Shown here piece after piece: positions 1 to 32,000 of a DNA stretch of 32,000 nucleotides. This DNA comes from Erysipelotrichaceae bacterium. GTDB taxonomy: Bacteria; Bacillota_I; Bacilli_A; Erysipelotrichales; Coprobacillaceae. Position 1 is the stretch's first letter; the number at the start of each line of letters is the position of its first letter. Both the position numbers and the translations under genes were made by a program. The notes below the pieces were generated by a model. That model made no database searches, was not told the origin of the DNA, and saw only the letters and a list, made by a program, of their open reading frames with translations. The stretch covers positions 150,001 to 182,000 of the forward strand of contig JAQVDW010000001.1 of the NCBI GenBank assembly GCA_028698185.1. The letters run 5' to 3'.

Positions 1-1236
1 TTCCAGTTCCTTGGCAAGCCTGTTGCGCAAGTTACCCAAAGAATCGCAAACTATATCATAGCTGTCCGCCGCGAACAGGATAAGGTCGTTTTCCTGCCCG
101 GCCATTGCTGCCATGATCTTCGCAAGCTTGTCCTCGGTGAAGAATTTGGCGATTGGCCCGGTAAGCTTGCTGTTTTCCACCTTCAGGTAAGCCAGACCTT
201 TGGCCTTGTAAGTCTTGACAAAATCGGTCAGCTGGTCGATTTTCTTGCGGGAGAAATCCTTGGCCACGTTTTTGACATTCATGGCTTTGACACATCCGCC
301 GTTTTCCAAGGCCGACTCAAAAACCTTGAACTCGACGTCCTTGACCATTTCGCTTAAATCAACGAGTTTCATATCAAATCGGATATCCGGCTTGTCGACC
401 CCGTAGTTTTCCATGGCTTCGTGGTAAGTCATCCGGCCGATTGGCAACTTGATGTCGATGCCTTTGACATCCTTCATAACCTTGGCAATCAATCCTTCGC
501 CAACGGCCATGATCTGATCGGTCGACATGAATGACATCTCGACGTCGACCTGGGTGAATTCCAACTGGCGGTCAGCCCGCAAATCCTCGTCACGGAAGCA
601 TCTTGCAATCTGGTAATAACGTTCAAATCCCGAGACCATCAAAAGCTGCTTGAAAAGCTGTGGCGATTGAGGCAAGGCATAGAATGAACCGTTGTGGACC
701 CTTGAAGGAACCAAGAAGTCCCGCGCCCCTTCAGGAGTTGAGAGATTCAAATATGGTGTTTCGATGTCGATGAAATCCATATTGTCCAGATAATCCCGGA
801 TCGAACGGGTTATCTTGTGCCGGGTGATCAGCTTTTGTTGCATGACTGGACGCCGCAAGTCAAGATACCGGTATTGAAGACGCAACTCTTCCAGGGCGTC
901 AGTATTGTCGGCGATGATCATCGGGGTCAGGTTGGCTTCATTGATGACATTGAGCTCATGAGCCTCGATTTCGATTTCTCCGGTAGCCATATTGGGATTT
1001 TTCGATTCCCGTTCGATGACTTTTCCCTTGACCGAAATGATGTATTCGTTTTTTACTTCGCGTAAAATCTCGTCGAAGGCTTCCCCAAACACGATCTGGG
1101 TCACCCCGTGCCGGTCACGCAGGTCCAAAAACGCCAGCGATCCCAGGTTACGTTTTTTTCCGACCCAGCCGATCAGTTCGACTTCTTCATTTATATTGGC
1201 GATAGTCAACTCGCCGTTGTTATGTGTTCTATTCAT
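1..1236 (-). CDS. aspS: Aspartyl-tRNA synthetase, N-terminal about 412 codons; the 3' end runs off the window
   Basis: This ORF is not in the supplied track because it has no in-window stop. My manual minus-strand translation from the ATG at 1236 gives MNRTHNNGELTIANINEEVELIGWV...FYALPQSPQLFKQLLMVSGFERYYQIARCFRDEDLRADRQLEFTQVDVEMSF. These are class IIb aaRS motifs typical of AspRS. The frame stays open to position 1. The start overlaps the hisS stop by 8 nt (ATGAATAG), which fits the usual hisS-aspS operon. Confidence 0.93.
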   Translation of the reverse strand, partial: MNRTHNNGELTIANINEEVELIGWVGKKRNLGSLAFLDLRDRHGVTQIVFGEAFDEILREVKNEYIISVKGKVIERESKNPNMATGEIEIEAHELNVINEANLTPMIIADNTDALEELRLQYRYLDLRRPVMQQKLITRHKITRSIRDYLDNMDFIDIETPYLNLSTPEGARDFLVPSRVHNGSFYALPQSPQLFKQLLMVSGFERYYQIARCFRDEDLRADRQLEFTQVDVEMSFMSTDQIMAVGEGLIAKVMKDVKGIDIKLPIGRMTYHEAMENYGVDKPDIRFDMKLVDLSEMVKDVEFKVFESALENGGCVKAMNVKNVAKDFSRKKIDQLTDFVKTYKAKGLAYLKVENSKLTGPIAKFFTEDKLAKIMAAMAGQENDLILFAADSYDIVCDSLGNLRNRLAKELE

Positions 1237-2527
1237 GATGATGCTCCCCCGCTGCAATTTCATTTTCCAAATATTTGACAATGTCACCCAGGTCGACTTC
1301 GCTTTGTTGCTTGGTCGCATTGTTTTTCACAATCACGACTTCCTTGGCCAATTCGCTTTCTCCCAGAATCAAAGCGAATTTCGCGTTAAAACGGTCAACC
1401 GACTTGAACTGGCCTTTCATCGAGCGTTGTTGGTAATCAAGATCGGTCTTGAATCCGTTGGCCCGCAGCATCGCCGCGATCTGCACTGCCAGATCCAGAG
1501 CCGCCTCACCTAAAGGCATGACATAGACATCCAGACCGTCATCATCGCCCAGCTCGTCACCGATGGCGATCATCATCCGTTCCAGACCGAACGCGAAACC
1601 GACTCCGGCACTGTCCTGTCCGCCAAGTTCACCGATAAGACCGTTGTAGCGGCCTCCGCCTCCCAGCGTGGCCCCGTTGCCAAGACGGGGATCGTCGGAG
1701 ATGATTTCAAACACGGTATGGTTGTAGTAATCCAGACCGCGAACCAGAGAAGGATCGACTACATATTCGATTTCCAAATCATCCAGCAAGGCACAGACCT
1801 TGTCGAAATGGGCTTTGGCCCCGTCGGTCAAATAATCGATCGTTCTTGGTGCGTTGGCCATTACCGGATGGGACTTGTCAACCTTGCAGTCGAGAATCCG
1901 CAACGGATTTGTCGCATAGCGGTTCTGGCAGTCGCTGCAAAGCTCGTTTAATGACGGCTCGAAGTGGGCCATCAACACTTCCTTGTAGTTCTGGCGGCTT
2001 TGTTCATCCCCCAGGGAATTGACATGGAGTTTGACATTCTGGATTCCCAGCGTATCGACCAGGGTGATTGCCATGACCATACACTCAACGTCAAGATAGG
2101 GCGACTCGATTCCCAGCATTTCCACGCCGAACTGGTGGAACTGGCGCTGACGGCCGCTTTGAGGCCGCTCATAGCGGAACATCGGCCCCATGTAGAATAA
2201 TTTCTGCACTTTTTCAGGCAGGGCGTACAGCTTGTTCTCGATGTAGCTGCGAGCCACTCCGGCAGTGCCTTCCGGACGCAGGGTCATCGAGCGGCCTTTC
2301 TTGTCGGCGAATGTGTACATTTCCTTGTTGACAACATCGGTCGTTTCCCCAACCGAACGGACGAAAAGTTCCGTGTGTTCGAAGATCGGGGTTCTTATTT
2401 CCTGAACGTTGTAATAAGAACAGATCGATCTGATCAGCTGTTCAAGCTCTTGCCATTTTTTTGATTGCTCCGGCAGGATGTCTACCGTACCTCTTGGTGC
2501 TTTTATCATAATATCTCCTTCTTTCAA
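1229..2527 (-). CDS. hisS: Histidyl-tRNA synthetase
   Basis: The 432-aa ORF carries class II HisRS motifs (RPEGTAGVAR, MFRYERPQSGRQRQFHQFGVE, GGGRYNGL). It sits directly upstream of aspS and downstream of a T-box leader. Confidence 0.95.
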   Translation of the reverse strand: MKEGDIMIKAPRGTVDILPEQSKKWQELEQLIRSICSYYNVQEIRTPIFEHTELFVRSVGETTDVVNKEMYTFADKKGRSMTLRPEGTAGVARSYIENKLYALPEKVQKLFYMGPMFRYERPQSGRQRQFHQFGVEMLGIESPYLDVECMVMAITLVDTLGIQNVKLHVNSLGDEQSRQNYKEVLMAHFEPSLNELCSDCQNRYATNPLRILDCKVDKSHPVMANAPRTIDYLTDGAKAHFDKVCALLDDLEIEYVVDPSLVRGLDYYNHTVFEIISDDPRLGNGATLGGGGRYNGLIGELGGQDSAGVGFAFGLERMMIAIGDELGDDDGLDVYVMPLGEAALDLAVQIAAMLRANGFKTDLDYQQRSMKGQFKSVDRFNAKFALILGESELAKEVVIVKNNATKQQSEVDLGDIVKYLENEIAAGEHHHE

Positions 2528-2737
2528 CTAAAAAACGCCCTTAAAATAAGGACGTCATAAACGCGGTACCACCTTAATTCGTGTAATTCACACGCACTCT
2601 GTCTTAACGCGACTAACGTTTACTTCTACTGTCTTCAAAGTAACTCTTCCCGGGTGTCCCGCAGAGGTCAAATCAATATTTTCACCAGCCATATTGTCTC
2701 TGTAATCGTCTTCCTGCTTAATCCCGTTCCCTAGATT
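2528..2737 (-). promoter_or_regulatory. T-box leader (tRNA-sensing transcription attenuator) of hisS-aspS
   Basis: The minus strand carries the conserved T-box sequence AATTAAGGTGGTACCGCG (plus-strand cgcggtaccacc at 2562-2573). A terminator hairpin CGTCCTTAttttAAGGGCG plus a T6 run follows just before the hisS RBS. A CAC (His) triplet at 2656-2658 lies in a plausible specifier position, but that assignment is tentative. Confidence 0.85.
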
Positions 2738-2743
2738 AACCAC

Positions 2744-2772
2744 ATTATATAAAATGAAGCCTCAAAAATCAA
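2744..2772 (-). promoter_or_regulatory. Sigma-A-type promoter of the hisS T-box leader
   Basis: The minus strand reads TTGATT-17 nt-TATAAT, with the -35 at 2767-2772 and the -10 at 2744-2749. Confidence 0.6.
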
Positions 2773-2795
2773 GAGAAATAACCATCCACAACTGC

Positions 2796-2828
2796 AAAAC
2801 TCAACCCCGACTGTCATTCAGGGTTGAG
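2796..2828 (-). terminator. Rho-independent terminator ending the SipW operon
   Basis: An 8-bp stem CTCAACCC/GGGTTGAG (2800-2807 and 2821-2828) is followed by TTTT on the minus strand. It overlaps the sipW stop codon. Confidence 0.6.
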
Positions 2829-3315
2829 TAGGCATTTTTTCTTGGTCTTTCCGGTACATATCTGCCAGGTAGCTAAGCAGTATCATCAAAGCCACCACGG
2901 ATCCCAGGATGATCTTGCCATTGAAACTGATTGCGAACACCGCCACATATCCCAGGTATGGGATTGTGAACATTGGCACCCCGACAATATTGTCATATGC
3001 CACCTTGGAACCATCGGCAGTATTGTTGGCATCGCCCTTGGTCGTGTAGAGCATCGCCTGCTGGTCCACCTCTATCACTCGGTGGGTTACCAGAGCTGAA
3101 CTGGATATCTGGAAGGTGATGGGATCGCCAACTTCTATCGTATCGAAATTCTTGTTTACGAAAACCAGACTACCCACATGGTAGGTTGGCTCCATCGAGC
3201 CCGACAGCACCACATAAGGGCTGATTCCGACGATTCTAGGAACATACAGCAATGCCATGAACGCAACTACAATGACTATGATTGCATTGGTTAAGTAATG
3301 GATTAGTTTTACCAT
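2818..3315 (-). CDS. sipW: Signal peptidase I, SipW (ER/archaeal) type
   Basis: The protein has an N-terminal TM segment followed by LSGSMEPTYHVGSLVFV...VTHRV...TKGDANNTADG and a C-terminal TM segment. This is the S26B SipW-like pattern. The ATG at 3315 shares 1 nt with the upstream gene's TGA stop, which suggests translational coupling. The track's extra M is a TTG codon. Confidence 0.85.
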   Translation of the reverse strand: MVKLIHYLTNAIIVIVVAFMALLYVPRIVGISPYVVLSGSMEPTYHVGSLVFVNKNFDTIEVGDPITFQISSSALVTHRVIEVDQQAMLYTTKGDANNTADGSKVAYDNIVGVPMFTIPYLGYVAVFAISFNGKIILGSVVALMILLSYLADMYRKDQEKMPTQP

Positions 3316-4190
3316 CAACGGTTACCACGTTTTTTCTTGAATACAAGCAACCAGAGCACGGTCGCTGCCGCCAACGCAGCTGCAACTGCAGCCGCTGTGA
3401 TTGTGGTTGTATTCCAGAAGCCCGGTGTCAATGGCACATCATCGTCATCGATTATTATTCCACCATCGTCATCGATTATTATTCCACCATCGTCATCGGT
3501 TCCGGTCCCGTCATCATCGGTTGTTGTCCCATCATCGGTTGTTGTCCCATCATCGGTTGTTGTCCCATCATCATCGGTTGTTGTTCCACCACCGGGAGTA
3601 ACAACAGTGATTTGATTTCCAGTGCCCGGTACAACAACTACTGAAGTTGTCACACCACCGGAACTTGAACCACCACCCCCTGACGTGCTAGTAAGGGTCG
3701 AGGTGTAATGGAAGCTGATTTGAACACCATCCTGGCTTATTGTTGCGGTTTTAACCGCGGCATCGACTGCGTAATCCTGGATTTCCAAGGCCAGTACGCT
3801 TACCGGAGCATTAAGATTGGTTGTCTTGACAACCGACGTTGCCAGAGGTTTGTCATTTTCATCAAGATAGTTTATCTGGTATGTTACCGAATCGATAATC
3901 TTGCGGTACTGTGCGACAAAGGTGTCTTCCCTGGTCACTGTTTCAGGCACATCAAGGTAAAACCCGGTAAAGAAATAACCTTCGTTCACATCGATGGCCG
4001 CCTGGATCAGATCCGGATCCAAAGTTGTCCCATATTCCAGATTGAGAACAACCCGGTCCTGGGAAGCGATGCTTCCCTGACTACCGGTCTTGAACGTTAT
4101 ATCGTAACTACGCAATGCATTGGCTGGCAACAGGGTAAAGAACATCATCACGACGATGCCAATCATCACTTTCAATGATCTACTTTTCAT
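3315..4190 (-). CDS. Surface adhesin-like protein (P3) with, in order, a signal peptide, a Listeria-Bacteroides-type repeat, a MucBP-like domain, a Thr/Asp/Gly-rich repeat stalk and a C-terminal TM anchor with a basic tail
   Basis: Supporting motifs are YDITFKTGSQGSI...GYFFTGFY...TFVAQY (List-Bact repeat pattern) and VTYQINYLDENDKPL...ISFHY (MucBP-like). The stalk carries (DDGTTT)n and (DDDGGIII)2 repeats. The tail is PLTPGFWNTTTITAAAVAAALAAATVLWLLVFKKKRGNR. I prefer the ATG at 4190, which follows RBS AAGGGGTG and overlaps the upstream stop by 11 nt. The track's start at 4199 is a GTG. Confidence 0.6.
   Translation of the reverse strand: MKSRSLKVMIGIVVMMFFTLLPANALRSYDITFKTGSQGSIASQDRVVLNLEYGTTLDPDLIQAAIDVNEGYFFTGFYLDVPETVTREDTFVAQYRKIIDSVTYQINYLDENDKPLATSVVKTTNLNAPVSVLALEIQDYAVDAAVKTATISQDGVQISFHYTSTLTSTSGGGGSSSGGVTTSVVVVPGTGNQITVVTPGGGTTTDDDGTTTDDGTTTDDGTTTDDDGTGTDDDGGIIIDDDGGIIIDDDDVPLTPGFWNTTTITAAAVAAALAAATVLWLLVFKKKRGNR
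3441..3590. repeat. In-frame tandem DNA repeats inside the P3 stalk
   Basis: A 24-bp unit atcgtcatcgattattattccacc occurs twice exactly (3441-3464 and 3465-3488) plus a partial third copy. An 18-bp unit catcatcggttgttgtcc occurs three times exactly (3512-3565), and a fourth copy carries a 3-nt insertion. Confidence 0.9.
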
Positions 4191-4806
4191 GTTTACCACC
4201 CCTTTTGTATAGTATCAGCACTAATCCCGCTGCCACGATCAAGCCACCATAGACAAGCGGTGAAACCGATTCGTCGCCGGTTTTGACAATCTTTGGCAAA
4301 GGCTGCTCGACTGAGAATATGAAATTGACTACCCCGGTTTGCCCTTGATATTCGTTGTTGGCCGAATCCCCGTCCAGTGAAAGGGTGACATTGATTGTCT
4401 TTGATGCGCCGGCATTCAAAGTCCCCAACAGGATGTTGTTGTCATTGGTCAGAAACTGCAACCCGATGGTCACTTCATCATTTCCGACTTCGGTTTCAAA
4501 AAACGGTGTTGTCCCATCGGCGATGGTGAATGTGTACACCGCATCCCCGTCACCTTTGTTTGCGATATTGTCGAGAATCTCGCTTGACATATAGAAACGC
4601 ATCTGTCCGCCACTGCCATTTACCAGATTGAAAGTGACTGTTCTTGATTCACCTGGAAGCATGTTTTCGAAATCCGGGGCATTACCGTCAAGCATTATGA
4701 ATCTGTTGGCATCACCTTGATAGGTGATCACATCCGCTGCAGCCACATTGTTCATTGACAGAAAAGCTACAAGAGTGATGGCCAAACCAATTATCAGTTT
4801 TTTCAT
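4180..4806 (-). CDS. Secreted cell-surface protein (P2) with TasA/camelysin-like beta-sandwich motifs and an LPXTG-like C-terminal sorting signal
   Basis: The signal peptide ends VAA/AD. Motifs MLPGESRTVTFNLVNGSG and NEYQGQTGVVNFIFSVEQ resemble TasA-family strands. The C-terminus is PLPKIVKTGDESVSPLVYGGLIVAAGLVLILYKRGGKHEK. The ATG at 4806 has better spacing from AGAGGG than the ATG at 4812. Confidence 0.5.
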   Translation of the reverse strand: MKKLIIGLAITLVAFLSMNNVAAADVITYQGDANRFIMLDGNAPDFENMLPGESRTVTFNLVNGSGGQMRFYMSSEILDNIANKGDGDAVYTFTIADGTTPFFETEVGNDEVTIGLQFLTNDNNILLGTLNAGASKTINVTLSLDGDSANNEYQGQTGVVNFIFSVEQPLPKIVKTGDESVSPLVYGGLIVAAGLVLILYKRGGKHEK

Positions 4807-4821
4807 TTTCATCCCTCTTTT

Positions 4822-5466
4822 CTACAATCCGATTGAAACAATGTTATCATCGGCGTCAAATTCAACATCAACGCCCCACTCAGCCTTGAAAGAATCCTTG
4901 GCGTCAAAGGTCTGAACACCATAACCAAAGAACTCGAGATGGACGATCTTGTCAGCGTAAAGATTGTTGTTTTGGGTCACATCCAGATATGTGTACGAAT
5001 CGATGACCGTTGCATACTCCCCTGGATCAAGTGGTCTGGTGTAGTACGCATAGGTGACTTCGGAATACTCATCACCTTCGAAAACAAGCCAGCCGTTCGC
5101 TACAGTGAATTGGATTTGGGCAGGATCGAGGTAATTTGGGTCATTCTGATCGGTTGTGTTTTTGGTCCCGTCTTCATCGGCCCAGTAGCGGTAAATCGTC
5201 ACCCTGACGTAGGCTGTCGTATTTTCGGTGTTTTTGATCGCCAGTCCGCCATCGATGACGTCACCCGGCATTCCATACACTTCACTTTCCAAGAAATTGT
5301 CAGTTATCGTGCTACCGTCACCATTGACAAAGTCTATGCCAAGATATGGGGTGTAGATAGCCTTCTGGGTTTCAAAACTGCTTTGAATGACACTGTAAGT
5401 GCCATGAACGCTAAAACCAACTACTCCTAGTATGAATATCATTCCTATTATTATCTTCTTGTTCAT
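4822..5466 (-). CDS. TasA/camelysin-family secreted protein (P1), first gene of the SipW operon
   Basis: An N-terminal hydrophobic signal is followed by GTYSVIQSSFETQ. The body has MPGDVIDGGLAIKNTENTTAYVRV and a C-terminal FFGYGVQT motif shared with the other paralogues. The ATG at 5466 follows RBS AGAGGTGA. The track's start at 5475 is a GTG. Confidence 0.6.
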   Translation of the reverse strand: MNKKIIIGMIFILGVVGFSVHGTYSVIQSSFETQKAIYTPYLGIDFVNGDGSTITDNFLESEVYGMPGDVIDGGLAIKNTENTTAYVRVTIYRYWADEDGTKNTTDQNDPNYLDPAQIQFTVANGWLVFEGDEYSEVTYAYYTRPLDPGEYATVIDSYTYLDVTQNNNLYADKIVHLEFFGYGVQTFDAKDSFKAEWGVDVEFDADDNIVSIGL

Positions 5467-5490
5467 ATTTATCACCTCTATATCACTTGT

Positions 5491-5523
5491 ATTTTAACTT
5501 GAGCCAGTCACATGTCAGTCACA
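5491..5523 (-). promoter_or_regulatory. Candidate activator-dependent promoter A with 11-bp-periodic direct repeats plus a -10
   Basis: The minus strand reads TGTGAC-tgaca-TGTGAC-tggctcaagt-TAAAAT. On the plus strand, gtcaca lies at 5507-5512 and 5518-5523, and the -10 at 5491-5496. No -35 hexamer is present. Sites at 11596-11628 and 24824-24856 have identical architecture. Confidence 0.7.
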
Positions 5524-5564
5524 TCTTTATCAATTATTGTTTTAAAGGAAGTGAATTGTTACCC

Positions 5565-5593
5565 TTTATAAAAACCTGGAAATCTTGTATAAT
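5565..5593 (+). promoter_or_regulatory. Putative sigma-A promoter of the plus-strand transglutaminase / type IV filament-like operon
   Basis: TTTATA (5565-5570), a 17-nt spacer and TATAAT (5588-5593) lie about 75 nt upstream of the ATG at 5667. Confidence 0.45.
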
Positions 5594-5666
5594 TACCATA
5601 TGTGAGCAAACCGCAATTGAAACTCCGATTTTGGAGCTTTGCTCAACGACAAGAGGTGATATCCAG

Positions 5667-6587
5667 ATGAAATTCAAATCCCTGATCATCGCAGCCATGC
5701 TTTTAAGCGGATGTGGTACCAAAACCCAGACAACATCCCCTTTGAATCTCGCTCCCTCCTCCAATAAAGCTACCTTGAAAAGCGAGCCGGTTTTCTATCT
5801 TGCCAGCTTCAATGAAGGAAAAACCCAAGGCAACGAAGCGGTGGAAATCGACCTGACCAATGTCGTCAAAGGTTATTTTGGAGTGAAATACAATGGAACC
5901 AACGACAGGCCCAAACTCCAGCTTACACTGCCTTCAGGGGCCATCTACACATACAACCTGACCGGAAAAATCGACTTTTTCAATCTGGTCGAGACATCGG
6001 GCACGTATGTGATCACGGTCTATGAAAATATCGAAGGCAACCGCTATGGCAAGATATTCAAGACCAGCTTTGAAGTTGAGCAGGAAAACGGATTCAATGC
6101 CTTCTTGTACAACAACCAGTATGTCAATTTCGACAAGGACACCCAGGTTGCATATGTTGCCAGCGAGCTGGTCACAAATGCGTCTTCATCCCTTGAAAAG
6201 ATCCAGCTGATCTTCGATTACATTATTACCAACTACGATTATGACTATCAAAAGGCTAAAATTGTCGCTTACGATTATATTCCGGATCTAAACTCTATCT
6301 ACCAATCCAAAAAAGGGATATGCTTCGATTACGCGGCATTGCTTGTTGCGATGCTGCGCACCCAGGCCATCCCGACCCGGCTGGAATTCGGATATGTCAA
6401 AGACACATATCATGCCTGGGTCAGTGTCTATACGGATCAGACCGGTTGGATCGACAATTTCATCTATTTTGAAAACGAGAACTGGCAAATCATGGATCCC
6501 ACCTTCATCTCGCAAGACCCAGGCAACAAGAAAATCCAGGAATTCACGACCGACAGCGAAAATTATGAGCTGAAATACATCTTTTAA
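5667..6587 (+). CDS. Lipoprotein with a transglutaminase-like (Cys-His-Asp) core domain
   Basis: The ATG at 5667 follows RBS AAGAGGTGA. The signal is MKFKSLIIAAMLLSGC, with lipobox LSGC. The catalytic-core pattern is KKGICFDYAALLVAMLRTQAIPTRLEFGYV...YHAWVSVY...WQIMDPT. I judge the track's upstream extension from 5487 to be non-coding. Confidence 0.8.
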   Translation: MKFKSLIIAAMLLSGCGTKTQTTSPLNLAPSSNKATLKSEPVFYLASFNEGKTQGNEAVEIDLTNVVKGYFGVKYNGTNDRPKLQLTLPSGAIYTYNLTGKIDFFNLVETSGTYVITVYENIEGNRYGKIFKTSFEVEQENGFNAFLYNNQYVNFDKDTQVAYVASELVTNASSSLEKIQLIFDYIITNYDYDYQKAKIVAYDYIPDLNSIYQSKKGICFDYAALLVAMLRTQAIPTRLEFGYVKDTYHAWVSVYTDQTGWIDNFIYFENENWQIMDPTFISQDPGNKKIQEFTTDSENYELKYIF

Positions 6588-6598
6588 TGGAGGCGGCA

Positions 6599-7531
6599 AT
6601 GAGAAACGATTACGATCTAATCATCAATTTTTCAAAGCAGATGTATCTGATTTCCACCAGTGGCCAAAGTTTCTTGGCGGGACTTAGATTGCTTGAAACC
6701 AACACCACGCAAATGCGGATGAAAAATCTTTTGACCCAGGTTATCGCCCAGCTCGAACAAAATGACATCATTTTTGCCCTGGAAAGCACCGGGCTGTTTG
6801 ACGAGCTTTATCTTGACCTGATCAAAGCCGGCCTGCATTCTGGAAATCTTGACGAAGTATTTCTTCACCTGACAAACTATTACAAGCAACTTGATCAAAG
6901 CAACAGGAAATTAAGAAGGCTGTTGAATTTCCCCATCGGCATGAGCCTGGTCATGATGGTGATCATGATTATACTGGTGACCAGGATTCTCCCGGTATTC
7001 AGCGACCTTTATGCAGGCATGGGAGCCCAGCTGACCGGTGTTGCCAGGATAAGCCTTCAGCTGGGATACTTCATCAATGATTACCTCGTTTACTTCATCA
7101 TCATTGTGCTATCTGGTGTGCTTTTGTTGCTGGGAATGATCCGGCAAGACAAGGTTGGGATCTTCAAAAAGGCAAAGGCTCTCAATCGGGCATCCAATGA
7201 GCTTTTTGCCGTTTCCACCCTGGTAAAGGCCGGAGTTTCTTTCGATCAGGCAGCTGGAATAGCCAACATGTCCAAATCGGGCGTGATCGAGGCGTTTTCT
7301 TCCCGGCTCGAGCCTCTTGAGCTGTCCTTGTTGGAAATGAGCATCCAGAACGGAACCCATGAAAAGGTTATCGAGATGCTTTTCGACGAGTATCGCCAGA
7401 AGGCCAATACAAGGATGGATGAATCATTGGCCAAGTTCGAACTATACTTTGGCACCGGTTTTGTCGTCATTGTAGCCATCGTCATGCTGTCATTGATCTT
7501 GCCGCTTTTCGCGATTCTTTCAGAATTATGA
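6599..7531 (+). CDS. Type II secretion / type IV pilus platform protein (GspF/PilC/ComGB family)
   Basis: There are two T2SSF-like repeats (LIKAGLHSGNLDEVF; LVKAGVSFDQAAG) separated by TM segments (LPVFSDLYAGMGAQL). It is about 310 aa, close to ComGB in size. The ATG at 6599 follows a GGAGG. Confidence 0.8.
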   Translation: MRNDYDLIINFSKQMYLISTSGQSFLAGLRLLETNTTQMRMKNLLTQVIAQLEQNDIIFALESTGLFDELYLDLIKAGLHSGNLDEVFLHLTNYYKQLDQSNRKLRRLLNFPIGMSLVMMVIMIILVTRILPVFSDLYAGMGAQLTGVARISLQLGYFINDYLVYFIIIVLSGVLLLLGMIRQDKVGIFKKAKALNRASNELFAVSTLVKAGVSFDQAAGIANMSKSGVIEAFSSRLEPLELSLLEMSIQNGTHEKVIEMLFDEYRQKANTRMDESLAKFELYFGTGFVVIVAIVMLSLILPLFAILSEL

Positions 7532-7812
7532 AGATAGTAAGATTAGCGCTGGTTATTGTTGCATTGGCCCTGGGAATCATCTTTATCAATCAGTTCCACC
7601 AGACCAGCCAGGAAAACGCTTTGCATGCACTCGAGCAGTCGATCAATGACAAAATACTGCTTTGTTACATCAATGAGGGGCGTTATCCCGAATCACTGGG
7701 ATATCTTGAGGAAAATTACGGCCTAAGCTTCGATAAGACAAGATATCAGGTTTTTTTGATCCCGATTGGAGAAAACATCATACCTGACTTGACGGTATTC
7801 GCCTATGAATAA
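7528..7812 (+). CDS. Small pilin/pseudopilin-like protein (94 aa) without a canonical prepilin cleavage motif
   Basis: The start overlaps the upstream stop (ATGA). An N-terminal hydrophobic helix MKIVRLALVIVALALGIIFI continues into a GspG/ComGC-like YINEGRYPESLGYL segment. There is no G(-1) and no E(+5). Confidence 0.45.
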   Translation: MKIVRLALVIVALALGIIFINQFHQTSQENALHALEQSINDKILLCYINEGRYPESLGYLEENYGLSFDKTRYQVFLIPIGENIIPDLTVFAYE

Positions 7813-8221
7813 AAGCAACTTGTTTTCATACCTCATTACCGGCATCTTCATCTTCACCCTTAGCGCCATCTGCATCCTTATGCTAAACATCACAAACAAG
7901 ACAGCCATAGCCCAAGATGCCCTTGTAGATGAGCAGTTTGTGATCAGCTTCATAAACGAAAAGATCAAGCGGGCCAAATCGGTTGAAATAAAAAAAGATG
8001 ATACCTCGGACATTCTTGCACTCGAAGATGGTTCTTCATATGTGACCTACCTGTACAACAACGATGGTTACCTATGCGAGCTTTATGTGCCGGCCGGCCG
8101 GGAATTCGATATGGAATATGGGGACCGGATATGTTCCATGGAAAAACTGGACATGGATCTCATTGATGGCCTGCTTGTAATCAACGAAAACTACTACTTG
8201 AACCTGGAGGGCAAGCCGTGA
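7805..8221 (+). CDS. Small bitopic protein (138 aa), ComGF-like minor pseudopilin candidate
   Basis: The start overlaps the upstream stop by 8 nt. It has an N-terminal TM segment (LFSYLITGIFIFTLSAICILML). Its size and layout resemble ComGF-family proteins. This is based on similarity of pattern only. Confidence 0.35.
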   Translation: MNKSNLFSYLITGIFIFTLSAICILMLNITNKTAIAQDALVDEQFVISFINEKIKRAKSVEIKKDDTSDILALEDGSSYVTYLYNNDGYLCELYVPAGREFDMEYGDRICSMEKLDMDLIDGLLVINENYYLNLEGKP

Positions 8222-8586
8222 AAGATAAGATAAGCATGCTCGAGCTATGTGTCAACCTTATGGTTTTCGCAATCGCCCTGGCGCTGGTCATCCAGATCAT
8301 GATGAAAACAACTCTCATCAATTACCACAACACGATCAAGGCCAAAGCAATCATCCAGCTCAACAGTATTGTCGCAATCCTGCAAGAACATCAAGGCGAT
8401 CTTGAAGGTTACTACCAAACCAGTGATTCGCTAATCCTTTTTGACAGCAACAATATAAACACCACGGACGATTATTATTATTGCGTAAAAGTTGAAAACA
8501 ATTTCCCGATATTCCATCTTGATGTTTACGATAAATATGACAACCTGATCATCGCGACTGACTACGAGGTGGCTTATGAAGATTAG
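8218..8586 (+). CDS. Small pilin-like protein (122 aa) with a degenerate class III signal
   Basis: The GTG start overlaps the upstream TGA (GTGA). The N-terminus MKDK/ISMLELCVNLMVFAIALALV places Glu at +5 relative to a putative cleavage site, but Lys rather than Gly sits at -1. Confidence 0.4.
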   Translation: MKDKISMLELCVNLMVFAIALALVIQIMMKTTLINYHNTIKAKAIIQLNSIVAILQEHQGDLEGYYQTSDSLILFDSNNINTTDDYYYCVKVENNFPIFHLDVYDKYDNLIIATDYEVAYED

Positions 8587-8962
8587 AATCGGGCTGACAA
8601 GCCTTTTCAATATCATCATCATCCTGGTATTGATCACATTGACATTCAACTCATACATCCAGACCAAGGCCAGCCAAACCCTGATTGACCAGAACCTCGC
8701 CCACAACCTCACCTACCTTGAGGCCAGGTCGATAATCAACCGTTTCATCAACGACAGCCGGGAAATTCCGTTGACGAATCTTCAGGACCAATACGATTTT
8801 CAAATGGAAGCAAATGTGATAACTTTCCAGGAGGTCATTGACTATGGCCAGACAGTCACATTGGTTTACGATTATAATGCCAAGCAAATCATCTCCTTGC
8901 AGGTCCAAAACAATTCGGATTACCAGCTAGATGACTTGGCTCCAGTCTACACAGGAGAATGA
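8576..8962 (+). CDS. Small pilin-like protein (128 aa), ComGG-like candidate
   Basis: The N-terminus MKIRIG/LTSLFNIIIILVLITL has Gly at -1 but no Glu at +5, as in ComGG/GspK-type minor pilins. It overlaps the upstream gene by 11 nt. Confidence 0.4.
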   Translation: MKIRIGLTSLFNIIIILVLITLTFNSYIQTKASQTLIDQNLAHNLTYLEARSIINRFINDSREIPLTNLQDQYDFQMEANVITFQEVIDYGQTVTLVYDYNAKQIISLQVQNNSDYQLDDLAPVYTGE

Positions 8963-8963
8963 T

Positions 8964-10016
8964 ATGGAAATTACTTCAATTCTGCACCGGGCAATAACCA
9001 TGCAGGCTTCGGATATCTTTATCGAAGCCAACATCCCAGTCAAGTTCAAGAAAGACAATCAACTGTGCCCCTTGAACAATGATGTACTCACCACCGAAGA
9101 CACCAAACAGCTTATCAGCCAGATTTACGAAATCGCCAAGCGCGATGTCGATATCCTCTTCAATGACGGCGATGACGATTTCGCCTTCTCGATAGCCCAC
9201 CTTTCCCGCTTCCGGGTGAGCATGTTCAAACAGCGGGGCTCACTGGCTTGCGTGATCCGGATCATCGCCTTCAAGCTGCCGGATTTCCAGGAATTGAACA
9301 TTCCCGAACAGCTGATTGATCTAGGCGACCAGACCAACGGGCTGATCCTTTTCACCGGTCCTTCAGGAAGCGGCAAATCCACGACCCTGGCATGCATCAT
9401 CGACTACATCAACCACAAATATGCCCGTCATGTCATCACTCTTGAAGACCCTATCGAGTATCTTCATGTCCACAACAAATCGATAATCACCCAGCGGGAG
9501 ATCGGCAATGACACCAACTGTTATCTGACCGCCCTGAGGGCCAGCCTGCGCCAGTGTCCCGATGTCATCCTGCTTGGGGAGATGCGCGACCATGAAACTA
9601 TCGAGACTGCGATAACCGCAAGCGAGACCGGCCACCTGGTGTTTTCCACACTCCATACAATCGGCGCAAGCAATACAATCAACCGGATCATCGATGCCTT
9701 TCCAGCCAATGAGCAGCCACAGATAGCGATGATGCTCTCACTGACCCTCAATGCGGTCGTGTCGCAGCATCTCGTTCCCGATATTTCCGGTAAGCTCATT
9801 CCGGTGTTTGAAATCATGATTGTCAATCCGGCCATCCGCAACCTGATAAGAGAAAAAAAGATCCACCAGATCGACTCGATCATTGAAAGCGACCGGCAAA
9901 ACATGGTGACCCTTGACAACAGTCTGCTGCAACTTTACCAGGACCGTATCATATCCAGGGAAACAGTGATCAAGTACTGCAAGAACAACCAATATATCAC
10001 CCAGAAATTGGGATAG
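8964..10016 (+). CDS. pilT: PilT/PilU-family type IV pilus (retraction-type) hexameric ATPase
   Basis: The ATG at 8964 follows AGGAGA and lies 1 nt after the upstream stop. Motifs read by eye are ASDIFIE, Walker A GPSGSGKSTTL, ITLEDPIEY, PDVILLGEMRDHETIETAITASETGHLVFSTLHT, INRIIDAFPANEQPQI and NPAIRNLIREKKIHQI. This set is diagnostic of PilT rather than PilB/GspE/ComGA. Confidence 0.85.
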   Translation: MEITSILHRAITMQASDIFIEANIPVKFKKDNQLCPLNNDVLTTEDTKQLISQIYEIAKRDVDILFNDGDDDFAFSIAHLSRFRVSMFKQRGSLACVIRIIAFKLPDFQELNIPEQLIDLGDQTNGLILFTGPSGSGKSTTLACIIDYINHKYARHVITLEDPIEYLHVHNKSIITQREIGNDTNCYLTALRASLRQCPDVILLGEMRDHETIETAITASETGHLVFSTLHTIGASNTINRIIDAFPANEQPQIAMMLSLTLNAVVSQHLVPDISGKLIPVFEIMIVNPAIRNLIREKKIHQIDSIIESDRQNMVTLDNSLLQLYQDRIISRETVIKYCKNNQYITQKLG

Positions 10017-10062
10017 AAAAAAGGCATGTTGTGTTAACACTATCCGTTAACGAACATGCCTT
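10015..10062 (-). terminator. Terminator hairpin between two convergent genes (the pilT-like gene and P4)
   Basis: The stem AAGGCATGTT/AACATGCCTT spans 10021-10030 and 10053-10062. A T-run follows only in the minus-strand sense, so it is an efficient terminator for P4 and possibly a weaker one for the plus-strand operon. Confidence 0.6.
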
Positions 10063-10074
10063 CATGCTGTCATA

Positions 10075-10725
10075 TTAAGAATATTGTTCGATTGCCGCTG
10101 CAGGCCAACCAGTGATCATGCCACCTGGGTTGGTTGTAGGTGTCACATTAGCTGCTTGAATCGCTTCAGCCTTTACAGTTATTATGTAATCATCGTTTGT
10201 GCTGCTGTTGGTCAAGCTGCTTGGGAATGATACTGTAGAGAATACAGTTACGTTTGCGCCAGCTGCCAAAGAGTTCTTATAATACACATATGCACTTTCT
10301 GAACCATCAGGATTACTTGTCAAACCACCGATAAACCAATCACTTGTGTTGATATTTAAATAACTCAACAAAGTAGCTTCAGAGATGACCCCATCGCCTC
10401 CGGTATCTATCGTCTTAAGAGTAACCAGTGCGCGGACATAACAATCTTCAGATCCAGCCATTACTGTAATTACAGGCTGTTTGGAATAGACATCGCCAGG
10501 CATTACATCATTGTAATCGTAACCGTCATCAGTAGCCGTACCAGCCTTAACGCCAGGTCCTGCAACTGAAGTTTCTCTTAAATCGATGTCAACATGTCCC
10601 ATTGTGATTGTGTTGGTTTCAGTTTTGGTGTAGTCAGTGAAGTATGCCAGCGTGAATCCGACAGTGGCACTGAGTGCAATCGCTGCTGTAGTGACAATTG
10701 CAGCAATTTTCTTGTTCAATTTCAT
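10075..10725 (-). CDS. TasA/camelysin-family protein (P4) with a SipW-dependent-type signal peptide
   Basis: The signal GFTLAYFTDYTKTETNTITMGHVDIDL matches the TasA-type signal (compare B. subtilis TasA GGGTWAAFNDIKSKDATFASGTLDL). The body has MPGDVYSKQPVITVMAGSEDCYVRALV and a C-terminal KAEAIQAANV. Confidence 0.8.
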   Translation of the reverse strand: MKLNKKIAAIVTTAAIALSATVGFTLAYFTDYTKTETNTITMGHVDIDLRETSVAGPGVKAGTATDDGYDYNDVMPGDVYSKQPVITVMAGSEDCYVRALVTLKTIDTGGDGVISEATLLSYLNINTSDWFIGGLTSNPDGSESAYVYYKNSLAAGANVTVFSTVSFPSSLTNSSTNDDYIITVKAEAIQAANVTPTTNPGGMITGWPAAAIEQYS

Positions 10726-10780
10726 AATATTTTCTCCTTTTTTAATTATGTTTAGTGATCGTTGAATTAATCAATTAATA

Positions 10781-11464
10781 TCAAGGCGCTGGGTATCCGG
10801 CAAGGGTTTTCAAAGCTGTTGCCTTGTCAGTTCCAGCTGGCAATGATATTTGAACACCATAAGCAGTTGCATCTATTTCCAATTTTGGTAAGTTACCTGA
10901 ACCATCAGGAACCAATCCGAAGGAAATCAACACTTGGGTGAACAATGGTGATGTCGTTGCTTGAGCTGAATCGGCTACAAGATAAGAATTGAAAACAAAG
11001 AAATCATTGTTTGCAGGTACTGTCGATTCATTAGACCATTCGTCTACTGCCGCTCCAGTGTCAAATACGATGCTGTCATCTCGAAGATATGTCGCAAATG
11101 TTGCATAAGGAACTACAACATCGTTAACCTTGTAGGTCAACTTCATTGCCACGTAGGTGTTGTCGCTTCCGGTCATGGCTTTGATGGTCGGATCTTTAGG
11201 CACAGTATCTCCTGGCAAGTACTCATTGGCTATGTTGTAACCAAGGGTTACATCATCTGATTTAGGTGATGTACCGCCCGGCCAAGCTTCTGAAAAATCG
11301 TATCCATCCCATGCCGGTTCTCTTAACTCAATGTCGATTCCCCGTGATGATGTAAAAACGTTTGTTGCCGATGATGTGGTATCAGTCAAAAGAGCCATAG
11401 TCAATGACAGGGTAAGACCAAAAACCAATGCAAAAATCATTAAATACTTTGTGAATTTCTTCAT
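10781..11464 (-). CDS. TasA/camelysin-family protein (P5) with a SipW-dependent-type signal peptide
   Basis: Supporting motifs are MALLTDTTSSATNVFTSSRGIDIELREPAWDGYDF, LPGDTVPKDPTIKAMTGSDNTYVAMKL and C-terminal ATAYGVQ. It is a clear paralogue of P6 (23417-24118). Confidence 0.8.
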   Translation of the reverse strand: MKKFTKYLMIFALVFGLTLSLTMALLTDTTSSATNVFTSSRGIDIELREPAWDGYDFSEAWPGGTSPKSDDVTLGYNIANEYLPGDTVPKDPTIKAMTGSDNTYVAMKLTYKVNDVVVPYATFATYLRDDSIVFDTGAAVDEWSNESTVPANNDFFVFNSYLVADSAQATTSPLFTQVLISFGLVPDGSGNLPKLEIDATAYGVQISLPAGTDKATALKTLAGYPAP

Positions 11465-11595
11465 GTTGTCATTCTTCCTTTCCTTAATAGTAAACTAACA
11501 TGATTATGTAACAATTAATACGGATATTATGGTAAGACATTTTCGGGTTTTCGTGTTCGCCTTGAGTTATTGTCTTTACCTCTAATTTCAATAAC

Positions 11596-11628
11596 ATAAT
11601 ATTATTTACCTGTCACACTGAAGTCACA
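11596..11628 (-). promoter_or_regulatory. Candidate activator-dependent promoter B, with the same architecture as promoter A
   Basis: The minus strand reads TGTGAC-ttcag-TGTGAC-aggtaaataa-TATTAT. On the plus strand, gtcaca lies at 11612-11617 and 11623-11628, and the -10 at 11596-11601. It sits immediately downstream of the regulator's terminator. Confidence 0.7.
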
Positions 11629-11643
11629 AGATTGAAAAACCAC

Positions 11644-11673
11644 AAAAAAACTTGGCTCAGTTAGACCCAAGTT
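11644..11673 (-). terminator. Rho-independent terminator of the regulator gene
   Basis: The stem ACTTGG/CCAAGT, which includes the last codons of the CDS, is followed by T7 on the minus strand. Confidence 0.6.
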
Positions 11674-12856
11674 TTTGACTGTTGCAAGTTATGTAGATGT
11701 CGTTTTTTTTCAGACCGCGGTAAAAATATTTCTCGATTCTCTCGATAACCAAGGTTGCATCGTCAATATTGCACATGCTAAGAAGACAGCTGTACTGATT
11801 GGGCGAGACCTTGGAAACCGAATCGCTGTTGCGCAGTGCATCAATCAAAACATCTTCAACACGGTCCATTCCCCTATTCAAGGTATCCCGGAAGATCTTG
11901 GAATGGCCGTCAAACGGTTTCATCACATTAACCGAGACCAGAAGCAAAGTCGAATCGAACGAGTGTCTTTGCGCCAGCCGAAGCTCAAGATTGCATAGGT
12001 TTTTAAATGCACCGTAATCACAGACAAGGACGTTCTTTGATTGCAGTGGAACAATGTCCTGCTGGACCTTGTCAATCGATTCATTGGCCGGCAGAAACCG
12101 GCTCAAGATCTGCTCATAAGTCTTGATCAGCTTATCACTCGGCAAAACCCCAAGCTCATGATTTAGAATATATTTGGCTGTCTCATATTTGACCCGGGCA
12201 AGTTCAAACTCGTTATTTTGACCAAGGGCTAGGATTTCATAACGGTAAAAATCCTCTTCCGTATTGTCAAGCGACAAAGCGTTGTTAGAATAGAAATAGA
12301 GGTCATCGTAAAACTTCTGGTTGTAAAGCACCTTCAGAAAATCTTTTGTCATTTTCAAAAAAACATTGTGATAATACATCGAATTCTGCATTATTAACGA
12401 ATCGTAATCAAAATGGGCAAACAGACGGTCCTGATAAATTTCTGTCGCTTTTTTATAATGGTCGATCTTGGTCAGATCATCCATTTTGTCGTCAACTGAA
12501 CTTATCAGTGCATAAAACTCCTCAAAATCGACGATCAGCTTGACCTGTGAATTCCAGAAATATGTTCCCGACCCGGTCATTATCAGTTCCTGATCAGGCC
12601 ACACCTGCTTCATGACTGTCCGCAAACGGTAGACCAGGTTTTTAAGTGCCCCAATCGGATTGGAACTCTCATCATCTTCCCAAAGGTAATCGCACAAATC
12701 CGATAACGGGATGATGGTATTATGATGGGTAATAAAATAAAAAAGCAGTTTGGCCAGGCGCTTCGACTTGAGCATTGTCAGGTTGAGCTGGCCGACGTCG
12801 TTACTGATCTGGAATTCACCAAAGGCATAGACGTTCAAAACACAAGAATATTCCAT
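11657..12856 (-). CDS. SARP-like transcriptional activator (OmpR-type winged helix plus BTAD/TPR-like domain) with a C-terminal degenerate GGDEF-like domain
   Basis: The N-terminus VYAFGEFQISNDVGQLNL...KRLAKLLFYFITHHNTIIPLSDLCDYLWEDDESSNPIGALKNLVYRLRTVM fits the SARP/EmbR-type wHTH pattern. The middle region is helical and BTAD-like (ARVKYETAKYILNHELGVLPSDKLIKTYEQIL). The C-terminus LRNSDSVSKVSPNQYSCLLSMCNIDDATLVIERIEKYF aligns to R-x-x-D-(5 aa)-GGDEF-vvll...A..iAErIr of GGDEF domains. Confidence 0.65.
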   Translation of the reverse strand: MEYSCVLNVYAFGEFQISNDVGQLNLTMLKSKRLAKLLFYFITHHNTIIPLSDLCDYLWEDDESSNPIGALKNLVYRLRTVMKQVWPDQELIMTGSGTYFWNSQVKLIVDFEEFYALISSVDDKMDDLTKIDHYKKATEIYQDRLFAHFDYDSLIMQNSMYYHNVFLKMTKDFLKVLYNQKFYDDLYFYSNNALSLDNTEEDFYRYEILALGQNNEFELARVKYETAKYILNHELGVLPSDKLIKTYEQILSRFLPANESIDKVQQDIVPLQSKNVLVCDYGAFKNLCNLELRLAQRHSFDSTLLLVSVNVMKPFDGHSKIFRDTLNRGMDRVEDVLIDALRNSDSVSKVSPNQYSCLLSMCNIDDATLVIERIEKYFYRGLKKNDIYITCNSQKLGSN

Positions 12857-13059
12857 AAAATCACTCCCCCCAAATATTCTTAAAATTTAAAAATATTATA
12901 TATTGCTACAGGTTTGATGTAGTTAAAAACAATGGTTGATCTTACATATATATTTATGTTACTACTAAATGTCCAATAAATCAACCTAATCAATTCAACC
13001 CAGTCAATTAATTATCAGTAATTACTTTTAAAAAAACACCAGACCAATTGATGTTTGAT

Positions 13060-15288
13060 CTAGTGGATAATCCTTTTGACATCGTATATGCCGATGATTT
13101 TTTCAAGGTTGACAAAGGCGATCTGCAGGGAATCGTTGTCTTCGACTGCGAGCTTGAGCTGAATAAAAGCCTCCGCATCCTGGGTTTCGGCGTTTATTTT
13201 CAAGATGGAAATCTTGCTTTGTCCCAGTACGTTGATAATCTCATTGAGAAGATTGCCCCGGTCAAGACCGCGGATTTCGATATCGACGTCAAACTTGTGG
13301 TTGAAAGTCTGCGCATTGTCCCAGTACACAGGAATCAGCCGCTTTTTGATCTCCGGATTCTGGACATTGGGACAGCTGGCCCGGTGAACCTTTATCCCCT
13401 GCCCTTTGGACACGAAACCGACGATATCATCGCCAGGTATCGGGTTGCAGCATCTTGAGAGTGTGATCTTGATTCCGTCGATTCCCTCAACGACAACCCC
13501 GGTTTTGGAAACGTTGGCTTTGGCCTGATTCGCCGCCAGGTTGCTGTTGCGCTGGAGCATCTTCGAAATGTTGTCGATCAGGCCGCCGCGTTTTGGATTT
13601 ATCTTGTCGATGACCGACATCGGCAGCAGCGTCTTCTTGCCGATGAAAAACAGGATGTCTTCGAAGCTCTTGGCACCGAAGGCCCCAAGATAAGTCTTGT
13701 ATGTCTCCTCATTGAGATATTTGGTCTCGTCGAGTTTTCTCTTGCGAACCTCGTCCTTGAAGATTTTCCGGCCCGCTTCCACCATTTCCTTGCGGCTTTG
13801 GGCTTCGACCTTGGTAATGTACTGGCGGATCTTGTTCCTTGCACCGGTGGTCCGGACGAACTTCAACCAGTCGCGGTTGGGTGTGGCGTTCTTGCTTGTC
13901 TTGATTTCGACCACATCGCCGGTTTTGAGCTTTGTGTTAATCGGCACCATGACATTGTTGACAACGGCACCCACACAGGTATTTCCGACTTCCGAGTGGA
14001 TCCGGTAGGCAAAGTCGATTGGCGTCGACCCGTTGGGAAGCTCGATGATTTTCCCCTTGGGGCTCAAGACATAGACATTCGCCTCGAAGATGTCCCGCTT
14101 CAAACTGTCGTAGAATTCCTTGGCATCACGGTCCTTGATATCGTCGGACAGAGTGATGAAATCGCGGAGCCATTGGAGCTTTTCACCGATCTCCTGCTGT
14201 TCCTTTTGCGACGAATAGCCCCGGTTTTCCTTGTAGCGCCAGTGGGCCGCAACCCCGAGTTCCGCCAGTTCGTCCATCAGTTCGGTCCTTATCTGGATTT
14301 CATAAGTATGGCCGTCATCACCGATGATCGATGTATGCAATGACTGGTACATGTTTGGCTTGGGCATCGCGATGTAATCCTTGAACCGGCCGGGAATCGG
14401 GCGATAATGTTCGTGAATCAGACCGAGAATTGTATAGCATGACTGCTTGTTGTCGGTGATGACCCGCAAGGCATAGAGATCATAAATCTCATCGAATCGC
14501 TTGTTCTTGATGAACATCTTCTTGTAGATGCTGTAGATCGACTTTGGCCGGCCGACAATCCGGTATGTGATCTTATGGGTGTCAAGGAGATCGGATACAT
14601 CATGGATCATCTTGTCGATATAGCCCCTGCGCTGTTCCTCTTTTTCCTTGAGCAACAAGACGATATCATTGTAGGCTATCGGATCGAGATAAGACAGCGA
14701 AAGGTTTTCTAATTCCGTCTTGATGTCCGAAAGCCCGAGCCTATGGGCAATCGGGGTGTAGACCTCAAGTGTCTCGCGGGCGATTTTCTTTTGCTTTTGG
14801 GGCTTCATGAACTGCAGGGTCCTCATATTGTGAAGCCGGTCGGCAAACTTGATCAAAATGACCCGGATGTCGCTGGCCATGGCGATGTAGATCTTGCGGT
14901 GGTTTTCCGCATAAACCTCATCCTCATCCTTGAAATCCATCTTGTTGATCTTGGTGACCCCTTCGACCAGGGTCGTCACCTCGTCACCGAAGCGTTCGAC
15001 CATTTCCGGCCGGGGCACATCGCAGTCTTCCATGACATCATGCAACAAGCCCGCCGCAATCGTCTTAGGACCGGTCTGCAATGTCGCCAAGATGTAGGCG
15101 ACCCAAAGCAAGTGGTTGGTATACGGCTCACCGCTGCGCCGTTTCTGGTCGGCGTGTTTGATCATGATAAATTCATAGGCCCGATTGATCAAATCGAGAT
15201 CTTCCGGGTTGGTAACATAATTTTTTACTACATCAACGATATCCTGGAACGCCACTACTTCATGGGCCCCTTTACCACCTTTAAACAT
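13060..15288 (-). CDS. relA: Bifunctional (p)ppGpp synthetase/hydrolase RelA/SpoT (Rel)
   Basis: The 742-aa ORF has an HD hydrolase domain (HLLWVA...LHDVMED), a synthetase domain (YRSLHT-like SLHTSIIG), and TGS and ACT regions. It follows apt and recJ, as in Bacillus. Confidence 0.95.
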   Translation of the reverse strand: MFKGGKGAHEVVAFQDIVDVVKNYVTNPEDLDLINRAYEFIMIKHADQKRRSGEPYTNHLLWVAYILATLQTGPKTIAAGLLHDVMEDCDVPRPEMVERFGDEVTTLVEGVTKINKMDFKDEDEVYAENHRKIYIAMASDIRVILIKFADRLHNMRTLQFMKPQKQKKIARETLEVYTPIAHRLGLSDIKTELENLSLSYLDPIAYNDIVLLLKEKEEQRRGYIDKMIHDVSDLLDTHKITYRIVGRPKSIYSIYKKMFIKNKRFDEIYDLYALRVITDNKQSCYTILGLIHEHYRPIPGRFKDYIAMPKPNMYQSLHTSIIGDDGHTYEIQIRTELMDELAELGVAAHWRYKENRGYSSQKEQQEIGEKLQWLRDFITLSDDIKDRDAKEFYDSLKRDIFEANVYVLSPKGKIIELPNGSTPIDFAYRIHSEVGNTCVGAVVNNVMVPINTKLKTGDVVEIKTSKNATPNRDWLKFVRTTGARNKIRQYITKVEAQSRKEMVEAGRKIFKDEVRKRKLDETKYLNEETYKTYLGAFGAKSFEDILFFIGKKTLLPMSVIDKINPKRGGLIDNISKMLQRNSNLAANQAKANVSKTGVVVEGIDGIKITLSRCCNPIPGDDIVGFVSKGQGIKVHRASCPNVQNPEIKKRLIPVYWDNAQTFNHKFDVDIEIRGLDRGNLLNEIINVLGQSKISILKINAETQDAEAFIQLKLAVEDNDSLQIAFVNLEKIIGIYDVKRIIH

Positions 15289-15320
15289 ACTCCGACCTCC
15301 TTTTTCAAATTTTATTGATT

Positions 15321-15839
15321 CTAATATTTCAACAACGACATGACGTTGTATCCTTCGAGATGTCTGATTCCTTCAAGGGCCTCAAGCTCGATCACAAATG
15401 CGATCCCGACAACTTTGCCACCCAATTCTTCAACCAGCTTGATGGTCGCCTCGATCGTACCGCCAGTTGCCAGCAAATCATCAACGATAACCACGTTTTG
15501 ACCCGGTTTGATGGCATCATAGTGCATATGAACCTCATTGCTGCCATACTCCAGATCGTATCGGTATGAAATAGTTTCGCGGGGCAGTTTGCCTGGCTTG
15601 CGCACTGGAACGAATCCAGCTCCGATTTCATAGGCCACCGGACAACCGAAAATGAATCCGCGGGATTCAGGTCCGACTACGACATCCACCTTGTCCCCCA
15701 ATGTGTTGGTCCAGTCGACAAAACGGGTAATGGCGTATTGGAATGCCGCCCCATCTTGCAACAATGGTGTGATATCGCGGAAAAGGATACCTTCTTCCGG
15801 GAAATCCGGGATTGTCGCAATGTATTTTTCTAAGTTCAT
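15321..15839 (-). CDS. apt: Adenine phosphoribosyltransferase
   Basis: The 172-aa ORF has the PRPP-binding motif [13 protein letters not shown]. It lies in recJ-apt-relA synteny. Confidence 0.93.
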
Positions 15840-15883
15840 GTATGTTCCTCCATATTTTCATTTTAACATTGATTTTTGAATAA

Positions 15884-17506
15884 TTAAATACCTTTTATGC
15901 CACTAAGGTGGACGTTGATGCTTTTTTTGTTTCTAAATTCATTGATTGTCAATTTACCTGCGAAACTGATCGAATTCAGGCTGCTAAGCTGACTGACAAG
16001 ATGACCGTGATTGAAAAACAGACAGTCGATCGTCCCCGCCTTGAACTTGAGATGTTGTCCGTTGGAAAGAGTGACCAGATTGGTGAAAGCGATATTTTCA
16101 AAATAGAAATCGACATTTTCGAACCCCGGACCAAACGGTTCGAGTTTTTCAAGATCGAGAATATTCTCGATTGTAAGCTCCTGGCTGGTGACCTTGATGA
16201 CATCCTTGACAGGTGCGCTGAACTGTTCTTCTTTGATGAACTGTTCCAGTCTTAGCCGGAACTCTTTTAGATTCTCCTGTTTCAACGAGAATCCCCCGGC
16301 GAGATCATGGCCGCCATAATGGTCAAGCAAATCGTCGCAATAACCAAATGCCTTGGTGATGTTGATTCCCGCCACCGACCGGGCCGATCCCTTGAACAGT
16401 TGCGACTGTTCATCGTAAGTCATGACGAAACTTGGCTGGTTGTAGGTGTTGGTATAGCGGGAAGCTATCAGACCGCTGATGCCCTGGTGCAGTTTTTTGC
16501 TGGCAAAAAACAGGAATTCACCTTCATTGGCTTTGGTCATGATCTGTTCGTAGTAGCGTTGGGTCATCTCTTTGCGTTTGGCGTTCACGTCCTTAATCTG
16601 ACCCGCCAGTTCAACGTTGTAGCTTTGGCTTTCAAGCAGGGCGAAATAACGGACAAGCTTGTTTGGTGAAATGATTTCCGGCAGACGGCCCAGGGCGTTT
16701 ATCTTGGGAATCACCTGGAAGTTGAGCAATGTCGGGTTGATCGGATTGTTGTTGTCTTTCAACAAGGCAATCGTTTGATAATTGTTCGCATTCATGAACT
16801 CGATCGCTTTTTTTACCAGGGCCCGGTTTTCATCGATAATGGGCATGACATCCGAAAGGATCGTGATCCCTGCCAGGGAAAACAGGTAAGGATCGTGTTT
16901 TTTCAACAAGGCGCTGGCCAGCTTGTAGGCCGTGAAGCCGCCGCTGATTTCCTTGAAAGGATAGTGATACGACGTCTTGGGATGGATGATGCTCATCGCC
17001 TCGGGCTGGGTTTGCCCAACTTCATGGTGGTCGGTGATGATCACATCAACTCCCAGTTCGTTGGCCTTTTCGATGGCGGCGAACGCCTGGATGCCGTTGT
17101 CAACAGTGATGATCAGGCTGTACCCCTTAGCGTGGATCTGTTCCACCCGGTTGCAAGTCAGACCGTAGCCGTCAAAAAAACGGTTGGGAATGTGGAAACC
17201 GACCTCTACGCCCAGCTGCTTGAAGGCATTGACCAGAATCGAGGTCCCCAGGATGCCATCGCTGTCATAGTCGCCATAAATGCATATCTTTTCCTCGTTT
17301 CCTATCGCCTCGAAAATCCGCTCCAGGGCCATTTCCCCTTCGTCAAACAGTTCGAAACTGTGATATTTGAGCCGGGTCGACATGAGATCCTGGTATCTTG
17401 CCTGGTCGACCTGGTGATACGCCAGCATCTTGGCAACCAGCGGGCTTACCTTGAATTCCTGGATATAATTCTGATATATATCGCTATCATAAATTTTAAA
17501 TTCCAT
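15884..17506 (-). CDS. recJ: Single-stranded-DNA-specific exonuclease RecJ (DHH/DHHA1)
   Basis: DHH motifs are present (IYGDYDSDG, ITVDNG, IITDHH), together with the DHHA1 motif GGHDLAGGFS. Confidence 0.9.
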   Translation of the reverse strand: MEFKIYDSDIYQNYIQEFKVSPLVAKMLAYHQVDQARYQDLMSTRLKYHSFELFDEGEMALERIFEAIGNEEKICIYGDYDSDGILGTSILVNAFKQLGVEVGFHIPNRFFDGYGLTCNRVEQIHAKGYSLIITVDNGIQAFAAIEKANELGVDVIITDHHEVGQTQPEAMSIIHPKTSYHYPFKEISGGFTAYKLASALLKKHDPYLFSLAGITILSDVMPIIDENRALVKKAIEFMNANNYQTIALLKDNNNPINPTLLNFQVIPKINALGRLPEIISPNKLVRYFALLESQSYNVELAGQIKDVNAKRKEMTQRYYEQIMTKANEGEFLFFASKKLHQGISGLIASRYTNTYNQPSFVMTYDEQSQLFKGSARSVAGINITKAFGYCDDLLDHYGGHDLAGGFSLKQENLKEFRLRLEQFIKEEQFSAPVKDVIKVTSQELTIENILDLEKLEPFGPGFENVDFYFENIAFTNLVTLSNGQHLKFKAGTIDCLFFNHGHLVSQLSSLNSISFAGKLTINEFRNKKSINVHLSGIKGI

Positions 17507-17521
17507 ACGGCTCCTTTCAAT

Positions 17522-17549
17522 TAAAAAGATAGTTGGCGTCCAACTATCT
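17522..17549 (-). terminator. Hairpin terminator/attenuator between the comN-like gene and recJ
   Basis: The 10-bp stem AGATAGTTGG/CCAACTATCT has a 3-nt loop. It includes the upstream stop codon and is followed by TTTT on the minus strand. Confidence 0.55.
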
Positions 17550-17825
17550 GGAAATCAATTCATCAAAGTCTGATATCGTTAAATTTCTTGCCTCTTTAAT
17601 AACTTTGACACTCAAATAATCGTAAATCGTTGAAAAATCCAAACTTTCAATATGATCAATCAAAGTATACAAAGGTAAATTATCAATATTTCTCCATTTC
17701 ACTTCGAGAAAATACTCCTGCAGCTGTTTTGCAGTTATCTGGACATCGTCGGTTGAAAGCTCTCTAGCTTTGAGCTTCAACAAAAAATGCAGATCCTTCT
17801 TTGAGAAGACATTGTTATCTACCAT
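17544..17825 (-). CDS. Small protein resembling the post-transcriptional regulator ComN (YrzD family)
   Basis: It is 93 aa, and its position upstream of recJ matches B. subtilis comN. No secDF lies between them here. The assignment rests on size, synteny and general sequence character only. Confidence 0.35.
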   Translation of the reverse strand: MVDNNVFSKKDLHFLLKLKARELSTDDVQITAKQLQEYFLEVKWRNIDNLPLYTLIDHIESLDFSTIYDYLSVKVIKEARNLTISDFDELISR

Positions 17826-17841
17826 AAATTTCCTTCCATAA

Positions 17842-18093
17842 CTATTTCAAATAGTTATTAATGCTTTTAAATATTTTGTTTACCTTTTCCATAGGTGAAT
17901 TGAGCGATTGCAGCTCGCGCAAAGTTGCGTCAAGATCCTTATTGGTCTTGTCGACAGTATCGGAAAAATCCCTGATTTTCCTCTTGTTTTCGACGCTGGC
18001 CCGGTCGAATCGCAAAATCATGGACGCTCCCAAATATACCAACAACAAAATAGCCAATATCACTACCAAACCTATAATAATATCCGCGACCAC
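17842..18093 (-). CDS. Small membrane-anchored coiled-coil protein (DUF948-like)
   Basis: The GTG start follows RBS GAGGTGA, with a TATAAT upstream. It has one N-terminal TM segment (IIIGLVVILAILLLVYLGA) and then a charged helical region. Confidence 0.4.
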   Translation of the reverse strand: MVADIIIGLVVILAILLLVYLGASMILRFDRASVENKRKIRDFSDTVDKTNKDLDATLRELQSLNSPMEKVNKIFKSINNYLK

Positions 18094-18161
18094 TTTTCTT
18101 CACCTCGCTTAGTACAACAAACATTATACTATTTTTTTATTTCAATTTAAACCTTTTAAAT

Positions 18162-18188
18162 AAAAAAAGATGGACGCAAGTTCCATCT
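18162..18188 (-). terminator. Rho-independent terminator after the htpG-nitroreductase unit
   Basis: The stem AGATGGA/TCCATCT is followed by T7 on the minus strand, immediately after the stop codon. Confidence 0.65.
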
Positions 18189-18725
18189 TTAATATATTTT
18201 GCATAAATCATCAAAGCTTTTGCGAACAGGCCGCTCCATCTTTGTTTGACCATAACCTAAAGAGATCACGGAAATGATTGTCTCATTGGCAGGAATGTCT
18301 AGAAGCAAGCGGATCTTCTTTTCATCACGGATTCCCATTACCAGGGTTGCAAGACCGAGTTCGCTGGCTTTTAGCATCAGGTTCTCGCTGGCAAGACCCG
18401 CATCATAGATGCCCCAGCCATTTTGCAGTTCATTGGTTGGCGAACCGTTGCGGTCATATCCGGCCCGGTCCTTGACGAAGCTTACAACGATAACCACCGG
18501 CGCATTCGCCACGTTTTTCGCATTGAATTCCGGGAGGCATTCAGCCTTGAACCGGCTCAACATTTCCGGCGATTTTACGATGTGGAAACGGGCTGTCTGT
18601 GAGTTTTTCCACGAAGGCGCCAGTGATGCGGCGGCGATAATCTGTTCAAGCAGTTCATCTTTTACCTGTTTTTCTTGATAATCCCTGATCGAACGTCGTG
18701 ATTCTACAACTTCATTGAATTCCAT
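18189..18725 (-). CDS. Nitroreductase-family oxidoreductase
   Basis: Supporting motifs are RRSIRDY...APSWKNSQTARF. The ATG at 18725 follows RBS AAGGGGA and lies 10 nt after the htpG stop. I reject the track's 9-codon extension because it would overlap htpG. Confidence 0.85.
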   Translation of the reverse strand: MEFNEVVESRRSIRDYQEKQVKDELLEQIIAAASLAPSWKNSQTARFHIVKSPEMLSRFKAECLPEFNAKNVANAPVVIVVSFVKDRAGYDRNGSPTNELQNGWGIYDAGLASENLMLKASELGLATLVMGIRDEKKIRLLLDIPANETIISVISLGYGQTKMERPVRKSFDDLCKIY

Positions 18726-18735
18726 AATTGTCCCC

Positions 18736-20634
18736 TTATTTGTTTGCTTCAACCATCAATTCGCAAATGCGATTCGAGAATTCAACCGGATCTTCCAATG
18801 TGAATCCTTCAATCAGCAGCGCCTGATCATACAACAACGCCCCATAATCCTTGACCTTTTCCGGATTTTTCTGGAAGATTGATTGCAACGCATTGAAAAT
18901 GGCATGGTTTGGATTGATTTCCAGGATCCGTTTGGCTTTGGCTTCCTGTCCGTTAGGCATTGCCGCCAGGACTTTTTCCATTTCCAAAGACAGACCGTCG
19001 CTAGAAACGATGCACACCGGATGCGACTTCAACCGTGACGAGATTTTTACATCCTCGACCTTGTCTTGAAGCGCGTCTTTCAAGGCTTTAAGCAAGTCGG
19101 TGTTTTCTTTGGCTGTCTGTTCGAGTTTTTCTTTTTCTTCTTCCGTTTCAAGATTAAGGTCACCTTGTTGCACGTTCTTGAACGGTTTTTCGGCATAGTT
19201 CATCATCATCTGCAAAGTGAACTCATCGACATTGTCAGTGAGATAAAGAACATCGAAACCTTTGTCCTGAACAAGTTCGACCTGAGGCAGTCTGGCGATT
19301 TTGGCCTTGTCCTGTCCCGATGCGAAGAAGATTTCTTTTTGGTCTTCACCCATCGCTTCGACATATTCTTTCAAGGTGATCATCTTGTCCTGTTTTGCCG
19401 AATAGAAAAGCAGCAGGTCTTGAAGCTTGTCTTTTAACATTCCATATGAATTGTAGATTCCAAACTTCAGCTGAATTCCGAAGTTTTCAAAGAATTCCTC
19501 GTATTTTTCACGCTCGTTTTTAAGCAGGTTTTCCAGTTCCCGTTGGATTTTCTTCTCGATCGAGTTGGCGATCGATTTCATCTGGCGGTCCTGTTGCAGG
19601 ATTTCACGGGAAATGTTCAATGAAAGGTCTTGGGAATCGACCAGCCCCTTGATGAATCTGAAGTGTTCAGGCACCAGGTCCCCTGCCTTGTCCATGATAA
19701 AGACCCCGCGGCTGTAAAGCTGCAATCCTTTTTCATAGTCGTTAGAGAAATAGTCCATCGGCGGTTTTGAAGGGATGAACAACAATGAAGTATACGAGAT
19801 ATTTCCTTCCACCGAAGTATGGACCACCTTCAATGGTTCATGGTAATCGTTGAACTTGTCTTGATAGAATTCACTGTATTCTTCATCGGTGATCTCGTTC
19901 TTGTTGCGTTTCCACAACGGGATCATCGAGTTGAGTGTCTGGATTTCTTCAACCTCTTCATATTCCTTTTCATTATCCGCTTTAGGCTTGGATACGCGCA
20001 TCGCCATCTTGATCGGGTAATGGACATAGTCGGAATATTTTTTGATCAGTGATTGCAGTTTGTATTGGTCCAGGTATTCGTCGAAGTTTTCATCTTCGCT
20101 GTTGTCTTTTAAATGAAGGGTGATCATTGTTCCATGGTCGGCAACATTTGTTTCAAAGATCTCATAACCGTCGACCACTTGGGATACCCAGGTGTAGCCT
20201 TGTTGCTCACCATATTTTTTTGAGGTCACTTCGACCTTCTTGGCTACCATGAAAGCGGCATAGAAACCGACCCCGAACTGCCCGATGATGTCGATATCTT
20301 CATGTTCCTTGTCGTTTTGCGCCTTGAAAGCGAATGAATCAGAATTGGCTATCGTCCCTAGATTGTTTTCCAAATCTTCCTTGTTCATCCCGATCCCGCT
20401 GTCCTTGATCGTGATCGTTCTTTTTTCCTTGTCAAAACTTAGCGTGATTGAAAGGTCATCCTTGGCGATCGATGAGATGTTTTCCGTCAACGCCTTATAG
20501 TAGAGCTTGTCGTTGGCATCCGATGCGTTCGAGATCAGCTCCCGCAAAAAGATGTCGCGATGCGTATAGATCGAATTGATCATTAGATCAAGCAAGCGTT
20601 GTGATTCAGCTTTAAACTGTTTTTTTTCAGTCAT
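18736..20634 (-). CDS. htpG: Molecular chaperone HtpG (Hsp90)
   Basis: The 632-aa ORF has the N-terminal GHKL motifs LRELISNASDA, DSGIGM and GQFGVGFYAAFMVA. Confidence 0.95.
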   Translation of the reverse strand: MTEKKQFKAESQRLLDLMINSIYTHRDIFLRELISNASDANDKLYYKALTENISSIAKDDLSITLSFDKEKRTITIKDSGIGMNKEDLENNLGTIANSDSFAFKAQNDKEHEDIDIIGQFGVGFYAAFMVAKKVEVTSKKYGEQQGYTWVSQVVDGYEIFETNVADHGTMITLHLKDNSEDENFDEYLDQYKLQSLIKKYSDYVHYPIKMAMRVSKPKADNEKEYEEVEEIQTLNSMIPLWKRNKNEITDEEYSEFYQDKFNDYHEPLKVVHTSVEGNISYTSLLFIPSKPPMDYFSNDYEKGLQLYSRGVFIMDKAGDLVPEHFRFIKGLVDSQDLSLNISREILQQDRQMKSIANSIEKKIQRELENLLKNEREKYEEFFENFGIQLKFGIYNSYGMLKDKLQDLLLFYSAKQDKMITLKEYVEAMGEDQKEIFFASGQDKAKIARLPQVELVQDKGFDVLYLTDNVDEFTLQMMMNYAEKPFKNVQQGDLNLETEEEKEKLEQTAKENTDLLKALKDALQDKVEDVKISSRLKSHPVCIVSSDGLSLEMEKVLAAMPNGQEAKAKRILEINPNHAIFNALQSIFQKNPEKVKDYGALLYDQALLIEGFTLEDPVEFSNRICELMVEANK

Positions 20635-20646
20635 GAAATTTCCTCC

Positions 20647-20720
20647 TTAGCACTCTTGTTCTTGATTTGCTAAAGATATGATACAACGGTAACTTAGCAC
20701 TGTCAAGAGAAAACTGCCAA
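20647..20720 (-). promoter_or_regulatory. htpG promoter with two CIRCE-like (HrcA operator-like) inverted repeats
   Basis: The minus strand reads TTGACA (20701-20706), a 17-nt spacer and TATCAT (20678-20683). CIRCE-like element 1 is TTAGCACTC-N9-ATTTGCTAA at 20647-20673, lying between the -10 and the SD. Element 2 is TTAGCACTG-N9-AACTGCCAA at 20694-20720 and overlaps the -35. The consensus is TTAGCACTC-N9-GAGTGCTAA. Confidence 0.55.
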
Positions 20721-20750
20721 AGTCGCATACTAGGTAACTGTAGAAATGGC

Positions 20751-20784
20751 AAAAACTCGAAGAACACATTAAGAATTCTTCGAG
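20751..20784 (-). terminator. Rho-independent terminator of the P7-P6-vWA operon
   Basis: The 9-bp stem CTCGAAGAA/TTCTTCGAG is followed by T5 on the minus strand, about 20 nt after the vWA stop. Confidence 0.65.
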
Positions 20785-20802
20785 TCATATTCGTTAATTA
20801 CA

Positions 20803-23382
20803 TTATTCAGACACAGGATTATTTATGATATTTCTTGAATATCCTGAATCAGACAGCCAGTATGAAGGAACCTTCGTAGCTACAAAAGTCACATCATCGT
20901 CAGTGTTGGTAATTGTAATGCCAATAGCTGCCAGATTGACTATATCATCCTGGCGGATGTCAACAAAATTTAGATCATCTCTGCTTAATGTAACGATAAT
21001 CGAATCAGGTGAAATCGGATCCGAGTCCGGATTTTGAAGCGCATTGGTGTATCTTACCAGCCAGGCGTCATCACTGACAACCCTATACGTTCCAATTGAT
21101 AAACCTGAAATTATATCCGAGTCGCTTGATCCTTCGTGAGGATAAAGGGCGACATTGTAAGTTTCAACCACATTGCCTCCTCCGTCAAGTTTCTGGATTT
21201 CATAGCCGAATCCCTGTAGTGCCGAGATGTCAATCTGTGAGTATTCGACATCGATAATCTGGGTTATCTGGAATTCTCCTTCAACGATGTATACGTTGAA
21301 CTGGACATCCGAACCGGTTGCAAGATTGGCAGTCACATCATTACCATTCGCATATACACTCACGTTATATGTGATCACGTTTGTATCTTTGGTTGTTGGA
21401 GTGGTTATGACACTTGAAGTGCCGCCATCGAGACTGTAGCTAAGAGTAGGCGCAGTGCCCTGGACAGCCGGGTCAACTCCTGGCACATAAGCCGGATCAT
21501 TGCAAACCCAATTTACTGTTTCATTTATGTTATCCACTGTGAATGATTCACCTTTGAAGATGACCTCATCGTTTGTAGTCACCTGAGGTACGAAGACAAA
21601 CACTTTTGCGGTGTCCTCAATTACAAGCGGCGCTGTGACAGGAGTGCCTGTGCTGGTTGGAAGTGCCGTTTGCGTTTCCACAACAGCTTTGATTGTATAC
21701 TCATGGGTTCCTGTCAAACCAGACGTGTCAAGCTCGTCGGGATACCATGTGAAACTTCCAGTTGTGCCACCGGCCGGTATTGTATATTCACCAATCAAGG
21801 TGGTTCCATCATATATCTGATAAGTGACGTCCGCATAATCGTTGCGATGTTCTCCTAGGTCATAGGTGACCCCGTCAATCTGATATTGGATACCTGATGT
21901 TGATACATTATCGAAGAAGGCCGTGACGTCTTCAAGATTGTTTGTGATGTAGATCGCCTGATCATTCGCTGTGAATTCATAGTCCAAAGGAACATTGACA
22001 GTCGGTTCGGGGAATGGTTTGATTTCCTCATCCTCATAATACAAGGCCGAATCGGGAGTGTTGGTTTCAACGTTGTTTCCACCGATAAAACCAGGTATAT
22101 CAGTCGTAGTGAATGAAACAACTAGTTTGTTACCCTGAGTCGGGATAGTACCATCGCCATCTATGCAGGAGTTTGCCGCATAATCGAATCCAGTGACCGT
22201 TATCGTTTTTGCAACCGAATCAATTGTTGCAGTTACATCGACGCCTTTGGTCAGTTCCACTCCTGTGGAAGAGAAAGTGCCGCTGCCGGTATATGCATAG
22301 GTATACACATGAACATCTGCCAAGGCCGGAACAGTCAATACGTCCGAACAGTAATCGACAAGTTCCGTATCAGTCGAAAGAATCGAGTTTTGTACAATTC
22401 CGTAATTTTGAACAGTTTCAAAAACATTTTGCATATCAAGAGTATCGGCAACATTATAATAAAAATCATTGCTTTCCTGAGTTCCCAATGATATATAGCT
22501 GGTCGCATAAGGATAATTTGAAGACATAGCCTTCATGTAATTGATTGTATTACTATCATTGACATTAGATGTTTTGACTGTAAATATTTTTACACCATTA
22601 TCTTTCAGTTCCTTTGCAACTGTAATTGCAGCATTAGCAACAGTAGGACTAAAAGAACTTGCAGTTGTTGGTACACCATCAGTGAAGAATAAAATCACCT
22701 TCAAGTGTCCATTTGAAGCAGTTGCATTATATATCTGTCTAGCAATCTCCATACCAGTATCAGCTGAAGTAGCTCCTTCTGGTTTAAGTGAATCAATGGC
22801 GTCATGGATATCCGAATTATTGGTTTCGACACCTTTGACTACCCTACTGACCAAATTTGTATAGCTCCAACCCATAACGGTATTGTAAGGCCAACCAGGA
22901 GTATCCTGATATGTTGATGGGCTGGGCCCTGTATTTCCATCAAAGGCTTCTGTAACTTGGTAACTTCCACCTCCGGGGGTTGCATACACGGTGTCCGGAT
23001 CAGTTGCGAATCCCACAATGGAAACTGTATCACCTGTTGTTCGATCCAAAGCATCGATTGAATCGACGAAATCATGTGCCGCATCCTTCAAAGCTTCCAT
23101 ACGGGTTTTGCCTGAGGCAAAATACGAATCCATAGACCCTGATTGGTCCAACACCAGAATAAAGTCAACCGGCACATCTTCAGATGTGACCGTTATATCA
23201 CCAGTGACATAGGTTTCCAGGTTAATGGTATAAGTGCCATCCCCATTGTATGTAGCTGTCTTATCCATGTGAATTGTATCCAGCTCTTCTTGTGTAAGGG
23301 CATCAACGTTATTTGGCAGGGATATGATGCCCAATGCAAGAAACAACACGAGACCCATTTTTATGATGTTTTTAATTTTCAT
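20803..23382 (-). CDS. Large secreted vWA (MIDAS) domain protein with C-terminal Ig/CnaB-like modules; candidate fibre-associated adhesin
   Basis: The Sec signal is MKIKNIIKMGLVLFLALGIISLPNNVDA. The vWA core is VDFILVLDQSGSMD...VSIVGFA...GATSADTG...VILFFTDGVPT. A later segment, FGYEIQKLDGGGNVVETYNV...LSIGTYRVV, resembles CnaB/SpaA-type folds. There is no LPXTG motif and no TM segment at the C-terminus. Confidence 0.8.
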   Translation of the reverse strand: MKIKNIIKMGLVLFLALGIISLPNNVDALTQEELDTIHMDKTATYNGDGTYTINLETYVTGDITVTSEDVPVDFILVLDQSGSMDSYFASGKTRMEALKDAAHDFVDSIDALDRTTGDTVSIVGFATDPDTVYATPGGGSYQVTEAFDGNTGPSPSTYQDTPGWPYNTVMGWSYTNLVSRVVKGVETNNSDIHDAIDSLKPEGATSADTGMEIARQIYNATASNGHLKVILFFTDGVPTTASSFSPTVANAAITVAKELKDNGVKIFTVKTSNVNDSNTINYMKAMSSNYPYATSYISLGTQESNDFYYNVADTLDMQNVFETVQNYGIVQNSILSTDTELVDYCSDVLTVPALADVHVYTYAYTGSGTFSSTGVELTKGVDVTATIDSVAKTITVTGFDYAANSCIDGDGTIPTQGNKLVVSFTTTDIPGFIGGNNVETNTPDSALYYEDEEIKPFPEPTVNVPLDYEFTANDQAIYITNNLEDVTAFFDNVSTSGIQYQIDGVTYDLGEHRNDYADVTYQIYDGTTLIGEYTIPAGGTTGSFTWYPDELDTSGLTGTHEYTIKAVVETQTALPTSTGTPVTAPLVIEDTAKVFVFVPQVTTNDEVIFKGESFTVDNINETVNWVCNDPAYVPGVDPAVQGTAPTLSYSLDGGTSSVITTPTTKDTNVITYNVSVYANGNDVTANLATGSDVQFNVYIVEGEFQITQIIDVEYSQIDISALQGFGYEIQKLDGGGNVVETYNVALYPHEGSSDSDIISGLSIGTYRVVSDDAWLVRYTNALQNPDSDPISPDSIIVTLSRDDLNFVDIRQDDIVNLAAIGITITNTDDDVTFVATKVPSYWLSDSGYSRNIINNPVSE

Positions 23383-23416
23383 ATGTAGCTATTCTCCTTT
23401 CTATGATTTTGAAATC

Positions 23417-24118
23417 CTAATCTTCGATGAATTCAAGCATTGTGGAATCAACATCGCCGATATCCAGGTTTGTCCCCTGAATCGCATATGCATTCACATT
23501 GATTTCAAAATCTTTGAGATTTTCTTCATATATATTGAACTTTACCTTGATTTCGCTAAACAGTGCGTCCGTACCCGATGTGCCATCGGTGGAAAGAAGG
23601 TCCGCAATGTCATCAGCGCCATCAAAAATATAGATCTCATACTTGTTTTCAGGCGGGGTTTCACTGTCGGGAATCTGATGCCAGTTGGAGCTGATCACCA
23701 GATCATCGATCAGGGTGCTGGTTAGTTCCGATTTGTCTACATTTATGTATGTACCGGTCGCATCCTTAAGCAGGAATGAGACTTTCATTGCCACATAACA
23801 GTCTTCACTGCTCTGATCGAGTTGGATCTTTGGATCCTTGACGATTGTGTCACCCGGCATGTAAGTCGTCGCCTTGTTGAAACCCAGATCCGAACTTGTT
23901 GAGTCGTCTTTGGTTCCCAAGCCGTGTTCCCAACCATCATCATCAAAGCTGTATCCATCCCATCCCGGTTCACGCAACAGGATGTCCACTTTTCTAGTCG
24001 AGGTGAATATGTTTTGGGCCGGTCCCGAAGAATCAGCAAGCAGCGCCGTTGACGAGCTGACTGTAAGCAAGATCAGTGAGAAAACCATTCCTGTAAATAT
24101 CATGTGTCTTTTATTCAT
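23417..24118 (-). CDS. TasA/camelysin-family protein (P6) with a SipW-dependent-type signal peptide
   Basis: Supporting motifs are TALLADSSGPAQNIFTSTRKVDILLREPGWDGYSF, MPGDTIVKDPKIQLDQSSEDCYVAMKV and VNAYAIQGTN. It is a paralogue of P5. The ATG at 24118 follows RBS AAGGTGA. The track's start at 24127 is a GTG. Confidence 0.8.
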   Translation of the reverse strand: MNKRHMIFTGMVFSLILLTVSSSTALLADSSGPAQNIFTSTRKVDILLREPGWDGYSFDDDGWEHGLGTKDDSTSSDLGFNKATTYMPGDTIVKDPKIQLDQSSEDCYVAMKVSFLLKDATGTYINVDKSELTSTLIDDLVISSNWHQIPDSETPPENKYEIYIFDGADDIADLLSTDGTSGTDALFSEIKVKFNIYEENLKDFEINVNAYAIQGTNLDIGDVDSTMLEFIED

Positions 24119-24160
24119 TATTATCACCTTACCTCTTTTGCAATATAAGTTGATTGATCA

Positions 24161-24763
24161 TTATAAGCTGACTCCCCAAACCGCCTGAGGCGAGCTTTGA
24201 GTTCCATCTGTCTGGTTGGCAGCGATGCCTTCAACCATGACGTTCATTTCCAGATGTTCATTTGCTCCAAGGCTGTTGGTGTAAGTCACTCCGGTAAACA
24301 GCGGTGTTGTCAGTTCGCCGGCGCTGAGTACTGTCTTGTAATAGTAGTAGTCACCAATCTTTTGCCAGTTGGTAAGATCCAGGTTTTCATAAACAATGGC
24401 CCCATTGATATCGGTTGGAACAATCTCATCGAGTTCGTTTTTCAATACCGGAACTAGTTTCACTCTCACATAAGTATCAACCGTGTTCTGCGGTGATCCG
24501 TCGTCGTAGGTGTCTTTGTTGGCAACCTGCACGGTTTTGGTTGCTGTACCATCAACCAAAGGCAGTGACAGACCTTCACCTTCGACTCCGTTACCATCTT
24601 CATAAAATGTGTCTTCAGCCCCGTTTTCAACGACTGCGACATTGACATATCCTGCATCAAATTTGTTGGTAGCATAGTCGGAGTCATTCAAAAAAGCCAG
24701 TGTAAGCCCTACTCCTGCAACAAATAAAGCTATTATTAGAATCATCCATCTTTTTTTCTTCAT
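24161..24763 (-). CDS. TasA/camelysin-family protein (P7) with a SipW-dependent-type signal peptide
   Basis: The ATG at 24763 follows RBS AAAGGTGG. The signal GLTLAFLNDSDYATNKFDAGYVNV closely mirrors the TasA signal-junction motif. The C-terminus has VMVEGIAANQ. Confidence 0.8.
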   Translation of the reverse strand: MKKKRWMILIIALFVAGVGLTLAFLNDSDYATNKFDAGYVNVAVVENGAEDTFYEDGNGVEGEGLSLPLVDGTATKTVQVANKDTYDDGSPQNTVDTYVRVKLVPVLKNELDEIVPTDINGAIVYENLDLTNWQKIGDYYYYKTVLSAGELTTPLFTGVTYTNSLGANEHLEMNVMVEGIAANQTDGTQSSPQAVWGVSL

Positions 24764-24823
24764 ATATACCACCTTTATTCTGTTAGCTATTTTCATACAA
24801 ATATCACTATTCTATTCATTCAA

Positions 24824-24856
24824 ATACTAACCCTTTGATGTCACATAGCAGTCACA
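24824..24856 (-). promoter_or_regulatory. Candidate activator-dependent promoter C, with the same architecture as promoters A and B
   Basis: The minus strand reads TGTGAC-tgcta-TGTGAC-atcaaagggt-TAGTAT. On the plus strand, gtcaca lies at 24840-24845 and 24851-24856, and the -10 at 24824-24829. Confidence 0.7.
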
Positions 24857-24927
24857 TGAATTTCAAATCAGCACTTTTTAGGAACTAATTATTTTCATAA
24901 GAACTGATTTAGCGCTTTTGATAATTG

Positions 24928-24956
24928 AAAAAATCCAACTGTTGAAGTCAGTTGGA
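24928..24956 (-). terminator. Second (tandem) terminator downstream of pfkA
   Basis: The 8-bp stem TCCAACTG/CAGTTGGA is followed by T6 on the minus strand. Confidence 0.55.
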
Positions 24957-24968
24957 AAATTCAAGATG

Positions 24969-25008
24969 AAAAACCCCGGCAATCATGCCCAATGCGAGAT
25001 TGCCGGGG
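24969..25008 (-). terminator. Rho-independent terminator of pfkA
   Basis: The 11-bp stem CCCCGGCAATC/GATTGCCGGGG is followed by T5 on the minus strand. Confidence 0.75.
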
Positions 25009-25022
25009 TCGAGCAATTTATT

Positions 25023-26138
25023 TTAATCGTCACCGAAACAAACGCCGATGGCCTTGGCCGCCATCACCAGCTCACCGCTTGGATCGACATGCTTTTGTTT
25101 ACCGACCTTGGCCTGGCCGATCACTTCCTCCAAAGAACTGTAGGTCATATCGTTGCCCTTTAAAGTGACCACGTTGCCAAACAGACCCTGGCTGATAAGT
25201 TCGACCGCCTTGATGGCGAATCTGATCGAGATTATCCGGTCGTAGGCATCAATGTCGCCACCGCGGATAATATGGCCCGGATTTACCGAACGGACTTCGT
25301 GGTTTTCAATCGCCGCTTCAAGATCATCGGCCACCTTTTGGGCCAGTCCGGAATAACGGATCGGATCAGGTGAATCCTCGACAATCTTGCCGATCACCTT
25401 TGTCCCATCGGCATATTTCGCTCCTTCGGCCACGGCAATCACCGTGTAAGGCAAGCCCTGCTCGTCACGTTTGGCCACGTGTTTGACGATGCTTTCGATT
25501 GAAAAAGGAATTTCGGGAATCAGGATGCATGACGCATTTCCGGCAAGCCCTGCATACAGCGCTATCCAGCCGGCATCGCGGCCCATAAGTTCGCAACAAA
25601 TGACCCGGTGATGCGATTTGGCTGTGGTGTTAAGCCGGTCGATAAAATCGGTCCCCACGCTCATCGCCGAGATGAAACCATAAGTGAGATCGGTAGCCGC
25701 CAGATCGTTGTCCATTGTCTTTGGAATCCCGATCACATTGACCCCTTTGCGGGCGAAATCGCGCGCGGAAGTCAGCGTTCCATCACCACCAAGGACTACC
25801 AGCACATCGACCCCGGCTTGCTTGAGGTTCTCCACCCCGACATCGGAAACGTCCCTCTTGACGATATTGCCGTCTTCATCCTCGAAAGGCATGTCGAAAA
25901 GGTTCGTCTTGTTGGAACTAAAAAGGATGGTTCCCCCCTCCTTGTATATTCCTTCGACTTTCTGTTCGGTCAGCTCGATATAGTTGTTCTTGTAAAGCCC
26001 GTCATAGCCATAGACATAACCGATCACTTCATAGCCGTACTTGCTTATTGCGGCTTTGGTCACGGCCCGGATCACCGCATTCAAGCCAGGACAGTCGCCC
26101 CCACCTGACAACAATGCAATCTTTTTAACTTTTCCCAT
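25023..26138 (-). CDS. pfkA: 6-phosphofructokinase
   Basis: Supporting motifs are IALLSGGGDCPGLNAVIR, VVLGGDGT, IPKTMDND and ELMGRDAGW. The ATG at 26138 follows RBS GGAGGT. GGDGT (Gly rather than Asp) hints at ATP dependence, but I cannot settle phosphoryl-donor specificity by eye. Confidence 0.9.
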   Translation of the reverse strand: MGKVKKIALLSGGGDCPGLNAVIRAVTKAAISKYGYEVIGYVYGYDGLYKNNYIELTEQKVEGIYKEGGTILFSSNKTNLFDMPFEDEDGNIVKRDVSDVGVENLKQAGVDVLVVLGGDGTLTSARDFARKGVNVIGIPKTMDNDLAATDLTYGFISAMSVGTDFIDRLNTTAKSHHRVICCELMGRDAGWIALYAGLAGNASCILIPEIPFSIESIVKHVAKRDEQGLPYTVIAVAEGAKYADGTKVIGKIVEDSPDPIRYSGLAQKVADDLEAAIENHEVRSVNPGHIIRGGDIDAYDRIISIRFAIKAVELISQGLFGNVVTLKGNDMTYSSLEEVIGQAKVGKQKHVDPSGELVMAAKAIGVCFGDD

Positions 26139-26291
26139 AAGAATTACCTCCAAACTCTTAATTCATTATACAATGAAAGCGCTTCAAATTCAATACGGAA
26201 TGTGTAAATGTTATATTAAATCTAAATGAAATTTATAAATTAATTAAATTGCCGGATTTGGCTAATTAAAATTCGGATAAATGCGACCAAG

Positions 26292-26322
26292 AAAAAAGGA
26301 CCTGCAGCAAGCTGCAAATCCT
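26292..26322 (-). terminator. Rho-independent terminator of pnp
   Basis: The stem GGATTTGCAGC/GCTGCAGGTCC, which includes G-U pairs, is followed by T6 on the minus strand. Confidence 0.7.
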
Positions 26323-26330
26323 AATAGGTG

Positions 26331-28475
26331 CTATTTGTCTTCTTTTGTTTCTTTGGCTTCTTCGCTGGTTACTGGTTTTGGCAGCAACGCTTTGCGGGAA
26401 ACATTGACACGTCCCTTGTCGTCAATTTCAGTTACTTTGACTTTGACGATGTCGCCGATTTTAAGCACATCTGCCGGGTTGGCAACGCGTTCATGGGCGA
26501 TTTTTGAAACATGCAACAATCCGTCAGTAGTTCCAAACAGATTGACAAAGGCCCCGTATTTTTCAACACGGACAACTTTGGCATCATAAACTTCACCGAC
26601 TTTGGCCTTCTTGATGATGGCTTCGATCATGGCTTTGGCCTTGTTGATGGCCGCATAATCGTAATGGTAGATGATTACAGTTCCATCCTGTTCGATATCG
26701 ATCTTCACATCATCGGATTTTTCGATGATTTCATTGATGACTTTTCCTCCAGATCCGATTACTTCCTTGATCTGGTCTACTTCGATTTTCATCATTGCGA
26801 CTTTTGGCGCATATGGTGACAACTCTTCACGCGGTTCGTTGATCGCATCCAGCATGTTGGCCATGATCTGTTCGCGGCCGATTTTCGCTTGGGTCAGTGC
26901 TTCCTCAAGGATTTCCTTGGTGATCCCATCGATTTTGATGTCCATTTGTAAAGCGCAGATACCGTTTTTGGTTCCGGCAACCTTGAAGTCCATATCGCCT
27001 AGGTGGTCTTCCATCCCTTGGATATCGGTAAGAATTGTGTAATGCTCACCTTTTTTGACCAGCCCCATCGCGATTCCGGCAACCGGATTGGTGATAGGCA
27101 CCCCTGCAGCCATCAGTGCCATTGAAGAGGCGCAGATTGATGCCTGCGATGATGAACCGTTCGATTCAAGCACTTCGGAAACAACCCTGATTGTGTATGG
27201 GAATGCTTCCTCGTCCGGGATTACCTGAGCCAATGCTCTTTCCCCAAGGGCACCATGGCCGATTTCGCGGCGACCTGGCGCTCCGATGCGGCCAACTTCA
27301 CCCACTGAATAAGGAGGGAAGTTATAGTGGTGCATGAAACGTTTTTGGTCTTCAAGACCCAAACCGTCGATTTTTTGATGTTCATTCAAGGCTCCCAATG
27401 TCGCAACTGAAAGGACTTGGGTTTCCCCGCGGGTGAACAATGCCGACCCGTGAACTCGAGGAAGAAGATCGATCTGTGAATCCAATGGACGCACTTCATC
27501 GATTTTGCGGCCATCAGGACGGATTTTGTCCTCGGTGATCAAACGGCGGACTTCATCTTTTTCCAAGTCATGGATAATGATTTTAACTTGTTTTAGGACA
27601 CTGGCTTTCGTTTTTTCGTCCGCATATTCCATTCCTTCAAAAACAGCCAAGCTGCGTTCGACGATTTCATCGATCGCCCCATAACGTTCCAATTTACCTT
27701 CGATAGAGACAGCTTTGACCATATCGGCCAGGGCCATTTCCTTGACTTGAGCCACCAGCTGTTCATCAAGTTCAAACAGAGGGATATCGATTTTCGCTTT
27801 ACCGCATTCCATCACGACTTGTTCCTGGAAGGCGATCAGTTCTTTGATTTTTTCGTGACCGAAAAGCAGGGCTTCAAGCATCACTTCTTCGCTAACCTCT
27901 TTGGCATCGGCCTCAACCATGTTGATTGCGTCTTTGGTTCCGGCAACTTCAAGGTTGATCAGCGAGTTTTCAAGTTGTTCTGGCGTTCCATTGACGATGA
28001 ACTCACCATCGACTAGACCTACATTGACACCGGCAATCGGTCCGTTGAAAGGAATGTCCGAAAGGCAAAGAGCCAATGAAGCTCCAAGCATCGCCGCCAT
28101 TTCCGGAGTGGCATTCTGGTCAACCGACAAAACGGTATTCACCGATTGGACCTCGTTTCGAAATCCATCCGGGAAAAGTGGCCGGATCGGCCGGTCGATC
28201 ATTCTTGAAGTAAGGGTCCCATGTTCGCTTGGTCGCCCTTCACGCTTCAAAAATCCGCCAGGGATCTTTCCTACCGAATATAATTTTTCTTCATAAATGA
28301 CAGTCAAAGGGAAAAAATCAACATCCTTAGGTGTTTTTCCCGCTGTCACTGTCGATAAGATTACTGTATCATCGTAACGGACCAGAACCGATCCGTTCGC
28401 TTGTTTTGCAAGTTCCCCAACCTCAACACTGAGCTTCTTGCCATAAAAATCCATTGAATATACTTTCTTATTCAT
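26331..28475 (-). CDS. pnp: Polyribonucleotide nucleotidyltransferase (PNPase)
   Basis: The 714-aa ORF has two RNase PH domains, a KH domain ([10 protein letters not shown]) and a C-terminal S1 domain ([20 protein letters not shown]). Confidence 0.95.
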
Positions 28476-28564
28476 CGTTCCACCTCATTTACCTCAATAT
28501 TATACCATAATATGCAATAATTAGAAAACATTTTTAATTTTACTTAGGAATTATTATAAAAAAA

Positions 28565-28573
28565 TGCTATAAT
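28565..28573 (+). promoter_or_regulatory. Extended -10 promoter element of the TPR-like gene
   Basis: TGcTATAAT lies about 20 nt upstream of the start codon. Confidence 0.5.
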
Positions 28574-28592
28574 ACCAACAGAGGTGAAAATT

Positions 28593-29840
28593 ATGAACGA
28601 AAATGAAATCAAAAGTATTGAAAAATATGAAAGGAAATTCGCGGAAGATCCAGCATCTTTCAATGACTACGAAGCCAACGACTTCATCAAGTTGTTAAAA
28701 TCAAGCAACAACAATGATCGCGCTATCGAAGTTGGGCGCACTCTACTTAGCAGCGCTCCAAGTCTTAAAATGTATAAGAACCAATATGGTTACGCATTAT
28801 ACAATAAATTCATCAATATTGATGATGACAAAATCGAAGCCAACGAAGAGTTGTTCTTCTCTGTTTTAAAAGACATCCTGGATGTGTGCAAACAAGAGAG
28901 ATATTCTCCAGTTGAAGCGGCCGTGAACCGCGCCATAAAATATCTGACAAACAAATCAAAAGTCGACCATGACAAGGTCCTTGAGCTTTACGACCTGCTG
29001 GATGTCAACCTGATTTCCGACAAACCTTTTACTTCAGACGAAGGAAAAGAGTTCGAATCGAAAAAGGAAAGACATTATCGTCTGAAAGTGAAAGAACTTT
29101 ACGATGCGAAAAGATATGCCGACTGTGTTGAATTCGCCAACCAGGCTTTGGCAAACATCACCAAATTCCACTTCAACAACGCCCAATGGGTAAACTACTA
29201 CCGCGCTTGTGCCCTTGTTGAACTTGGACAAAACGAAGAAGCCAAAAGAATCTTCCTGGAACTCAACAACCGCATCCGTGGCATCAACTTCCTGGAAATC
29301 ATTGCCCGCAATGAAAAGGAATTGGGAAATACCAAGGTTGCCAACGCCTATACAATCTACGAATTCTTCCTTTCAGGATTGAAAGAAAGCCTGATGCCAT
29401 TATACAACCGCGTATTGGAAATGGCCAAAGACGCCAAAGTTGAAGCTGTCATCAACGCTACAGACAAATTCCTGCAAGTGCTGGCAAAAGAAAGCCAAAA
29501 GGATTACACTCCTGTAGCCGTGGTTGAAACAGAAAAAAACGCTTCGCAATTATATGACGATTTATATAATAGTTTAATGGATAATCTCGAAAAATTCGTT
29601 GATCGTCAAGAAGGCAACGTGCTTCATTACAATGCCGCAAACAAATACGGATCAATCTCTTATCCAAATGGCGAATCAGTGTTCTTCAGACAATCGGACT
29701 TCATCGAGGATGAACAAGTGCGTCGCCGTGACCGTGTAAGCTACACAATCATCGAAACTTATGACCACAAAAAAGACCGTCTTTCTTCACGGGCGATCCT
29801 GATTGAGACAATTGAACCTGATTTCAACTTTGAATTTTAA
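28593..29840 (+). CDS. Hypothetical cytoplasmic protein with a helical TPR-like repeat region and a C-terminal cold-shock/OB-like module
   Basis: The ATG at 28593 follows RBS AGAGGTGA. No signal peptide is present. A TPR-like segment reads YDAKRYADCVEFANQALA...YYRACALVELGQNEEAKRIF. The C-terminus EGNVLHYNAANKYGSISYPNGESVFFRQSDFIEDEQVRRRDRVSYTI resembles a CspA-type fold pattern. Confidence 0.4.
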   Translation: MNENEIKSIEKYERKFAEDPASFNDYEANDFIKLLKSSNNNDRAIEVGRTLLSSAPSLKMYKNQYGYALYNKFINIDDDKIEANEELFFSVLKDILDVCKQERYSPVEAAVNRAIKYLTNKSKVDHDKVLELYDLLDVNLISDKPFTSDEGKEFESKKERHYRLKVKELYDAKRYADCVEFANQALANITKFHFNNAQWVNYYRACALVELGQNEEAKRIFLELNNRIRGINFLEIIARNEKELGNTKVANAYTIYEFFLSGLKESLMPLYNRVLEMAKDAKVEAVINATDKFLQVLAKESQKDYTPVAVVETEKNASQLYDDLYNSLMDNLEKFVDRQEGNVLHYNAANKYGSISYPNGESVFFRQSDFIEDEQVRRRDRVSYTIIETYDHKKDRLSSRAILIETIEPDFNFEF

Positions 29841-29848
29841 TTAGGAAA

Positions 29849-29885
29849 CAAAAAAAGAATCACTGCGCTAGTGATTCTTTTTTTC
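29849..29885. terminator. Bidirectional terminator between two convergent genes
   Basis: The 9-bp stem AGAATCACT/AGTGATTCT is flanked by A6 on one side and T6 on the other. It overlaps the stop codon of the minus-strand repressor gene. Confidence 0.7.
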
Positions 29886-30254
29886 GTTTCCTTCAAGATA
29901 GTTTTCTATCGCTTCAATCGCCTGCTGGGAGATCACATGCTCGATCCGGCAGGCATCCTCATTGGCAATTTCGCTGTCGAGTCCGAAAACCTCTTCGAAC
30001 ATCCGGGCCAGGACATGATGCTTGTTGCAGATCTGCTTGGCTGTTTTCTCACCCAGGGGTGTCAGGGTGATGTCGCCATAGCGTTCGTAGTTGAGATATC
30101 CATTTTCTTTAAGGACATTCAACGCATTGTTGACGCTTGGCTTGGAGACATTGAGCTGTTCGGCAAGGAGCGACACCCGTATCTTCTGCTTTTTTAGATT
30201 TGTTTCGTAGATCAATTCCAGGTAATTCTGCATCGCGATCGACATTTCCAACAT
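29868..30254 (-). CDS. DtxR/MntR-family metal-dependent transcriptional repressor
   Basis: The 128-aa ORF has MQNYLELIYE...VSKPSVNNALNVLKENGYLNYERYGDITLTPLGEKTA...HHVLARMF. These match the DtxR-type wHTH and dimerisation helix. Confidence 0.8.
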   Translation of the reverse strand: MLEMSIAMQNYLELIYETNLKKQKIRVSLLAEQLNVSKPSVNNALNVLKENGYLNYERYGDITLTPLGEKTAKQICNKHHVLARMFEEVFGLDSEIANEDACRIEHVISQQAIEAIENYLEGNEKKNH

Positions 30255-30311
30255 AATAAACCTCCCCGATTGAACAATTCCGACTTCAAATAAAAAAAGG
30301 GTTACCCCTTT

Positions 30312-30791
30312 TTAATGTACAAAATCCACTTTGATGATATCGATTTCGTAAGGGTTCGCAACCCCGACAGTGATGCGTTCCCCTTCACCGCGGCCAAATA
30401 GAGCCTTGGCAAGTGGCGATTCGTTTGAAATCTTCCCGTTGAATGGGTCCGTTTCAAATGAACCGACTATTTTATAAGTGTAAGTCTGATCATCTGACAA
30501 ATCCCTGAAAGTTACTGTCGCTCCCGGACCGGCAATATGCGAATCCAGATTATCTTCGACAATGACTTCAGCGTTTTGAATCAAACGTTCGATTTCCTTG
30601 ATGCGGCCCTCAACTTCGGCTTGACGGTTTCTTGCCGCGTCATAATCGGCATTTTCCGACAAATCGCCTTGAGACCGAGCCAATGACAATTCTTCAATGA
30701 CTTTCGGACGTTCGAAATTGATCAGGTTTTCCCGTTCTTTTTTCAGGTTGTCTAATCCATCTTGGGTAAGAAGCACTTTATCTTTTTCCAT
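30312..30791 (-). CDS. greA: Transcription elongation factor GreA
   Basis: The ATG at 30791 follows RBS GAGGTGA. Supporting motifs are LTQDGLDNLKKE...RSQGDLSENADYDAARNRQA...SNESPLAKALFGR. A weak hairpin followed by a T-run overlaps the stop. Confidence 0.93.
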   Translation of the reverse strand: MEKDKVLLTQDGLDNLKKERENLINFERPKVIEELSLARSQGDLSENADYDAARNRQAEVEGRIKEIERLIQNAEVIVEDNLDSHIAGPGATVTFRDLSDDQTYTYKIVGSFETDPFNGKISNESPLAKALFGRGEGERITVGVANPYEIDIIKVDFVH

Positions 30792-30842
30792 GTTTTCACC
30801 TCGTTGTCTAAATATATCACATATCAAATAAAATCACAATAA

Positions 30843-32000
30843 CTATTTGCGCAATTTTCGGGCCATATCATGGACGTCCAGTGGGAAATCGACCTTTATT
30901 TGCAGCAGTTCCATCGGGTGGTTGGCTACACCAACCGATTCATCCGCACTGTTTTTTATCTGAGTTATCGTCATCTTCCGGTTCTCGTGTTTGGGTGAGA
31001 AGAACTCGACCTCATCCCCGACCTTGAAGTAATTGCGCTGTTCCACTGTGGCCATCATCGCATCATGGTCGAATGCCACGACCCGCATGCAGAAATCCTG
31101 GGTCGGATGTTCGTCCCGGAGATTGAACAGCTGGTCATTCTCGTCGACACTGCCATCAAAGAAACCTTCGCAAGTGGCCCGGTTGGCCGCCTTGAAGAGC
31201 TCGTCCTTGTAAAAATCGCTCATCACAAAATTGTCAGGATCTTCACAGTAGGCATCGATGAGTTTGCGGTAAGTCGAAACGACCGTCGCGATATAATGGA
31301 TCGATTTCATCCGGCCCTCGATCTTGAACGAGTCAACTCCGATTTCGATGAGTTTGTCGATCTGGTTGATCAGGCACATGTCCTTCGAGGACATCGAGAA
31401 CGGTGGCATCGTTTCATCATTTAGCTTGTTGCCGTTTTCAAACAGGTCGTAATACCAGCGGCATGACTGCGAACAGCCCCCGCGGTTGGCATCACGGGCT
31501 GAAAAATAATTCGAAAGCATGCATCGCCCCGAATAGTTGATGCACATCGCCCCGTGGATGAAATACTCGATATCGACCGGGCTTTGTTCCATGATGCTTC
31601 TTAGGTTCTCATATGAAGTCTCGCGGCCAAGAACGACCCGGTCAACGCCTAGGTCATGGTAAAATTCAACCGCCTTCGAGTTAAGGGTCGAAGTCTGGGT
31701 CGAAACATGGATCTCGAAAGCAGGATTGAGCGATTTGGCGATCATCATGATATTGATGTCGGCCACGATGATGGCATCGACTCCGGCCTTGTCAAGGGCC
31801 ATCAGGTATTCCTTTATGCCTTCAAGGTTTTCATTGTGGAGCACGATATTGCAGGTGACATGGACCTTGCAGCCATGGCTGTGGGCGAATTTCACCGCCT
31901 CCTCGATCTCGCTGATCGGGAAGTTCGACGCCAGGGAACGAAGGGAGAATTCCTTGCCCCCGATAAAAACCGCATCGGCACCGTACAGAACCGCCACCTT
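30843..32000 (-). CDS. Peptidase U32-family protein (YrrO/RlhA-like); the 5' end lies outside the window
   Basis: The U32 signature region is present (EIHVSTQTS, HGAMCINYSGRCMLS). The frame is open to the window edge, and the track's initial M is an internal GTG. Confidence 0.8.
   Translation of the reverse strand, partial: KVAVLYGADAVFIGGKEFSLRSLASNFPISEIEEAVKFAHSHGCKVHVTCNIVLHNENLEGIKEYLMALDKAGVDAIIVADINIMMIAKSLNPAFEIHVSTQTSTLNSKAVEFYHDLGVDRVVLGRETSYENLRSIMEQSPVDIEYFIHGAMCINYSGRCMLSNYFSARDANRGGCSQSCRWYYDLFENGNKLNDETMPPFSMSSKDMCLINQIDKLIEIGVDSFKIEGRMKSIHYIATVVSTYRKLIDAYCEDPDNFVMSDFYKDELFKAANRATCEGFFDGSVDENDQLFNLRDEHPTQDFCMRVVAFDHDAMMATVEQRNYFKVGDEVEFFSPKHENRKMTITQIKNSADESVGVANHPMELLQIKVDFPLDVHDMARKLRK

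Follow-up and report, generated by a model that had tools for sequence, protein, structure and literature searches.

The interval between hisS and relA is a composite of two modules, a Bsa/TasA-type fibre system (module A) and a pilus-like cassette (module B), which lie side by side with one regulator in a clade of Coprobacillaceae. We analysed a 32-kb stretch (hereafter the window) from a gut member of this family (GCA_028698185.1, JAQVDW010000001.1 positions 150,001-182,000, forward strand). Our overall reading, in which two separate envelope modules share the site with one regulator and B serves A, has in our view an even chance of being correct. The interval holds 14 genes in four units (4+7+2+1), one more than the 13 counted in the initial annotation. 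Otherwise the genes are real and sited as described there, and the boundaries and the family assignments were confirmed: SipW, TasA-like proteins, transglutaminase lipoprotein, GspF/PilT machine, SARP/GGDEF-like regulator and vWA adhesin.

The block is bounded by hisS (1229-2527, minus strand), by a T-box (2545-2740, minus strand; Rfam score 120.6 bits, gathering score 93) and by relA (13060-15288, minus strand). An identical 14-gene order was found in eight independent contigs or genomes, which is more than chance, and every relative recovered carried the block at the hisS-relA position, down to 84% identity in RelA and 37% in the platform protein. The G+C content of the block (0.39-0.47) is below that of the flanking hisS and relA (0.49-0.53), and the alleles of the block form a mosaic when compared with its flanks, a pattern that indicates recombinational exchange. 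Both features would suit a genomic island recently acquired between the hisS leader and relA. However, similarly low G+C occurs elsewhere in the window, site and order were the same in all relatives, and scans of the window for tRNA genes, flanking direct or inverted repeats, integrases and transposases found none at the block ends; for the repeats, integrases and transposases this had been noted before. No empty hisS-relA junction or attachment-site scar was recovered among the relatives, and we consider a recent island highly improbable. Since the block is fixed at one site across the clade and has no mobility signature, it is not a demonstrable insertion, and its earlier description as inserted did not survive the comparison of this interval among relatives.

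Module A is represented in the window by SipW, five TasA-family paralogues, an anchor with a sortase signal, a MucBP-like membrane protein and, at a second locus, a vWA protein. Unit 1 is the tas217 operon (5475->2818, minus strand). Its first gene, tas217 (4822..5475), encodes a TasA/BsaA-family subunit that falls into one HMM family with the four other paralogues of the window; the true start is probably the ATG at 5466, and gene callers gave 214 aa for tas217 in L003. The next gene (4180..4812) encodes a 210-aa TasA-related protein, whose relationship to the TasA-like profile is confined to the N-terminal 90 columns (hhalign 95%, E 3.7e-8). Its C-terminus is a sortase-type sorting signal, with xKTGD, a transmembrane helix and a K/R tail (LPXTG_anchor TIGR01167, 17.6 bits, cutoff 15.9). 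T178, G179 and D180 were invariant in 10 homologues, and the protein is the probable wall anchor of the fibre. It is followed by a 294-aa surface protein (3315..4199) with a signal peptide, a MucBP-like domain (a weak match of 20.4 bits, cutoff 23), a T/D/G-rich repeat spacer, a C-terminal transmembrane helix and a basic tail; coding tandem repeats lie at 3437-3599 within its gene. We rejected this protein as TasA-like (hhalign 36% over 10 columns). Its gene is partnered with the 210-aa anchor and tas217 genes in L077, L078, L087 and L101-L103. The last gene of the operon (2818..3318) encodes a SipW-type (archaeal/ER-type) signal peptidase I, recognised by TIGR02228 (103.3 bits, cutoff 51.85) and Pfam Peptidase_S26, with SGSMEP and THRV motifs readable in its translation. 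The B. subtilis SipW equivalog NF046067 scored 104 bits on this protein, under its cutoff of 190.

The remaining TasA/BsaA-family subunits are encoded in two further operons on the minus strand. Unit 3 (11464->10075) is headed by tas227 (10781..11464), followed by tas216 (10075..10725), which carries a SipW-cognate signal peptide (TIGR04088, 26.1 bits, cutoff 19). Homologues of tas216 are annotated as 'TasA family protein', with PF12389, and the annotations of homologues in this family also include SipW-signal proteins. In Foldseek the AlphaFold2 model of tas216 (pLDDT 86.5) came closest, within the PDB, to 8aur_A, a TasA fibre (E 1.2e-3, probability 1.0, TM 0.34). The second locus is an operon (24796->20803) of tas211 (24161..24796), tas236 (23417..24127) and the vWA gene (20803..23382). 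In tas211 the SipW-cognate signal peptide was detected at 19.7 bits (TIGR04088, cutoff 19), and the match to the BsaA family TIGR04090 was weak (16.9 bits, cutoff 60). The secreted vWA protein (859 aa, 93 kDa) matched VWA_2 and VWA, has a DQSGS MIDAS motif and no anchor, and is the counterpart of BsaC in C. perfringens. In L101, L102 and L104, vWA proteins are encoded in one cluster with the regulator, SipW and TasA-like genes. We agree with the initial annotation that the second locus belongs with the system of the block, because the two have a common operator and because regulator, vWA or large adhesin, TasA-like proteins, SipW, the trio of tas217, anchor and 294-aa protein, and a sortase form one cluster in Lachnospiraceae (L101-L104). 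The seven TasA-like proteins reported there are reduced to five or six, since five form one family, the 210-aa protein is partly related and the 294-aa protein is not related.

The 32 kb contain exactly three perfect TGTGAC-N5-TGTGAC sites, where 0.18 would be expected. Each lies on the minus strand 10 nt upstream of the TAnnAT -10 element of a TasA operon, and all three TasA operons are covered. The first (5507..5523), between the divergent tas217 and transglutaminase genes, precedes TAAAAT and overlaps the -35 element of the tas217 promoter, which the promoter scan read as CTGACA-16-TAAAAT. The second (11612..11628) precedes TATTAT of the tas227 promoter and the third (24840..24856) TAGTAT of the tas211-tas236-vWA promoter. 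The operator is kept, with a variable spacer, in all orthologous loci of Coprobacillaceae and in L077, L102, L103 and L104; in L016, L102 and L104 an equivalent operator lies upstream of the vWA gene. Unit 4 is the regulator gene (11657..12856, minus strand). The SARP part of its product consists of an OmpR-type wHTH and a BTAD domain (37.8 bits) and its profile matched AfsR (E 1.8e-13). The C-terminal profile matched two diguanylate cyclases, 6zxm and 4urg (about 2e-9), with LRrgDvvtkySgsQf aligned onto RRSDVVARYGGDEF. This GGDEF part is degenerate, with SxxQ[FY] in place of GGDEF and the RxxD I-site intact; R93, D96, S102 and Q105 were invariant in 17 sequences. The regulator may sense c-di-GMP through the conserved RxxD site and would activate the three TasA operons from a SARP-type direct-repeat operator at -35.

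Module B (unit 2, plus strand) is apparently a widespread, undescribed machine: it recurs across gut Bacillota, mostly without module A, and no description of it was found in the literature. All 67 loci with all seven genes keep them together, and their order differs in L096 and L089 only. The first gene (5667..6587) encodes a lipoprotein with a transglutaminase/cysteine-protease core (Transglut_core, 74.7 bits). Its lipobox G15-C16 and Cys219-His249-Asp277 triad were invariant in eight homologues (34-74% identity), and the putative cysteine protease 3isr is its nearest relative of known structure. A 366-aa ORF from a TTG at 5487 was discarded as over-extended in favour of the start at 5667. 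The short PilC/GspF-type platform (6587..7531, 314 aa) matched Pfam T2SSF in two stretches (65.3 bits), with the GspF, PilC and ComGB equivalogs all far under their cutoffs, and had only four close clusters among 5.8 billion proteins.

Four small pilin-like proteins follow, each with an N-terminal transmembrane helix. The first (7528..7812, 94 aa) carries a conserved CYxxEGxYP, in which G51, Y53 and P54 are invariant; it was found in order in 82 loci and had no significant match among solved pilins. The second (7805..8221, 138 aa) belongs to DUF4860 (PF16152, 53.1 bits), with representatives of 190 clusters at 50% identity (E<=1e-3). The third (8218..8586, 122 aa) has a type IV pilin-like N-terminus: the family consensus [G/S/N]|LFLxELI aligns with residues 2-6 of mature pilins, and Glu9 is the sole invariant residue in 31 sequences. 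In the copy from the window the spacing from leader to Glu is two residues shorter. Among solved structures the protein came closest to two type IV pilins, PilE1 and PilA5, though the E of 0.013 is marginal. The fourth (8576..8962, 128 aa) has a conserved Gly ahead of its hydrophobic helix and no Glu5; by inspection, N-termini such as xIG|SSSLL and RIG|LTSLF recur across lineages, and it may be minor-pilin-like. Judged from their sequences, the identification of these proteins as pilins is weak. The last gene (8931..10016, probable true start 8964) encodes the only ATPase of the cassette, a hexameric PilT/PilU-family protein (TIGR01420, 409.6 bits, cutoff 319.1) with an AIRNLIRE motif, 57-60% identical to Dorea and Solobacterium PilT proteins within the same cassette. 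The ComGA, PilB, GspE and TadA models were below cutoff on it. No prepilin peptidase or extension-type ATPase was found in the cassette or the window.

The sizes and number of these genes resemble comGB-comGG, and the ATPase lacks an N1 domain. The cassette might accordingly be read as a rearranged Com-type pseudopilus for DNA uptake, unrelated to the fibres, whose ATPase gene had moved to the operon end; a ComN-like Post_transc_reg gene at 17544-17825 would fit, as would sub-threshold matches to the ComGA and ComGB models. However, these matches fell well short of the cutoffs (ComGA 149 bits, cutoff 300; ComGB 52.6 bits, cutoff 240) while the PilT family passed, and a major pilin of the ComGC type, with G|FTLxE, is absent. 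The lipoprotein with a transglutaminase core is obligatory, and neighbouring genes encode a sortase, SARP-GGDEF and GGDEF proteins; both observations suggest surface or biofilm biology, and a competence role appears improbable.

Under our preferred reading, TasA-family subunits would be exported by Sec, trimmed by the SipW-type peptidase and, by analogy with TasA and BsaA, polymerised by donor-strand exchange. The TasA-related protein with the TGD signal would tie the fibre to the wall by means of a sortase encoded elsewhere, and the membrane-anchored MucBP-like protein and the large secreted vWA protein would supply adhesive functions. Module B may build a short pseudopilus, or piston, across the thick peptidoglycan and thereby help large folded or polymerised products of module A (the fibres and the 93-kDa vWA protein) through the wall, a role that the C. 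perfringens pilus has for BsaC and BsaA. The arrangement is consistent with a proposed use of pilus-like machines in Gram-positive bacteria, namely to drive large matrix proteins across the cell wall.

This pairing has a published precedent, since the C. perfringens sipW-bsaA-bsaB-bsaC operon relies on type IV pilus proteins for secretion of BsaC and BsaA: BsaC requires PilA3, PilB2, PilC1, PilD and PilMNO, and pilus genes also aid secretion of BsaA oligomers (PMC11580942). The earlier statement that no described system combines such components was therefore too broad, although the C. perfringens pilus is canonical, with PilB, PilD and PilMNO, none of which is present in the cassette of the window.

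The alternative is that the modules are unrelated in function and neighbours by history, the cassette being an adhesive or retractile filament of its own or secreting other substrates. Module A would then make matrix fibres alone, because TasA-type fibres self-assemble, and the regulator and sortase links would reflect general c-di-GMP co-regulation of surface structures. In keeping with this, no TasA or SipW genes were found near the cassette in 24 of the 26 other lineages (about 300 kb of flanks scanned), where it stands among housekeeping genes (rnr, smpB, secG, eno), and three of the four TasA-seeded loci had no pilus-type genes within 10 kb. These counts also tell against one novel integrated system, as initially proposed. 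In the window the operator precedes TasA operons only; none faces the cassette, which has a promoter-like site of its own (TTTATA-17-TATAAT, 5565-5593). Among cassette-only loci the operator lies upstream of the transglutaminase gene in L081 only, and in other lineages the cassette is preceded by other regulators: a GGDEF membrane protein and an ECF-type sigma factor.

Against a purely historical association, A adjoins B in three lineages unrelated by cassette phylogeny: the Coprobacillaceae clade, L077 with the same divergent layout, and L078/L087 with a downstream layout. Outside the clade this amounts to 2 of 26 lineages, against 0.13-0.45 expected. The recurrent adjacency gives some support to the earlier idea of a link beyond chance, although adjacency is exceptional. 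The regulator family and sortases are common to both modules, and an identical pair of regulator and partner occurs in-operon with either. In 8 of 26 lineages a member of the regulator family lies beside the cassette; the operon order in L031 and L080 is regulator-sortase-cassette-partner, and L089 is alike, with a weaker partner match. No cassette protein in these three operons has a sorting signal, so their sortase implies an external substrate. The C. perfringens genetics likewise speak against unrelated modules, a view that we regard as possible but well short of an even chance. What the data document are the families of the genes, the conservation of the cassette, the operators, the domain structure of the regulator and the recurrent adjacency; functional coupling of A and B is plausible but unproven. 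In a fourth lineage, L104, module A directly adjoins a canonical PilB-PilT-PilC-pilin-PilD-PilM locus.

The interval between the T-box leader of hisS (2545-2740, minus strand, Rfam 120.6 bits) and relA (13060-15288, minus strand) contained 14 genes in four units, a slight correction to the 13 counted in the initial annotation. Its backbone order and the position of the block were confirmed by ORF listing and Pfam/NCBIfam scans, which identified hisS (1229-2527, minus strand), relA, apt and recJ. Unit 1 (minus strand) encoded a TasA-like protein of 217 aa, a 210-aa protein matching LPXTG-type anchors, a 294-aa surface protein and a SipW-type peptidase. Unit 2 (plus strand), referred to here as the cassette, encoded a Transglut_core lipoprotein, a T2SSF platform protein, four small proteins with an N-terminal TM helix (the second a DUF4860 protein) and a PilT/PilU-family ATPase. 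Units 3 and 4 (both minus strand) consisted of two TasA-like genes and of a wHTH-BTAD regulator gene, respectively. A second locus (20803-24796) held two TasA-like genes and the gene of an 859-aa vWA protein. We refer to the genes of units 1, 3 and 4 and of the second locus as the fibre module.

The block had been described as inserted, for which we found no evidence of a recent event. A genome scan seeded with RelA assigned the window to Coprobacillaceae (Erysipelotrichales). It recovered two complete MAG chromosomes, OY776328.1 and OY780959.1 (RelA identity to the window 93% and 84%), and both had the same hisS-block-relA order, as did five more contigs or genomes, even at a platform protein identity of 37%. 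The block occupied the same site in the same order in every relative recovered, and no empty hisS-relA junction was found among them. Because of this conserved order, a recent genomic island between the hisS leader and relA is extremely unlikely. As had been noted initially, the window contained no integrase or transposase and no flanking repeats; tRNA genes were likewise not found in it. The sequence identities were unevenly distributed. Locus L010 was approximately 98-99% identical to the window in its flanks and 98.9% in RelA, yet only 68% in the platform protein, 55-71% in the small proteins and 56-60% in the TasA-like pair of unit 3. Locus L015 had a RelA identity of 93%, yet most of its block genes were 94-100% identical. 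Judged from these identities, the block behaves as a hypervariable surface locus that lies between conserved flanks and trades alleles by homologous recombination. In the relative L011, the TasA-like pair was separated from the regulator by an inserted group II intron reverse transcriptase (15174-16568; RVT_1 and GIIM). The contig of L013 (GCA_028690095.1, JAQVBX010000080.1) belongs to an NCBI MAG named "Alphaproteobacteria bacterium", but it is of Coprobacillaceae type, with a HisS 98.5% identical to that of the window. Probably the contig was mis-binned or the MAG misclassified.

The signal peptidase of unit 1 scored 103.3 bits with the SipW-type model TIGR02228 (cutoff 51.85). Seven proteins had been counted as TasA-like in the initial annotation. 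This held for five paralogues, which formed a single family by HMM comparison. The 210-aa anchor protein was related to them in its N-terminal 90 columns only (hhalign 95%), and no relationship of the 294-aa protein to the family was found on comparison. The SipW-cognate signal peptide model TIGR04088 was above cutoff in two of the five paralogues, and homologues carried PF12389 and were annotated as "TasA family" or "SipW-dependent-type signal peptide". When an AlphaFold2 model of one subunit (pLDDT 86.5) was compared with the PDB, the TasA fibre 8aur ranked first (E 1.2e-3, probability 1.0), with a TM of only 0.34. TasA was recovered by this fold search alone, the family profile having no match among PDB sequences. 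Since the TasA equivalog cutoff was missed (13 vs 450), we place these proteins with TasA at the superfamily level only. The locus resembles tapA-sipW-tasA of B. subtilis in pairing a SipW-type peptidase with subunits that bear SipW-cognate signal peptides, and in the predicted jelly-roll fold of these subunits. Unlike in B. subtilis, no TapA/YqxM-type match was found in any block protein, the Bacillus-specific SipW equivalog was missed (104 vs 190), there are many paralogues, a vWA protein and an anchor protein with a sorting signal (TGD, invariant), and SARP control would stand in place of SinR/SlrR. Within the gene of the 294-aa protein, imperfect coding tandem repeats of 18-24 nt (3437-3599) encode a T/D/G-rich spacer. 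Homologues of this protein range from 269 to 348 aa, and the repeats are a likely site of length variation.

SARP regulators form the class of AfsR and ActII-ORF4. The window regulator matched BTAD at 37.8 bits (cutoff 22.1) and Trans_reg_C at 25.0, just under the cutoff of 26.2, and its profile aligned with AfsR through the wHTH and BTAD region (positions 37-257, E 1.8e-13). The C-terminal 150 residues matched diguanylate cyclases at about 2e-9, but the GGDEF active site was replaced by S-x-x-Q-[FY] in 17 of 17 homologues, while the RxxD I-site was invariant. A GGDEF fold that has lost its active site and retained RxxD is the classic configuration of degenerate c-di-GMP receptors such as PelD and PopA. 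Because the window domain combines the same two features, it is predicted to be receptor-like and not an enzyme. Unlike the known SARP and degenerate-GGDEF proteins, this regulator fuses both parts, in Bacillota, with c-di-GMP binding predicted. Our literature searches found neither such a fusion driving TasA-type operons in Bacillota nor any other link between SARP-GGDEF proteins and TasA.

Three perfect copies of the operator TGTGAC-N5-TGTGAC were present in the window, against 0.18 expected. All three lay on the minus strand and were followed after 10 nt by a TAnnAT hexamer, one at the promoter of each of the three TasA operons, that of the second locus included. Direct hexamer repeats with 11-bp spacing that overlap the -35 region are the classic layout of SARP sites, and the window operators follow it. 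The operators were kept, with variable spacers, in all members of the Coprobacillaceae clade and in the Lachnospiraceae loci L077, L102, L103 and L104. A conserved cytoplasmic partner protein of the regulator family (142-169 aa, FPQA and RQNASWQG motifs, no Pfam family) occurred in at least eight lineages, beside either module (L101 2614-3060; L102 3605-4042; L103 10933-11361; L030 5851-6291; L031 14604-15071). No homologue of it was found in the window.

Four loci recovered with TasA-like queries (L101 to L104) each contained the regulator, several TasA-like genes, two SipW-like ORFs and a vWA or other large adhesin. The first three also had a 142-148-aa partner gene after the regulator and the trio of tas217, anchor and 294-aa genes; L102 and L104 had a sortase. 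As these clusters carry the same genes together, the two loci of the window are parts of one system, formed by the fibre genes and the regulator. In L101, a Sellimonas cluster, the vWA gene was separated from the regulator/partner pair by an inserted nucleotidyltransferase/HEPN pair and PDDEXK_9 gene (3189-4940).

The closest described counterpart is the biofilm-matrix operon sipW-bsaA-bsaB-bsaC of C. perfringens (Obana 2020, PMC7395162), whose products depend on type IV pili for secretion (Kivimaki et al. 2024/25, PMC11580942). Its component types (sipW, bsaA/B-like and a bsaC-like vWA gene) were all present, under a common operator in the window and in a single cluster in L101, L102 and L104. 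Common to both systems are the SipW peptidase, the vWA protein and several remote homologues of TasA, and the LPXTG-type paralogue of the window has a parallel in some C. perfringens strains, where an LPXTG-bearing paralogue neighbours a sortase. In the Bsa system a role in protein exit has been assigned to type IV pilus proteins, and a type IV filament-like cassette adjoins the window genes. Intermolecular isopeptide bonds are a further feature of the Bsa system. The window differs in the distribution of its genes over three operons at two loci, in its SARP/degenerate-GGDEF regulator, and in a machine with PilT only, a transglutaminase-core lipoprotein and non-canonical pilin-like proteins in place of PilB/PilC/PilD/PilMNO/PilA3. 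Because the BsaA-family HMM was below cutoff (16.9 bits vs 60), the window genes are best regarded, at the profile level, as analogues or remote homologues of the Bsa genes.

The platform protein of the cassette had only four close clusters among 5.8 billion proteins. The ATPase shared 57-60% identity with the PilT proteins of Dorea and Solobacterium, whose genes end an operon made up of the same seven genes (for the lipoprotein, the platform, the four small proteins and PilT). With the lipoprotein alignment as query, more than 594 stretches of public metagenomes were matched, from which 80 loci were retained. The seven genes stood together in all 67 loci that contain them, in the same order except in L096, where the lipoprotein gene is last, and L089, where the third and fourth small genes were called reversed. 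Many of the matching contigs were labelled human gut. The cassette is free-standing and widespread.

Like the type II secretion and Com pseudopili of the type IV filament superfamily, the cassette combines a T2SSE-family hexameric ATPase (PF00437, 162.7 bits; TIGR01420, 409.6 vs cutoff 319.1) with a T2SSF (PilC/GspF) platform (PF00482, 65.3 bits in two stretches, no equivalog-level model being reached) and four small proteins with pilin-like hydrophobic N-termini. In small protein 3 the family consensus was [G/S/N]↓LFLxE, its Glu being invariant, and the best solved matches were type IV pilins, at an E of only 0.013. Small protein 4 conserved the Gly but not the Glu, and the class III signal-peptide motif (G↓F-x-x-x-E) was not seen in small proteins 1 and 2. 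None of the four matched N_methyl in the Pfam/NCBIfam scans. DUF4860, the family of small protein 2, comprised at least 190 clusters at 50% identity. A resemblance of the CYxxEGxYP motif of small protein 1 to GspG, noticed by eye, was dropped because its profile gave no significant pilin or GspG match.

The operon logic is similar to that of comG or gspF-K, and a DNA-uptake pilus of Com type was considered for the cassette. However, the ComGA and ComGB models were well below their cutoffs (NF041000, 149.4 vs 300; NF041012, 52.6 vs 240) and no canonical ComGC-type major pilin was present among the cassette proteins, so that we consider a Com pilus very unlikely. Models of the other motors were also missed, namely PilB of type IVa pili (TIGR02538, 119.7 vs cutoff 675.65) and TadA/CpaF of Tad/Flp pili (TIGR03819, 34.3 vs 373), and there was no GspE-type motor in the cassette. 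Its sole ATPase belongs to the PilT/PilU family, that of the retraction ATPase PilT of type IVa pili, and has the AIRNLIRE motif. PilB-type extension ATPases and PilM/N/O were absent from the seven genes in the 67 loci, and a search of the cassette, the window and the fetched flanks of every cassette locus examined found no prepilin peptidase (A24). In further contrast to known type IV filaments, the cassette has no canonical G↓FTLxE major pilin, begins with an obligatory lipoprotein (lipobox and Cys-His-Asp triad invariant) and in some lineages includes a sortase. No published description of it was found in literature searches. Different signalling genes preceded the cassette in L019 (3332-5061), L050 (8552-9178) and L081 (2262-4040). 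They encode a membrane GGDEF protein with a 336-aa sigma-like or anti-sigma-like protein, an ECF-type sigma factor, and a predicted membrane protein whose C-terminus resembles, by eye, class III nucleotidyl cyclases. Such neighbours suggest that the cassette is generally under second-messenger control.

A linkage of the two modules beyond chance, as proposed initially, was only partly sustained. The Coprobacillaceae clade had the fibre module next to the cassette, and so did L077, with the same divergent layout and the regulator present, and L078/L087, where the module lay downstream of PilT beside a sortase. In the cassette phylogeny L077 and L078/L087 grouped with Lachnospiraceae-type cassettes lacking the fibre module. 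Outside the clade, adjacency was seen in 2 of 26 lineages against 0.13-0.45 expected (P 0.007-0.08). Adjacency itself is the exception. The regulator family flanked the cassette in 8 of 26 lineages. Two loci (L031 and L080) had an operon of regulator, sortase, cassette and partner, and L089 was alike with a weaker partner match. The in-operon sortase of these high-G+C lineages (L031 9096-9839, L080 9080-9832, L089 9120-9869; PF04203, E 1.9e-20) has the SARP-GGDEF regulator on one side and the transglutaminase lipoprotein on the other, and the small partner protein follows PilT. A canonical PilB-PilT-PilC-pilin-PilD-PilM locus stood directly beside the fibre cluster in L104. This type IVa locus (12219-20657, on a pig-gut contig) is directly downstream of the regulator/vWA/TasA-like/SipW/sortase cluster and encodes PilB with MshEN, PilT, PilC, a G↓FSLVE pilin, PilD, PilM and a T2SSM-like protein. 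PilA3, PilB2, PilC1, PilD and PilMNO are needed for C. perfringens to secrete its vWA protein BsaC, and several pilus mutants also lower the secretion of BsaA oligomers (PMC11580942).

The main alternative is that the two modules are independent. Besides the rarity of adjacency, it is favoured by the window cassette having its own promoter-like site and no operator facing it. Among cassette-only loci an upstream operator was found in L081 alone (at most 2 mismatches; any 6-mer repeat at 11-bp spacing). The C. perfringens precedent, moreover, is a canonical pilus. Against these points stand the recurrent adjacency and the regulator flanking the cassette, and we regard independence as possible but rather unlikely. 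The gene families, regulon signature, regulator domain structure, cassette conservation and recurrent adjacency are observed. That a regulated fibre system is served by a cassette pseudopilus has in our judgement about an even chance of being correct. In such a system, c-di-GMP read through the RxxD site would switch on the SARP regulator, which would activate the three TasA operons. The subunits would be exported by Sec, trimmed by SipW and polymerised, and a sortase with its gene at another site would attach the fibres via the TGD-signal protein. The cassette would form a PilT-driven pseudopilus aiding the passage of the 93-kDa vWA protein and the fibres across the peptidoglycan. Possible roles of the lipoprotein are the processing or cross-linking of components, or an action on the wall.

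All parts fall into known kinds, namely fibre systems of the SipW/TasA/Bsa type, the superfamily of type IV filaments, and regulators of the SARP and degenerate-GGDEF classes. The initial statement that no described system combines SipW-TasA genes with such a machine and regulator was not supported, as the functional pairing of pili with Bsa proteins in C. perfringens, there with a canonical pilus, is already in print (PMC11580942). What appears to be new is the PilT-only cassette with its transglutaminase-core lipoprotein, the recurrent genomic ties of this cassette to a sortase, the regulator family and TasA clusters and, as read from sequence, the SARP/GGDEF-receptor fusion with a defined operator. 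A bolder and less likely possibility is that the cassette is a distinct, as yet unnamed class of type IV filament machine in monoderm gut bacteria, a dedicated wall-crossing piston with a PilT-family protein as its single motor. Together with sortase and SipW it might bring TasA-type fibres and vWA adhesins to the surface and mount them there, with c-di-GMP acting through the SARP/degenerate-GGDEF receptor-activator. If so, Gram-positives would have in it a compact equivalent of type II secretion. C. perfringens has provided the sole experimental hint that Gram-positives may have a type II secretion-like device that moves large folded proteins through thick peptidoglycan. The locus and its relatives add independent genomic support and a compact candidate set of seven genes and one motor, with substrates next door. 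Such an envelope machine may be frequent in gut Bacillota, given the number of matching metagenome stretches, many from human gut, and of DUF4860 clusters. The regulator and its clear operator offer a simple model in which the c-di-GMP dependence of matrix gene activation can be studied in anaerobic Firmicutes.

Two minor features of the window were also recorded. A hairpin at 10012-10071 (19-nt arms, 22-nt loop), between the convergent genes of PilT and a 216-aa TasA-like protein, is a candidate bidirectional terminator. A 418-aa ORF (28584-29840, plus strand) had no convincing family, a low G+C content (0.39-0.42) and a strongly positive AT skew, and was the sole plus-strand gene amid the minus-strand housekeeping genes pnp, mntR-like, greA and U32 peptidase.

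Follow-up and report, generated by a model that had tools for sequence, protein, structure and literature searches.

The window, by which we mean the whole 32,000-nucleotide stretch of Coprobacillaceae DNA analysed here, contains three minus-strand operons for secreted proteins (A1-A2-A3-sipW, B1-B2 and C1-C2-C3), each preceded by a tandem-repeat promoter site (sites A, B and C), together with a divergent operon, T, and a regulator-like gene, REG, which is encoded between sites B and C and ends 29 bp before site B (Table 1). B1, B2, C1 and C2 are paralogues (C2 shares 34% identity with B1), and C3 is an 859-aa von Willebrand A protein. Operon T encodes a transglutaminase-like protein (5667-6587), a T2SS-F platform protein, four small proteins (one a DUF4860 protein) and a T2SS-E ATPase (8931-10016). 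Its promoter, TTTATA-17-TATAAT, occupies positions 5565-5593, and the -10 region of this promoter is conserved in five genomes. Site A adjoins this T2SS-E/T2SS-F operon, in agreement with an earlier note on the same DNA that had placed the site beside a divergent operon. A fixed geometry between the repeats and the T-operon promoter was considered and rejected: the distance between them differs among taxa. Terminator-like hairpins were seen after pfk, upstream of site C, and a weak hairpin followed by a T run lies between the end of REG and site B.

Table 1. Features of the locus, in window coordinates
Feature	Position	Strand	Description
A1	4822-5466	-	214-aa secreted beta-sandwich protein; first gene after site A
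A2	4180-4812	-	LPXTG-like C-terminal anchor
A3	3315-4199	-	weak MucBP match, Thr/Asp-rich repeats, membrane anchor
SipW-type signal peptidase	2818-3318	-	TIGR02228, 103 bits (cutoff 51.85)
Operon A remainder (A2, A3, sipW)	2818-4812	-	
Operon B	10075-11464	-	B1 10781-11464; B2 10075-10725; paralogous secreted proteins
Operon C	20803-24763	-	C1 24161-24763; C2 23417-24127; C3 20803-23382
Divergent T operon	5565-10016	+	genes 5667-10016
REG	11657-12856	-	399 aa; residues 1-255 winged helix and BTAD; residues 275-399 degenerate GGDEF
Site A promoter	5491-5523	-	TGTGACtgacaTGTGACtggctcaagtTAAAAT, read 5523-5491
Site A parts	repeat 1 5518-5523; repeat 2 5507-5512; -10 5491-5496	-	-10 TAAAAT
Site B promoter	11596-11628	-	TGTGACttcagTGTGACaggtaaataaTATTAT, read 11628-11596
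Site B parts	repeat 1 11623-11628; repeat 2 11612-11617; -10 11596-11601	-	-10 TATTAT
Site C promoter	24824-24856	-	TGTGACtgctaTGTGACatcaaagggtTAGTAT, read 24856-24824
Site C parts	repeat 1 24851-24856; repeat 2 24840-24845; -10 24824-24829	-	-10 TAGTAT

The earlier note had described all three operons as beginning with a TasA-like gene. That an operon for secreted proteins follows each site was upheld, but the likeness to TasA proved remote and only partly demonstrable. B2 has a SipW-dependent signal peptide and an N-terminal match to Peptidase_M73 (TasA/camelysin), which is confined to 52 residues of B2 and is reached by 4 of the 20 members of the B/C family. The signal peptide of C1 is of the SipW type, and C1 matches the BsaA family weakly (16.9 bits, far under the cutoff of 60). 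The TIGR04088 model (cutoff 19) recognised B2 (26.1 bits) and C1 (19.7 bits), with A1 and B1 falling under its threshold. Like the TasA/camelysin/BsaA fibre proteins, B2 and C1 combine a SipW-dependent signal peptide with a co-encoded SipW peptidase. A1 taken alone matched no family. When a profile of the A1 family (27 members) was aligned to a profile of the B/C family (20 members) with hhalign, the two matched with 99% probability (E = 4.7e-18), which indicates that the first genes of all three operons belong to one superfamily. Searches of the PDB with the A1 and B/C family profiles gave weak matches only, that of A1 being to the archaeal bundling-pilus protein AbpX (E = 0.03). A Foldseek search of the PDB with the A1 model (pLDDT 68) returned no significant match, only generic beta-sandwiches such as the p53 core. 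On this sequence evidence, 'TasA-like' is a reasonable label for the first genes, provided that it is taken to denote a remote and partly demonstrated relationship.

All three strings that the earlier note had aligned are present on the minus strand, and each consists, as it had described, of two exact TGTGAC hexamers with an 11-bp period and an identical 10-nt gap to a -10 hexamer. The predicted transcription start of site A lies at about position 5484, giving a leader of about 17 nt ahead of A1-A2-A3-sipW; the predicted leaders are about 125 nt for site B, ahead of B1-B2, and about 55 nt for site C, ahead of C1-C2-C3. Rfam searches of the long leaders gave the hisS T-box as the sole match in the window and no relevant match in seven related loci.

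The pattern TGTGAC-N5-TGTGAC occurs three times in the window, so the earlier claim that no other tandem pair exists there holds; the mean count in 100 dinucleotide-preserving shuffles was 0.00. The extended pattern TGTGAC-N5-TGTGAC-N10-TAnnnT likewise occurs exactly three times (0 expected), always on the minus strand. The single TGTGAC hexamer was not enriched (16 found versus 16.3 expected), and the signal therefore resides in the tandem arrangement. Allowing up to two mismatches added three matches in the window, none of them credible: one overlaps site C, and the other two fall at gene C3, the first within it and the second on the opposite strand. The tandem arrangement with its fixed gap is referred to below as the box.

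The operons downstream are paralogous, and a box could in principle be a remnant of the duplication that produced them, or else a chance resemblance. We consider this barely credible, since no match was expected by chance in the window, sites A, B and C have nothing in common outside the hexamers and the -10, and the box is conserved across bacterial families while its flanks carry only about 0.1 bit of information.

The earlier note had also stated that none of the sites has a -35 hexamer. This is correct for sites B and C and needs qualification for site A, where CTGACA, formed by the last base of repeat 1 and the spacer, matches TTGACA at five of six positions and lies 16 bp from TAAAAT. 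This hexamer is peculiar to the lineage of the window: it is missing from the orthologous site A of three relatives, in which the spacer reads tatta or tacta. Because of this -35-like hexamer, site A in the window lineage may have some basal activity without REG. Neither copy of TGTGAC can act as a -35 itself, the distances to the -10 being 20 bp and 9 bp.

We then considered the protein encoded between sites B and C. REG contains a BTAD domain (PF03704) at residues 109-251, scoring 37.8 bits against a cutoff of 22.1, directly after an OmpR-type winged helix. The latter scored 25.0 bits with Trans_reg_C, just below the cutoff of 26.2, and a homologue (P0006) reached 36.5 bits. A profile of the REG family (27 sequences) matched the SARP region of AfsR in the PDB over residues 52-264 (E = 5e-9 to 1e-7) and, separately, GGDEF domains (E = 5e-7). 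The AlphaFold model of REG (mean pLDDT 86) has three domains with a disordered linker at residues 256-273, and its best Foldseek match was AfsR in a transcription initiation complex (8k60, TM 0.71-0.74), followed by EmbR and then by many GGDEF domains (6khu, TM 0.72). The most conserved block of the family, GALKNLVYRLR, lies in helix 67-85, the expected recognition helix. By profile and by predicted fold, then, REG is a SARP module, which agrees with the earlier note that a SARP-like regulator is encoded in the cluster. SARP activators are regarded as an actinomycete speciality linked to antibiotic production; REG departs from this description, being found in Clostridia and Erysipelotrichales with secreted structural proteins as its candidate targets rather than a secondary-metabolism cluster. 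REG has no Response_reg match and its winged helix starts at about residue 5, so that the receiver domain typical of OmpR/PhoB proteins is lacking.

The third domain of REG, which the earlier note had not mentioned, is a degenerate GGDEF domain. Its profile matched DgcR with E = 3.9e-7. The GGDEF motif is replaced by SPNQY in REG and by SxNQ[FY] across the family, so the active site of a diguanylate cyclase is absent. The RxxD I-site is retained as R342 and D345, five residues upstream of the lost active-site motif, and is invariant in the 27 sequences. The family block LRxGDxxxRxSxNQ[YF]xxLLP aligned to FRKSDIISRFGGEEFVILFP of DgcR and VRSSDYVFRYGGDEFIIVL of DosC, and its first part, LRxGDxxxR, aligned to FRKSDIISR, VRSSDYVFR and IRQSDSAGR, with RxxD falling on the I-site. 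The family is large: a search at E <= 1e-30 gave 1,557 clusters at 50% identity, and the best 150 of these 1,557 are nearly all full-length proteins of about 400 aa.

In close relatives the boxes stand out from DNA that has otherwise diverged. REG homologues 91, 80, 71 and 69% identical to that of the window occur in syntenic loci of Coprobacillaceae metagenome-assembled genomes, and four syntenic genomes retain both site A and site B. All four orthologous loci have an exact box at site A, with variation in the sequences of the 5-nt spacer (tgaca, tatta or tacta), the 10-nt gap and the flanks. Orthologues of site B read TGTGAC or TGTTAC, N5, TGTGAC, N10 and TATTAT or TACAAT, within surrounding DNA that has diverged until it can no longer be aligned. 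In one relative (L005) a group II intron is inserted between REG and B1, and the box is still found beside B1. The box of site C is exact in both relatives that cover it (L084 and L085), again with diverged DNA upstream; the -10 in L085 is TAAGAT.

To see how far this arrangement extends, we surveyed 80 loci from other genomes, picked by REG homology alone (27-91% identity). A scan with the REG alignment, taking one genome per species, contributed 78 loci in which REG is 27-34% identical to that of the window. The survey covered Lachnospiraceae (Blautia, Lactonifactor, Lachnobacterium and Agathobacter), Erysipelotrichaceae and Coprobacillaceae (Longicatena, Thomasclavelia and Massilimicrobiota), Oscillospiraceae, Eubacterium limosum, E. 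callanderi, E. barkeri and E. aggregans, and Clostridium paraputrificum. With the two site-C loci and the window, the 80 REG loci made up 1.53 Mb of non-redundant DNA. At least one box was present in 54 of the 80 loci, representing more than 50 species of gut clostridia and their relatives. A total of 135 boxes had at most one mismatch, and 86 were exact, compared with 0.18 expected in the 1.53 Mb. Nearly all sites (127 of 135) lay on the strand of REG, 119 of the 135 had TAnnnT exactly 10 nt after repeat 2, and 124 of 125 were intergenic, although open reading frames take up 86% of the DNA.

The survey also defined the geometry of the box. Exact direct pairs numbered 86 at a gap of 5 nt and five in total over all other gaps from 0 to 30; none had the 22-bp spacing, and no third in-register repeat was found upstream or downstream. 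The consensus, TGTGACY(G)nnR-TGTGACT-N9-TAtAaT, is accompanied by an A-rich patch at about -50 to -48, upstream of the box. Repeat 2 is the better conserved of the two (exact in 115 of 130 sites, versus 101 of 130 for repeat 1). At 6-7 nt past the -10, T (65%) followed by A (63%) is over-represented, a pattern that a fixed start site would produce. At spacers of 16-18 bp, 76% of sites had no more than two of six matches to TTGACA, compared with 53% of random positions, so that matches to a -35 are depleted; only site A in the window and its counterpart in the closest relative reach five of six.

These results bear on the possibility that the tandem hexamers form the -35 of an alternative sigma factor, or half of a CRP/FNR site (TGTGA-N6-TCACA). 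TGTGA is indeed a CRP half-site, and TGAC resembles part of TTGACA. The CRP/FNR site can be ruled out, since inverted TGTGAC/GTCACA pairs at gaps of 0-30 were absent from the 1.53 Mb, compared with the 86 direct pairs at a gap of 5. For a sigma factor, the spacers of 20 bp (from repeat 1, with GTGACY as the -35) and 9 bp (from repeat 2) are outside any sigma's range, and the window cluster contains no sigma factor gene. We judge this explanation as a whole to be very unlikely.

First downstream genes in the surveyed loci were A1-like genes, B/C-like genes with SipW-type signal peptides, giant secreted proteins, sipW, REG, and a small family of 60-73 aa that has no Pfam match, is co-regulated and is absent from the window. 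The giant secreted proteins (900-2,000 aa, some of them related to C3) come immediately after REG. In the canonical layout, a divergent T operon is followed by a box with A1-A2-A3-REG and a gene for a protein of about 145 aa, then by a box with a giant protein and, further on, sipW, and then by a box with B/C genes. In most species, therefore, a box promoter would drive transcription of REG. The layout in the window is rearranged: REG stands apart, uncoupled from the A1-A2-A3 operon, and no box was found upstream of it when up to two mismatches were allowed.

We also carried out the reverse scan, searching metagenome contigs for the box with a TATAAT -10, and obtained at least 120 stretches, many of which come from the same species in different samples. 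Among the matches listed, the first downstream gene was an A1-family member in 23 cases, a long secreted protein in 27, REG in 4 and the small protein in 1; 30 others were lost at a contig edge, in 5 the open reading frame was cut by the contig end, and 32 had something else downstream. The last group includes short doubtful open reading frames as well as a recurrent site ahead of a tRNA, around which no cluster genes were visible. The association of the box with recognisable cluster genes is therefore strong without being exclusive.

The remaining 26 of the 80 REG-homologue loci have no box within 10 kb. They contain the same recognition-helix motif, a comparison that is biased because this motif was the search seed. 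Fibre genes were present in 1 of these 26 loci, compared with 28 of the 54 that bear a box. A search of the 26 for a variant operator (an exact hexamer-N5-hexamer-N10-TAnnnT) yielded two unrelated singletons only. Such box-less loci are what one would anticipate if the box were bound by another response regulator of the OmpR/PhoB family encoded elsewhere (for example, a BsaR-like protein with its sensor kinase) and REG did something else, and the geometry of the box is also that of the Pho box. Several observations argue against that explanation and make it improbable in our estimation: neither the window cluster nor the canonical clusters contain a two-component system, REG is the only DNA-binding protein common to the clusters, and, although REG homology was the sole basis on which the loci were picked, 54 of 80 have a box, which usually flanks or drives REG.

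Together, the results point to REG as the activator. We propose that the three sites are activator-dependent sigma-A promoters, each with a good -10 and no usable -35, at which REG acts in the manner of a SARP to switch on the fibre operons, and, judging from the sequences, the structural model and the analogy with known systems, we put the probability of this reading at about 0.7. Weighing against it are the REG loci that have no box nearby, the boxes found away from recognisable cluster genes, the departure of 1-2 bp from the SARP spacing, the -35-like hexamer of site A and the sub-threshold Trans_reg_C score. Two 11-bp direct repeats (TGTGACYnnnn, twice) take the position of the -35; with the -10 set at -12 to -7 and the start 7 nt after it, they span about -39 to -18, centred at about -28.5. 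REG would bind them as a head-to-tail dimer with one protomer on each repeat, using its OmpR-type winged helix, and would recruit RNA polymerase in the way AfsR does, by substituting for the contact between sigma region 4 and a -35 and by touching the core enzyme ('sigma adaptation'). Activation of the three operons would yield a SipW-processed fibre of the TasA/BsaA type together with surface anchors and the von Willebrand A protein, while the neighbouring type-IV-pilus-like secretion operon would be served by its own ordinary promoter. In most relatives, the position of REG within a box-driven A1-A2-A3-REG operon would add positive feedback.

A protein placed over the core promoter, from -39 to -18, might instead act as a repressor by occlusion. 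The -10 elements are near consensus, and in 27 of 130 sites a TG stands one base ahead of the -10, so that some of these promoters could fire without a -35. Against repression, matches to the -35 fall below background, as would be predicted for activator-dependent promoters; all solved or characterised SARP modules are activators with the same placement (PMC10936776); and the REG gene inside a box-driven operon fits positive feedback. We accordingly give repression low odds, and retain activation by REG as our working model.

Comparison with known systems sharpens this model. The SARP proteins AfsR, ActII-ORF4 and DnrI share with REG the N-terminal OmpR-type winged helix followed by BTAD, AfsR being the best structural match. 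At their targets, as at the box promoters, two 11-bp direct repeats lie on one helix face over the position of a poor -35, and a side-by-side dimer places one protomer on each repeat, an arrangement that is presumed for REG. The earlier reading of SARP-like direct repeats in place of a -35 therefore fits the 11-bp period, the adjoining sigma-A-type -10 and the association, in 54 of 80 loci, of the box with the REG family. The afs box extends from -40 to -19, with its centre at -29.5, and the AfsR dimer additionally engages sigma region 4, the beta flap, the beta' zinc-binding domain and the alpha C-terminal domain (PMC10936776). By the SARP rule, direct repeats are 11 or 22 bp apart and the 3' repeat lies 8 bp from the -10 (PMC10936776). 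The box described here, with its TGTGAC core, differs in that its 3' repeat ends 10 bp (counted as a hexamer) or 9 bp (as a heptamer) from the -10, exceeding the canonical 8 bp by 1-2 bp. Further differences are the Firmicute host (Coprobacillaceae and, widely, Clostridia), the fibre and adhesin targets in place of antibiotic clusters, the near-consensus -10 (Streptomyces -10 elements are poor) and the extra domain, which is a degenerate GGDEF in REG, NOD/TPR in AfsR and FHA in EmbR.

PhoB and the Pho box resemble the REG system in their tandem direct repeats of 11-bp period, placed 10 bp ahead of TAnnnT and replacing the -35, and in the DNA-binding fold. The PhoB consensus core, which we take to be TGTCA, is similar to the TGTGA of the box described here. 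In E. coli, the Pho box lies 10 bp upstream of a TAN3T -10 (PMC1906773). Unlike PhoB, REG has BTAD and a GGDEF-like domain in place of a receiver domain, and thus would have no phosphorylation input. A further parallel concerns the genes: C. perfringens has a sipW-bsaA-bsaB-bsaC(VWA) matrix operon whose export involves type-IV-pilus genes (bioRxiv 10.1101/2024.11.04.621531), as well as a BsaR/BsaS two-component system (PMC7395162). Both gene sets combine a SipW peptidase, TasA-like subunits, a von Willebrand A protein and a dependence on, or association with, T2SS-E/F-type genes, whereas the window distributes them over three box-driven operons under the proposed control of a one-component SARP-GGDEF-like protein.

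A more speculative element of the model concerns the input. Because RxxD is invariant in an otherwise degenerate GGDEF domain, this domain could be the input of REG, most plausibly by binding c-di-GMP and controlling dimerisation. PelD and PopA provide examples of degenerate GGDEF domains that serve as c-di-GMP receptors. The C-terminal domain of REG resembles such receptors in its GGDEF fold, lost active-site motif and retained RxxD I-site; it differs from them in being fused to a SARP DNA-binding module, and its nucleotide binding is hypothetical.

In the part of the journal literature that was searched, neither the REG family nor a SARP-GGDEF fusion nor the TGTGAC box was described. The best-supported reading is that the logic of activation would be SARP-like, in a different phylum, with an operator, an input domain and a class of target genes that are new. 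SARP-type promoter logic would then be widespread in gut Firmicutes, with a sharply defined operator governing genes for secreted fibres, adhesins and matrix. A broader proposal, which we advance tentatively and hold to be possible rather than probable, is that the REG family consists of one-component activators of Firmicutes whose SARP module is controlled by a degenerate GGDEF domain, this domain sensing c-di-GMP at its invariant RxxD site, and that the regulon of the family, marked by TGTGAC-N5-TGTGAC-N10-TAnnnT, builds SipW-dependent fibres and giant adhesins in Blautia, Lachnospiraceae, Eubacterium and Erysipelotrichaceae. If so, the 'sessile' second messenger would be wired directly to sigma adaptation at promoters without a -35 in dominant gut commensals. 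With the 33-nt signature, sequence alone could reveal the regulon in hundreds of gut species that are uncultured, and the signature would offer a handle on how commensal clostridia turn on their surface fibres, the GGDEF-like domain providing a testable link to c-di-GMP. These predictions can be tested now, since there are cultured carriers: Eubacterium limosum, E. callanderi, Clostridium paraputrificum, Lactonifactor longoviformis, Longicatena caecimuris and Lachnobacterium bovis.

REG, the 399-aa SARP-like regulator predicted to act at the TGTGAC box (TGTGAC-N5-TGTGAC, 10 nt upstream of the -10), carries a third, C-terminal domain with a GGDEF fold, on which the earlier note was silent. Its active site is degenerate, reading SPNQY at the corresponding position, and the RxxD I-site (R342, D345) is invariant throughout the REG family. 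Together, these features suggest that a nucleotide (c-di-GMP) serves as an input to REG. In one Lachnospiraceae MAG, a 133-aa ORF behind a TGTGAC box (L039:4968) is a stand-alone copy of this domain.

Judging from its sequence, the promoter at site A, the box preceding secreted-protein operon A, may have some regulator-independent activity, since a -35-like CTGACA lies close to its -10; this hexamer is confined to the lineage of the window and its 91% relative. The downstream end of operon A is marked by the T-box leader of hisS. Within the operon, A3 has, besides its weak MucBP match, an extended Thr/Asp-rich repeat (GTTTDD..) and, at its C-terminus, a membrane anchor, and A2 bears an LPXTG-like anchor; taken together, these predicted features suggest that the fibre is attached to the cell surface.

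In relatives, full box and -10 units also occur in tandem, two or three per site and usually 100-135 bp apart, most of them upstream of one and the same B/C-type gene. At L081 the units are 285 bp apart, the first before a small ORF and the second before an A1-type gene. A perfect box with TATAAT at metagenome locus L098 is followed by ~300 nt without a convincing ORF and then by a tRNA gene. Four other metagenome loci (L096, L099, L111 and L139) are identical to it, and no cluster genes occur within the stretch in view at these loci, where the box may be an orphan site or have a non-coding target.

Two protein families associated with the box or with REG share a WQG motif; neither has a Pfam match or was found in the window. 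In 16 loci, a member of the first (60-73 aa; ..TFxxxxKxxQNxTWQGxxxWxxxxxxxxFRSxLELxxLxDSA) is encoded immediately downstream of a TGTGAC box. The second, a conserved ~145-aa protein (..NSxRICID..GxPQ..RSF..SxWQG..), is the downstream neighbour of REG in most canonical clusters.

Mobile elements interrupt two related loci: a group II intron in L005, whose REG is 80% identical, and a DDE transposase in L002, the closest relative; the window itself has no such transposase insertion. A 418-aa ORF in the window belongs to no confident family, and its counterpart, a 415-aa gene, is kept in both relatives examined.

Coordinates of features in the window and in related loci
Feature	Position	Strand	Remarks
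hisS T-box leader	window 2545-2740	-	120.6 bits
A3, surface protein	window 3315-4199	-	weak MucBP match
-35-like CTGACA, site A	window 5513-5518	-	16 bp from -10
REG GGDEF-like domain	window 11657-12085	-	residues ~275-399
418-aa ORF	window 28584-29840	+	weak TPR/HEAT-like and cold-shock-domain matches
Tandem box and -10 units	L005:13169/13279; L012:18795/18900; L024:18859/18960; L028:18862/18963; L081:6619/6904		two units
Tandem box and -10 units	L032:17073/17208/17342		three units
Box before tRNA gene	L098:132-420		
60-73-aa family	L008:9466; L010:7791; L015:9487; L043:11621; L053:11579		examples; 11 further loci
~145-aa protein	L009:11186-11620; L012:9495-9923; L022:11203-11634; L038:11213-11635		after REG
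Group II intron	L005:11678-13072		reverse transcriptase and maturase domains; between REG and site B
DDE transposase (IS)	L002:2999-4585		between nitroreductase gene and counterpart of window 17842-18093

Follow-up and report, generated by a model that had tools for sequence, protein, structure and literature searches.

In Clostridium perfringens, type IV pilus (T4P) proteins are needed for the secretion of BsaC and for the efficient secretion of BsaA, which are both encoded in a sipW-tasA-like operon; PilB2, PilD and PilMNO are required for this secretion, whereas PilT is dispensable (Kivimaki et al., bioRxiv 10.1101/2024.11.04.621531). A type IV filament (T4F) machine, proposed as a 'Gram-positive type II secretion-like' system, is in this way implicated in moving the products of a SipW/TasA-like biofilm-fibre operon past the peptidoglycan. 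In the comGA-GG operon of Bacilli, ComGA comes first, the comC peptidase is unlinked and ComGG lacks Glu5. Type II secretion in diderm bacteria (GspG-K) provides the concept of a short pseudopilus that works as a piston for folded or polymerising exoproteins. The known PilT proteins of type IVa pili act against a PilB-type assembly ATPase, while in the Tad system one ATPase, CpaF, drives both extension and retraction.

We analysed a window of 32,000 nucleotides from an Erysipelotrichaceae bacterium (contig JAQVDW010000001.1), in which seven translationally coupled genes occupy positions 5667-10016 on the plus strand. Their order is TG-F-s1-s2-s3-s4-ATPase, where s1-s4 encode four small single-TM proteins. 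The operon and its borders consist of the following features:

5565-5593, plus strand: promoter-like site TTTATA-17-TATAAT within the divergent intergenic region 5476-5666 (10 of 12 matches; a consensus match only)
5667-6587, plus strand: transglutaminase (TGase)-like lipoprotein, 306 aa, lipobox LSGC (Transglut_core 8.8e-21, DUF553 3.4e-10)
6587-7531, plus strand: PilC/GspF/ComGB-type platform, 314 aa, two T2SSF stretches (T2SSF 6.7e-18)
7528-7812, plus strand: s1, 94 aa, single-TM, basic N-terminus, strongly conserved exposed domain CYxxEGxYP..YL..NYG...N..PD..V
7805-8221, plus strand: s2, 138 aa (DUF4860, PF16152, 3.3e-14)
8218-8586, plus strand: s3, 122 aa, type IV pilin-like, N-terminus MKDK/ISMLELCVNLMVF
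8576-8962, plus strand: s4, 128 aa, single-TM, MKIRIG/LTSLFNIII, basic leader, no Glu5
8964-10016, plus strand: PilT-family hexameric ATPase, 350 aa (361 aa from the alternative ATG 8931)
10021-10062, no strand: hairpin between the convergent ATPase and TasA-like genes (-21 kcal/mol, z = -5.1), probably a bidirectional terminator

The original prediction had described six tightly coupled genes. The coupling was found as described, but seven genes were called, and the genes which it listed also sum to seven. The TGase-like lipoprotein at the head and the ATPase at the end were confirmed by gene calls and by Pfam and NCBIfam, and the proposed ends of the operon agree with the promoter-like site and the hairpin. 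The first two genes have 1 nt in common, followed by overlaps of 4 nt (F/s1), 8 nt (s1/s2), 4 nt (s2/s3) and 11 nt (s3/s4). The gap between s4 and the ATPase gene is 1 nt, given an ATPase start at ATG 8964; this start has an AGGAG ribosome-binding site and agrees with the gene call in L007, and ATG 8931 gives the longest ORF.

The ATPase was indeed assigned to the PilT family rather than to PilB, GspE or ComGA. It matched T2SSE in Pfam (1.3e-47) and TIGR01420 (pilT_fam) in NCBIfam with 409.6 bits against a cutoff of 319, and among solved structures PilT scored best (265-309 bits; Aquifex 309, Geobacter 298-305) compared to about 87 bits for GspE/PilB. Walker A (GPSGSGKST), Walker B (DVILLGEMRD), the His box (TGHLVFSTLHT), AIRNLIRE and the Asp box were all found, and neither a tetracysteine motif nor an N-terminal extension was present. 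In its full-length match above the TIGR01420 cutoff, its motifs and the missing extension the protein is like PilT and PilU; in contrast to these, no other secretion ATPase is encoded in its operon, and its gene is transcribed together with those of a platform and pilins. The operon ATPases of other lineages scored 355-435 bits; operon ATPases are closer to each other than to any solved PilT protein (at most 309 bits), suggesting a dedicated orthologous group.

Pfam and NCBIfam identified neither an A24 peptidase nor PilM/N/O nor another T2SSE ATPase in the operon, in its immediate neighbours or in the larger ORFs at 18-32 kb, in line with the predicted lack of a prepilin peptidase and of PilM/N/O. 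HMM and jackhmmer searches, which covered all window ORFs of at least 45 aa and all 94 related loci with up to 10 kb of flank each, likewise returned no second ATPase or A24 peptidase. With no local peptidase or assembly ATPase, the operon could be an accessory module that supplies PilT, an alternative platform and minor pilins to a canonical T4P elsewhere and relies on unlinked PilB and PilD. This would fit a full PilT-family member carrying the AIRNLIRE motif, the common separation of pilT from pilB in known systems and the one lineage (L057/L085) in which the operon has no ATPase gene. However, the operon has its own platform, and the ATPase gene closes the fixed seven-gene order in 26 of the 27 lineages whose sequence extends far enough downstream. 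The closeness of the operon ATPases to each other also speaks against such a module, and CpaF is a precedent for a single bifunctional ATPase. We therefore regard an accessory module as improbable. The window operon is itself distinct from Tad/Flp: the ATPase is not of the TadA/CpaF type (TIGR03819, 34 bits against a cutoff of 373), a single platform gene stands in place of TadB and TadC, and there is no Flp pilin.

Among the small proteins, s3 is, judging from its N-terminus, a pilin across the whole family. Glu5 (MKDK/ISMLE) is its sole invariant column across 21 lineages, and in hhalign alignments s3 falls into register with GspH (P 6e-4), GspJ (4e-4) and GspG (3e-3) of E. coli; matches to the PilV, GspH, ComGE and ComGG models were sub-threshold. 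As s3 of the window has no Gly at -1 and a leader of only 4-6 residues, cleavage may not occur there. In s4, the Gly directly before the hydrophobic helix is invariant (27/27 lineages), and this Gly together with the basic leader and the missing Glu5 resembles the pattern of GspK/ComGG-type minor pilins; none of the E. coli pseudopilins was matched significantly. The strict (K/R)G-FTLxE signal is absent from the window as had been noted, but the invariant Glu5 of s3 and Gly of s4 indicate that degenerate class III signals exist throughout the family. The AF2 model of s2 (pLDDT 82, pTM 0.65) shows an N-terminal helix of 53 residues with a beta sheet after it, a predicted pilin-like 'lollipop' shape; s2 forms 190 representative clusters and has no significant PDB match. 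For s1, which has 12 invariant columns in 28 lineages and 420 relatives in metagenomes, no match was found in Pfam, NCBIfam or PDB. Overall, neither sequence nor fold comparison gave a significant match between s1, s2 or s4 and known pilins. The register of s3 with GspG, GspH and GspJ and the missing Glu5 of s4, as in GspK, are shared with type II secretion, whereas the operon lacks a secretin, GspE and GspC/L/M, its globular domains have no detectable similarity to those of that system, and the barrier to be crossed is peptidoglycan rather than an outer membrane.

The platform scored 79 bits with GspF, 62 with PilC and 53 with ComGB (cutoff 240), all far under their cutoffs, and had only 5 close clusters among 5.8 billion. 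In the TGase-like protein, the columns of the Cys (GICFD), His (YHAW) and Asp triad are kept across 7 orthologues, and a weak match to 3ISR, a putative cysteine protease, was found. One of the two readings originally offered was a divergent pseudopilus of the competence (ComG-like) type, which would take up DNA. Its outline would agree with this operon in the monoderm host, in the single ATPase, in the single short platform (about 314-350 aa), in the four proteins of pilin size and in the unlinked peptidase; ComG and the window operon are both compact T4F operons of monoderms, in which four to five small proteins are of pilin type, and some s3 orthologues weakly match the ComGE and ComGG models (E 0.016-0.07). 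We nevertheless consider this reading highly improbable. The ATPase reached 149 bits on the ComGA equivalog, which has a cutoff of 300, and the platform scored lower with ComGB than with GspF. No ComGC-like major pilin was found, and no small protein reaches any ComG pilin model. Moreover, the gene order is not the standard comG arrangement, the TGase gene leads, and a PilT-family ATPase is last instead of ComGA first. The conserved neighbourhood contains genes for fibres, sortases and BTAD regulators instead of comE or comF.

In each of the relatives that were examined, all seven ORFs are intact, without internal stops, and dN/dS was 0.06-0.20 for all seven genes (compared to L007). Catalytic motifs are intact, and ribosome-binding sites and start/stop overlaps are kept. 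The order TG-F-s1-s2-s3-s4-ATPase recurs in virtually all loci for which enough sequence exists and is present in at least 38 dereplicated lineages, so the operon is not the oddity for which it had been taken; carriers include Coprobacillaceae, Roseburia, Metalachnospira, Bariatricus, other Lachnospiraceae, Oscillospiraceae and Limiplasma. The operon is a widespread, conserved family in gut Firmicutes that is under selection, neither a one-off nor a remnant. A decaying remnant without function, to which the degenerate class III signals of the window's lineage and a platform about 40 residues shorter than in clostridial homologues might point, is contradicted by the intact ORFs, motifs and overlaps and by the low dN/dS, and is scarcely credible.

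The operon is surrounded by genes for surface fibres and a putative regulator:

2818-5475, minus strand: fibre cassette divergent from the operon, made up of the next four entries
4822-5475, minus strand: TasA-like protein, 217 aa
4180-4812, minus strand: protein with an LPXTG-like VKTGD anchor, 210 aa (LPXTG_anchor 17.6 bits, cutoff 15.9)
3315-4199, minus strand: MucBP-like protein, 294 aa, C-terminal TM
2818-3318, minus strand: SipW-type signal peptidase
10075-11464, minus strand: two TasA/camelysin-like proteins with SipW-type signal peptides, 216 aa (10075-10725) and 227 aa (10781-11464)
11657-12856, minus strand: BTAD/SARP-type transcriptional activator, 399 aa (BTAD 3.1e-9, Trans_reg_C 2.1e-5), which likely regulates the island

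The TasA/camelysin-like pair matched Peptidase_M73 (1.1e-6) and TIGR04088 cognate_SipW (26.1 bits, cutoff 19) and was joined to other TasA-like proteins by jackhmmer; in total, SipW and five TasA-like proteins are encoded near the operon. A separate cluster in the window, consisting of two TasA-like proteins and a VWA protein, resembles bsaA-bsaB-bsaC. The predicted back-to-back arrangement of the operon and the SipW/TasA-like genes was found, but the supposed insertion turned out to be an old, vertically kept island between hisS and relA, which occupies the same site in a Coprobacillaceae genome with an s2 of only 33% identity.

In Roseburia, the four genes of the window's fibre cassette are found in the same order upstream of the operon and co-directional with it, with 11 nt between the end of SipW and the TGase gene. 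The whole gene set before the operon there comprises two class C sortases and a SpaA/DUF5979 protein as well as the TasA-like, xTGD-anchor and MucBP proteins and SipW. In four independent lineages, the slot immediately before the TGase gene is occupied, in the same orientation, by SipW, by a sortase (two lineages) or by an SrtB-C39 fusion. In L091 and L019, the sortase gene is separated from the TGase gene by 12 nt or overlaps it, and L019 also has a GBS104-like tip pilin; in L012, a Cna_B protein adjoins the operon along with the class B sortase-C39 fusion. A SpaA-repeat protein is encoded downstream in L021, just past the BTAD gene. Among about 22 lineages with upstream sequence, 11 have a BTAD homologue no more than 6 kb from the operon. 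On the other hand, the neighbours were exclusively housekeeping genes or genes without a Pfam match in 5 of about 14 lineages with long flanks (L062, L064, L068, L057 and L076), indicating that the fibre link is frequent but not obligatory; genes for surface structures also tend to form clusters in any case.

These lineages bear on the possibility that the operon encodes a type IV-like pilus in its own right, which would serve adhesion, motility or some other function and sits in a 'surface-structure island' with no mechanistic tie to the fibres. In L062, L064 and L068, the complete operon has housekeeping genes as its sole neighbours, and it is complete in L076 as well; it is self-contained, with platform, ATPase and pilin-like proteins, and PilT-family motors classically serve retractile pili. 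An enzyme that processes surface proteins nevertheless stands directly upstream of the TGase gene in four independent lineages, and the fibre cassette has remained linked in Coprobacillaceae and Roseburia although its orientation is inverted. Such operonic linkage would be hard to obtain by chance, as sortase and SipW genes are few per genome (an estimate, not a computed statistic). An autonomous pilus is thus a possible but rather unlikely explanation.

Our literature search found no paper on this operon family. We favour, at a probability of roughly 50%, that the operon is a functional, previously undescribed monoderm T4F variant that acts as a dedicated engine, probably a wall-spanning pseudopilus, serving surface fibres. 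Of the two original readings, an engine working with TasA-like fibres is the better supported, through comparative context (Roseburia, the sortase slot and the experimental precedent of C. perfringens), from which we infer the coupling of operon and fibres. Filament formation, a PilT that works in both directions and a role of the TGase are what we infer from the gene content. A PilC-like membrane platform would be powered by the single PilT-family hexameric ATPase, and this machine would assemble, and probably also retract, a short filament or pseudopilus of the Glu5 pilin s3, for which s4, together with pilin-shaped s2 and s1, would likely act as cap or primer. The invariant Gly and Glu hallmarks imply processing of s3 and s4 by a prepilin peptidase, which would be encoded elsewhere as for the comG/comC and MSH loci. 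The TGase-like lipoprotein, extracytoplasmic at the wall, may cross-link or process subunits or open the peptidoglycan. As a piston or scaffold, the filament would help Sec-exported fibre subunits and large adhesins, processed by SipW here and by sortase in other lineages, to cross the thick peptidoglycan or to be displayed through it. The result would be a dedicated 'Gram-positive type II secretion-like' engine that is co-regulated by the neighbouring BTAD activator.

The T4P system of C. perfringens is, in contrast, canonical and unlinked (PilA3, PilB2, PilC1, PilD and PilMNO), whereas the window operon is linked to fibre genes, has PilT as its only ATPase, lacks PilMNO and PilD and contains an additional TGase-like lipoprotein; the small proteins are unrelated in sequence. 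As secretion in C. perfringens proceeds without PilT, its motor is the opposite of that in the window operon, which counts against a fibre-serving engine. If this reading is nonetheless true, the operon would represent a dedicated version of the T4P-dependent secretion of BsaA and BsaC reported in C. perfringens.

The ORF listing and profile searches confirmed the permuted type IV filament (T4F)-like operon proposed in the original prediction. It consists of seven genes, all in one direction on the + strand:

5667-6587, +, transglutaminase-like lipoprotein (Transglut_core 8.8e-21; lipobox LSGC; Cys/His/Asp columns conserved)
6587-7531, +, PilC/GspF-type platform protein (T2SSF 6.7e-18, in two stretches)
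7528-7812, +, s1, 94 aa with an N-terminal TM segment, without family match
7805-8221, +, s2, 138 aa with an N-terminal TM segment, DUF4860 (3.3e-14)
8218-8586, +, s3, 122 aa with an N-terminal TM segment, without curated family match
8576-8962, +, s4, 128 aa with an N-terminal TM segment, without family match
ending at 10016, +, ATPase (Pfam T2SSE 1.3e-47)

Stop and start codons within the operon overlap by 1, 4, 8, 4 and 11 nt, and the starts of s3, s4 and the ATPase gene are each preceded by a good ribosome-binding site. The longest ORF of the ATPase begins at 8931, and its start is most likely the ATG at 8964, one base past the s4 stop codon. The predicted ends of the unit (5565-10062) match a promoter-like site at 5565-5593 on the 5′ side and a strong hairpin at 10021-10062 on the 3′ side. 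The operon combines a T2SSE-type secretion ATPase with a platform of the PilC/GspF/TadB family, two of the components of T4F superfamily machines; the best NCBIfam matches of the platform are GspF, PilC and ComGB. We consider it to be a functional and distinct T4F variant, with a probability of about 0.85.

The ATPase scored 409.6 bits on the PilT model TIGR01420 (cutoff 319), covering profile positions 2-341 of 343, but only 149 on the ComGA model NF041000 (cutoff 300) and 120-133 on the GspE/PilB models. Among solved structures it matched PilT with 265-309 bits, PilU with 247, DotB with 121 and GspE/PilB with approximately 87. The translation shows intact Walker, Asp and His boxes and an intact PilT signature, AIRNLIRE, but neither an N1 domain nor a tetracysteine motif. 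By these sequence features the ATPase is a true PilT, as had been proposed. The operon ATPases of all lineages scored 355-435 bits against that of the window, above any solved PilT, which fits a dedicated orthologous group as far as bit scores, rather than a phylogeny, can indicate. Neither the ORFs of the window nor any of the related loci yielded a second T2SSE ATPase in an HMM scan, and no PilB-type assembly partner was present in them.

The original prediction offered a divergent competence-type pseudopilus as one reading of the operon. This reading was not supported. The ATPase and the platform both remained below the ComG cutoffs (53 against 240 for the platform on the ComGB model NF041012), ComGE and ComGG were matched only below threshold, in s3 orthologues, and comGA is the first gene of comG operons whereas the ATPase gene is the last one here. 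A T4aP locus was rejected as well, as no Pfam or NCBIfam match to PilB, PilM/N/O or a PilA-type major pilin was obtained in the operon or its flanks. Against a Tad/Flp locus stand the score on TIGR03819 (34 bits, cutoff 373), the single platform gene and the lack of a Flp-like protein. A spoIIIA-like sporulation channel was discarded in view of the content of the spoIIIA operon; here, the ATPase belongs to PilT proper and the platform has its match in T2SSF.

Two further absences noted in the original prediction held up. Pfam and NCBIfam searches, which covered the operon, the genes next to it and the larger ORFs between 18 and 32 kb, revealed neither PilM/N/O genes nor an A24 prepilin peptidase. 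The latter was also not found by jackhmmer, seeded with E. coli GspO, in the ORFs of the window and 94 related loci, each taken with flanking sequence of up to 10 kb. According to the TFF classification paper, a linked peptidase is absent from the known comG and MSH loci too; no PilT-only class is described there. We also considered whether s1-s4 might be PilN/PilO-like alignment proteins. The controls GspL, GspM and GspC did not match s1-s4, except for a weak similarity of s4 to GspL/GspM in the TM region, and s2 is all-beta past its helix, so that this reading was rejected.

None of the small proteins s1-s4 passes a curated pilin model, and a canonical class III signal was reported to be lacking. 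Across the family, however, s3 and s4 do carry invariant hallmark residues. Typical s3 orthologues have the N-termini ...SRSG/LFLLELMIVILFF, ...GSG/LFLLELMISIAFF and ...SS/LFLMELIISILFF, in which a Glu, the sole invariant column in 21 lineages, lies five residues past a small residue, often Gly. The s3 of the window (MKDK/ISMLELC) is a degenerate version with Ser instead of Gly at -1. In hhalign comparisons, Gly-1 and Glu5 of s3 were in register with E. coli GspH (P 6e-4), GspJ (4e-4) and GspG (3e-3), whereas the controls GspL, GspM and GspC gave 0.06-0.7. Several s3 orthologues additionally showed sub-threshold matches to PilV, GspH and PpdD models. In s4, a basic leader is followed by a Gly directly before the hydrophobic helix, invariant in 27/27 lineages, without a Glu5; this pattern resembles that of GspK/ComGG-type minor pilins. 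By these hallmarks, s1-s4 appear to include at least one pilin (s3), with s4 as a class III-like partner. That Gly and Glu are invariant would argue for processing by a prepilin peptidase encoded outside the operon.

For s2, AF2 predicted with fair confidence (pLDDT 82) a helix of 53 residues and, after it, a beta sheet, a pilin-like topology; Foldseek found no PDB match for the predicted structure. The exposed domain of s1 is very conserved, and its profile resembles that of s3 (probability 78%). No relationship of s1 to known pilins was detected, Pfam was empty for seven s1 orthologues, PDB sequence searches with the s1 and s2 profiles were empty, and an AF2 model of s1 made without alignment was poor (pLDDT 57). 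We rejected s1 as a GspG/ComGC-type major pseudopilin, since hhalign against E. coli GspG caught only an 'EGRYP'/'HHYPT' motif with probability 0.15.

The operon lies on an island that the original prediction had regarded as an insertion. In relatives with 53-100% platform identity the whole island is kept between hisS and relA, and the same hisS-relA island is present in a second Coprobacillaceae chromosome in which s2 is only 33% identical. This synteny across the family rules out a recent insertion. Every relative retains the seven genes intact, with dN/dS values of 0.06-0.20 against the related locus L007, which excludes a degenerate remnant.

Word-seeded homologue searches returned almost nothing for s2 and only five close platform relatives, so that the system looked rarer than it is, and a narrow DUF4860 alignment reached only two Coprobacillaceae genomes. 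A full HMMER search with s2 yielded 190 representative clusters of DUF4860 proteins, and a metagenome scan by s1 alignment confirmed 420 relatives. Two typical DUF4860 members from a high-GC clostridial lineage are located in the same seven-gene operon (transglutaminase 272, platform 351, then 98-109, 165, 121-132 and 148, ATPase 352 aa). HMM mapping of 80 kept loci showed the order transglutaminase, platform, s1, s2, (s3), s4, ATPase in essentially every locus with enough sequence. The related loci represent 38 dereplicated lineages, and in 26 of the 27 with enough downstream sequence the ATPase gene is last rather than first, the position that had been pointed out for the window. The hosts that could be named comprise Roseburia sp./R. 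amylophila, Ca. Metalachnospira, Ca. Bariatricus, Oscillospiraceae, Ca. Limiplasma and Coprobacillaceae. For Roseburia alone, the ATPase cluster contains 451 member sequences and was seen on at least 1000 contigs. Existing annotation is piecemeal ('PilT', 'type II secretion system F family protein', 'DUF4860'). We found no paper on DUF4860/PF16152 or on the operon, and nothing relevant on Roseburia with PilT or on PilT with sortase and Lachnospiraceae.

Some loci deviate from this pattern. In one lineage (L057 and L085, approximately 11750 onward) the six genes from the transglutaminase gene to s4 are present and the ATPase gene is absent; in L057 the next gene is rpoC, on the opposite strand. 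The motor of this lineage is either encoded elsewhere or lost. In L069 the transglutaminase gene (7728-8663) points the other way from the remaining operon genes, which are otherwise intact and have a BTAD gene after them. One close platform homologue with 64% identity, P0003, comes from a MAG labelled 'Alphaproteobacteria bacterium' at NCBI, probably a binning or taxonomy error because every other relative is from Firmicutes.

In the window, a divergent fibre cassette (2818-5475, -) is situated beside the operon and encodes a TasA-like protein of 217 aa, a 210-aa anchor protein, a MucBP-like protein of 294 aa and SipW (Peptidase_S26 1.9e-8). The 210-aa protein (4180-4812, -) ends in VKTGD, a TM segment and a basic tail, with LPXTG_anchor above cutoff. 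Variants of this xTGD motif occur in its homologues (PPTGD and IKTGD; L011 6448-7080 and L024 5534-6292), and a Cna_B protein of L012 (190-711) has the anchor motif AQTGD. The Coprobacillaceae loci contain no sortase within 10 kb. The MucBP-like protein (3315-4199, -) carries low-complexity GTTTDD/GGIIIDDD repeats before its C-terminal TM anchor, opposite which long spurious ORFs are found.

On the 3′ side of the operon, two further TasA-like proteins, which carry SipW-type signals (Peptidase_M73; cognate_SipW signal 26.1 bits, cutoff 19), and a BTAD regulator are encoded. A PDB sequence search with the TasA-like protein of 216 aa, one of these two, gave nothing useful. Pfam covers only residues 32-251 of the BTAD/SARP regulator (11657-12856, -), and the C-terminal approximately 150 residues, without family match, could be a sensor domain. 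In one related genome (L008), a group II intron reverse transcriptase (15174-16568; RVT_1 and GIIM, 464 aa) separates the second TasA-like gene from the BTAD regulator, which indicates that the island tolerates insertions at that spot. The window contains a second fibre cluster, without a SipW of its own:

24161-24796, -, TasA-like protein of 211 aa
23417-24127, -, TasA-like protein of 236 aa
20803-23382, -, secreted 859-aa protein with VWA domains

Fibre genes adjoin the operon in other lineages as well. In Roseburia the four-gene fibre cassette is located in the same order upstream of the operon and on the same strand, with 11 nt between the end of SipW and the transglutaminase gene, and it is preceded by two class C sortases and a SpaA/DUF5979 protein. 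In L091 and L019 the slot directly upstream of the transglutaminase gene is taken by a sortase; in L019, a GBS104-like tip-pilin domain is additionally present in a protein of 1427 aa. L012 has a class B sortase-C39 fusion and the Cna_B protein next to the operon. Beside a BTAD gene, L021 encodes a protein in which the SpaA domain occurs four times, and L069 one of 1336 aa with Listeria-Bacteroides repeats. A BTAD homologue occurs within 6 kb of the operon in about half of the lineages with upstream sequence. The fibre linkage does not hold everywhere: the neighbours are housekeeping genes in L062, L064, L068 and L057, and L076 has housekeeping genes and two large proteins without Pfam match.

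In C. perfringens, PilA3, PilB2, PilC1, PilD and PilMNO, but not PilT, are needed for secretion of the VWA protein BsaC (Kivimaki et al., bioRxiv 10.1101/2024.11.04.621531). Efficient secretion of the TasA-like BsaA likewise requires several of the T4P proteins; both substrates are encoded in a sipW operon, and the authors interpret this as a Gram-positive type II secretion-like system (10.1101/2024.11.04.621531). The content of the 20803-24796 cluster matches bsaA-bsaB-bsaC, and the gene set of the C. perfringens model (SipW, TasA/BsaA-like subunits and a VWA protein) is present in the region. Every component of the operon differs from the C. perfringens T4P beyond the superfamily level, and the operon is dedicated and linked to fibre genes, whereas the C. 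perfringens T4P is canonical and unlinked. T4P-dependent secretion in C. perfringens is the closest functional precedent.

The second reading in the original prediction, a new filament or secretion engine that works with the TasA-like fibres, is the best available one, drawing on linkage that recurs at the operon level and on a single experimental analogy rather than on direct evidence. From the genomic linkage we predict that the operon serves export or display of the linked fibres, which we regard as close to an even bet. More tentatively, the operons may constitute a separate, unnamed T4F family of gut Firmicutes with a PilT-type motor as sole, bidirectional motor. In this rather speculative model, a wall-spanning pseudopilus would export or erect Sec-delivered surface fibres of both the SipW/TasA-BsaA type and the sortase type, which the transglutaminase-like lipoprotein would covalently cross-link or process.

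If true, type II secretion would have a dedicated Gram-positive counterpart in this family. The sole experimental hint so far as to how proteins that are large and folded, or that polymerise, pass the thick Gram-positive wall is the work on the canonical, unlinked T4P of C. perfringens. The operon offers a compact seven-gene test system, physically linked to its probable substrates, in abundant and culturable human gut commensals. Because PilT is the only motor in the operon, the textbook split between PilB for assembly and PilT for retraction is challenged. The proposed role also gives a testable function for DUF4860 and three unannotated protein families, brings a transglutaminase-like enzyme into pilus biology and may bear on gut adhesion of Lachnospiraceae and Erysipelotrichales.

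Follow-up and report, generated by a model that had tools for sequence, protein, structure and literature searches.

A SARP-type regulator with a degenerate, truncated GGDEF domain: a candidate c-di-GMP-responsive activator of matrix-fibre operons in gut Firmicutes

Introduction

What signal is read by a transcriptional regulator that lies among genes for TasA-like matrix fibres and carries, at its C-terminus, a domain resembling a diguanylate cyclase that has lost its catalytic motif? Matrix fibres and pilus-like secretion are classic c-di-GMP outputs, and few direct receptors of this messenger are recognised in the Firmicutes (riboswitches, PilZ proteins, YdaK, PssE and PelD). The human and animal gut harbours abundant Lachnospiraceae, Clostridium, Eubacterium and Erysipelotrichales. 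The question arises from a preliminary description of 32 kb of Erysipelotrichaceae DNA (the whole stretch analysed, hereafter the window), in which the regulator was proposed to join a winged-helix and BTAD activator to a degenerate GGDEF-like domain that keeps an RxxD motif at the spacing of the cyclase inhibitory site (I-site), making it a possible c-di-GMP sensor.

The regulator and its N-terminal SARP module

The gene and the N-terminal part of its product are laid out as follows.

11657-12856, minus strand: regulator gene, 399 aa plus stop, wHTH-BTAD-(degenerate GGDEF)
12569-12763, minus strand: OmpR-type winged-helix DNA-binding domain, residues 32-96 (Pfam Trans_reg_C, E=2.1e-5)
12104-12532, minus strand: BTAD (bacterial transcriptional activator) domain, residues 109-251 (Pfam BTAD, E=3.1e-9)
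12038-12091, minus strand: flexible linker from the SARP module to the GGDEF-like domain, residues 256-273 (pLDDT <50 in the full-length model)

The protein is identical to NCBI MDD3808816.1, labelled 'BTAD domain-containing putative transcriptional regulator [Erysipelotrichaceae bacterium]', and the segment quoted in the preliminary description, ...LRNSDSVSKVSPNQYSCLLSMCNIDDATLVIERIEKYF..., is found in the 399-aa translation of this reading frame. Domain assignments place the regulator in the SARP-family layout, with an N-terminal OmpR-type winged helix followed by a BTAD domain. This N-terminus had been proposed earlier and is confirmed by the two Pfam matches, by a match of residues 36-249 to the AfsR SARP structure 8hvr (E=5.4e-9) and by Foldseek, in which the module resembles the folds of AfsR and EmbR (TM normalised to the target 0.71-0.74 for AfsR). 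The Trans_reg_C domain is matched by Pfam in all 28 relatives searched (28/28), and residues 69-79 of the winged helix correspond to the family-invariant alignment columns G-A-L-K-N-L-x-Y-R-L-R.

A truncated GGDEF fold without catalytic residues

The remainder of the protein, and the two positions in it at which catalytic residues would be expected, are listed below.

11660-12028, minus strand: GGDEF-fold domain, degenerate and cut short at the C-terminus, residues 277-399 (profile searches and AlphaFold/Foldseek)
11933-11935, minus strand: S308, where cyclases have the metal-binding Asp of beta1 (first D of 'DxD', by profile alignment)
11792-11806, minus strand: SPNQY, residues S351-Y355, in place of the GG[DE]EF catalytic hairpin

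Searches of Pfam, NCBIfam and the PDB with the window protein alone gave no significant GGDEF match, so family profiles were required. The weak PDB match returned by phmmer was the diguanylate cyclase 3ign (E=0.089), in which RNSD lies opposite RQSD and SPNQY opposite GGEEF. Taken by themselves, these single-sequence results (no Pfam GGDEF match; E=0.089 in the PDB) would suit the view that the likeness to GGDEF is accidental or an artefact of by-eye alignment and that the region is an unrelated alpha/beta domain. However, profile searches, family-wide Pfam matches and the fold search point exclusively to GGDEF, and we attach practically no credence to that view. A profile of 20 family C-terminal domains matched GGDEF domains in 21 of 21 PDB hits (best 6zxm, 8e-8), which, together with the Foldseek result below, refutes an unrelated fold. 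Pfam GGDEF is found in 23 of the 28 relatives at E<=1 (best 2.7e-6), the window protein itself falling below threshold.

The AlphaFold model of residues 270-399 (pLDDT 90.3, pTM 0.84) contains an alpha0-beta1-alpha-beta2-beta3-alpha3-beta4 core, in which the signature hairpin joins beta2 to beta3, and its top 50 Foldseek matches in the PDB are all GGDEF domains (probability 1.00, TM normalised to the query 0.67-0.75). The elements are alpha0 (281-298), beta1 (303-311), a long helix (320-340), beta2 (346-351), beta3 (354-359), alpha3 (364-379) and beta4 (387-395). Profile and model evidence thus assign the C-terminal ~120 aa unambiguously to the GGDEF fold (Pfam PF00990). The by-eye alignment from which the proposal started therefore stands as to fold, and the AlphaFold/Foldseek comparison suggested with it confirms GGDEF and rules out a non-GGDEF fold; its extent has to be corrected, as the domain is truncated and ends after beta4.

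The protein stops at residue 399, and the last ~45 residues (the C-terminal third) of a ~160-aa GGDEF domain are absent. Profile alignments to 6zxm end near residue 270 of the 318-residue chain, and the TM normalised to the target is only 0.55-0.62 for the C-terminal domain model. Cyclases bind the guanine base through Asn/Asp in alpha1/alpha2 and the phosphate through Lys/Arg in alpha4, the latter being K442 and R446 in PleD. In the regulator, the alpha1/alpha2 region aligns with gaps and without a conserved Asn or Asp, and the alpha4 region is wholly absent. The GG[DE]EF motif occurs in 0 of 170 relatives (representatives at 50% identity), the hairpin having instead a family consensus of S-x-[NST]-Q-[YF] in which S351 and Q354 are nearly invariant. 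The beta1 position, S308 in the segment LLVSVNV (residues 305-311), is Thr in 139 and Ser in 26 of the 170; its PleD counterpart is presumably D327. Because GG[DE]EF is replaced by SPNQY, the metal-binding Asp by Ser/Thr, and the last ~45 residues are missing, the domain is predicted to be incapable of diguanylate cyclase activity. Both losses named in the preliminary description, that of the catalytic motif and that of the beta1 Asp, are accordingly borne out across the family.

Conservation of the inhibitory site

Four residues that bind c-di-GMP in product-inhibited cyclases have counterparts in the regulator.

11822-11833, minus strand: RNSD (RxxD), R342-D345, aligned with DgcR R206xxD209 and PleD R359xxD362
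11738-11740, minus strand: R373 in helix alpha3, the third primary I-site residue, equivalent to PleD R390, DgcR R237 and PelD R402
11966-11968, minus strand: R297 at the end of helix alpha0, the secondary I-site Arg, aligned with DgcR R163

Codon arithmetic agrees with the DNA positions originally given for RNSD (11822-11833) and SPNQY (11792-11806). R342-N-S-D345 is followed by five residues (SVSKV) and then by SPNQY, which is the canonical I-site geometry; this spacing, the core of the original proposal, is upheld by the phmmer, profile and PleD alignments. The motif also aligns with RQSD, RSSD and RRSD of other solved cyclases. R373 lies 31 residues past R342, a spacing identical in PleD and DgcR, and hhalign of the regulator domain against PleD gives R359, D362 and R390 as the I-site counterparts. 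Against 6zxm (DgcR with c-di-GMP), R342/D345 correspond to R206/D209, R373 to R237 and R297 to R163, the last through a profile alignment that pairs R297 with chain residue R183 (DgcR R163, offset 20). DgcR R206, D209, R237 and R163 have been assigned roles in the c-di-GMP site, R163 touching c-di-GMP bound to the partner subunit (PMC8041772). The PleD counterpart of DgcR R163 is R313, a secondary I-site residue involved in cross-linking. The two arginines R373 and R297, which go beyond the RxxD of the preliminary description, make the case for an I-site stronger than it was there.

The family ranges over the Lachnospiraceae, Clostridium, Eubacterium and Erysipelotrichales and forms at least 1,500 clusters when grouped at 50% identity. 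Conservation was assessed in 81 genomic relatives and in 170 representatives clustered at 50% identity. R342, D345, R373 and R297 are kept in 80, 79, 79 and 78 of the 81 relatives and in 167, 169, 165 and 166 of the 170 representatives, respectively; R342, D345 and R373 are kept jointly in 164 of the 170. The domain has only 14 positions that are at least 90% conserved and all four I-site residues are among them, for which our own arithmetic gives a chance of ~1e-4. Conservation of the RxxD exceeds chance. A tandem paralogue in one relative (L074, 10001-11215) has lost R293, R297, R342, D345 and R373 together, while the neighbouring copy retains them. The alignments indicate that the I-site positions that contact c-di-GMP in solved cyclases are all kept and are nearly invariant in the family. 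With so little change in the pocket throughout this large gut-Firmicutes family, the regulator probably represents a type of c-di-GMP-sensing gene switch that has not been described.

An I-site role does not account for several further residues that are nearly invariant, C279, Y281, F284, Y288, S351, Q354 and C362. Five of these (C279, F284, S351, Q354 and C362) would fit a domain that senses no nucleotide and acts as a dimerisation or partner-docking module, the Arg/Asp/Arg surface being a protein-protein interface. The docking partner could be an active cyclase or, for example, one of the small conserved 'TWQG...FRSALEL' proteins (~145 and ~70 aa), for which Pfam gave no domain match. In 41-44 of 78 loci their reading frames adjoin the regulator, and they form C-terminal fusions with it in two loci (L028 and L036) and in representatives of 548-558 aa, so that they could be the real input. 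The window locus and its closest relatives (L001 and L002) are without these partner frames, yet all four I-site residues are present in them. Moreover, the conserved positions match, one by one, the residues that contact the nucleotide in solved complexes, and the RxxD is dispensable for the fold, being treated in the literature as an optional allosteric motif and not as a structural element (PMC2952852). We therefore regard an interface function as unlikely, although by no means negligible.

A further alternative is that the domain responds to a redox signal, or to a small molecule or nucleotide other than c-di-GMP (GTP, pGpG, (p)ppGpp, cGAMP or c-di-AMP), either in a remodelled hairpin pocket (S351/Q354 with C279/C362) or in an altered I-site. 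The hairpin has not decayed at random, the conserved S-x-[NST]-Q-[YF] placing amides where cyclases have two acidic residues, and the two cysteines are well conserved (C279 in 81/81 and C362 in 70/81 relatives). Degenerate GGDEF domains that bind GTP do exist, CC3396 and FimX being so cited in PMC2952852; PleD structures with (p)ppGpp are present in the PDB (9g85 and 9g86), and relA/spoT is the gene adjoining the regulator in the window. Nevertheless, the elements for GTP binding are gone (the beta1 Asp, the base-binding Asn/Asp segment, which is variable or gapped, and the whole C-terminal part), other loci do not share the relA neighbourhood, and conservation has fallen on the residues for c-di-GMP binding. 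Sensing of a different ligand is accordingly considered quite improbable.

The TGTGAC operator and predicted target operons

Three paired repeats in the window precede TasA-like genes, and the first of them sits just downstream of the regulator stop codon.

11596-11628, minus strand: operator/promoter 1, TGTGAC-ttcag-TGTGAC-N10-TATTAT, 132 bp upstream of the TasA-like gene 10781-11464
5491-5523, minus strand: operator/promoter 2, TGTGAC-tgaca-TGTGAC-N10-TAAAAT, 16 bp upstream of the TasA-like gene 4822-5475
24824-24856, minus strand: operator/promoter 3, TGTGAC-tgcta-TGTGAC-N10-TAGTAT, 28 bp upstream of the TasA-like gene 24161-24796
10075-11464, minus strand: predicted target operon 1, two genes for TasA/camelysin-like proteins (227 and 216 aa) that carry SipW-type signal peptides
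2818-5475, minus strand: predicted target operon 2, a TasA-like protein (217 aa), a 210-aa secreted protein and two further genes, one for a 294-aa protein weakly matched by the MucBP repeat and one for a SipW-like S26 signal peptidase (166 aa)
20803-24796, minus strand: predicted target operon 3, two TasA-like proteins (211 and 236 aa) together with a VWA-domain protein of 859 aa; BsaA/BsaB/BsaC-like
5487-10016, plus strand: Tad/type-II-secretion-like cluster (transglutaminase-like, T2SSF, DUF4860, small pilin-like reading frames and T2SSE ATPase)

The window has exactly three copies of TGTGAC-N5-TGTGAC, against none in 100 shuffles, and it is only the phased pair that is enriched, the lone hexamer being found 16 times in the window against 16.3 expected. 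The composite TGTGAC-N5-TGTGAC-N10-TAnnAT is present in 41 copies, three in the window and 38 in 24 other genomes, always on the strand of the regulator and nearly always 13-132 bp upstream of TasA-like or VWA genes. SARPs bind repeats spaced by 11 bp, with the 3' repeat ~8 bp from the -10 element (PMC10936776). The geometry of the operator, with 11-bp direct repeats over the -35 region, matches this rule, and the pair is the predicted binding site. The suggested link between the regulator and the fibre genes is thus supported by a conserved SARP-type operator that precedes those genes. The conserved operator also provides a ready predictor of the regulon and a simple reporter assay, which makes the hypothesis cheap to test.

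The genomic neighbourhood

The Tad/type-II-secretion-like genes are a recurrent neighbour of the regulator (18-27 of 79 loci). Genes for GGDEF, EAL, HD-GYP or PilZ proteins are absent from the 32-kb window and from ~12 kb beyond it, a point against the c-di-GMP hypothesis, and exact-protein look-up of these flanks found housekeeping genes only. Three Coprobacillaceae relatives (L065, L035 and L052) have intact GGDEF, HD-GYP and EAL genes at most 10 kb from the regulator, and intact GGDEF genes lie beside it in Thomasclavelia spiroformis, of the same bacterial family. Overall, GGDEF/EAL genes occur within 10 kb in 15 of 78 loci, which is not clearly above the chance level given the many such genes in Clostridia, and this lack of demonstrable enrichment is a point in favour of the protein-interface function discussed above. 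Neither the window nor any of 20 related loci yielded a c-di-GMP riboswitch, a result that is neutral for the c-di-GMP hypothesis. When the T. spiroformis REC-HD-GYP-GGDEF protein was used as a full-length query, orthologues were found, for example in Amedibacterium; a domain-only GGDEF query matched unrelated short fragments only.

A proposed mechanism

The reading that we favour, by a modest degree, is that the regulator is a 'large SARP' in which a dead, truncated GGDEF sensor keeps only the c-di-GMP inhibitory site, and that the protein is a c-di-GMP-responsive activator. The domain folds and homologies, the loss of catalysis, the four near-invariant I-site positions and the operator with its place before matrix genes are directly supported. 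To these are added c-di-GMP binding, a dimerisation step and the sign of regulation (activation), which we infer.

When c-di-GMP rises, an intercalated dimer of the messenger would occupy the primary I-site (R342, D345 and R373) of one protomer and would also be held by R297, the alpha0 secondary I-site residue, of a second, a cross-link like that between the GGDEF domains of DgcR and PleD. The cross-link would create or stabilise a SARP dimer with its protomers side by side or, alternatively, relieve an autoinhibited one. The SARP dimer could then occupy the two 11-bp-spaced TGTGAC repeats overlapping the -35 region and bring RNA polymerase to the three operons of the window (TasA-like fibre subunits, SipW and the VWA protein).

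A broader proposal, held tentatively and with slightly more doubt than conviction, is that the protein is the founding member of a widespread, undescribed class of c-di-GMP-dependent activators in gut Firmicutes, in which the feedback inhibition of cyclases has become a dimerisation switch driving operons for TasA/BsaA-type fibres and VWA adhesins through TGTGAC-N5-TGTGAC. If c-di-GMP is indeed sensed, bacteria carrying the family would have the messenger directly linked to the transcription of their VWA adhesins and TasA/BsaA-like matrix fibres. This would account for the control of such matrix loci without a riboswitch, and would represent a new evolutionary use of the cyclase feedback site.

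Relation to known systems

Among product-inhibited cyclases, the primary Arg, Asp and Arg and the alpha0 Arg of PleD, DgcR and WspR align with the near-invariant residues of the regulator, and the sharing of the four contact positions with PleD and DgcR suggests that the same cross-linked domain dimer may form. These cyclases are active enzymes in which the cross-link turns catalysis off, whereas in the regulator there is no catalysis and the cross-link would signal dimerisation.

PelD (Pseudomonas aeruginosa and Bacillus cereus), PopA (Caulobacter) and PssE (Listeria) have likewise lost GG[DE]EF and kept an RxxD five residues upstream together with the helix Arg. In PelD, R367, D370 and R402 of P. 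aeruginosa and R363, D366 and R395 of B. cereus are each needed for c-di-GMP binding (PMC7112168), and Listeria PssE, with a DKDDA hairpin and an RxxD, binds c-di-GMP with a Kd of 0.79 uM (PMC4125290). Their outputs concern the biofilm matrix, a theme shared with the predicted targets of the regulator. However, the three proteins act post-translationally, on synthases or on protein localisation, and have no DNA-binding domain, whereas the regulator is a SARP fusion. Unlike theirs, its domain is truncated after beta4, and as a c-di-GMP receptor it is a putative member of their group. We know of no truncated GGDEF domain able to bind c-di-GMP.

The large SARPs AfsR and EmbR share with the regulator the wHTH and BTAD fold and a modulating C-terminal domain, and large SARPs share with it repeats phased by 11 bp over the -35 region, the 3' repeat lying ~8-10 bp from the -10. 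The C-terminal sensor differs, AfsR having a NOD/TPR ATPase, EmbR an FHA domain and the regulator a GGDEF-like one. AfsR and EmbR belong to actinomycetes and control antibiotics or the cell wall; the regulator belongs to Firmicutes and is predicted to control matrix fibres.

Direct control of a DNA-binding protein by c-di-GMP, as proposed here, has precedents in BldD, VpsT, FleQ, LtmA, CuxR and Clp, among others. To our knowledge, none of the c-di-GMP-responsive transcription factors binds the messenger through a GGDEF-derived I-site. In BldD, two protomers are glued together by c-di-GMP itself (PMC4151990). A 2025 review of c-di-GMP effectors does not mention SARPs, and the open-access literature yielded no description of BTAD/SARP with GGDEF or of a winged helix with a degenerate GGDEF domain, in keeping with the earlier suggestion that the architecture had not been described.

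The closest parallel to the predicted regulon is sipW-bsaA-bsaB-bsaC of Clostridium perfringens, in which SipW, TasA-like subunits and a VWA protein are likewise combined with a pilus/T2SS-like apparatus. The bsa operon is reportedly under other regulators, as Obana et al. are said to have found in 2020. Neither a SARP-GGDEF regulator nor a TGTGAC box has been reported for it, and the words 'regulator' and 'c-di-GMP' do not occur in PMC11580942. Secretion of its VWA protein, BsaC, depends on the type-IV pilus.

The regulator and its C-terminal domain

The regulator is a protein of 399 aa, translated from ORF 11657-12856 on the minus strand and recorded at NCBI as MDD3808816.1, where it is named only 'BTAD domain-containing putative transcriptional regulator'. 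A Pfam scan of the single sequence places Trans_reg_C at residues 32-96 and BTAD at residues 109-251, with no GGDEF match. The preliminary description had aligned the C-terminal region by eye to GGDEF domains, and its peptide, motifs and five-residue spacing are all present in the translation:

11822-11833, minus strand: RNSD, residues R342-D345
11792-11806, minus strand: SPNQY, residues S351-Y355

The two motifs are separated by the spacer SVSKV, and LLVSVNV occupies residues 305-311. The same alignment is reproduced by phmmer against the PDB, in which one weak match (Marinobacter cyclase 3ign, E=0.089) pairs RNSD with RQSD and SPNQY with GGEEF.

Four lines of evidence agree that the C-terminal domain is a GGDEF domain, and profile searches, Pfam matches of relatives and structural comparison uphold the fold first proposed by eye. 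A profile of 28 full-length relatives matches AfsR and EmbR over its N-terminal half, which is a bona fide SARP, and many GGDEF structures over positions 278-387. Scanned singly, 23 of these 28 relatives contain Pfam GGDEF (best 2.7e-6), and precomputed PF00990 annotation is present on two. All 21 PDB sequences matched by a profile of the family's C-terminal domains are GGDEF domains, the top match (8e-8) being 6zxm, which is DgcR crystallised with c-di-GMP. AlphaFold gives a pLDDT of 86 for the full-length regulator, with a disordered linker at 256-273, and a pLDDT of 90.3 and pTM of 0.84 for the C-terminal domain alone. In Foldseek searches of the PDB, the top 50 matches to the domain model are all GGDEF domains (probability 1.00, TM 0.67-0.75); for the full-length model AfsR and EmbR rank first and GGDEF domains follow.

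Loss of catalysis and retention of the inhibitory site

The GG[DE]EF hairpin is replaced by SPNQY in the regulator and by S-x-[NST]-Q-[YF] across the family, and GG[DE]EF occurs in none of 170 diverse representatives. In beta1, the first Asp of the 'DxD' metal site of cyclases corresponds to S308, a position that is Thr or Ser in the whole family, and the region of the cyclase base-binding Asn and Asp aligns to gaps and variable residues. The regulator ends after beta4, so that ~45 residues of an ordinary GGDEF domain are absent; in PleD, a helix in this part carries the phosphate-binding Lys and Arg. Cyclase activity is therefore excluded, as had been anticipated, and GTP binding at the former active site is unlikely.

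The c-di-GMP inhibitory site (I-site) of cyclases has an RxxD five residues before the hairpin, and the proposal that the regulator keeps this spacing (RNSD, five residues, SPNQY) is borne out by alignments to 3ign, 6zxm and PleD. In DgcR the primary c-di-GMP site comprises R206xxD209 and R237 (the counterpart of PleD R390), and the partner subunit contributes R163, on its helix alpha0, as the secondary site (PMC8041772). Regulator R342, D345, R373 and R297 align with DgcR R206, D209, R237 and R163 when the C-terminal domain profile is compared with 6zxm, whose chain numbering is DgcR +20, consistent with R226, R257 and the position of GGEEF. An hhalign alignment to the PleD GGDEF sequence pairs R342, D345 and R373 with R359, D362 and R390, in agreement with the residue numbering of PleD.

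PelD depends on the same Arg/Asp/Arg triad for c-di-GMP binding in both P. aeruginosa and B. cereus (PMC7112168). Listeria PssE, with a DKDDA hairpin and RxxD five residues upstream, was correctly predicted to be a receptor (Kd 0.79 uM; PMC4125290). The regulator domain shares every sequence feature of this PelD/PopA/PssE class and is predicted to bind c-di-GMP; unlike a complete GGDEF domain, it is truncated.

Conservation across the family

Retention of the four contact residues under selection is evident across the family. Among 81 full-length members, found at 78 loci in a genome scan that also recovered OY776328.1 (91% identity to the window organism's sequence), R342 is kept in 80, D345 in 79, R373 in 79 and R297 in 78. 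Only 14 positions of the domain are conserved at >=90% in the 81 members, and these four are among them, a coincidence with a chance of ~1e-4 by our own arithmetic. A search of 1.84 billion representatives at 50% identity yielded 1,563 proteins at E<=1e-30, the best 150 of which all cover the whole profile. The 170 diverse representatives, drawn from these proteins, retain R342 in 167, D345 in 169, R373 in 165 and R297 in 166, with the R342, D345 and R373 triad intact in 164. The sole genomic member without the four residues (L074:10001-11215, in another genome) has lost R293, R297, R342, D345 and R373, and adjoins a paralogue (L074:8745-10004) that keeps all five. Tandem regulator paralogues also occur in L007, L019, L023 and L041.

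An I-site role leaves invariant C279, Y281, F284, Y288, S351, Q354 and C362 unexplained. The two cysteines may make up a redox or ligand site:

12020-12022: C279, conserved in 81/81 relatives
11771-11773: C362, conserved in 70/81 relatives

That the domain binds a different ligand at a remodelled S/Q/Cys pocket is improbable.

Operator and predicted target genes

The hexamer TGTGAC alone is not over-represented in the window. The direct repeat TGTGAC-N5-TGTGAC occurs exactly three times, vs 0 in 100 shuffles, each time followed by 10 nt and a TAnnAT -10-like hexamer, with a TasA-like gene 16-132 bp downstream. The predicted operator-promoters (TGTGAC-N5-TGTGAC-N10-TAnnAT) are:

5491-5523, minus strand
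11596-11628, minus strand
24824-24856, minus strand

A further 38 copies of this 33-nt composite lie in 24 of the 78 loci (Lachnospiraceae, Eubacterium, Erysipelotrichales), for example at L002:11229-11261, L004:7430-7462 and L061:11246-11278. They are invariably on the regulator's strand and nearly all just 5' of genes for TasA-like (~200-290 aa) or giant VWA proteins. In SARP promoters, direct repeats phased at 11 bp overlap the -35 and the 3' repeat lies ~8 bp from the -10 (PMC10936776); the predicted composite has this geometry. Its identity across these three groups implies that the DNA-recognition helix is very conserved, and GALKNLxYRLR is invariant in the family.

Neighbour clustering of the 78 loci places TasA-like genes in 28, VWA giants in 32 and SipW in 19, and a transglutaminase/T2SSF/T2SSE/DUF4860 cluster accompanies the regulator in 18-27. 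The window itself holds five TasA-like paralogues, SipW, a VWA protein and a T2SS/Tad-like cluster, arranged in three box-headed operons and including:

5487-10016, plus strand: Tad/T2SS-like cluster between two TasA-like operons (transglutaminase-like, T2SSF, 94-aa ORF, DUF4860, two small ORFs, T2SSE ATPase)
20803-23382 and 23417-24796, minus strand: second matrix locus, encoding two TasA-like proteins and a VWA protein of 859 aa

As the second matrix locus, ~9 kb from the regulator, has its own TGTGAC box, at least three separate operons in the window appear to be under predicted control of the regulator. The SipW, TasA-like and VWA genes resemble the sipW-bsaABC set of C. perfringens, and the Tad/T2SS-like cluster recalls the secretion of its VWA protein BsaC, which requires type IV pilus proteins (PMC11580942).

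Proposed mechanism

On balance, the regulator is probably a 'large SARP' with, as its C-terminal sensor, a GGDEF domain of which only the inhibitory site remains. If it works as DgcR and PleD do, a c-di-GMP dimer would link two protomers, contacting R342/D345/R373 on the first and R297 on the second. A SARP has to occupy its two direct repeats as a dimer with the protomers side by side, so dimerisation by the ligand would activate the fibre operons; relief of autoinhibition across the flexible linker could do likewise.

It is rather unlikely that the domain instead serves, independently of any nucleotide, for docking or dimerisation, perhaps with small 'TWQG...FRSALEL' proteins as partners. 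Such proteins, which may be co-regulators, are encoded beside the regulator at 41-44 of 78 loci, and in some genomes they are fused to it; neither the window nor its closest relatives have them. No Pfam family matches these small ORFs of ~145 aa and ~70 aa, which have the motif Q-N-x-T-W-Q-G...F-R-S-A-L-E-L-x-K-L-I-D-S-A in common; examples are:

L016:11213-11647; L038:11194-11625 and 11672-11875; L003:9549-9767: separate partner ORFs
L028:9974-11629; L036:7536-9206: partner fused to the regulator C-terminus

In a comparative-genomics survey, the fusion partners of degenerate GGDEF-only proteins were mostly sensor and not output domains (PMC2952852), and the fusion of the SARP-type activator with such a domain is therefore unusual. 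The preliminary description knew of no earlier account of the arrangement, and no SARP/BTAD-GGDEF regulator was found in the open-access literature searched. The family lends itself well to testing and is broadly distributed in gut Firmicutes.

Genomic context

The window belongs to a Coprobacillaceae/Erysipelotrichaceae MAG. No GGDEF, EAL or HD-GYP genes occur in the window or ~12 kb of its flanks, and a search of the window and 20 loci for c-di-GMP riboswitches found none. c-di-GMP genes neighbour the regulator in 15 of 78 loci overall, with no clear enrichment. In the same bacterial family, Thomasclavelia spiroformis encodes two intact-GGDEF proteins, one of them REC-HD-GYP-GGDEF with its own RxxD, and one GGDEF-EAL protein within 10 kb of the regulator, and in Massilimicrobiota loci a GGDEF-EAL gene lies 3 kb away. 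Turnover genes near the regulator in Coprobacillaceae, encoding TM-GGDEF, REC-HD-GYP-GGDEF (own RxxD) and GGDEF(degenerate)-EAL proteins, are:

L065:2463-11008 (T. spiroformis)
L035:5228-7531
L052:14540-16090

A RelA/SpoT bifunctional (p)ppGpp synthetase/hydrolase gene (13060-15288, minus strand) lies directly upstream of the regulator, an adjacency that is probably coincidental since it is not conserved at other loci. A T-box leader (2545-2740, minus strand, 120.6 bits) precedes the histidyl-tRNA synthetase gene (1229-2527, minus strand), and the same arrangement is present in L002.
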